Shown piece by piece: positions 1 to 24,848 of a stretch of 24,848 bases of DNA. The notes below the pieces were generated by a model. That model saw only the letters and a program-made list of their open reading frames with translations. It had not been told where the DNA came from and ran no database searches. The first letter of the stretch is position 1; every line of letters begins with the position of its first letter. Both the position numbers and the translations under genes were made by a program. Source of the stretch: an uncultured Dehalococcoidaceae bacterium (lineage in GTDB: Bacteria > Chloroflexota > Dehalococcoidia > Dehalococcoidales > RBG-16-60-22); contig CAZXYV010000002.1 of assembly GCA_964645025.1 (NCBI GenBank), positions 1-24,848 on the forward strand, in the 5' to 3' direction.

Positions 1-672
1 GTAGTTGCCGGTCCGATTGCCTTTATCCTGGGTTTTATCATTCACCGGACCATTTTCAAAAAACTCCTTAGCTCATCGGCTTCTCCGGGCGCCTTCGAAA
101 GCAATTCCATGCTGGCTTCTTTCGGCCTCATGTTTATTATCCAGAACCTTGCCTATATCGCCTGGGGGCCGGAAATCAGAGGATATTCCTATCTACAGCG
201 GCCGGTCGATATCATGGGAGCGATGTTCGGCGAAAACAGATTGGTGACCCTCGGGTTTGCCCTACTTATCGGCCTGGCTTTCTATCTCTTTTTAGCCCGT
301 ACCCGCCTGGGTAAAGCCATCCGTGCCGCCGCCCAAGACCCGACGACGGCCGGACTAATGGGCGTGAACATCAACCTGGTGCTGGCAATATGCTTTGGAC
401 TCGGCGCGGCCATGGCCGGGGTCGCCGGAGTACTTATCAGCATGTGCTACCCTGTTAATGCCGCCATGGGGCTGGAATATACTATCATCGCCATTATCGT
501 CGTCGTCCTCGGAGGCCTGGGCAGTATCCCCGGCAGTTTTATCGGCGGCTTCGTGCTGGGCATCATCGGCAGCATCGTGACCTATTTCGAACCCGGGCTG
601 GCGCTGGCGGCCTACTACATTATTTTCATTCTCCTGCTTCTGGTTAAACCGACAGGTATCATGGGAAAGTAG
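1..672 (+). CDS. livH: Branched-chain amino acid ABC transporter permease (LivH type), 5'-truncated by the window edge
   Basis: Frame 1 is open from base 1 (VVAGPIAFILGFII...) into the 109..672 ORF. Hydrophobic protein with RTRLGKAIRAAAQDPTTAGLMGVN and VVVLGGLGSIPG motifs. First gene of a livH-M-G-F run. Confidence 0.9.
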   Translation, partial: VVAGPIAFILGFIIHRTIFKKLLSSSASPGAFESNSMLASFGLMFIIQNLAYIAWGPEIRGYSYLQRPVDIMGAMFGENRLVTLGFALLIGLAFYLFLARTRLGKAIRAAAQDPTTAGLMGVNINLVLAICFGLGAAMAGVAGVLISMCYPVNAAMGLEYTIIAIIVVVLGGLGSIPGSFIGGFVLGIIGSIVTYFEPGLALAAYYIIFILLLLVKPTGIMGK

Positions 673-676
673 CCAA

Positions 677-1627
677 ATGAACATTGCCGGAACTGATTTA
701 AAAAAGCTGATTTCGCCCGGGATACTCGTCCTGGTACTGGTGATATTAGCCACCTTCCCCACCTACGGCTCGCCTTATTCTATAATATTGCTGACCAGCC
801 TCCTGATGTATATCATCCTGACGGTTAGCTGGACGATTTTTTCCGGTCCTACCGGTTATATCTCGCTAGCGCCGGCGGCGTTTTTCGGGGTCGGCTTATA
901 CACATCAGCCATCCTGGGTAAAGAGCTGCCCTTGCTTATCGTGGTGCTTCTGGGCGGTCTTATCAGCTCCTGCCTGGCGCTGCTCGTCGGCGCCTTGACC
1001 TTAAGGCTCAGAGGCATCTATTTTGCCATATTTACCTTCGGGCTGGTGGAGCTTATCAAACACCTCCTGCTCTGGTACGAGATTAAATACACCGGCACGC
1101 GCGGGCGTTTCGTTATCCTCGTAGATAACGAGACTATTTATTTTATTATTCTCGGTATTTTCGTGATATTGCTGATTACCGCTTATTGTATCAGGCACTC
1201 TAAATACGGGTTAGCTCTGCAAAGCATCGGCCAATACGAAGAGGCCGCGGCTCATATGGGCATCAACGTGACCGCTTTAAAAATAGTTATTTTTGCCGTC
1301 AGCGCTTTTTTCATGGGGGCTGTCGGCTCCATCATGGCCACAAGGTGGACATATATCGATCCGTACAGCGCTTTTAACCCGCTGTTTTCTTTCCTGCCGG
1401 TTCTGATGGCTATCTTCGGAGGCATGGGGCAGTTTTATGGCCCCATCGTGGGGGCGGCTATCTTCGCCTACCTGGAAGAAGTTTTATTGACCAAGTTCCC
1501 CTATTACTATATGCTCTGCTTCGGTATCATACTGGTCGTAACTATTCTCTACCTGCCCAACGGCATAGTAGGGCTGATACAGAGTTTAAGGAGCCGTGTC
1601 TCGGGAGGGCGACATGCACCTTCTTGA
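677..1627 (+). CDS. livM: Branched-chain amino acid ABC transporter permease (LivM type)
   Basis: Multi-TM protein with GPTGYISLAPAAFF, SKYGLALQSIGQYEEAAAHMGIN and GGMGQFYGPIVGA motifs typical of BPD_transp_2 LivM. Confidence 0.9.
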   Translation: MNIAGTDLKKLISPGILVLVLVILATFPTYGSPYSIILLTSLLMYIILTVSWTIFSGPTGYISLAPAAFFGVGLYTSAILGKELPLLIVVLLGGLISSCLALLVGALTLRLRGIYFAIFTFGLVELIKHLLLWYEIKYTGTRGRFVILVDNETIYFIILGIFVILLITAYCIRHSKYGLALQSIGQYEEAAAHMGINVTALKIVIFAVSAFFMGAVGSIMATRWTYIDPYSAFNPLFSFLPVLMAIFGGMGQFYGPIVGAAIFAYLEEVLLTKFPYYYMLCFGIILVVTILYLPNGIVGLIQSLRSRVSGGRHAPS

Positions 1628-2354
1628 AGGAAAAGGGGTGACCAAATACTTCGGGGGATTGGCCGCGGTAGCCGACGTTGATTTCCACGTTGACCAGGGC
1701 GAGGTAGTCGGCCTGATCGGCCCTAACGGCGCCGGTAAAACAACCCTTTTTAATTTAATATCTGCGGCTCTCGTACCCAGACCCGGAACTATAATTTTTA
1801 AAGGTACAAATATTACCGGAATGAAGCCTTATAAAATCTGCCGCATGGGTATCGCCCGGACTTTTCAAACGATTAAAATATTCGCCCATTTACCGGTTTT
1901 CGATAATGTGCGGGTCGGCTCGCTTTTCGGGACATCAGTAAAAATATCTTCAGCCGAGGCGGAAAAGGAAGCGGCGGAGCTACTGGAGTTTGTAGGTTTA
2001 GCAGACTTGAGCCGCACCCTGGCTAAAGACCTGACGCTGGCCAACCAGAAAAGACTCGAAGTGGCCCGGGCCCTGGCCACCCGGCCAGAAATACTTTTAC
2101 TTGATGAGTTAATGGCCGGTCTGACCTATACCGAAGTCGCCCAGGCCATGGAGCTCATTAAAAAGATACATGAAAGAGGCATTACCATTGTCATGATCGA
2201 GCATGTCATGAAGGCAATTATGAATGTCTGTGACCGGATAATTGTTCTCCACCACGGTAAAAAAATAGCTGATGGCACCCCGCAGGAGATTGCCGGCAGC
2301 CAGACGGTAGTTGAGGTGTACTTAGGTGAGCAGTCCCATACTGGAAGTCAATAA
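1614..2354 (+). CDS. livG: ABC transporter ATP-binding protein (LivG type)
   Basis: Walker A GPNGAGKT, signature-region LTLANQKRLEVARALA, Walker B ILLLDE, H-loop MIEH. Start moved from 1596 to ATG 1614 because GGAGGG lies just upstream. Confidence 0.92.
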   Translation: MHLLEGKGVTKYFGGLAAVADVDFHVDQGEVVGLIGPNGAGKTTLFNLISAALVPRPGTIIFKGTNITGMKPYKICRMGIARTFQTIKIFAHLPVFDNVRVGSLFGTSVKISSAEAEKEAAELLEFVGLADLSRTLAKDLTLANQKRLEVARALATRPEILLLDELMAGLTYTEVAQAMELIKKIHERGITIVMIEHVMKAIMNVCDRIIVLHHGKKIADGTPQEIAGSQTVVEVYLGEQSHTGSQ

Positions 2355-3042
2355 TATTAATGCCTTCTACGGCAGTATTCAGGCCCTGTGGGACGTCTGC
2401 GTGACAATCAACGAAGGGGAAATAGTCGCCCTCATCGGGGCCAATGGTGCCGGCAAGACAACCCTGCTCCATACGATTTCCGGTATCTTGCGTCCGGCCT
2501 CCGGTACGATTAATTTCCTCGGGAGGAGAATCGATAATCTATCACCCCACGCTATCGTGGAACTCGGTATCTCCCATATCCCCGAGGGCAGAAAGCTTTT
2601 TACCGAAATGTCGGTGCAGGAAAACCTGGAAATGGGCGCTTATACCGCCCGCGCCTGGAAACTCCGGCATGAGACTATCGAGCAGGTCTTCCGGCTTTTC
2701 CCCATTTTAAAGGAAAGGGGCAAGCAGTTGGCCAGGATCCTGAGCGGCGGTGAACAGCAGATGCTGGCCATGGGGCGGGGGCTGATGTCCAGACCTAAAT
2801 TGTGCATTATCGACGAGCCTTCCAACGGGCTGGCGCCCAGACTGGTAGCGGAGGTCTTTAAAATCATCAAGTCACTACGCGAGCAGGGCATAACCATCTT
2901 GCTCATCGAGCAGAATGTCCGCCAGACCCTGGAGATAGCCGACCGCGCCTGCGTGCTGGAAAACGGCCGGATAACTCTGGAAGGGTGCTGCGATGAACTC
3001 ATCCAGAGCGACCATATTAAAAAGGCCTATTTGGGGCTTTAG
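2326..3042 (+). CDS. livF: ABC transporter ATP-binding protein (LivF type)
   Basis: GANGAGKT, PEGRKLF, LSGGEQQMLAMGR, CIIDEPS, LLIEQN. GTG start overlaps the livG 3' end. Confidence 0.92.
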   Translation: MSSPILEVNNINAFYGSIQALWDVCVTINEGEIVALIGANGAGKTTLLHTISGILRPASGTINFLGRRIDNLSPHAIVELGISHIPEGRKLFTEMSVQENLEMGAYTARAWKLRHETIEQVFRLFPILKERGKQLARILSGGEQQMLAMGRGLMSRPKLCIIDEPSNGLAPRLVAEVFKIIKSLREQGITILLIEQNVRQTLEIADRACVLENGRITLEGCCDELIQSDHIKKAYLGL

Positions 3043-3072
3043 CCTGAGTAAGATTCAGGAGGTAAATTAAAG

Positions 3073-4389
3073 ATGTCATCGGAAGAAAAACAGGAAGCAT
3101 TATTCCGGAGGTGGCTTGCACCGGAGGGGGTCATATTTGCCAGTTCCGAAGCCGAAAAAACCTATCAAGCCCGGGTAACCAGGATAAAAGAAGCCATACA
3201 GATGAAGCAACCCCCGGACAGGGTGCCGGTATTCGTGCTCCCCAGCTTTTTCCCCATTTACCATGCCGGGATAACTCCCCGGGATGCGATGTACGACTAC
3301 GCCAAGCTCGCCGCGGCCTACAAGAAATTCCTCCTGGACTTTCAGCCGGACGGGCACATCGGCGCAGACATGCCCGGCCCGGGCAAGTTCTTCGACATCC
3401 TTGATTATAAACTCTATTCCTGGCCCGGCCACGGTGTCCCGCCAGAGCGTTCCTACCAGGCTAACGAAGGCGAATATATGAAGGCTGATGAATATGATGC
3501 CCTTATCCACGACCCGTCGAATTTCATGAGTAATGTCTACTTTCCGCGTATCTTCGGCGCCCTCGATGCCTTCAAAATGCTCCCTACGCTCACCGGTGTA
3601 CTAGAAATGTACGGGGTTGCCTATAGTTTTATACCCTTCGGCCTGCCTCCTGTTCAGGCCGCCTATAAAGCCCTCATGGAAGCCGGTAATGAAGTCATGA
3701 AATGGCTGGCCGTAATCGGCGCCTGGAACCAGGAGGTCACCGCCGCGGGATTCCCCAATATTGTCGGCGGTTTTACCAAGGCGCCTTTCGATGTCATCGG
3801 TGACACCCTGAGGGGCACCCGGGGCATAATGGTGGATATGTACCGCCAACCCGAAAAGCTTCTCGAAGCAATGGAGGCGATTACTCCCCTTATGATCAAG
3901 ATGGGGGTAGGCGCGGCGCAAATGAACGGGAAACCACTGGTTTTCATGCCCCTGCATAAAGGCGCCGATGGCTTTCTCTCTGAGGCTCAGTTCAAGAAAT
4001 TCTATTGGCCTACCTTGAGAAAGGTCATGGTGGGCTTGATTGATGAAGGCGTCGTACCGTTTCCGGCGGCAGAGGGAGGGTACAACACACGCCTGAACAT
4101 CGTCAAAGACCTCCCAAAGGGTAAAACCTGCTGGATGATTGACCAGTCAGACATGTCCGAAGCCAAAAAAACACTGGGCCGTGTTGCCTGCCTCGCTGGT
4201 AATGTGCCCTCCGCCCTGCTGAGCCTGGGCACACCCCAGCAGGTGAAAGATTATGCCAAAAAACTCATCGATACCTGCGCCAAAGGCGGCGGCTACATTA
4301 TGAGTAACGGGGCGTTTTTTGATGAGGCTAAGCCGGAGAATGTCCGCGCTATGGTTGACTTTACCGTAGAACACGGTGTTTATAAATAG
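3073..4389 (+). CDS. Uroporphyrinogen decarboxylase / MtaA-CmuA (URO-D fold) family protein, function uncertain
   Basis: PDRVPV near the N-terminus, PFDVIGDTLRG, HKGADGFLSEAQFKKFYWP, CLAGNVP...GTPQQV and GGGYI segments match the URO-D-like barrel family. GGAGGT ribosome-binding site at 3058-3063. Confidence 0.8.
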   Translation: MSSEEKQEALFRRWLAPEGVIFASSEAEKTYQARVTRIKEAIQMKQPPDRVPVFVLPSFFPIYHAGITPRDAMYDYAKLAAAYKKFLLDFQPDGHIGADMPGPGKFFDILDYKLYSWPGHGVPPERSYQANEGEYMKADEYDALIHDPSNFMSNVYFPRIFGALDAFKMLPTLTGVLEMYGVAYSFIPFGLPPVQAAYKALMEAGNEVMKWLAVIGAWNQEVTAAGFPNIVGGFTKAPFDVIGDTLRGTRGIMVDMYRQPEKLLEAMEAITPLMIKMGVGAAQMNGKPLVFMPLHKGADGFLSEAQFKKFYWPTLRKVMVGLIDEGVVPFPAAEGGYNTRLNIVKDLPKGKTCWMIDQSDMSEAKKTLGRVACLAGNVPSALLSLGTPQQVKDYAKKLIDTCAKGGGYIMSNGAFFDEAKPENVRAMVDFTVEHGVYK

Positions 4390-4461
4390 GCACTTAAAGG
4401 TCGGAAATGTATCCGGGTTAGCTGCTTACATTCGTTTTCCCGGATGATACAGGGGGTAGCA

Positions 4462-5001
4462 ATGGCACGACTAAAGAGGACAAAAGAAAAGATTATTAAA
4501 AAAGCCGAGGAACTGGGGACAGAATACGAGGCTAAATACAAGGGCTGTGGTCAGTGCACTTTTTTGGCAATAGCTGATGCTTTGAGGTGGGGAGGCTTGG
4601 AAATTATCCCGAAGGATATGGAAGAAAGACTTTTTTCAGGGATATGCGTTCTGACCGGTGGTGTCAGTATGACCGGAGATGGTACCTGCGGTGCCGTCGC
4701 CAGCAGTGTTTTGTTGATTGGTATTGCCTTGGGCATTTCACGTGAGGGTCAGGACAACAGCGTTTTACGCAGGGGTTGCGCCACCGTCCGGGATACGCTT
4801 CTGGCCAAATATTATAAGGAATATGGTTCCATTCTCTGCAAAGACGTCCAGCGTAAATATTTCGGGAAGGCCTGGGACCTGACAAGTGATGAGATGAGTC
4901 AGGAGTTTCTGGGAGTGACACAGGGGTGCACTATAATGCAAACGGCAAAGTGGGCCACCGAGATTATTCTGGATGAACTGGAAAAGGCAAAACCAGGGTA
5001 A
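4462..5001 (+). CDS. C_GCAxxG_C_C family putative redox-active protein
   Basis: Cys pattern GCGQC ... TCGAVAS ... LCKDV ... GC. Start set at ATG 4462 after AGGGGG (track start 4444). Confidence 0.8.
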   Translation: MARLKRTKEKIIKKAEELGTEYEAKYKGCGQCTFLAIADALRWGGLEIIPKDMEERLFSGICVLTGGVSMTGDGTCGAVASSVLLIGIALGISREGQDNSVLRRGCATVRDTLLAKYYKEYGSILCKDVQRKYFGKAWDLTSDEMSQEFLGVTQGCTIMQTAKWATEIILDELEKAKPG

Positions 5002-5053
5002 ATAGCTTAGAGCCTCCTTGCCGTTAGTCTGGTCATAGTGCAAGCAAATCAGT

Positions 5054-5078
5054 CATCCCCATGTTTGTACAGTGGTAA
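5054..5078. repeat. Dispersed junction motif, copy A (att-like)
   Basis: CATCCCCATGTTTGTACAGTGGTAA, 20/25 identical to copy B at 14840-14864. Minus strand reads ...ITTVQTWG*. Confidence 0.7.
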
Positions 5079-5092
5079 TTCGGGATGTGATG

Positions 5093-6637
5093 CTATTTTT
5101 GGTCTTCATCGGTGACACGGACGAACTGGTAAAGCTGCTCGGGCGTTGAATAGTAGCTTTCGTCTTGCAGCAAACTAAGGTTTTCGCTGAAGTACGTATT
5201 GAGAATAACTCTAAAGGAATTGAGCGGCGTAATGGACTCATATAGCATATGATAATCGCTGTCAGGCAGGAAATATGTATTAAGTATATTCATCCTCTCG
5301 TTCAGTTGCACCTCGGTCATTTCATCGAGCGTGTCTCCGACCTCTATGGTAGCACTCGACCCGTGGTCTGATTGCATGACGATAATGGGCGCGGTCCGGG
5401 ATTTCAATAGTATTTCATCAATCGTCTCTCTAAGCTTCTTGTTGATAAAGATTAATTGCTCCACGTATCCCTTCTGATAGTACTGTGCCTCATTTGCGGC
5501 GTAAAATTCCACCCCAATAGCTGGGTCTCCCTTACTGTCAAACACGAAAGGAGTGTGCACCCCTCGCGAATGGACGAAGACAAATTTTGGTCCGGTTATC
5601 TCAGTTATATTACTCAGTGTATCAAACACATACAGCGAGTTCCTTCTGATATCGGCGCCCCATATAACCCTGAAAGGTTCCAGTGCCGTGGTTTTGAGCA
5701 GAGCAACCGCAAAATTTGTCATCCCCAACCCGAACGCTCCATGGCCCGGTAGATACACTTCATCATATTTATCAATGCCCTCGCTAAAAATACCATCGGA
5801 TATATAAATGCAATAGTAGCCATTCGCCTTTAAGAATTGCATCAGCCTATTGTTTGAAATAAGCTTCCTCAGAATCGAATAATCGCCTGCTGCCATGTCA
5901 TTGGCTGTTATCAGGTTGTCAAGATATTCCATATTCAAGGATGATGAGATGGACAGGGCGGTATGAGCATAATTAGACCGGCTTTTATCAGCAACGTAGA
6001 ACCCTTTGTCAGCCAGATAACCGAGAAATTCGCTGTTATCGTAGCCAAAGATATCCTTCAGGGTGCTTTGTCTCGCGTAGGAATCCACTATTATATAGTA
6101 GATATCCGGCGATTGAACGCTTGCTCTTGAAGCCGGTTTTTCGATACCGTTACCGGGGGCATCGGTAGCGGTAGCAATGCCGGCATTAGCAGACATGCTA
6201 AGCCCCTGGATGGCAATATTGATGATGGAGATTCCAATCAGAGTGAAGGCTACAACATTCAAGGTCCTGTGAAGCTGGGAGAAGCCAGTGTGTGCTCTGA
6301 TAATCAAAACGGAACCGGAGATGAAGACAGCCAGCCACAGAAACCCCAGGAAGATAGTGCCTTTAACCGGTCCCAGTACCGGAGCAACGTTAGAGGAAAC
6401 ACGCCCGTAAGAAAAAAATAGCACCAGTAGCAGGGACGTTACCAGTCCACTCTTGCCATAATCCCTGGTTATCACCTTCAAACATAGAAATACTACTGAT
6501 GTACCCAGAGTCACGGCGACTATCGGTAGCAGTATATCGATGACCGGTACTTCGTCGATATTATGGGCAAAGAGAAAAAGTATCGGAAATAAGCCGAACA
6601 AGAAGGGGTGGATAATTCGTGGAACTGCTATTTTCAT
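5093..6637 (-). CDS. Membrane-anchored alkaline-phosphatase/sulfatase-superfamily protein (LtaS/EptA-like architecture; NoeB-like by context)
   Basis: About 4-5 N-terminal TM segments, then PDIYYIIVDSYAR, SNYAHTALS, FVHSRGVHTPF and QSDHG metal/nucleophile motifs. ATGA overlap with the upstream gene's stop at 6634-6637. Confidence 0.75.
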   Translation of the reverse strand: MKIAVPRIIHPFLFGLFPILFLFAHNIDEVPVIDILLPIVAVTLGTSVVFLCLKVITRDYGKSGLVTSLLLVLFFSYGRVSSNVAPVLGPVKGTIFLGFLWLAVFISGSVLIIRAHTGFSQLHRTLNVVAFTLIGISIINIAIQGLSMSANAGIATATDAPGNGIEKPASRASVQSPDIYYIIVDSYARQSTLKDIFGYDNSEFLGYLADKGFYVADKSRSNYAHTALSISSSLNMEYLDNLITANDMAAGDYSILRKLISNNRLMQFLKANGYYCIYISDGIFSEGIDKYDEVYLPGHGAFGLGMTNFAVALLKTTALEPFRVIWGADIRRNSLYVFDTLSNITEITGPKFVFVHSRGVHTPFVFDSKGDPAIGVEFYAANEAQYYQKGYVEQLIFINKKLRETIDEILLKSRTAPIIVMQSDHGSSATIEVGDTLDEMTEVQLNERMNILNTYFLPDSDYHMLYESITPLNSFRVILNTYFSENLSLLQDESYYSTPEQLYQFVRVTDEDQK

Positions 6638-8004
6638 GGTCTCTTCGCCTGCATAAGATACAGGGTTCTCTGTGAGTTTCTGACATTTACAGATTCACGT
6701 ATCAAAAATAGCTTCTCGAATTCGCTCTGAAAAGCTTCCTTGGTATAGCCGGTGAATATATCCTCTCTTGTTGTCAGAAGCCTTTGTACCTGAGAATCGG
6801 TCTTGGGAATGAACTCGACTATAAGGGAGTGGCAGATTGCATGGAAAAACTCGGCGAGCTCGCTTAGCGAGACATTGTTGGAGATGACCATATGGTGAAC
6901 CAGGGCTAGGGCAATTACTGTATTGGTCGGACCGCGCTCCATCAAAGACATCCTCTCCTTATTCTGCCAGCCGATGCTCGGGCTGGGATTGGTTAAGTCA
7001 AGTACAAGGGGAAGTATGTTTGTTTCGTGGTTGCGGGCACATTCGAGGTAGTTTTTTTCGACCGCCGCCGGGTCAATATCAAAGGATATGGTTTTTGTGC
7101 CCCCGTTAGCCGCCAGACGACTGAACATCCCTACGTTGGCTCCGAGATCCCATACGCTCTCCGGGCAAATCGACTCCAGGAATCCGGCAACAATCTGCTT
7201 TTTATGCTCAAGCGCATCCGCAGAATAGTTCGTATCCTCGTAGTAATCTGCCCACTCCGTACCCGCCGGACGCCACTTGAGTTGTTTGATAGCGGACTTC
7301 AGGTTGCCCACAAGACCGAGCAGTGACACTCGTTTCATTCTATAGCTGCCCACAGCCGTGCCCTTATCGGCAAAGTGTTTCTGGCTTTTAGCATGAAGGT
7401 GAATATGAGAAAGCGAAGAAAATTTTAGCCAGCTCGCTAATGGCAGTAGCGAGCTGGCTAAATCCAGGGGGACGCCATCCATGTAGACCCTCAACAATTG
7501 GTTCAATCGTACATCTTTTTGCGCCATCAAGGTCAAGGGTGCCAGGAAATGCTGACAGAACTGCTTGTAGGCAACCCATGGATACCCTTCCCGGTAGTTT
7601 TCAAAGGAAAGGGTATCCATGAGTACCGGCCTGCCTTCACGAAACTGTATATTATAGGCACTGCAATCCTTCAACGTCATTCCGAATTCCAGTGCTATCC
7701 TTTCAATCTCAAGCGTGGTTAGGGCGGCGGCTTTTAGCTGACTGAAACACCATTCGTAGGGATACGATATAAACCCGATGCGCTCTGGCTTCAATACTCT
7801 ATGGGCGTCCTTTGATTGCTCACAGTCAATATCAACCTCGGTGTGAGGAATCAGCAACCTGGCGCCGGTCAGTTTATCATAGAGGCCTGAGTTCATTAAG
7901 CGGTCATAATGTTCCTGATAGACAGGGTTTACCCGGCGATATATCTCATTATCATGTACGAACAGAAAGCCACTTGGATCACGGAATGACCCAAAAACGC
8001 TCAA
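6634..8004 (-). CDS. Class I SAM-dependent methyltransferase with an N-terminal kinase-like domain (NoeA-like)
   Basis: C-terminal VWDLGANVG (motif I), SFDID and ALALVHH. N-terminal SFRDPSG and LKDCSAYNI...LMD. TTG start overlaps the TGA of the upstream peptide gene (TTGA, 8001-8004). Confidence 0.8.
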   Translation of the reverse strand: MSVFGSFRDPSGFLFVHDNEIYRRVNPVYQEHYDRLMNSGLYDKLTGARLLIPHTEVDIDCEQSKDAHRVLKPERIGFISYPYEWCFSQLKAAALTTLEIERIALEFGMTLKDCSAYNIQFREGRPVLMDTLSFENYREGYPWVAYKQFCQHFLAPLTLMAQKDVRLNQLLRVYMDGVPLDLASSLLPLASWLKFSSLSHIHLHAKSQKHFADKGTAVGSYRMKRVSLLGLVGNLKSAIKQLKWRPAGTEWADYYEDTNYSADALEHKKQIVAGFLESICPESVWDLGANVGMFSRLAANGGTKTISFDIDPAAVEKNYLECARNHETNILPLVLDLTNPSPSIGWQNKERMSLMERGPTNTVIALALVHHMVISNNVSLSELAEFFHAICHSLIVEFIPKTDSQVQRLLTTREDIFTGYTKEAFQSEFEKLFLIRESVNVRNSQRTLYLMQAKRP

Positions 8005-8240
8005 CTTACCGGTTTCTCCCTATTGGTCTTGGAGAATATACCACTCAAGAACCTCCTAACTTTCCTCCAATACACCTCAAGCATGAAAAGGGCTCCGACA
8101 ATACTACCGATAACAATCTGTAGAATAATGCTACCTGTCCCGGGGTCGATATAGTTGTGGATACCTAGCGCCGATGGCGTTAAGTGTCCGCTGCAGAGAT
8201 ACGCTGAAATATGCAATCCTGTTTCCAATAGTTCAACCAT
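8001..8240 (-). CDS. Small membrane protein with YIDPGTGS motif
   Basis: GGAGGT (minus strand, 8246-8251) precedes the ATG. YIDPGTGS is followed by a hydrophobic helix and a basic WRKVRR tail. Stop overlaps the next gene's start. Confidence 0.75.
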   Translation of the reverse strand: MVELLETGLHISAYLCSGHLTPSALGIHNYIDPGTGSIILQIVIGSIVGALFMLEVYWRKVRRFLSGIFSKTNREKPVS

Positions 8241-8478
8241 AATTTACCTCCCCAAGTGTCAGCTGGGCTTCTTGCTGTACTGACCTGCCCCCAGTAGTTG
8301 TACTCCTGGTTAGCCGCTCTCCCACGACATAGCCTACAATCTCACTGGTAAACAGATCCTTATCTGGGATTTCCCGTATCAACTCGTAGTGAGCTGACCC
8401 TCGTCCCTCTTTAGTCTTAATACCAAATGATATACCCATCGCATCCGATTGTCTCCACGCCACTGGGATACCTAGCAT
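8233..8478 (-). CDS. Possible hypothetical protein (81 aa) at the head of the minus-strand operon
   Basis: ATG at 8478 preceded by AAAGGT, downstream of a near-consensus promoter; its stop overlaps the YIDPGTGS gene start by 8 nt. No recognisable motif, so it may instead be an untranslated leader. Confidence 0.3.
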   Translation of the reverse strand: MLGIPVAWRQSDAMGISFGIKTKEGRGSAHYELIREIPDKDLFTSEIVGYVVGERLTRSTTTGGRSVQQEAQLTLGEVNYG

Positions 8479-8528
8479 CTCTACACCTTTGCCTGTATCC
8501 CCCGACACTAAACAGGCTAATTGGCGTA

Positions 8529-8557
8529 ATCATAGCACTTTTTATGACATTTGTCAA
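8529..8557 (-). promoter_or_regulatory. Sigma70-type promoter for the minus-strand operon
   Basis: Minus strand TTGACA-17 nt-TATGAT with TGn before the -10. A TGACA-TT-TGTCA palindrome (8545-8556) overlaps the -35. Confidence 0.7.
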
Positions 8558-8817
8558 AATTTCTGCTCAGTATCCCCCAGACAACTCATAGCCTCCCGGG
8601 AGTTCAGCTCCGGTACCCCGGAACACCTGTTTAGCAAACCAGAAGTAGCTCTCCACCCGAAAAAAGACGATACTTTCCCTATCTTCTTCATCTGGCTGCC
8701 TTTGTGTGCCCTCAGTGTGCTAGGAAAATGCTCAAACCTGCGGATTAAGGGCAAAGCATGCCTGTTGCTTCCGCTATTGTAGTGTTTCATGTAAATAGAA
8801 GAGTAGCATATTGATAA

Positions 8818-8846
8818 TTGACAAAAAATGTCTACTATGCTAACAT
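8818..8846 (+). promoter_or_regulatory. Sigma70-type promoter for ABC cassette 1 (divergent from 8529-8557)
   Basis: TTGACA (8818-8823), 17-nt spacer, TAACAT (8841-8846) preceded by TGC. Confidence 0.6.
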
Positions 8847-9102
8847 TCCACAGCGTCTAAAAACTAATATGCCGATTTATTCAAAATATAATTCAACATA
8901 CAAGATTAATTTATTAGAATTATGTAAAAATACCATTGGACGCCATGATTTAAGCGATAAGCCCGGGAACATATTATTTTATAATCTATATCTTACGTCA
9001 TAAAAGACAGAGGGAGGTGAAAAAAGGCCAGAGACACGATAGTTCTACGGCTCATCCGAATGAGAAGTGAATAAACATTATTATTACGGAGGTGGTATAA
9101 AA

Positions 9103-10740
9103 GTGAAAAAGGTAACCATTCTGATAATTACTTTACTGGTAGCTGTGCTAATCTTCGGTGCTTGCTCTGAAGCAACCCCTACTACGTCCGCGCCAACCAC
9201 AAGCGCACCTACTACATCCGCACCAAAAACGACTGCCCCAACTACGGCTGCACCAACTACGGCTGCTACTACCACAAAAGCGCCGACCACAACTGCAACA
9301 AGCGCCATAACAAAGGGCGGTACTTTAAAAATAGCTGACCCGGTTTTTCCGAGTAACTTAGGTTGGACGGCAGATCCCGCCTGGGGGCGTGGTGGTCACG
9401 CCCCGGCCCTTTTCTTCGATACTCTCCTCAAGCAAGATAGCAACGGGAATACCGGGCCTAACCTCTGTTCGGCATTCACGGTCGCCCCGGACAAGAGCAC
9501 CATCACGCTTACCCTGAGAAAGAGCGTCAAGTTCCATGACGGGTCGGACTGGAACGCCGCCACGGCCAAGTGGAACCTGGATATATTAATCAGTGCCAAA
9601 TTGGGTGATTACAAGGAATTCAAATCGGTAGACATCGTGGATGACAACACGATAAAAATAAATATAGGTACCTACACCAATACCCTGCTCACCACCCTGT
9701 CCGGCACTTACGTCATCTCTAAAGCCGCTTATGATAAAAACGGTGATGCCTGGATGAAGTTGAACCCGGTCGGGACGGGGCCTTTCATCTGTACCAAGTT
9801 CGAGTCCGAAGTCTCCGCCAAAGGCGTCAAGAATCCCAACTACTGGCAGCAGGGCAAGCCCTACCTGGATGCCGTGGAGTTTTTTAAAATTAATGACACC
9901 ATGACCAGGTCAGCCTCTCTCCAGGCAGGGGAAGTGGACATCATCGGCGGTGACCTCTCCAAGGTGGAGTATGACCTCCAGCAAAAAGGATTCGATGTTG
10001 TCAAGGGCTATATCTCGGTCTATACCCTGATACCCGATAGCAAAAATACTAACTCGCCCTTCGCCAATCCCAAAGTACGCGAGGCAATGGACTATGCCAT
10101 TGACCGCGATAATCTCGTCAAGGCCCTCGGCTATGGTTTCTGGGCTACTACCTACCAGTTTGCTCTTCCCGGAACATCCGCCTTCAACCCGGCCCTGACG
10201 CGGCCTTATGACCTGAATAAAGCGAAACAGTTGCTGGCCGAGGCCGGTTATCCCAACGGTCTCAAAGCTTCGTTTACCGTAAATTCGGCGGTAAGCAACC
10301 GGGACGCCGTGACTGCCATACAATCATCCCTGAGCAAGGCAGGGATCACGCTCGACATGCAAATAGTAGACGGTACGACGGCCAACAACTACTACGCGAA
10401 TGGCTGGACCAATGGTTTACAGGGTGCCGCGTCATCGATAGGGGCCAACGTGAACGCTTCTCTTACCGCGTTGACCAAGGACGGCCCGACGTGGTACGTC
10501 AGCCTGGACAAGACTGAAGACTTTTATAACCTGTACCGTGCCTCGCTTACCTCGCCGCAATACGATGTTGCGCTGGTGCAAAAAGCGATAAAGTACTGGT
10601 TTGATAACGCGACCTTTAACTGCATTTATGCCGTTTCACGCGGTGTGGTCCTGCCGCCGTGGGTGCACGATACCGGTTTCTACACCCGCCACCGTTTCTG
10701 GTACTGGGAACCGGCCGATACCTGGATGAGCAAGCATTGA
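9103..10740 (+). CDS. ABC transporter substrate-binding lipoprotein, family 5 (dipeptide/oligopeptide/nickel type)
   Basis: Lipobox LIFGAC, TLRKSVKFHDGSDWNA, PVGTGPF, YWQQGKPYLD, KVREAMDYAIDR, KAKQLLAEAGYPNG. Start set at GTG 9103 after GGAGGT (9088-9093) instead of 9067. Confidence 0.9.
   Translation: MKKVTILIITLLVAVLIFGACSEATPTTSAPTTSAPTTSAPKTTAPTTAAPTTAATTTKAPTTTATSAITKGGTLKIADPVFPSNLGWTADPAWGRGGHAPALFFDTLLKQDSNGNTGPNLCSAFTVAPDKSTITLTLRKSVKFHDGSDWNAATAKWNLDILISAKLGDYKEFKSVDIVDDNTIKINIGTYTNTLLTTLSGTYVISKAAYDKNGDAWMKLNPVGTGPFICTKFESEVSAKGVKNPNYWQQGKPYLDAVEFFKINDTMTRSASLQAGEVDIIGGDLSKVEYDLQQKGFDVVKGYISVYTLIPDSKNTNSPFANPKVREAMDYAIDRDNLVKALGYGFWATTYQFALPGTSAFNPALTRPYDLNKAKQLLAEAGYPNGLKASFTVNSAVSNRDAVTAIQSSLSKAGITLDMQIVDGTTANNYYANGWTNGLQGAASSIGANVNASLTALTKDGPTWYVSLDKTEDFYNLYRASLTSPQYDVALVQKAIKYWFDNATFNCIYAVSRGVVLPPWVHDTGFYTRHRFWYWEPADTWMSKH
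9181..9300 (+). repeat. Degenerate 15-nt tandem repeat (8 units) encoding a Thr/Ala/Pro linker
   Basis: Units translate TTSAP TTSAP TTSAP KTTAP TTAAP TTAAT TTKAP TTTAT, shortly after the lipoprotein Cys. Confidence 0.85.
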
Positions 10741-10822
10741 TGCTCTGTAATCTTTAGACGAAGGAAAATAAATACTTTATAGCGCCGGCTGAAGAGTAAA
10801 AGAAAAGGAAAACTAGAATAAA

Positions 10823-10873
10823 GGACAGGGAAAAGTATATAAGAATAAGAGGAAAACATACTTTTCCCTGTCC
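10823..10873 (+). other. Intercistronic stem-loop (16-bp perfect inverted repeat) between SBP1 and permease
   Basis: GGACAGGGAAAAGTAT (10823-10838) / ATACTTTTCCCTGTCC (10858-10873), 19-nt loop. Could be an attenuating terminator or an mRNA-stabilising hairpin. Confidence 0.75.
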
Positions 10874-10990
10874 CATCCTCTTTTCAAGAAAGAAGATAAA
10901 ACGAGACTCTATCTCTTTTTATTTTTTGCTATGTTAGGACGTAGCCGGTATCGGTTTGAGTTATAATTCAGTTTTTAAAAGAGATTAATT

Positions 10991-11947
10991 ATGACTACGT
11001 ATATCATTCGTAGGCTGATACAGGGTTTCTTCATCCTCATTCTGGTCACCCTCATCGTGTTTCTGGCTATGAGGCTGCTTCCGGGCGACCCCATTTACAT
11101 GATATTGGGTGAGGCTGAGCTATCCAACATGACGAGGGAAGCAATTGACGAAATAAGGCATGAGTATGGACTGGATAGACCCTTGCTGGTGCAGTATGTT
11201 GACTGGATAGGGGGTATTTTTCATGGTGATTTTGGTATTTCAATCGTTTATGATTACTCACCGCTGAGAGTAATAGGCAAGGCAGTGCCCATTACCCTCA
11301 ATTTAAGTTTACCGGCTTTTTTTATCAGCTTCATGATTGGAATTCCGACGGGCGTGGTCTGCGCCATCAGGCGGGGCACATGGATTGATACGGTAGTGAC
11401 TATTCTGGCTAACATAGGTATTACCATTCCTATTTTTTGGCTGGGTACCATGCTCATCTATATGTTCGCCCTGAAACTCCACTGGTTACCGGTCCAGGGA
11501 TATACACCCCCTCTCGTTGATCTGGTGAAGAACATCCGCCAGATTATCATGCCCGTTTTTTGCCTGGCTATTTTCACCATATCCGCCACGTCCCGGCAGA
11601 CCCGGTCAAGTATGCTGGAGGTCATGAGGCAGGACTATATCCGTACGGCATGGTCCAAAGGCTTGAAGGAGCGCAAGGTGGTAATGAAACATGCGCTGAA
11701 AAATGGCCTCATCCCGGTGGTCACGTTATTGGGCATGGGTTTCAGTCACATCATTGGCGGCTCGGTCCTGGTAGAGACCGTATTTAATATCCGGGGTGTG
11801 GGCCTAACGCTGGTCAGCGCCGTCTTCGCGCGTGATTACCCGATTGTTCAGGGTTACGTTTTCTTTATTGCCATCACGGTATTAATCGTGAATTTGATTG
11901 TTGATATTTCTTACGGGTGGCTTGACCCAAGGATACGGTACGGTTAA
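10991..11947 (+). CDS. ABC transporter permease, DppB/OppB type
   Basis: YIIRRL...RLLPGDP...GLDRPLLVQY, EAA-loop region DYIRTAWSKGL, VETVF, RDYPIVQG. Confidence 0.92.
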   Translation: MTTYIIRRLIQGFFILILVTLIVFLAMRLLPGDPIYMILGEAELSNMTREAIDEIRHEYGLDRPLLVQYVDWIGGIFHGDFGISIVYDYSPLRVIGKAVPITLNLSLPAFFISFMIGIPTGVVCAIRRGTWIDTVVTILANIGITIPIFWLGTMLIYMFALKLHWLPVQGYTPPLVDLVKNIRQIIMPVFCLAIFTISATSRQTRSSMLEVMRQDYIRTAWSKGLKERKVVMKHALKNGLIPVVTLLGMGFSHIIGGSVLVETVFNIRGVGLTLVSAVFARDYPIVQGYVFFIAITVLIVNLIVDISYGWLDPRIRYG

Positions 11948-11956
11948 GGAGCGGAC

Positions 11957-12856
11957 ATGGCCGCAAATAATGATACATTACGCACAGATTCCGGATTACT
12001 GGCACCGCACACCAGCGAGTTAAAGCGTTTCCAAAGGGTATTGTTTAGCCGGGGCCTGGTGGTATTTGGTGTGATAATCATCCTGCTCGTCATTGTAGTC
12101 GCTGTTTTTGCTCCTCTGCTGGCGCCTTATGACCCGTATGAACAGTACTGGGACCAAACCTTGCTTAATCCTTCATCACATCACCTGCTCGGCACCGATT
12201 CTCTCGGCAGGGACGTCTTAAGCCGTTTAATTTTCGGTTCGCGAAACTCCCTGATGGTCGGTATCGTCGCTCTTGGCATTGCCGCGATATTCGGTATGTC
12301 TATGGGGCTCATTGCCGGATATTTCGGCCGCTGGATAAACACCATTATTATGAGAATTATTGATGCCATGATGAGTTTTCCCATGATTTTACTCGCCCTG
12401 GTAATTGCAGCTTTACTCGGTGGCGGCATGAGGAATGTGATGATCGCTTTAGGCATCGCCATGTTACCCGGGTACGCCAGGCTGATGTGCGGCCAGGTGC
12501 TCTCCGTCAAGGAGAATGACTATGTACTGGCAGAACACGCCGCCGGCGCCGGCGACCTGCGGATTATGCTGCGCCATATACTGCCTAATTGTTTTCCTCC
12601 GTTAATAGTTATGGTGACAATGCAAATCGGGGCAGCGATACTGGCCGAAGCCGGCTTGAGCTTTCTTGGAATCGGCATCGAACCTCCCGCAGCCGCTTGG
12701 GGTCTCATGGTTGAAGATGGACGTATGTATCTGATGACCAATCCTATCCTTTCTTTTGCCCCCGGTCTGGCTATCATGCTTGTTGTATTTGGTTTCAATA
12801 TGGTTGGCGATGGCCTGCGTGACGCTCTTGACCCAAGGCTAAGGGGCACAATTTAA
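11957..12856 (+). CDS. ABC transporter permease, DppC/OppC type
   Basis: HLLGTDSLGRDVLSRLIFG, DYVLAEHAAGA, EAGLSFLGIG, GDGLRDALDPR. Confidence 0.92.
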   Translation: MAANNDTLRTDSGLLAPHTSELKRFQRVLFSRGLVVFGVIIILLVIVVAVFAPLLAPYDPYEQYWDQTLLNPSSHHLLGTDSLGRDVLSRLIFGSRNSLMVGIVALGIAAIFGMSMGLIAGYFGRWINTIIMRIIDAMMSFPMILLALVIAALLGGGMRNVMIALGIAMLPGYARLMCGQVLSVKENDYVLAEHAAGAGDLRIMLRHILPNCFPPLIVMVTMQIGAAILAEAGLSFLGIGIEPPAAAWGLMVEDGRMYLMTNPILSFAPGLAIMLVVFGFNMVGDGLRDALDPRLRGTI

Positions 12857-12864
12857 CCGGATGA

Positions 12865-14628
12865 ATGATGAAAAAAGTTGTTAAAATTTCTAAACCAGGA
12901 GAGTATAGGGGTTACTCCCGAGAAATATACCCTGAAGTAGTCTGCACCTCCAGGTATCTCAATATCAGAGGCATCAACATCGCCGTTGATATCTATCATC
13001 CCAGCCAAGACGGTGTTAACCCGATTGATGCTCCGTATCCCGTTATTTATCAACATTATGCCTATAATAGAGGCAGGATTAGTAAAGACAATATCCATTT
13101 TCTGGTCAAACATGGTTATGTAGTGATAATAGATGACGCCAGAGGTACCGGTGCCTCTTTTGGATGCAAGCCATACCAGTTCAACCGTGAAGAAGCGCAA
13201 GATGCCAAAGAGCTGATTGAATGGGCAGCGGCCCAGCCGTGGTGTGATGGGAAGATAGGCATGTTCGGCGGCTCACAAATGGGGGGAACCCAGCTGCTGA
13301 TTGCCGCAACTAAGCCGCCGCATCTGGTTTCTATCATGCCTGCCGTGACTACTATTGACCAGTTCATGCGCCATCCTAACGGCGTCCACTTGAATATGCC
13401 TGGTAAACCTGGAATGCCAATGCCTCCTGAAACAGCCAAACCCGTTGACGCGGATACTTCCGGCAAGATGGCGGCGGAGGCTATAAAGGTTCATCAGCCC
13501 AGCCCCGGGTTATATCAGATGTGGCCGGGTCCTCATAACTTCCGTAATAGCTATATGCCGGAAATTAAAGACATGCCGTCAATAGTAACCAGCCCGATCA
13601 CTTATAGCGATGAGATTAAAAGCTCGGGTGTTAAGATGTATAACGTTGCTGGGTGGTACGACCAGGCGCCTGCAAGCCAGCTTGGAGCCTGGAAACTATG
13701 GGGTGGGAAGCTGATAATTGGTGCCTGGGTTCATGAAATGATGGTAGACGTAGAAATACCCAAAGTCGAAATACTTCAGATTGAGACCCTGCGGTGGATG
13801 GATTTCAATCTTAAAGGAATCCAGAATGGTATTGATAAAGAGCCTCCAATATACTATTACACTATCAATGCACCTAAAGGCAAGGAGTGGAAATTCACTT
13901 CGCATTGGCCGCTGCCCAACCAGACACTAACAAAATACTATTTCGATGCCGGACCTACCAGAACCGTAGATTCAATTAACGATGGCGGTTTAAGTACGTC
14001 TTCTTCCGGAATTTCAAACAGTGATATTTACGAGGTAGACTATTCAATTAATGTGTTTAATGGGAAATTCAGAGAAAACGCGCGTTCCTGGGACGGAGAT
14101 ATGACCGAGGGAACCGATAGGAAAGGCCTGACCTTCACTTCGGAGCGTCTGTACGCTGATACAGAGGTTACTGGCCATCCTGTAGTTCATCTTTGGGTAT
14201 CTTCTACCTCTCAAGATGGAGACTTCCATGTATTTCTCGAAGAGGTTAACGGCGAGACCAATAAATCACGGTTTGTTACCAACGGCATGATAAGAGCTTC
14301 TAATCGTGCGCTTTCAACCAGATCACCCTGGACCGACCTGGGGCTTCCATATCATCGATGTTGGGACGTCGATGCTGAACCTCTCACTCCGGGTGATAAG
14401 GTTGAGCTTGTCTTTGATCTGTATCCCATATCTTATGTTTTTCGACGGGGAAATCGCATAAGGGTAACTGTTACGGGAGCTAATGCCCCCCTTTACCCGG
14501 GTATCAAAGAAAATCCCGCACCTAAGGTATCTGTTTATCACTATGAGGAGTTTAATTCGTATATCGAGTTACCTATAATACGGGGGAAGGTCAGTTGCAG
14601 TCCACAATCTTTGGAACGATATCGCTAA
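12865..14628 (+). CDS. CocE/NonD family alpha/beta hydrolase (peptidase S15-like)
   Basis: HGYVVIIDDARGTGASFG, WCDGKIGMFGGSQMGG (nucleophile elbow), GWYD, GAWVH, and a C-terminal PepX_C-like domain (EVTGHP...VHLWVSS...FRRGNRIRVTV). Confidence 0.88.
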   Translation: MMKKVVKISKPGEYRGYSREIYPEVVCTSRYLNIRGINIAVDIYHPSQDGVNPIDAPYPVIYQHYAYNRGRISKDNIHFLVKHGYVVIIDDARGTGASFGCKPYQFNREEAQDAKELIEWAAAQPWCDGKIGMFGGSQMGGTQLLIAATKPPHLVSIMPAVTTIDQFMRHPNGVHLNMPGKPGMPMPPETAKPVDADTSGKMAAEAIKVHQPSPGLYQMWPGPHNFRNSYMPEIKDMPSIVTSPITYSDEIKSSGVKMYNVAGWYDQAPASQLGAWKLWGGKLIIGAWVHEMMVDVEIPKVEILQIETLRWMDFNLKGIQNGIDKEPPIYYYTINAPKGKEWKFTSHWPLPNQTLTKYYFDAGPTRTVDSINDGGLSTSSSGISNSDIYEVDYSINVFNGKFRENARSWDGDMTEGTDRKGLTFTSERLYADTEVTGHPVVHLWVSSTSQDGDFHVFLEEVNGETNKSRFVTNGMIRASNRALSTRSPWTDLGLPYHRCWDVDAEPLTPGDKVELVFDLYPISYVFRRGNRIRVTVTGANAPLYPGIKENPAPKVSVYHYEEFNSYIELPIIRGKVSCSPQSLERYR

Positions 14629-14772
14629 ACCAGAGGTTATCCCAGTTATTGCAACCGAAGACTGGATGAAAGTTGTTAGCAAGAAGTTGTAGTACGCGAC
14701 TTCCGTGACACCTCTCCCTCAACTGTTGTAACTACATTCCGCACGCTAAGGGATTAATTTTTACTGGCAGAA

Positions 14773-14997
14773 TCAACATTTCACTAAGGGTGTTACATAA
14801 TCCAACCTGAGTGGTTCATTTTTATTGCCAACTAACATACATCCCGATGTTCGTTCAATGGTAGGTAAATCTAATTCTAATGGATTGACACCTCTAATCT
14901 CTAGCTTATCACGGCTGGCATAGATTCCTATATCCAAGGCGTCAAAGGCCAGCCTTTTTATCTCTGGGGTGCGGTTCTGGAGTATGGTTACTAACAA
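14773..14997 (-). pseudogene. Probable remnant of the 3' end of a large serine recombinase gene
   Basis: KRLAFDALDIGIYASRDKLEIRGVNPLEL-LPTIERTSGC resembles, from memory, C-terminal tails of Dehalococcoidia recombinase-family proteins. Two in-frame stops lie directly upstream and there is no catalytic domain. Not verified by search. Confidence 0.5.
14840..14864. repeat. Dispersed junction motif, copy B (att-like)
   Basis: CATCCCGATGTTCGTTCAATGGTAG. Shares ACATCCCGATGTTC exactly with copy C and 20/25 with copy A. Confidence 0.7.
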
Positions 14998-15148
14998 TTA
15001 TCAAGCGGTTTTAGTAACGATGTACGAAGAGTTGTAGAGACAACGTATCGGTCACTCTAAAGCGGGTTATTAAACTTAAGTAATTTAAATTTGCGAAATA
15101 GAATATCATATATAATATCTTATTGGATAAATCACACGTAATGCAGGT

Positions 15149-15177
15149 TTGACATTGATTATTTACTATTATATAAT
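15149..15177 (+). promoter_or_regulatory. Perfect consensus sigma70 promoter for ABC cassette 2
   Basis: TTGACA (15149-15154), 17 nt, TATAAT (15172-15177). Confidence 0.85.
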
Positions 15178-15312
15178 ACTGTGCGAGCTATGAAAGATTA
15201 CCCCCATCAAATCCAAAAACACATACCTGCTTCTCTGGAGAAAGGCGGTGAGATAAAGCGTAAATTGAGACATCACATATATTATCCGCAAATTCAAAAA
15301 GGAGGGAACAAA

Positions 15313-16926
15313 ATGAGGAAGATTCTATTCATCGTCTTTGCGGTTGTTTTGGTGAGCGCGTTGATTTTTGGCAGCTGCGCCAAATCAACCACACCAACCG
15401 CCACCACCCCGGCAGCAACCACCCCGGCGGCAACCACCCCGAAACCGACCACACCGGCACCTACCACGGTAACACCGAAATCCGGCGGCACCCTTAAATA
15501 CGGCGAATCTCTCTGGTACGGGGCCACCCTCGGCTGGCCCGGAGACCCGGGCTGGCTCGTCACGTCGCCCGTGGTCAATGTCTTCGCCGACACTATCCTT
15601 TCGGTGGATACCAAGGATATCATTCATCCGAACCTGGCCACCGCCTGGAACGTATCCTCGGACCTCAAGACCATCACGCTTACTTTAAGACCGGGCATTA
15701 AGTTCCATGACGGGTCGGACTGGAACGCCACGGTATGCAAGTGGAACCTCGACCTGCTGGTCACCCCTAAATATGGCGATTATGCCTATGTAACCTCGGT
15801 TGATATCGTCGACCCCTCCACTGTCAGGCTCAACCTGAATCAGTACAGCAACAGTCTCCTTACCACCATCGGCAGCACCTTTGTCGTTTCCCAGCAGGCT
15901 TATATCGACCATGGCGCCAACAAGGACGCTGAGACCTGGATGCGGGCGAATATCGTCGGCACCGGGCCTTTCAAGCAAACTGCGGTGACTCCCAACGTAT
16001 CTATCACAGGCATCAGGTTTGACGGTTACTGGGGCGGTAAGCCGTACCTGGACAGTATTATCATGACCCAGATTGGCGACCAGATGACCAGGGCGCAGGC
16101 CCTTCAGGCAGGCGAGATTGACATTGAAGGCGGCAACCCCACGAAAATCGAAGCTGATCTTTTAGCCGCGAATAAGAACTTTAAAATCCAGGCGGACTAT
16201 ATCGCTATCTCCTCACTTGTTCCTGACAGCAAGAACACTGCCTCGCCGTTCTCTAACCTCAAAGTTCGCCAGGCTGTCAGCTATGCTTTCGACCGTGACT
16301 CTATCGTCAATAGCCTGGGTTACGGCTACTGGGTGACTACCAGCCAGTACGCCGTGCCGGGCACGGTCTCTTATAACAACGCTATTCCTGTCATCAAACA
16401 GGACCTGACCAAGGCCAAGCAGCTGCTGACCGAGGCCGGCTATCCCAACGGCTTCACCACCTCGATTCTCGGCTCCTCCGTGACGAGCTTCAAGGACATG
16501 TTGGTGGCGGAGCAGGGCATGATGGCGAAAATCGGCATCACCGTTAATATCAACATCATCGACCATCCTTCTTATAACAACGCCATCAATAAAGGCTGGG
16601 ACGGTTTAGCCGCGGCCGGCAAGCTCATCGACGCTAACATGGGCTGGGCTCTCGGCACCAATTTTGGGCAGAAAGTTGTTTCAAACGCCAGCTTGGCCAA
16701 GACCGACGATTTTCAGGCCTTGTTAAACGCCGCTCTGGCATCAAAGGACTATGACCCGGCCTTGATAGGCAAGGTCGTGAAGTACATGGACGATAACCAG
16801 ACGGTCATCGTTCTTAACGCCACCATGCGCGGCCAGGTGATGGCGAACTACGTGATGGACCCCGGTTTTTACACCTACGACCGCGCCACTTACTGGAACC
16901 CGGCCAAAACCTGGTTGAACAAGTAA
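15313..16926 (+). CDS. ABC transporter substrate-binding lipoprotein, family 5 (paralog of 9103-10740)
   Basis: Lipobox LIFGSC, LRPGIKFHDGSDWNA, VGTGPF, YWGGKPYLD, KVRQAVSYAFDR, KAKQLLTEAGYPNG. Start set at ATG 15313 after GGAGGG; the track start 15181 lies at about the predicted transcription start. Confidence 0.9.
   Translation: MRKILFIVFAVVLVSALIFGSCAKSTTPTATTPAATTPAATTPKPTTPAPTTVTPKSGGTLKYGESLWYGATLGWPGDPGWLVTSPVVNVFADTILSVDTKDIIHPNLATAWNVSSDLKTITLTLRPGIKFHDGSDWNATVCKWNLDLLVTPKYGDYAYVTSVDIVDPSTVRLNLNQYSNSLLTTIGSTFVVSQQAYIDHGANKDAETWMRANIVGTGPFKQTAVTPNVSITGIRFDGYWGGKPYLDSIIMTQIGDQMTRAQALQAGEIDIEGGNPTKIEADLLAANKNFKIQADYIAISSLVPDSKNTASPFSNLKVRQAVSYAFDRDSIVNSLGYGYWVTTSQYAVPGTVSYNNAIPVIKQDLTKAKQLLTEAGYPNGFTTSILGSSVTSFKDMLVAEQGMMAKIGITVNINIIDHPSYNNAINKGWDGLAAAGKLIDANMGWALGTNFGQKVVSNASLAKTDDFQALLNAALASKDYDPALIGKVVKYMDDNQTVIVLNATMRGQVMANYVMDPGFYTYDRATYWNPAKTWLNK
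15388..15477 (+). repeat. Degenerate 15-nt tandem repeat (6 units) encoding a Thr/Pro linker
   Basis: TTPTA TTPAA TTPAA TTPKP TTPAP TTVTP after the lipoprotein Cys. Confidence 0.85.
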
Positions 16927-17007
16927 CCCGGCTGATAAACTGGTCTTCGGCGGGAACGTAACCGCCAGCATTGAAGAAGACGTAAATAGAAAATAGCTAA
17001 ACTAAAA

Positions 17008-17056
17008 GACGGGAAGAGATTTATAGACCTGACATGTTTATAAATCTTTTCCCGTC
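17008..17056 (+). other. Intercistronic stem-loop between SBP2 and permease
   Basis: GACGGGAAGAGATTTATA (17008-17025) / TATAAATCTTTTCCCGTC (17039-17056): 18 bp with one G-U pair, extendable by 3 bp into the loop. Confidence 0.75.
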
Positions 17057-17084
17057 GTTATATAATGGTGGTTAGAGGTCTTTA

Positions 17085-18041
17085 GTGACAACGTACATCA
17101 TTCGTAGAATCATATTGGCCGTAATCGTCCTGTTCCTGGTGACGATGATAGTATTTTTTGCGATGCGCCTTCTGCCCGGCGACCCTATTTACATGATCAT
17201 GACTTCAGGTGAACTGTCCAATGTTACCGAAGCGCAAATTCAGGCTCTCAGGCACGAGTTCGGACTGGATGAACCCATCATCGTCCAATATTTCAACTGG
17301 GTAAGCGGCGTTTTCCGGCTTGACTTCGGCACTTCAATAATGCAGCGCCGCTCGCCATTAGCTATGATCGGCCAGGGTGTCCCCGTAACCCTTAATTTAA
17401 GCCTGGTGTCCTTTGTCATCAGCCTTATCATCGGCGTTCCCGCAGGCGCGATTTGTGCTATCCGCCGGGGCACCTTGATAGATACGGTGGTAACGATATT
17501 AGCGAACATCGGCATTACCGTGCCTATTTTCTGGCTGGGTACTATGCTTATTTATCTTTTTTCACTACAACTCCACTGGCTGCCGGTGCAGGGTTATACG
17601 TCACCTTTCACGGACTTAGTAAAGAACCTCCGGCAGATTACTATGCCGGTTTTCTGCCTGGCTATCTTTCCGATAGCCTCAATAACGCGGCAGACCCGGT
17701 CGAGCATGCTGGAGGTCATGCGGCAAGACTACATCCGTACGGCATGGTCCAAAGGCCTGCAAGAACGGCTGGTGGTGATGAGACACGCCTTGAAAAACGG
17801 CCTCATCCCGGTGGTCACGCTCTCCGGTATGGGCTTGAGCATCATCCTGGGCGGTTCAGTCCTGATAGAGACCGTTTTTAATATCCAGGGCGTGGGACAA
17901 ATGCTGGTGAACGCCGTCTTTGCCCACGACTATCCGGTGGTTCAGGGTTTCATCCTGTTCGTCGCCGTGGCCGTGTTATTCATCAATCTGCTGGTGGATG
18001 TTTCCTACGGTTGGCTCGACCCGAGGATACGGTACGGTTAA
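17085..18041 (+). CDS. ABC transporter permease, DppB/OppB type (paralog of 10991-11947)
   Basis: Same length (318 aa) and same motifs: RLLPGDP, DYIRTAWSKGL, WLDPRIRYG. Confidence 0.92.
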   Translation: MTTYIIRRIILAVIVLFLVTMIVFFAMRLLPGDPIYMIMTSGELSNVTEAQIQALRHEFGLDEPIIVQYFNWVSGVFRLDFGTSIMQRRSPLAMIGQGVPVTLNLSLVSFVISLIIGVPAGAICAIRRGTLIDTVVTILANIGITVPIFWLGTMLIYLFSLQLHWLPVQGYTSPFTDLVKNLRQITMPVFCLAIFPIASITRQTRSSMLEVMRQDYIRTAWSKGLQERLVVMRHALKNGLIPVVTLSGMGLSIILGGSVLIETVFNIQGVGQMLVNAVFAHDYPVVQGFILFVAVAVLFINLLVDVSYGWLDPRIRYG

Positions 18042-18053
18042 GGAGCGCTTCTG

Positions 18054-18950
18054 ATGACGCAATCGGGTATTGTGTATAGTGAATCCTTAATAGCCGCGCC
18101 TCATACCAACGAGTTCCGGCGTTTCCTGCGGGTATTGTTCGGCCGGGGGCTGGTAATATTCGGCGCCGTCATTATATTGCTGGCTATTTTAACAGCCATT
18201 TTCGCGCCCTACCTGGCGCCTTACGACCCCTACGAGCAGAACCTGGCCGAGTCGCTAGTCAAACCCTCGGCGCACCACCTGCTGGGGACCGATTCTCTCG
18301 GCCGCGATACGTTGAGCCGGCTTATCTTCGGCTCACGGAACTCGCTGCTGGTCGGTCTGGTGGCGCTGGGCATCGCTGCCTCTATCGGTATCATCATGGG
18401 CCTATTCGCCGGTTACCTGGGCGGTTGGGTATACAATGTAATTATGAGATTTATAGACTCCCTGATGTGTTTCCCGATGATATTGCTGGCGCTGGTCATC
18501 GCCGCACTGCTGGGCGGTGGAATTAAAAACGTGATGGTGGCGCTGGGGGTGGCCATGCTGCCAGGGTACGCCCGCCTGATGTGCGGGCAGGTGCTTTCCG
18601 TGAGGGAAAATGACTACGTGCTGGCCGCCAACTCCGAAGGCGCCAGTAACCTGCGCATCATGTTCAACCACATTCTGCCGAACTGTTTTCCGCCGCTTAT
18701 CGTACTGATGACCATGCAGATAGGCGCCGCGATTCTGGCCGAGGCTGGTCTCAGCTTCCTCGGCGTCGGTATCGAACCGCCGGCCGCCGCCTGGGGTCTC
18801 ATGGTCAACGACGGGCGTTATTATCTACTTTCCAATCCCCTACTCTCTTTTGCGCCCGGCATGGCCATCATGCTGGTTGTGTTTGCTTTCAATATGGTGG
18901 GGGACGGGCTACGGGACGCCCTGGACCCCAGACTAAGAGGAATGCTTTAA
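18054..18950 (+). CDS. ABC transporter permease, DppC/OppC type (paralog of 11957-12856)
   Basis: HLLGTDSLGRDTLSRLIFG, EAGLSFLGVG, GDGLRDALDPR. Confidence 0.92.
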   Translation: MTQSGIVYSESLIAAPHTNEFRRFLRVLFGRGLVIFGAVIILLAILTAIFAPYLAPYDPYEQNLAESLVKPSAHHLLGTDSLGRDTLSRLIFGSRNSLLVGLVALGIAASIGIIMGLFAGYLGGWVYNVIMRFIDSLMCFPMILLALVIAALLGGGIKNVMVALGVAMLPGYARLMCGQVLSVRENDYVLAANSEGASNLRIMFNHILPNCFPPLIVLMTMQIGAAILAEAGLSFLGVGIEPPAAAWGLMVNDGRYYLLSNPLLSFAPGMAIMLVVFAFNMVGDGLRDALDPRLRGML

Positions 18951-19107
18951 TTAAAAACGAATAATTCCGCCAAGCACCGCAACTGACAATTCACGCATCT
19001 TGTCACCTTTACTCAAAATGTTAAATAACCGAAGCTCCATCTGCCTGGTATCGTCCGTCACTATTAGCTGGTGCTAAGATACTGAAACATACGCATGGAA
19101 AGGCAGA

Positions 19108-19130
19108 CATCCCGATGTTCATAGTGGCGA
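19108..19130. repeat. Dispersed junction motif, copy C (att-like, 2-nt deletion relative to A/B)
   Basis: CATCCCGATGTTCATAGTGGCGA. One minus-strand frame reads *TSGCLPFHAY. Confidence 0.6.
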
Positions 19131-19137
19131 TAGGTGA

Positions 19138-19167
19138 TTGATGCCACCAGAAGGATTACTGTATAAT
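19138..19167 (+). promoter_or_regulatory. Possible sigma70 promoter
   Basis: TTGATG-18 nt-TATAAT about 30 nt upstream of the TTG start at 19197. Confidence 0.45.
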
Positions 19168-19196
19168 CGAGTATCATTTTTAAAGGAGGTACGATT

Positions 19197-19334
19197 TTGA
19201 AAATAAGCGGCGTATGGATGGGCGTAATAGCAATTATTCTCGGTATCCTGGTCCTGGTGTTACCGGACATCATCAGGTTGACAGTAGGTGTGGGCCTTAT
19301 CGTTCTGGGCATACTGGCGCTGGTGAAAAAATAG
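19197..19334 (+). CDS. Small two-helix membrane protein, DUF3096-like (45 aa; absent from the ORF track)
   Basis: AAAGGAGGT then TTG. Translates MKISGVWMGVIAIILGILVLVLPDIIRLTVGVGLIVLGILALVKK*, flanked by a promoter and a terminator. Confidence 0.75.
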   Translation: MKISGVWMGVIAIILGILVLVLPDIIRLTVGVGLIVLGILALVKK

Positions 19335-19363
19335 CGGAGGTAATATTTTACACTACCTTCACC

Positions 19364-19399
19364 AAAGAGGGGGCGCGCAATTCCGCCCCTTCTTTTTTT
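19364..19399 (+). terminator. Rho-independent terminator
   Basis: GAGGGGGCG / CGCCCCTTC stem, 8-nt loop, followed by T7 (19393-19399). Confidence 0.8.
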
Positions 19400-19980
19400 A
19401 TCTCGTACTCAACACAACCACCGCGCTCCGGTTATAGCCACTTAGTACTATCATGACCGGTACTTTCTGACTATTGATACTAAGGCCAGGTGATTTAAAA
19501 TGTAAATAATATAAAAAACGCCCCGGGGAAAAACCGTAATAATTAATAATATTGTAATACTTTACCTCTTGATGTTATGACTATTTAATGTCTTGTTCAT
19601 TAGAATTAAGACAGACGAAGGGGTAAAGTTCGAAGAAAAATCAGGGTGACGACGATGAGCAAGATAAATGGGATTCTATTTCATGTAAGATGGGTTTTCA
19701 TGTCTCCTGAGAAAAGGTACCTGTACCTATGGCATCGCACGCAGCGAACCATGAAGCAGTCGGCCTATACCGGTCAAGTGTCGCTTGCGTCCCGGTAGTT
19801 GTCACTACCTTCGGCACGCCAATCAACGCAACTTTCTAAAGTTTTTCTTTTGCGTCTTTCTTTTATTACCGCGGTCCCGCTATACATTTTCACACCCATA
19901 CCGGCGGTTGCCAGCGCCTTCGAGGGTTGTTACAATGAATTAAAATCATTAAACCGCGATAGATGTGGTATATTTAAAAA

Positions 19981-20292
19981 ATGAAATTTACCATTTTACC
20001 TAAAACCGCTCCGGGTAAATGGTCCATCTGGCTGACCGTCGGTCTGGTCCTGTTTTTCGTCATAATGTTGCTCATGGTAGCTGCCGGGCAGCGCGGCGGC
20101 GAAACGTTTTTCAGCAATCTGGCGCTGGCCGTACCCGGTTTTCTGGCCGCTATTTGCGGCATCGCCGCTTTTTTCACCGGCATCATCGCTATCATTAAAA
20201 GCAAGGAGCGTTCGGGCCTCGTTTTCCTGGCGGTAATCATCGGGTTCCAGGTCCTCATGTTCTGCCTCGGTGAAGTCCTGTCGCCGCATTAA
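19981..20292 (+). CDS. Hypothetical membrane protein (3 predicted TM segments)
   Basis: 103 aa, LPKTAPGKWS N-terminus then three hydrophobic stretches; codon style matches neighbouring genes. Confidence 0.7.
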   Translation: MKFTILPKTAPGKWSIWLTVGLVLFFVIMLLMVAAGQRGGETFFSNLALAVPGFLAAICGIAAFFTGIIAIIKSKERSGLVFLAVIIGFQVLMFCLGEVLSPH

Positions 20293-20349
20293 GCCGGCCG
20301 CGAAATATCGCCGGAATTCCCCGCAATATATTCCTTGATGTAAAATAAA

Positions 20350-20358
20350 TGTTATAAT
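20350..20358 (+). promoter_or_regulatory. Extended -10 promoter element for efp-epmA
   Basis: TGTTATAAT (TGn-TATAAT) about 35 nt upstream of the efp ATG; AAGGAG ribosome-binding site follows. Confidence 0.55.
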
Positions 20359-20392
20359 ATAGCCATACCCCATCGCGGTCAAAGGAGTGTAA

Positions 20393-20959
20393 ATGGAAAT
20401 TTCTGGCGTGCGTAAAAACACCAAGCTGACGATAGACGGCACCCTCTATAATGTGGAAGAGGCCGAGTTCACGAAGCCCGGGAAAGGGCAATCTATTTAT
20501 CGCCTGAAGTTACGAAACCTGCGCGACGGCGGTGTGACCAACCGCACTTACCGCTCCGGGGATAAAGTAGATGAGGTACGCACCAGCAGCCAGGAAGAGC
20601 AATACCTCTACCAGGACGGCGACCAGTACGTGTTCATGGACTCCGTGACCTTCGAGCAGATTACCATCCCGGAGGAGCTCATCGGGGATAAAAAGTACTT
20701 CCTGAAAGAAGGCATGGTAGTAGTAATGCTGATGGCGGAGGAACGTCCTATCGATATCACCCTGCCGATAACGGTCGACCTTAAAGTCGTCCAGAGCGAG
20801 ATAACCTCCAAGACCGCCACCATTACCGCCCAGATGAAACAATCCATACTGGAAACAGGGTATGCCATCGGTACGCCCACCTTTATTAAAGAGGGCGATG
20901 TAATTAGAGTGGATACGCGTACCGGGGCATATGTAGAGCGGGTTAACGCCCCCAAATAA
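20393..20959 (+). CDS. efp: Translation elongation factor P
   Basis: KPGKG tip loop, YLYQDGDQYVFMD, LETG...FIKEGDVIRVDTRTGAYVER. Confidence 0.93.
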   Translation: MEISGVRKNTKLTIDGTLYNVEEAEFTKPGKGQSIYRLKLRNLRDGGVTNRTYRSGDKVDEVRTSSQEEQYLYQDGDQYVFMDSVTFEQITIPEELIGDKKYFLKEGMVVVMLMAEERPIDITLPITVDLKVVQSEITSKTATITAQMKQSILETGYAIGTPTFIKEGDVIRVDTRTGAYVERVNAPK

Positions 20960-20962
20960 AGC

Positions 20963-21892
20963 ATGTTAGAGGACGATAATAAAAGACTTGCCCGCATCAG
21001 GCCGAATTTACAGCGCCGGGCTTTAATCCTCGATTTTATCCGCACATTCTTCAAAGAGCAGGACTTCCTCGAGGTAGAGACCCCTACCCGCGTCCCGGCC
21101 GTCGCGCCGGAGCCTTATATCATCCCTTTCGAGAGCGGGGACTGGTTTTTAGCCACCTCCCCCGAGCTCCACATGAAACGGATGCTCGCTGCGGGCTACG
21201 CAAGGCTGTTCCAGTTCAGTCATTGTTTTCGCCAGGGTGAGCGGGGCCGCTGGCATAACCCGGAATTCACCATGCTGGAGTGGTACCGCGCCGGTGCGGA
21301 CTATAACCAGATTATTAACGACATCGAGCGCCTGGTGACGGCACTGGCCGGCAAGCTCGGCTTCAAAGATGTCATTAAATACGGCGGGCAGGCTATTAAT
21401 ATCAAAACGCCTTGGCCCAGGACGACCGTGAAAGACGCCTTCATCAATGCGGCGGGCTGGGACCCTGTAGCTGTATGCGACCCCCCGAGATTCGACATGG
21501 ACTTCGTGACCAAGGTGCAGCCTTCTTTTGACCCCCGCCGTCCTACCGTTCTCAAGGACTACCCCGCCGCCCTGGGTTCGCTTGCCCGCCTTAAACCGGG
21601 AGATGCCAGCGTGGCCGAGAGGGCCGAGGTCTTCATCGGCGGGCTGGAGTTGGCCAACGCCTATAGCGAGCTTGTGGACGCCGTGGAACAGGAGAAGCGT
21701 TTCCGGGAGGCAATCGAGCAAATCCGTAAAGAGCAGCACCGGCAGACGGACATGCCGCAGCGGTTTATGAAGTCGGTAGCTCACCTGCCGGCGTGCGGCG
21801 GCGTGGCGCTGGGGATTGACCGGCTGGTCATGCTGTTTTGCGACGCGCCCTCGATAGACGACGTGATGACGTTTACCGCTGATAATGCTTGA
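20963..21892 (+). CDS. epmA: EF-P lysine aminoacylase (EpmA/GenX/PoxA)
   Basis: LysRS-II catalytic core without anticodon domain: FLEVETP, LATSPELHMKR, FRQGE..HNPEFTMLEWY, ELANAYSEL, GVALGIDRL. Directly downstream of efp. Confidence 0.92.
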   Translation: MLEDDNKRLARIRPNLQRRALILDFIRTFFKEQDFLEVETPTRVPAVAPEPYIIPFESGDWFLATSPELHMKRMLAAGYARLFQFSHCFRQGERGRWHNPEFTMLEWYRAGADYNQIINDIERLVTALAGKLGFKDVIKYGGQAINIKTPWPRTTVKDAFINAAGWDPVAVCDPPRFDMDFVTKVQPSFDPRRPTVLKDYPAALGSLARLKPGDASVAERAEVFIGGLELANAYSELVDAVEQEKRFREAIEQIRKEQHRQTDMPQRFMKSVAHLPACGGVALGIDRLVMLFCDAPSIDDVMTFTADNA

Positions 21893-21903
21893 ATTGACTG
21901 CGC

Positions 21904-23154
21904 CTAGCTCAGTTCGGCGCCCCGGGGGACGACGACGATTCCCTTGCTGGAAATTGTACAACCCCGTTGCCGGTCTGCCTCCGGGTCATAGCCCACCTGC
22001 ACTCCGGCGCGGATAATAACCTCTTTATCGACGATGGCGCGCCTCACCCTGGCCCTGGGCTCGATGGTGACATCATCGAAGATGACAGAGTCCTCGATTA
22101 CAGCGTCTTTTTCCACGATAACGCCCGGCGATAGTATGGAGCGCTGTACGGTACCGCCGCTTATGATGCAGCCATCGGACACCATGGACTCCAGCGTCGT
22201 GCCGCCGATGATGCATTTGCTGGGCGGCATCGACCTTTCGAACGTCCGGAACTGCCACTTCTGCGTGTAGAGATTAAAGAGGGGACTGACGCCGATCATG
22301 TCCATATTAGCTTCATAGTAAGAGTCCAGCGAACCGACATCCCGCCAGTAGGAGGAATCGGGAGTCTGTTCCACCAGGACTTTATTTCTCCGCCCGCTCT
22401 CCACCTTGATGATATAGTCTTCTATCCGGTTCTGATTAGTGAAATCGTAAAGAAATATATCCTGGCGTTTTCCTATCAATCCGGGAATGATATTGGTACC
22501 GAAATCGTCCCCTTCTTCTTTCAGGATGTCCATCAGGAAATCCACATTGAAGACATAGATACCCATAGATGCCAGGGTATGGGCGTCATCTCCCGGCACT
22601 GACAACGGCTGCACCGGCTTTTCCACGAAACCGGTGGCCCGGAATTTATCATTTACCTCAAAAACTCCGAGCCGGCCAACTGCCTCTTCTACAGGCACAC
22701 GGGTGACCGATATGGTAAGCCCGGCATTATTAGCCTTATGAAAATCTACCAGCTGTTTGTAGTTCATCTTGTAGACATGGTCTCCCGCCAGTATTAAAAC
22801 ATACTCGAAGTCCTTGCCCCGCAATAAATCTAGGTTCTGGCGTATGGCGTCGGCGGTGCCGCGGTACCACTCCTGGCCTATTTTCTGCTGCGCGGGCACG
22901 CAGTAAATATATTCGCCCAGCCGGGAGCTCGATATTCCCCAGCCTTCCTGGATATGGCGCTGTAAAGACCACGAGCGGTACTGGACGAAGACGAAGATTC
23001 TCCTGATATTGGAGTTGATGCAGTTGCTTAGAGAAAAGTCGATGAGCCGGTATTTTCCGGCGAAAGGCACGGCCGGTTTGGAGCGTACTTTGGTCAGCGG
23101 TTGCAGCCTGTCCCCGCTGCCCCCCGCTAGTATAATGGTGAGGACCTTTTCCAT
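21904..23154 (-). CDS. glgC: Glucose-1-phosphate adenylyltransferase
   Basis: ILAGG..RLQPLT..RSKPAVPFAGKYRLIDF.LSNCINS, WYRGTADA, LAGDHVYKMNY, FVEKP, YWRDVG and C-terminal hexapeptide repeats. Confidence 0.93.
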   Translation of the reverse strand: MEKVLTIILAGGSGDRLQPLTKVRSKPAVPFAGKYRLIDFSLSNCINSNIRRIFVFVQYRSWSLQRHIQEGWGISSSRLGEYIYCVPAQQKIGQEWYRGTADAIRQNLDLLRGKDFEYVLILAGDHVYKMNYKQLVDFHKANNAGLTISVTRVPVEEAVGRLGVFEVNDKFRATGFVEKPVQPLSVPGDDAHTLASMGIYVFNVDFLMDILKEEGDDFGTNIIPGLIGKRQDIFLYDFTNQNRIEDYIIKVESGRRNKVLVEQTPDSSYWRDVGSLDSYYEANMDMIGVSPLFNLYTQKWQFRTFERSMPPSKCIIGGTTLESMVSDGCIISGGTVQRSILSPGVIVEKDAVIEDSVIFDDVTIEPRARVRRAIVDKEVIIRAGVQVGYDPEADRQRGCTISSKGIVVVPRGAELS

Positions 23155-23189
23155 GATTACCTCAAGCTATCATTTCAGGGTGCTTTTTT

Positions 23190-23198
23190 AGTATAGCA
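23190..23198 (-). promoter_or_regulatory. Possible extended -10 element for glgC
   Basis: Minus strand TGCTATACT about 35 nt upstream of the glgC ATG. Confidence 0.4.
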
Positions 23199-23239
23199 CT
23201 TATGTCAATAAATGGACATCAAGCCTGATGATTTTACAT

Positions 23240-23264
23240 GGGCAGGTTTAAAACCTGCCCCTAC
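23240..23264 (-). repeat. GTAG-type REP-like palindrome
   Basis: Minus strand GTAG-GGGCAGGTTT-T-AAACCTGCCC: perfect 10-bp arms preceded by GTAG, just past the DUF4129 gene's stop. Confidence 0.7.
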
Positions 23265-23269
23265 CTCTC

Positions 23270-24769
23270 CTATTCCCCCCTCAGTCCCCGTAACAAACCG
23301 CGCAGCACCCGCCACAGGCCATTGGCGCTAGCCACCTGCTTCTCCTGGGCATCGATTTCCCCGTAGCGGACACCCACGTATATATCGGTGAGGTGGGTTA
23401 AAGGCTCCCGGCTCTCCGGCACGATGCGTCCCAGGCGGCCGGAGTACTCCACGGGTGTCTCATGGCGACCGCGGGCCAGACCGGAGCTAGCCGCCTCCAG
23501 GAGCAAGCGCCGGTATATCTCACGGATATCCAGCCGGCGTGATTCATCGTCGCTATAATATTTCGGGGATGCTGGTGCCGGCTTTCTCTGGAACTTTTTC
23601 CCCATCATGCCTAAAAGCTCCCGTATATCGTTACCGAGGCCGCGCCAGCTGAACAGCGATTCATGGATTTCTTCTATCTCCTCCGCGGCGCGCCCGGCGC
23701 GTAAGCGGGAAACGGCCTTCGCCAGGATAAAAATCACGACGGCTACAATCGCCGCTATCACCAGCCATTTAATCGCCAGGAGAACTGCCGCTGGTAGCTC
23801 GGCGGGCGTCGTTTTCGGGAAAATGTCCCCAAAAGACATGTTCCCGGAACCATCGGGTTGCAGGGGCTGGTTACTGCGCAACAGGTTAACCAGCCACCGC
23901 ACCAGCCAGAATATCCCCTCGAATAGATAATTGAACGGAATCAGGACATAGTTTAATATCTTCCCGAGAAAGTCGAAGATAGCGCTAAAGCCGTGCCCGA
24001 CGCTGGCGAAAAACTCGGCGGAGAAAACACCGGCAATTCCGAAAACGATGAGAGTTATGCCGCCGATGACGGTGAGCATTATCGGTAGCCAGCGCCACAC
24101 GGACGTACGCCCGGCTTCTTCCCGCGGCATCGAGCCGCGCATCAGGTAAAGGTGAGAAATGGCGATAGCCAGCAGGCCGAAGAAGAAAAAGACGATGACG
24201 TCCAGCCCGATGGTCGGCCCGGGCTTCGGGAAATCGCCTGACGCCGCACTGATTTGCCAGATAATAATCAGCACGATGAGGGCCACCATGCCGAGTATAA
24301 AGGAACGGTAGATATTCCGGAAATAGGCTGTCGTCTGTCCCAGGTTGATGCCGCGCCACCAGAGATACAGCAGCACCGGCAGCGCCATGGCCATGGTATC
24401 GGGACGGGTAAATATATTGCCGAATACCTGCCCGATGTGAGCGAACCACCGGCCGCTGAGGAAGCCGTAGCCGGCACGGTATTCGATACCCAGCACCAGC
24501 AGGATAACGACGAGCCCAAGACCGACAATTACCGCCTGTACCCTGCTCACCGGCCATTTTAACCGTAGAAAAAAGCGTATCGCCAGAGTGGCGACCGCCA
24601 GCACGATGATTACCGAGGCCAGGCTCAAAGGCGGGCGGGGCTGAGGGAAAACGGGAAAGTTACCCAGCCAGCCCAGCCAGGGATAGACCCAGCAGGCCTC
24701 CATGAGGACTACCACCAGCGGGTAAAAAACCGTAGCCAGCCAGTCGAAGTTTTTAAACCGATTGGTCAT
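23270..24769 (-). CDS. DUF4129 domain-containing multi-pass membrane protein
   Basis: Many TM segments. C-terminal IREIYRRLL...GRHETPVEYSGRL...LTDIYVGVRYG matches the DUF4129 pattern. Confidence 0.8.
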   Translation of the reverse strand: MTNRFKNFDWLATVFYPLVVVLMEACWVYPWLGWLGNFPVFPQPRPPLSLASVIIVLAVATLAIRFFLRLKWPVSRVQAVIVGLGLVVILLVLGIEYRAGYGFLSGRWFAHIGQVFGNIFTRPDTMAMALPVLLYLWWRGINLGQTTAYFRNIYRSFILGMVALIVLIIIWQISAASGDFPKPGPTIGLDVIVFFFFGLLAIAISHLYLMRGSMPREEAGRTSVWRWLPIMLTVIGGITLIVFGIAGVFSAEFFASVGHGFSAIFDFLGKILNYVLIPFNYLFEGIFWLVRWLVNLLRSNQPLQPDGSGNMSFGDIFPKTTPAELPAAVLLAIKWLVIAAIVAVVIFILAKAVSRLRAGRAAEEIEEIHESLFSWRGLGNDIRELLGMMGKKFQRKPAPASPKYYSDDESRRLDIREIYRRLLLEAASSGLARGRHETPVEYSGRLGRIVPESREPLTHLTDIYVGVRYGEIDAQEKQVASANGLWRVLRGLLRGLRGE

Positions 24770-24803
24770 AGCGAATTAATGTCCATATGAAAATCTATCA
24801 TAA

Positions 24804-24848
24804 TGTCATTGCGAGGCCGACCTGCTCGCCAAACAAGTTCTTTGGCAG
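24804..24848. repeat. Start of a TGTCATTGCGAG-type palindromic intergenic repeat, cut by the window edge
   Basis: TGTCATTGCGAGG followed by an internal hairpin GCCAAA-7 nt-TTTGGC. The expected closing arm would lie beyond the window. Confidence 0.45.

Follow-up and report, generated by a model that had tools for sequence, protein, structure and literature searches.

What placed three co-oriented copies of a ~25-bp motif at the junctions between gene modules in a contig of an uncultured Dehalococcoidaceae bacterium? The window analyzed here is the whole of that contig (24,848 nt), and an earlier note, made from its letters alone, had proposed stacked islands delivered by a recombinase that has since decayed, a proposal that is supported. 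We find that the three copies (A, B, and C) are leftover recombination sites that copy the last seven codons of dnaN, a gene absent from the contig. We put at roughly 85% the reading, drawn from sequence comparison, that they are relic att sites of integrative elements whose CcrB-like large serine recombinase (LSR) targeted the last dnaN codons. The process is of a known kind; the target gene is apparently undescribed, as we found no description in the literature of the dnaN 3′ end as a target of LSR islands.

The repeats and an independent profile

On re-reading, the positions and letters of A (5054–5078), B (14840–14864), and C (19108–19130) proved exact, as did the details first reported for them: A and B match at 20 of 25 positions, B and C have in common the 14-nt exact core ACATCCCGATGTTC, and TCGGGATGT at 5080–5088 is ACATCCCGA inverted. 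By our own estimate, ~1 exact 14-mer repeat and ~4 pairs matching at 20 of 25 positions are expected by chance in 24.8 kb, and the likeness among the sites stops beyond ~50 nt. The consensus pattern, in a post hoc count confined to the window, has three matches against 0.44 expected, a number reached in 1 of 100 shuffles.

An nhmmer profile was built solely from 22 extra copies of the dnaN tail in other metagenomic loci, with the window excluded. In the window it matches only 5028–5080, 14834–14867, and 19078–19122, all on the + strand with E = 1e-8 to 2e-8. Outside the window it has no match in 416 kb of Dehalococcoidales DNA without dnaN, one (inverted) in 241 kb upstream of dnaN, and 31 in 276 kb downstream of dnaN, all co-oriented with dnaN and none on the − strand; 31 of the 32 outside matches are thus downstream of dnaN. 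They precede unrelated genes and fall at synteny breaks, and extra copies and/or an LSR are present in 24 of the 41 dnaN loci having at least 2 kb of downstream sequence. The earlier note had proposed to test whether profile matches sit at recombinase 3′ ends and synteny breakpoints; both are found (the former in ~17 loci), together with the tie to the downstream side of dnaN. The repeat is real and not a product of chance.

Sites A, B, and C copy the dnaN tail

The + strand reading of A, and equally of B, is IPMFVQW* (asterisk, stop), with which DnaN, the beta sliding clamp, ends. The five differences between the two copies are synonymous without exception, falling on third codon bases or within the stop codon, and right arms in general vary at third codon bases of the DnaN frame alone. 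DnaN itself ends in ...VVMPMFVQW* in 80 of 80 dnaN loci with the gene end on the contig. The copied stretch comprises only the last 7 codons of dnaN, always with a non-dnaN left arm that belongs to one of several recurrent subtypes. The reusable hotspot that the earlier note envisaged is therefore upheld, while its identity had been missed: it is the last codons of dnaN, seen as IPMFVQW* on the + strand. An essential replication gene would thus provide, in its last codons, the hotspot for island stacking.

Copy A (5028–5080, +; E = 1e-8) has a P-type left arm followed by ATC-CC(5058–5059)-C ATG TTT GTA CAG TGG TAA. It forms the right boundary of a liv/URO-D/GCAxxG unit, sits between convergent genes, and is followed, 1 nt past its stop codon, by the inverted 9-mer ACATCCCGA (5080–5088, −), composed of the left-arm end, CC, and GA. 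Copy B (14834–14867, +; E = 1.9e-8), with the core ATC-CC(14844–14845)-G ATG TTC GTT CAA TGG TAG, joins a left arm to a recombinase 3′ end and is a hybrid junction of P–P′ type. Copy C (19078–19130, +; profile match at 19078–19122 to model positions 7–51, E = 1.6e-8) has an intact left arm, ATC-CC(19112–19113)-G ATG TTC, and a degenerate right half 2 nt shorter than that of B. Both B and C contain the short dyad ACATC-CC-GATGT and lie upstream of + strand genes.

Just left of CC, 81 of 81 dnaN-type tails have G and 21 of 22 extra copies have C. Dyad symmetry about CC reaches 12/14 and averages 8.8/14 across sites, with weak values in the window (A, 6/14; B, 9/14), and hybrid junctions change partner within 1–2 nt of CC. 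From the dyad and the hybrid junctions we infer that CC is the point of strand exchange; the imperfect dyad about a central dinucleotide that had been suggested for these sites is thus present. Given the weak dyads of A and B and the 2-nt deficit of C, the three sites are probably inactive. In 12 loci a terminator hairpin stands ~21–30 nt past the end of dnaN, and we read dnaN directly followed by this hairpin as the native flank, that is, the unoccupied state.

Recombinase genes and their remnants

No intact recombinase is found in the window. An LSR C-terminal remnant occupies 14845–14982 (−) within ORF 14773–14997 and reads through site B; it matches LSRs from locus L094 (L numbers denote related loci) by BLASTP with 61% identity across 46 aa (E = 2e-13) and 43% across 56 aa (E = 5e-11), and is recovered by tblastn with LSR C-termini at E down to 3e-14. 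The decayed recombinase that had been postulated is accordingly this ORF. At A, the antisense TTVQTWG* (5053–5076, −) reads as a relic of the recombinase C-terminal tail opposite the dnaN tail, and its TTVQTW agrees at 6 of 6 residues with the tail of the LSR remnant adjoining dnaN in L001, a match that is weak taken alone; no LSR remnant lies to the right of A. At C, the antisense TSGCLPFHAYV (19086–19118, −), a relic of a long-form tail, is identical at 10 of 11 residues to the tail TSGCLPFHAYI of a full-length L094 LSR (E = 2e-4). The related minus-strand tails noticed at the outset (TTVQTWG*, TIERTSGCM, and TSGCL) are real and match the C-termini of LSRs.

In relatives, intact LSR genes converge on dnaN and overlap its last codons. 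Open LSR frames of 503–596 aa adjoin dnaN in L044, L058, L072, L081, L084, and L085, that of L084 ending 5 nt to the left of CC. The proteins scanned, from L058, L084, and L094, contain the Pfam domains Resolvase, Recombinase, and Zn_ribbon_recom, and the three-domain proteins adjoining dnaN are 503–537 aa long. Their best relative in PDB is SPbeta SprA (E = 7e-23), and their best NCBIfam match is CcrB, at 156 bits against a family cut-off of 900. Sites overlap recombinase 3′ ends in ~17 loci, LSR remnants of all lengths occur in situ, and the antisense strand of left arms encodes a long recombinase tail, GCL[PS]xHAY. The original interpretation of the repeats as LSR att scars is borne out by relatives, in which identical sites overlap the 3′ ends of intact LSR genes; a recombinase beside the att site is seen in relatives, and in the window as the ~46-aa remnant at B.

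Units of the window and breakpoints in relatives

The window opens with the right-hand part of a unit, E0 (1–5027, +), whose genes by Pfam are a branched-chain amino-acid ABC permease and ATPase, a URO-D/MtaA-like methyltransferase, and a C_GCAxxG_C_C protein. E0 is colinear with, and 78% identical in nucleotides to, positions 6213–10564 of L001, where the order is dnaN, an LSR remnant, E0, an att copy, and a terminator hairpin of the post-dnaN kind (that of the 12 loci); this att copy stands after the orthologous GCAxxG gene, the same place as A. Unit E1 (A to B, 5081–14833) has on the − strand genes for a sulfatase-like membrane protein, a 456-aa protein, and small ORFs, followed on the + strand by an Opp-like SBP, two permeases, and a CocE/NonD (S15) hydrolase (Pfam and NCBIfam). 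It is missing from both L001 and L112, and for its hydrolase the closest homologues stand as lone genes, in unrelated surroundings that have no att sites.

Unit E2 (B to C, 14868–19077, +) consists of the recombinase remnant and then, by Pfam, a second Opp-like SBP with two permeases. It is 80.6% identical in nucleotides to L112 10086–13777, and in L112 it adjoins dnaN on its left and ends at an att copy. There the order is dnaN, E2, att copy, a terminator of the same kind, a 2.1-kb unit, a relic, and EF-P. The conserved chromosomal flank (19131–24848), with genes for a 45-aa membrane peptide, a 103-aa membrane protein, EF-P, EpmA, GlgC (−), and a DUF4129 protein (−) identified by Pfam, is syntenic with L112 15847–21596, which is downstream of dnaN on the same contig. 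A three-way alignment pairs the left side of C with the L112 att copy (13736–13792) and its right side with the L112 relic near 15850, and the switch of partner falls at ATCC|GATG, at the central CC. By this alignment C reads as a hybrid whose two parent sites stand apart in L112.

Elsewhere, L039 and L040, whose dnaN genes are 97% identical, differ in the cargo between the dnaN stop codon and a common att copy with its flank, and a real dnaN tail and a second copy bracket a unit in L001, L058, L112, and L124. In the window the direct repeats of the target 3′ end are A and B, as IPMFVQW*, and C, as a degenerate copy; synteny breaks at the repeats occur in L001 at A, in L112 at B and C, and between L039 and L040. 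The sites thus stand at module junctions and synteny breakpoints, as had been claimed. Colinear retention of the whole block in relatives, which by the earlier note would have refuted its proposal, is not seen: L001 and L112 lack E1 and break at the sites. Its further claim, that A–B and B–C were separately acquired, holds for B–C, a discrete unit lying directly against dnaN in L112 and ending at an att copy; A–B was not found as an independent unit. E1 may be composite because of a possible inverted, degenerate half att site at 8908–8950 (−), where CGTCCAATGGTA and a flank resembling the right flank of B occur. A repeat search pairs 35 nt of this stretch with 14852–14886 at 74% complementarity, and neither nhmmer nor tblastn calls it; we regard it as an inverted att relic with low confidence.

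Proposed mechanism

In the model that we favor, attB would be the end of dnaN, for which we observe ...ATG CCN ATG TTY GTN CAR TGG stop, and attP an imperfect inverted repeat, seen as the dyad, around a central CC with which the Pro codon begins. Integration would leave DnaN intact, since the attP right arm re-encodes its stop codon and the six codons before it, and the original dnaN tail would be carried to the other end of the element, there to lie behind the element's left arm. The LSR gene would lie at the dnaN-proximal end on the opposite strand, with its last 7–17 codons read across the site, as seen in relatives. Repeated integration at dnaN would yield a co-oriented array of tail copies, each marking a unit boundary, and the order here would be dnaN (off-contig), E0, A, E1, B, E2, C, and the chromosomal flank with EF-P and its neighbors; since dnaN is off the contig, this anchor is drawn from L001 and L112. 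Of the recombinase, only the 46-aa remnant at B and the tail relics at A and C would be left. C would have arisen by recombination between two att copies, either by deletion in the window lineage or by insertion in that of L112. Common to relatives at ~78–81% nucleotide identity and with partly degenerate sites, the units look old and fixed and are probably immobile now. No excised circle, empty site, or A–B or B–C deletion joint was seen in public runs, which yielded short related-strain contigs only.

Alternative explanations

Chance, or dnaN pseudogene fragments left by ordinary duplication without site-specific recombination, could account for the 14-mer repeat and the 20/25 pair when the window is taken alone, these being about what is expected. 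Such an origin is nevertheless contradicted by the independent profile (E ~1e-8 per site), by the copying of only the last 7 codons, always with a left arm of recurrent subtype, by the overlap with recombinase 3′ ends in ~17 loci, and by the change of partners at CC in C, and we give it hardly any credence. We hold just as improbable an operator, a regulatory palindrome ACATC-CC-GATGT controlling the neighboring transport genes. The position of B and C upstream of + strand genes and their short dyad would suit it, but A sits between convergent genes, only the third bases of the DnaN codons vary, and 31 of 32 profile matches are downstream of dnaN, co-oriented, before unrelated genes and at synteny breaks. 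The absence of matches from the 416 kb without dnaN likewise contradicts a motif common genome-wide upstream of co-regulated genes, which the earlier note would have taken for a transcription-factor site.

The sites might instead belong to an integron-like platform, in which cassettes that never were autonomous, lacking an LSR and carrying an att-type end, are inserted at the dnaN end in trans. Arrays of small units (0.6–2 kb, one or two genes) with well-kept sites in L054, L110, and L065 are in keeping with this, as is a 71-nt left arm that is 91.5% identical between L054 and L110, whose dnaN genes are only 74% identical and whose cargo differs. Yet left arms encode the long recombinase tail antisense, as expected if the unit's own LSR once crossed the circular junction; LSR remnants of every length are in place, cassette genes face both ways, and across dnaN there is no recombinase gene, with moaA and moaC there instead. 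Such a platform seems to us quite improbable. A bolder extension, which we rate as unlikely, makes the dnaN-tail sites a working serine-recombinase cassette platform in which small LSR-less units with left arm and core still intact move in trans and the integrase C-terminus is rewritten by recombination. In this reading the integrase tail takes two forms, ...T-x-x-T-[SW]-A* adjoining dnaN and one ~10 aa longer (...SGCLPFHAYILA*) on an element–element or circular junction. Were this extension true, the platform would be functionally integron-like, and the enzyme itself would register its integration state and bias the direction accordingly, with no need of a separate directionality factor.

Comparison with known systems

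Relic att sites of dnaN-targeting LSR elements have their closest known counterpart in the ssrA islands of Dehalococcoides (PMC3146451, 2011), in the same class of bacteria. Those islands stand in tandem downstream of a single-copy essential gene, as at dnaN; as here, they are bounded by ~20-bp direct repeats of the target gene 3′ end and have a CcrB-like serine recombinase of ~500–540 aa on the reverse strand beside attL; and many lack an integration module and are viewed as accreted or fixed (PMC3146451). The dnaN-type LSR likewise scores best against CcrB, and its likeness to DsiB of the ssrA islands is one of description. The target here, however, is the protein-coding dnaN and not a tmRNA gene, and the site codes on both strands, for the DnaN tail and the integrase tail. 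No tRNA, tmRNA, or Rfam match was found in the window, and the six-gene ssrA-GI module (DsiA, RecF-like, ParB-like, Mom-like, and others) was not seen in the L058 element. We reject membership of the ssrA-GI family for the window, which is without tmRNA and whose repeat is the dnaN tail.

In staphylococci, SCCmec elements integrate at the 3′ end of rlmH (orfX) by means of CcrAB or CcrC. An LSR there inserts cargo in the last codons with coding kept, direct repeats, and composite or tandem cassettes (in part PMC3146451). The dnaN islands are similarly LSR cargo in the last codons of a conserved protein gene with coding kept, but they have a single recombinase gene, not a pair, and another target gene and host, and the CcrB match is far below the family cut-off (156 versus 900 bits). 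LSRs of phages (SPbeta SprA, TP901-1, Bxb1, and phiC31) have the same domain architecture, SprA being the best solved structure (E = 7e-23), and their att sites are likewise short, with imperfect dyad symmetry about a non-palindromic central dinucleotide. The L058 element showed no phage genes, and the att pattern had no match in 2.9 million viral contigs.

The concept of accretion and cis-mobilizable elements, as with ICESt1/ICESt3 at the fda 3′ end, is cited in PMC3146451. Tandem arrays formed by repeated integration at one gene end, with internal units that lack a recombination module, are a point of likeness. Systems of the ICESt1/ICESt3 type use tyrosine recombinases, whereas the recombinase here is a serine recombinase. 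Integrons (IntI, attI, attC) resemble the arrays in having small cargo units split by a recurring site beside a fixed anchor, but the repeat here is a dual-coding copy of a host gene end, not a folded attC, and the cargo faces both ways. No tyrosine recombinase was found among the window ORFs or the relatives' proteins scanned against Pfam. With no tyrosine integrase, moaA and moaC upstream of dnaN, and a repeat that copies a gene end, the window is not assigned to integrons.

The overlap of LSR and dnaN is also present in cultured D. mccartyi. In the complete genome CP179927.3, the gene of a 504-aa LSR shares 26 nt with dnaN, and 8.85 kb away stands a second att copy with a 71-aa ORF that we read as an LSR remnant.

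The motif copies in the window

The earlier note had described three co-oriented att-like motifs, A (5054–5078), B (14840–14864), and C (19108–19130), and they lie exactly where it placed them. Read against each other, A and B differ at only five of 25 positions, B and C have the exact 14-mer ACATCCCGATGTTC in common, and an inverted ACATCCCGA occupies 5080–5088 on the minus strand, 1 nt after A. By our own estimate, a sequence of 24.8 kb would contain by chance roughly one exact repeat of 14 nt and a few pairs that agree at 20/25; a pattern derived from A, B, and C matches three times against 0.44 expected, and at least three matches arose in 1 of 100 shuffles. Taken alone, these window-only repeat statistics are weak evidence. 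The flanks of the three copies give no extended alignment, which rules out copies of a larger repeat or MITE. Scans of the window for tRNA, tmRNA, and Rfam families were empty, and the idea of an ssrA island was rejected on that ground. Pfam detected no recombinase domain in any large ORF of the window.

With the C_GCAxxG protein adjacent to A as query, 31 Dehalococcoidales/Dehalococcoidia loci were found among species-representative genomes, and the closest, L001 (92% amino acid identity), also carries dnaN, the beta sliding clamp gene. This gene ends in GTC ATG CCC ATG TTT GTA CAG TGG TAG (VVMPMFVQW-stop). On the plus strand, A reads ATC CCC ATG TTT GTA CAG TGG TAA and B reads ATC CCG ATG TTC GTT CAA TGG TAG, both translating as IPMFVQW-stop, and all five of their differences fall in third codon positions or the stop codon. 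C reads IPMF and is then degenerate, with 2 nt fewer than B. L001 has a second tail copy (VMPMFVQW-stop) directly after its orthologous GCAxxG gene, the position of A in the window.

Searching metagenomes with the L001 DnaN yielded 80 dnaN loci, of which about 20 have one to three extra tail copies (att copies), co-oriented and 0.5–7 kb downstream of dnaN. We built an nhmmer profile from 22 extra copies, excluding those of the window; it matches the window only at 5028–5080, 14834–14867, and 19078–19122 (E = 1e-8 to 2e-8). In related DNA, the 276 kb downstream of dnaN contain 31 matches to the profile, every one on the plus strand; the 241 kb upstream contain one, inverted, and 416 kb without dnaN contain none. 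The repeat observation is therefore real, and this is not a genome-wide motif: it is tied to dnaN, without general spread through these genomes.

The sole upstream match (L032 2008–2062, minus strand; same organism as L001) encodes SDIPMFVRW-stop, lies 2.8 kb from dnaN, where a Ham1-like gene and a gene for a lipoprotein flank it, and has the left-arm subtype of A. Partial copies, with the left arm and half the core, occur 20–300 nt upstream of full att copies in L054 (4063–4107 and 6241–6278), L064 (3637–3679), and L095 (4549–4593), and look like stubs of deleted units.

A serine recombinase facing dnaN

At L094, a relative's locus, two opposite-strand genes converge on dnaN, their 3' ends overlapping the dnaN stop and the next copy; a 503-aa gene in L058 and a 510-aa gene in L084 are placed in the same way. 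All these proteins have the Resolvase, Recombinase, and Zn_ribbon_recom domains (Pfam) of a large serine recombinase (LSR). Among solved structures, the best relative is SPbeta SprA; in NCBIfam, CcrB scores best, with a value far below the CcrB cut-off. Association with serine recombinase 3' ends, as envisaged in the earlier note, is borne out: in about 17 loci the recombinase frame crosses the antisense of the dnaN tail. The recombinase stop typically lies 5 nt left of the CC of the Pro codon, giving tails such as TTARTWA, TIEQTSA, and TTGQTSA; where the gene faces the left arm of another element, not dnaN, the tail is longer, e.g. TIAQTSGCLPFHAYILA before the stop.

The minus-strand peptides that had been read from the three motifs are LSR C-terminal tails. 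At B, the ORF 14773–14997 (minus strand), a remnant recognised only by comparison with relatives, matches LSR C-termini (61% over 46 aa, E = 2e-13). The antisense of C, TSGCLPFHAYV, is identical to the L094 tail at 10 of 11 residues, and that of A, TTVQTW, agrees with the LSR remnant of L001 at 6 of 6, which is weak evidence. Since these antisense tails match recombinase tails, both strands of the motif carry meaning.

The L058 element is a 7.1-kb unit (5387–12504) that runs from the dnaN tail to an att copy. Besides the intact 503-aa recombinase it has five ORFs, one of them for a 569-aa NACHT-like NTPase and another for a 370-aa protein whose PHROG match, to an endonuclease-like family, is weak; neither phage nor conjugation genes could be recognised in it.

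Synteny breakpoints at the copies

Among the dnaN loci, a terminator hairpin directly follows the gene in 12, which we read as the unoccupied state, and a recombinase tail directly follows it in 13. The expectation that synteny breaks at the motifs was confirmed at A by L001, at B and C by L112, and elsewhere by L039 and L040, whose dnaN genes are 97% identical but which have different cargo (∼0.6 versus ∼1.2 kb) in the interval from the dnaN stop to an att copy and flank that they share.

L001 is colinear with window positions 1–5010 (78% nucleotide identity) and shares nothing with the window right of A. Its order is dnaN, LSR remnant, GCAxxG paralogue, LysR, SBP, livHMGF, URO-D, GCAxxG, att copy, a G-rich terminator like those that follow dnaN in the 12 loci, and kdp genes; thus the left unit of the window, E0 (1–5027), is a discrete unit with dnaN and an att copy as its limits. 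In L112, moaA, moaC, and dnaN precede a unit of marR, SBP, SBP2 (92% identical to the window SBP2), and two permeases, which is followed by an att copy (13736–13792) and a terminator of the same kind as in L001. Beyond these lie a second group (CDP-alcohol phosphatidyltransferase, MamF-like, and Rce1-like genes), a decayed relic near 15850, a 45-aa peptide, EF-P, EpmA, an MmeI-like gene, and GlgC. The unit between B and C, E2, therefore directly abuts dnaN in L112, and the right flank of the window (19131–24848) is the chromosomal flank downstream of dnaN. In a three-way alignment at C, the left side follows the L112 att copy and the right side the L112 relic, switching between ATCC and GATG; the window and L112 differ here by a 2.1-kb insertion or deletion with att sites at both ends.

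The earlier note had taken the motifs for att scars of stacked islands whose recombinase has decayed. That reading is supported, except that it overlooked the identity of the hotspot, the end of dnaN. We consider it very probable (about 0.85) that A, B, and C are relic att sites of LSR elements targeting the last codons of dnaN.

The MmeI-like gene of L112 (18240–21260, between EpmA and GlgC) encodes a 1006-aa MmeI/Eco57I-type methyltransferase (N6_Mtase and Eco57I in Pfam), presumably for restriction-modification; the window lacks it, an unrelated insertion/deletion difference within the conserved flank.

Units of the window

The window is the whole contig on record (24,848 nt) and does not include dnaN; the inferred order would be dnaN (off the contig), E0, A, E1 (A to B), B, E2, C, flank. 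E0 and E2 diverge from their relatives about as much as flanking core genes do (78–81% nucleotide identity); they are old and vertically inherited since insertion. With a cargo of transporters, a hydrolase, and envelope enzymes, the islands look like old, fixed cargo and not an active element; A, B, and C have weak dyads or a deletion, and so are probably inactive. Exact-protein look-ups with four window proteins returned nothing or only a 1.1-kb contig.

E1 is delimited by exclusion only. Homologues of its S15/CocE-NonD hydrolase (75–80% identity) are single genes in unrelated contexts, and the lack of att sites in those contexts is uninformative on E1. A repeat search gave a candidate inverted half att site at 8908–8950 (minus strand), whose flank is similar to the one on the right of B; this half-site and the inverted 9-mer at 5080–5088 bracket a minus-strand module of a sulfatase-like gene and a 456-aa protein, like an inverted unit. 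This hints at a composite or rearranged E1; the inverted relic at 8908–8950 gained no support from the nhmmer profile or from tblastn with LSR tails.

No A–B or B–C excision joints are listed in public runs, where the data are short Logan contigs of related strains. Those contigs have loose ends at C (about 19086 and 19119–19120) and immediately to the left of B (14833), as would fit other att contexts, and many cross-mappings between the two paralogous Opp operons. These Opp-like operons (SBP and two permeases; 9067–12856 and 15181–18950) lie 6094 nt apart with ∼70–73% nucleotide identity, and both are without ATPase genes. The 5' end of the second window SBP matches the first of the two tandem L112 SBP genes, so one SBP was lost or fused in the window. 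At 8400–8750 (small ORFs and intergenic sequence), contig depth in related sediment and wetland metagenomes rises several-fold above neighbouring positions, up to ∼100, and the contigs are many, which suggests a multi-copy or widely conserved element; Rfam has no match there.

Structure of the site

Extra copies form imperfect dyads centred on CC, e.g. TGGACAAACATC-CC-GATGTTTGTCCA, with complementarity of up to 12/14 (mean 8.8/14), as compared to 4.2/14 for dnaN-type tails. The base left of CC is G in all 81 dnaN-type tails and C in 21 of 22 extra copies, a change that also abolishes the TGA stop of the recombinase and extends its tail. Right-arm variation is confined to third codon positions of the DnaN reading. 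From this pattern, CC may be the crossover dinucleotide. A site coding on both strands must preserve both the clamp C-terminus and the integrase tail, which is relevant to recombinase specificity and possibly to self-regulation; this dual-coding site, with its state-dependent integrase tail, is testable.

Distribution and known systems

At E ≤ 1e-40, the search with the L058 recombinase gave 803 relatives, and 61 of the 120 best clusters end in T-x-x-T-[SW]-A, the dnaN-abutting tail. Viral contigs contained no match to the att pattern. Of the systems described so far, the ssrA-specific genomic islands of Dehalococcoides come closest; the present one differs from them in its dnaN target and in a site that codes on both strands, and L058 showed no multi-gene integration module such as the ssrA islands have. 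For a protein-coding target gene, the classical analogue is SCCmec at rlmH. In the open-access literature we did not find dnaN described as a natural target of a serine recombinase; the hotspots described there for Dehalococcoides and Dehalogenimonas are at ssrA only, the sole one named in a 2026 Dehalogenimonas comparative study. The mechanism is thus familiar, while the dnaN hotspot appears undescribed.

The end of dnaN is then a second recombinase-driven integration hotspot in Dehalococcoidia, beside ssrA, spanning uncultured peat and sediment lineages to cultured Dehalococcoides mccartyi, and it accounts for the strongly differing gene content between dnaN and EF-P among relatives. The profile, of ∼60 nt, is a simple marker for delimiting acquired units in fragmentary metagenome bins, and the family may provide natural LSR/attB/attP combinations with a defined central dinucleotide.

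One recombinase cluster, with 52 members, comes from cultured D. mccartyi; the members listed include full-length proteins (504–505 aa) and fragments (60–332 aa). In the complete genome CP179927.3 (locus L124), a 504-aa LSR gene overlaps dnaN by 26 nt, and at a distance of 8.85 kb there is a second att copy, accompanied by a 71-aa ORF that we take for an LSR remnant; the anatomy of this second site matches that of B. Cargo of the dnaN-abutting element there (2604–11515) includes genes for a ParE-family toxin and a MazG-like protein as well as an IS (rve) insertion, and the next unit starts with the 71-aa ORF. A weak ParD-like ORF lies beside the ParE-family toxin gene in the related contig L126.

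Follow-up and report, generated by a model that had tools for sequence, protein, structure and literature searches.

A NoeA/NoeB-type three-gene operon in a Dehalococcoidaceae bacterium and its conserved small membrane peptide, a candidate adaptor of envelope modification

The nodulation genes nodL-noeA-noeB of S. meliloti were described by Ardourel et al. (1995, as cited in PMC9758233). The published S. meliloti data found for noeA and noeB consist of nodulation phenotypes only, and modification of the Nod factor has been hypothesised (PMC9758233). A neighbourhood tied to NoeA/NoeB, Lani_1193/1194/1195, was described bioinformatically by Krysinska et al. (2022; PMC9758233), whose cluster survey gives values of 65% and 38% of 816 neighbourhoods. 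The triad analysed here, which the initial annotation put forward as a candidate uncharacterised system, had thus already been described. It belongs to a very widespread cluster of which the rhizobial genes noeA and noeB are the founding members.

A second point of comparison is the BcsE-BcsF-BcsG set of E. coli cellulose synthesis. There, cytosolic BcsE is recruited by BcsF, a peptide that spans the membrane once, and the bcsEFG operon also encodes the pEtN transferase BcsG (PMC11470070). The likeness lies in the combination of a cytosolic protein, a membrane peptide of ~60 aa that recruits it through a cytosolic tail, and a transferase with an alkaline-phosphatase fold. There is no homology, however, and BcsE senses c-di-GMP rather than joining two enzymes. 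Moreover, BcsF has neither the signal peptide nor the conserved outer motif found in the peptide family described below.

The window, that is, the whole stretch of DNA analysed, comprises 24,848 nucleotides from an uncultured Dehalococcoidaceae bacterium (GCA_964645025.1, CAZXYV010000002.1:1-24848). We assign its locus with high confidence to the NoeA/NoeB (Lani_1193-1195) gene cluster. The locus has the following features:

8557-8529, minus strand: candidate sigma-70-type promoter (TTGACA at 8557-8552, 17-nt spacer, TG-extended TATGAT at 8534-8529)
8241-8528, minus strand: 5' leader of ~288 nt, non-coding, conserved in one close relative (L083)
8240-8001, minus strand: peptide gene, ORF of 79 aa, ATG start
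8004-6634, minus strand: gene for the kinase-like/methyltransferase protein (MT), ORF of 456 aa, TTG start
7225-8004, minus strand: predicted N-terminal protein-kinase-like domain of MT, about residues 1-260 (AF2 model and Foldseek)
6634-7224, minus strand: predicted C-terminal class I SAM methyltransferase domain of MT, about residues 261-456 and stop (motifs and AF2 model)
6637-5093, minus strand: transferase gene (SUL), membrane enzyme with alkaline-phosphatase fold, ORF of 514 aa, ATG start
6176-6637, minus strand: N-terminal membrane domain of the transferase, five predicted helices, residues 10-154 (AF2 model)
5093-6115, minus strand: predicted extracytoplasmic alkaline-phosphatase-fold catalytic domain of the transferase, about residues 175-514 and stop (Foldseek)

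The peptide, MT and transferase genes form a real three-gene operon. In the ORF listing and the sequence, the peptide stop and the MT start overlap in TTGA (8004-8001), and the MT stop and the transferase start overlap in ATGA (6637-6634); these are the 4-nt overlaps that the initial annotation had read. As in the Lani_1193-1195 and nodL-noeA-noeB clusters, the middle enzyme belongs to the same family and has the same two-domain architecture, with a small protein upstream and a membrane protein of alkaline-phosphatase fold downstream. In contrast to nodL-noeA-noeB, the window has no nod box and no acetyltransferase gene, and its transferase appears to be at most a remote relative of NoeB. The host is an uncultured sediment bacterium, with a Dehalococcoidia MAG as best genome match. 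The operon is surrounded by genes for transport and metabolism rather than by glycan genes. A comparison of the window proteins with the PADLOC models of anti-phage defence gave no meaningful match.

The candidate promoter is near-consensus, as first proposed (11/12), and is the best sigma-70-like site within 4900-9100, a region that holds 17 such sites versus 7.8 ± 2.4 in shuffles. L083, the one close relative at hand, has an identical -35 hexamer, with TAATAT as its -10 element. Because some 290 nt separate the candidate promoter from the peptide ATG downstream, transcription from it would yield a long leader. The leader is ~90% identical to that of L083; a 91-aa ORF within it is broken by a 1-nt indel at 8337, and the differences show no third-position bias (4:6:7). 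Its fold z-score is -2.3, an Rfam search retrieved no match, and it was absent from the other module-bearing loci in which it was sought. A Shine-Dalgarno sequence, GGGGAGG (8253-8247), stands 6 nt ahead of the peptide ATG. At the other end of the block, the first copy of junction motif A (CAnnCATCCCsATGTTyGTnCArTGGTA; 5050-5077) ends exactly 15 nt before 5093, in agreement with the spacing originally given. Further copies lie near 14836 and near 19104, and all are intergenic.

In a tblastn search of pSymA records, residues 3-452 of MT, 99% of its length, are 35% identical to NoeA (E 4e-67), and the matched features bear the annotation 'noeA: nodulation protein NoeA'. The family is large, with 1875 clusters of 50% identity at E<=1e-30, and identity reaches 55-66% in Chloroflexota, Planctomycetota, Actinomycetota, CPR, Dependentiae, Bacteroidota and Proteobacteria. 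Some sources call homologues of MT 'PrmA-like'. From its models and motifs, MT is predicted with high confidence to be a cytoplasmic protein that joins an ATP-dependent domain of protein-kinase-like type to a class I SAM methyltransferase. For the former, the best Foldseek matches in the PDB are CK2, RIO kinase and PknG (E ~4e-4, ~190-320 columns); the AF2 model is moderate (pLDDT 70) and these matches are low in TM-score. R23, N118 and D130 are invariant in alignment A3, whose 31 sequences include NoeA, and D113 is invariant in alignment A1 and at least 90% conserved in A3. The kinase motifs are atypical (LKDxSAxN ... IDTLSF): Arg replaces the catalytic Lys, and residues of the D166/N171/D184 type are conserved, in a PKA numbering derived from motif spacing, not from structural superposition. 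The C-terminal half has a weak Methyltransf_23 match, a PMT-like alignment over motif I and, in the AF2 model, a Rossmann-like order of strands and helices. Invariant in A1 within this half are D286, G288, N290, G292, D309, D311, D336 and TNPSP (338-342). The fusion of kinase and methyltransferase read in the initial annotation is therefore upheld, both folds being modelled and the catalytic-type residues invariant.

The transferase had been called LtaS-like. It is indeed a membrane enzyme of the alkaline-phosphatase superfamily, to which LtaS also belongs, and by fold its AF2 model (pLDDT 86) appears nearer to the phosphoethanolamine transferases EptC, EptA and MCR-1 than to LtaS. The best Foldseek matches are EptC, EptA, ICR-Mc and MCR-1 (E 6e-10 to 1e-7; best PDB entries 6a82, 4tn0, 5fgn, 6bne and 9nww), and full-length EptA (5fgn) and MCR-1 (9nww) align with the model. 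Among the top 50 matches, Ept and MCR proteins come first and sulfatases follow, and no LtaS entry is present. The transferase shares with EptA, EptC and MCR-1 a five-helix N-terminal domain, an extracytoplasmic alkaline-phosphatase-fold domain and the Asp, Thr/Ser and Asp-His positions. It differs from them at the sequence level: a PDB search with the single sequence and with a profile retrieved no solved structure, and Pfam Sulfatase (PF00884) scores 23.0 bits, below its gathering score of 25. About half of the listed homologues carry PF00884. Conservation is 100% at D185, T/S226 and D424, 96% at H356, 90% at H361 and 82% at H425. D185 follows strand 179-184, T/S226 opens helix 226-235, and D424/H425 follow strand 418-422, positions in the fold that suggest equivalence to the metal ligands and nucleophile of EptA-type enzymes. 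In EptA, a metal ligand is Glu where the window transferase has Asp. Homologues across phyla are 30-40% identical, below the values for MT, and one on a Singulisphaera plasmid (33% identical) carries the RefSeq label 'LTA synthase family protein'. Against S. meliloti NoeB, hhalign gave a probability of 87% (E 3.8e-6) over only 86 columns in the HxxPH...GDHG region. Of the noeA-noeB homology proposed in the initial annotation, the NoeA part holds over the full length and the NoeB part appears remote at most.

The peptide of the window carries YIDPGTGS at residues 30-37 (nt 8153-8130), followed by one TM helix (~38-60) and a basic C-terminal tail, and begins with an atypical 29-aa N-terminal extension. 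A relative of equal length, P0242, is 86% identical. Searches of Pfam, NCBIfam and PADLOC with this peptide retrieved no family. In the family alignment (A5), Y, D, G, G, S and Q are invariant (Y-[LI]-D-x-G-x-G-S...Q). Of 102 precursors, 92 are signal-peptide-like, and an AxA cleavage site is predicted from Ala at -1 in 110 of 120 sequences and at -3 in 83 of 120. The mature peptide would be ~51 aa long, with a median of five Lys and Arg residues directly behind the TM helix. Unlike the rhizobial and most other members, the window peptide has no signal peptide. As its N-terminal extension and those of other Chloroflexota are not signal-peptide-like, the topology proposed for them follows from the positive-inside rule only. 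Such a peptide gene also lies, unnoticed before, in the interval from nodL to noeA.

The gene order peptide-MT(-SUL) recurs in many phyla, so the operon appears to be conserved beyond chance. Co-occurrence of the three families, which the initial annotation had named as a check on its module, is strong: the peptide lies upstream of MT in 70 of 75 testable genome loci, and of 88 motif-anchored metagenome loci, 68 have MT directly behind the peptide, with the transferase next in about half (13/28). SUL-cluster proteins occur in 53/80 genome loci. These figures are of the same order as those of the published survey. Gaps between peptide and MT elsewhere are typically -4 to +25 nt. In Anaerolineales, peptide and MT occur without an adjacent SUL, in a housekeeping synteny (rimM-dprA-manC-topA-pep-MT-greA). 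Conversely, in L098, L140, L163 and L167 the peptide is followed directly by a PF00884 membrane enzyme without an adjacent MT, and in L090 and L122 it adjoins SUL-like membrane proteins on the opposite strand. At other loci the neighbours include glycosyltransferases, sugar epimerase and aminotransferase genes, Wzt-like ABC ATPases and PEP mutase/cytidylyltransferase genes. New here are the anatomy of the peptide (Sec signal peptide, AxA site, invariant motif, TM helix and basic tail), its presence between nodL and noeA, and its pairing with sulfatase-family membrane enzymes in the absence of MT.

Since the peptide is found next to each partner where the other does not adjoin, it may be an adaptor common to MT and SUL. 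That it serves as the membrane adaptor of a system modifying the envelope with phospho-headgroups is a reading to which we give an even chance, its interactions, substrates and direction of flow being inferred. Translational coupling would supply the three products in a fixed ratio, as one membrane-organised envelope-modification unit. In most lineages, the Sec signal peptide would direct export of the peptide, with cleavage after AxA, placing Y-[LI]-D-P-G-[TS]-G-S at the outer face of the membrane, ahead of the TM helix and the basic cytoplasmic tail. This tail may hold the soluble kinase/methyltransferase at the inner face, comparable to BcsF with BcsE, and the outer motif and TM helix may contact the membrane phosphotransferase. 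A membrane-bound precursor, either a lipid head-group or a lipid-linked glycan, would be phosphorylated and methylated by MT. The EptA-like enzyme, by way of a Thr/Ser-phosphoenzyme, would draw a phospho-headgroup from a donor lipid and pass it to an acceptor in the envelope, outside the membrane.

Several points speak against the adaptor. A role as anchor alone leaves the top conservation of the octapeptide unexplained, and this outer motif is invariant even where no transferase adjoins. BcsF, the precedent, makes no contact with BcsG (PMC11470070). The peptides of the window and of other Chloroflexota have no signal-peptide-like extension, the MT model and its kinase-fold matches are of the modest quality given above, and the neighbours of the window operon serve transport and metabolism. 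Among the roles of acceptor, carrier or assembly subunit offered for the peptide in the initial annotation, the data favour the last. The pathway in that annotation, in which a phospho-methyl headgroup is made in the cytoplasm and moved outside, the peptide acting as acceptor or carrier, is a candidate, and its interpretation as a whole is partly supported. A broader formulation has a low probability: the peptide would be a hitherto unrecognised and very widespread kind of signal-peptidase-processed single-pass 'coupling' subunit that links MT to the phosphotransferase, or would itself, anchored in the membrane, receive the headgroup on its exposed Thr/Ser.

Modification of surface proteins has parallels: FlgG is a substrate of EptC, and pilin one of PptA. 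Taken on its own, a peptide that is itself the acceptor seems unlikely. The EptA-like enzyme would O-modify Thr/Ser of the Y-L-D-P-G-(T/S)-G-S, left exposed at the N-terminus once the signal peptide is cleaved, with a phospho-headgroup, and the kinase/methyltransferase would make or edit the donor or act on the cytoplasmic tail. The near-invariant G-[TS]-G-S would lie at the outer membrane surface, where EptA-type domains work, and the peptide gene adjoins sulfatase-family membrane enzymes even without MT. Signal-peptide forms also track an adjacent transferase (26/36, versus 3/27 for forms without a signal peptide), but this correlation is confounded by phylogeny. Moreover, linkage of the peptide to the transferase (~40-65%) is looser than its linkage to the cytoplasmic MT (77-93%), and the motif is equally conserved in Anaerolineales that have no adjacent transferase.

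Somewhat more unlikely is a chain terminator resembling WbdD, which terminates the O9a O-antigen of E. coli. At the cytoplasmic face, MT would add a methyl-phosphate cap to the non-reducing end of a lipid-linked polysaccharide; the peptide would stand in for the membrane-binding C-terminus of WbdD, and the EptA-like enzyme would be an independent, co-regulated decorator. The likeness to WbdD drawn in the initial annotation extends only to domain content, kinase fold plus SAM methyltransferase, as noted in PMC9758233, in a cytoplasmic, membrane-associated enzyme of an envelope polymer. It does not extend to domain order or the coiled coil: WbdD is methyltransferase-kinase-coiled coil, MT is kinase-methyltransferase with no coiled coil in its model, and WbdD is absent from the top 50 Foldseek matches of MT. 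Lani_1194 and WbdD are likewise drawn with different domain arrangements (PMC9758233, Fig. 6D legend); the wording 'clearly different families' in that paper concerns Lcin_0519, of another kinase-methyltransferase family, versus WbdD. Some relatives do have Wzt-like ABC ATPases, GT2/GT4 glycosyltransferases and enzymes of sugar-nucleotide metabolism as neighbours. However, Wzt-like genes are near only ~4/80 loci, and no glycan cluster surrounds the pair in Anaerolineales or in the window, where the neighbours are housekeeping and transport genes.

Less probable again is that the kinase/methyltransferase acts outside the envelope, on a cytoplasmic macromolecule or metabolite, with the peptide as membrane sensor or regulator and the transferase as a frequent but functionally separate neighbour. 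The higher identity of MT than of the transferase across phyla (55-66% versus 30-40%), its housekeeping synteny in Anaerolineales and the 'PrmA-like' labels would fit this. Against it, the partner is persistently a translationally coupled membrane peptide, an EptA-like partner is present in about half of the loci in many phyla, and the peptide is independently associated with sulfatase-family membrane enzymes. A RiPP-like precursor, modified by the kinase/methyltransferase and then exported, is highly improbable, since the translational coupling of a small ORF to such an enzyme is set against the anatomy of a type I membrane protein (cleavage site, octapeptide, TM helix and basic tail), not of a leader and core, and no protease, transporter or cyclase genes co-occur.

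As a link, the coupling subunit of the broader formulation would transmit or scaffold a two-sided modification of the envelope. Should that formulation be true in either form, link or acceptor, the noeA/noeB host-range genes would, after 30 years, be given a biochemical role and a fourth operon member so far missed.

The three-gene operon belongs, with near certainty, to the NoeA/NoeB type of gene cluster. The ORF listing places its genes as follows:

8240-8001, minus strand: peptide gene, 79 aa, a small membrane protein with the motif YIDPGTGS
8004-6634, minus strand: MT gene, 456 aa, TTG start, a kinase-like/methyltransferase fusion
6637-5093, minus strand: SUL gene, 514 aa, an EptA-like membrane transferase

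The start/stop overlaps reported in the initial annotation are present in this listing as TTGA (peptide stop/MT start) and ATGA (MT stop/SUL start), so that the three genes are predicted to be translationally coupled. A ribosome-binding site, GGGGAGG, lies 6 nt 5' of the peptide ATG. The near-consensus promoter proposed ahead of the operon was also recovered: TTGACA-17 nt-TATGAT with a TG extension, at 8557-8529, is the top sigma-70-like site in a scan of 4900-9100, and its -35 hexamer is the same in L083, the sole close relative found. Between promoter and peptide ATG is a leader of approximately 288 nt (8241-8528, minus strand), which has about 90% identity in L083 and was found in that locus only among module-bearing loci. 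It matches no Rfam family, folds with a z-score of -2.3 and is a possible lineage-specific cis-regulatory RNA. A 91-aa ORF within it (8508-8233) was rejected as a gene; the leader is regarded as non-coding because a 1-nt indel breaks the frame in L083 and codon-position bias is absent. Rfam searches at gathering thresholds (whole window) and by E-value (8200-9080) and a tRNA scan returned nothing relevant. Inside the MT coding region, a hairpin at 7424-7462 (19-nt arms, 95% complementary, 1-nt loop) was also picked by a terminator scan on the coding strand. It falls in a low-confidence part of the kinase-like domain and may be incidental or an internal attenuator.

The operon stands alone in opposite orientation, flanked by a pair of genes (URO-D-like/C_GCAxxG_C_C) and by a region with a duplicated oligopeptide ABC transporter. 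In the latter, two diverged transporter operons (SBP_bac_5 plus two permeases; 9067-12856 and 15181-18950) share 69-77% DNA identity at a constant 6094-nt offset, with an S15 X-Pro dipeptidyl-peptidase gene between them. An intergenic repeat, CAnnCATCCCsATGTTyGTnCArTGGTA, occurs at 5050-5077, about 14836-14863 and about 19104-19131. It is most likely the 'junction motif A' of the initial annotation, whose distance of 15 nt from the block agrees with the copy that ends 15 nt before 5093. The repeat holds a short palindrome, ACATC-CC-GATGT, and might serve as an operator or belong to a small class of repeat element. Mobile-element or island boundaries were rejected, there being no flanking direct or inverted repeats and only a mild GC dip; no repeats point to recent mobility of the operon. 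A defence system was likewise rejected, with no PADLOC matches. The window sequence was found in freshwater, wetland and marine sediment metagenomes, and a look for RNA runs turned up none.

The family to which MT belongs is very large and strongly conserved. All 8000 scored candidates among 90%-identity clusters matched it at E<=0.001, giving at least 8000 clusters, and 1875 50%-identity clusters matched at E<=1e-30. Its top genome match is a Dehalococcoidia MAG, and identities of 54-66% extend to Dehalococcoidia, Planctomycetota, Actinomycetota, several CPR lineages, Dependentiae, Elusimicrobia, Bacteroidota and Proteobacteria. Evolutionary rates within the operon are strikingly unequal: across phyla MT keeps 55-66% identity, against only 30-40% for SUL and approximately 35-50% for the peptide outside its motif. 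In tblastn searches against plasmids, MT matched 57 Sinorhizobium records, including pSymA. The NoeA homology that the initial annotation had proposed is correct, since MT aligns with noeA at 35% identity over residues 3-452 (E 4e-67, tblastn), under 'noeA: nodulation protein NoeA' where annotated.

Against Pfam, MT gave only a sub-threshold match to Methyltransf_23, and SUL scored 23.0 bits against Sulfatase (gathering score 25). PDB searches with single sequences or profiles gave nothing significant for either enzyme, so fold comparison was needed. In the AlphaFold2 model of MT (pLDDT 70), the N-terminal half has CK2, RIO kinase and PknG as its best PDB folds (E about 4e-4), and the C-terminal half is laid out as a Rossmann-type methyltransferase, which upholds the fusion architecture first proposed. 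Residues R23, D113, N118 and D130, within LKDxSAYN and IDTLSF, vary little or not at all in an alignment that includes NoeA, and the same holds for methyltransferase motif I (D286-G288-N290-G292), D309, D311, D336 and a TNPSP segment. MT is predicted to be a cytoplasmic enzyme whose kinase-type and SAM-binding residues are intact.

SUL is modelled well (pLDDT 86): five transmembrane helices lead into a domain of alkaline-phosphatase fold. Structurally it comes closest to phosphoethanolamine transferases, namely EptC, EptA (full length), ICR-Mc and MCR-1, with sulfatases ranking lower. By fold, 'EptA-like' suits SUL better than the 'LtaS-like' of the initial annotation. The metal-binding acidic residue D185 and the candidate nucleophile T/S226 are conserved in 100% of sequences, H356 in 96%, H361 in 90%, and the Asp-His pair D424 and H425 in 100% and 82%, respectively. 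The model suggests a membrane enzyme whose EptA-type catalytic constellation is intact and faces outward. NoeB is remote from SUL (hhalign probability 87% over 86 columns), and a Singulisphaera plasmid transferase adjoining an MT homologue is 33% identical to it.

The module is not a new discovery, because the triad was described by Krysinska et al. 2022 (PMC9758233). That study defined the 'Lani_1194' kinase-like family, to which NoeA is homologous, with Arg in place of the catalytic Lys and a methyltransferase domain in 94% of members. Among 816 neighbourhoods, 65% contained Lani_1193, a small hypothetical protein with mixed SignalP calls in Legionella (supplement), and 38% contained Lani_1195/NoeB, of alkaline-phosphatase fold, whose best matches were YejM (FFAS) and EptA (HHpred). 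Our literature search found no later paper mentioning or characterising the Lani_1194 family and no paper containing the peptide motif. Other papers treat noeA and noeB as host-range nodulation genes, hypothesised to modify the Nod factor. Between nodL and noeA on S. meliloti pSymA lies a 71-aa ORF annotated as a hypothetical protein (L081:3754-3969) that is clearly a member of the peptide family, reading MPIIMSVVGFLILSIVPAHA and then YLDPGTGS... At its 3' end it shares 23 nt with the annotated start of noeA. The nodL-noeA-noeB operon therefore has a fourth, overlooked gene, which goes unnamed in the nodulation literature that we searched.

Pfam, NCBIfam and PADLOC contain no family for the peptide, and a homology search with the window peptide retrieved only two relatives. 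Metagenome contigs were scanned with a degenerate DNA pattern for YLDPGTGS...Q, and all 120 loci returned were true family members. Ala precedes the invariant Tyr in 110 of these 120 peptides and occupies position -3 in 83. A basic n-region and a hydrophobic h-region are present in 92 of the 102 complete precursors, which thus appear to carry a classical Sec/signal peptidase I signal; after the predicted cleavage, the mature peptide would begin with Y-L-D-P-G-T-G-S. One transmembrane helix, with an invariant Gln, comes after the motif, and the tail has a median of five Lys/Arg directly past the helix. Under the positive-inside rule, this predicts an extracytoplasmic octapeptide and a cytoplasmic tail. 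The window peptide is one of the atypical forms: a non-hydrophobic extension of 29 aa precedes its motif, and a relative of the same length (86% identical) has this N-terminal extension too. For this and other forms without a signal peptide, the topology is a prediction, and we count it as a weak point. RiPP and secreted-effector readings were ruled out by the peptide anatomy together with gene context. Motif, helix and basic tail resemble C-terminal sorting signals (LPXTG, PEP-CTERM); no sortase- or exosortase-like cluster was present among the recurrent neighbour clusters, and the likeness may be one that type I membrane peptides share in general.

Co-occurrence of the three families was supported from both directions. 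Of 80 genome loci anchored on MT, 75 were testable for an upstream peptide, and in 70 of them a small ORF with [YFW][ILVMF][DN]xGxG[STGA]xxxQ lies directly upstream, typically at gaps of -4 to +25 nt. Reciprocally, 68 of the 88 metagenome loci with enough downstream sequence carry an MT homologue immediately behind the peptide, and a SUL homologue comes next after MT in 13 of the 28 with enough room. An adjacent SUL accompanies 26/36 signal-peptide forms versus 3/27 forms without, a contrast confounded by phylogeny. In some of the loci where MT is not adjacent, the gene after the peptide encodes a sulfatase-family membrane protein (L098, L167 and L140, with Pfam confirmation, and L163). In L131 a SUL homologue directly follows the peptide, the MT match being reduced to a 32-bit fragment, and in L090 and L122 a sulfatase-like gene lies on the opposite strand. 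Other peptides without MT adjoin YidC (L130) or a cytidylyltransferase-PEP mutase fusion for phosphonate head-group synthesis (L201). On three marine AT-rich contigs (L086, L121, L157), such a peptide lies beside an approximately 230-aa multi-TM protein, a 780-860-aa protein and two smaller ones, tentatively CotH-like, VTC-domain and DUF4956, by eye only.

Anaerolineales peptides lack a signal peptide and have an acidic tail end. Their loci, and those of related Chloroflexota MAGs, show a conserved housekeeping synteny without adjacent SUL: rimM, dprA, manC (mannose-1-P guanylyltransferase), topA, peptide, MT, a membrane protein, greA and dGTPase (L034, L042, L045, L048-L053, L055, L065, L067, L069, L077). 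The membrane protein, of approximately 330 aa, is conserved and has no Pfam family; it may replace SUL in these loci.

The single-pass peptide thus pairs genetically with MT and SUL, together or separately. From this pairing, the coupling and the enzymes predicted to be intact on both sides, we infer that it serves as an adaptor or an assembly subunit. Through its cytoplasmic tail it would bring the soluble kinase/methyltransferase to the membrane, and through its outer motif and transmembrane helix it would engage the phosphotransferase SUL. Most plausibly, a lipid head-group or lipid-linked glycan would be modified at the inner face, dependent on ATP and SAM, and a phospho-headgroup would be passed to an envelope acceptor at the outer face. 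The genes found near the module in other lineages, among them glycosyltransferases, sugar-nucleotide enzymes, Wzt-like ATPases and phosphonate activation genes, are consistent with an envelope role. The single-pass peptide BcsF recruits BcsE, and the bcsEFG operon also encodes the pEtN transferase BcsG (PMC11470070); by analogy, BcsF may be a model for a peptide recruiting a cytosolic partner beside a pEtN transferase gene. We give this general picture of a peptide-organised envelope-modification unit an even chance, its chemistry being proposed.

A weak point of the adaptor picture is that it leaves unexplained why the outer octapeptide is so extremely conserved in loci that have no adjacent transferase. 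That this exposed Thr/Ser motif is itself the acceptor seems unlikely. MT as a WbdD-like glycan terminator is slightly less probable still, and an MT target outside envelope processes is the least probable. All elements of the initial observation are real, and its interpretation finds support in part: the homologies, the fusion architecture and the co-occurrence stand, and the mechanism is hypothetical.

The window contributes one more, somewhat atypical, member to a cluster that is among the more widespread in bacteria lacking a biochemical function. It extends from CPR bacteria and Chloroflexota as far as Legionella and the rhizobia, with an unusually conserved middle enzyme. The useful new leads are the anatomy of the peptide, whose predicted cleavage site, exposed Thr/Ser motif and cytoplasmic tail give handles for study, and its independent pairing with sulfatase-family enzymes. 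The rhizobial members are host-range determinants of nodulation, and the function of the cluster, once solved, would probably bring to light a new decoration of the envelope and account for noeA/noeB.
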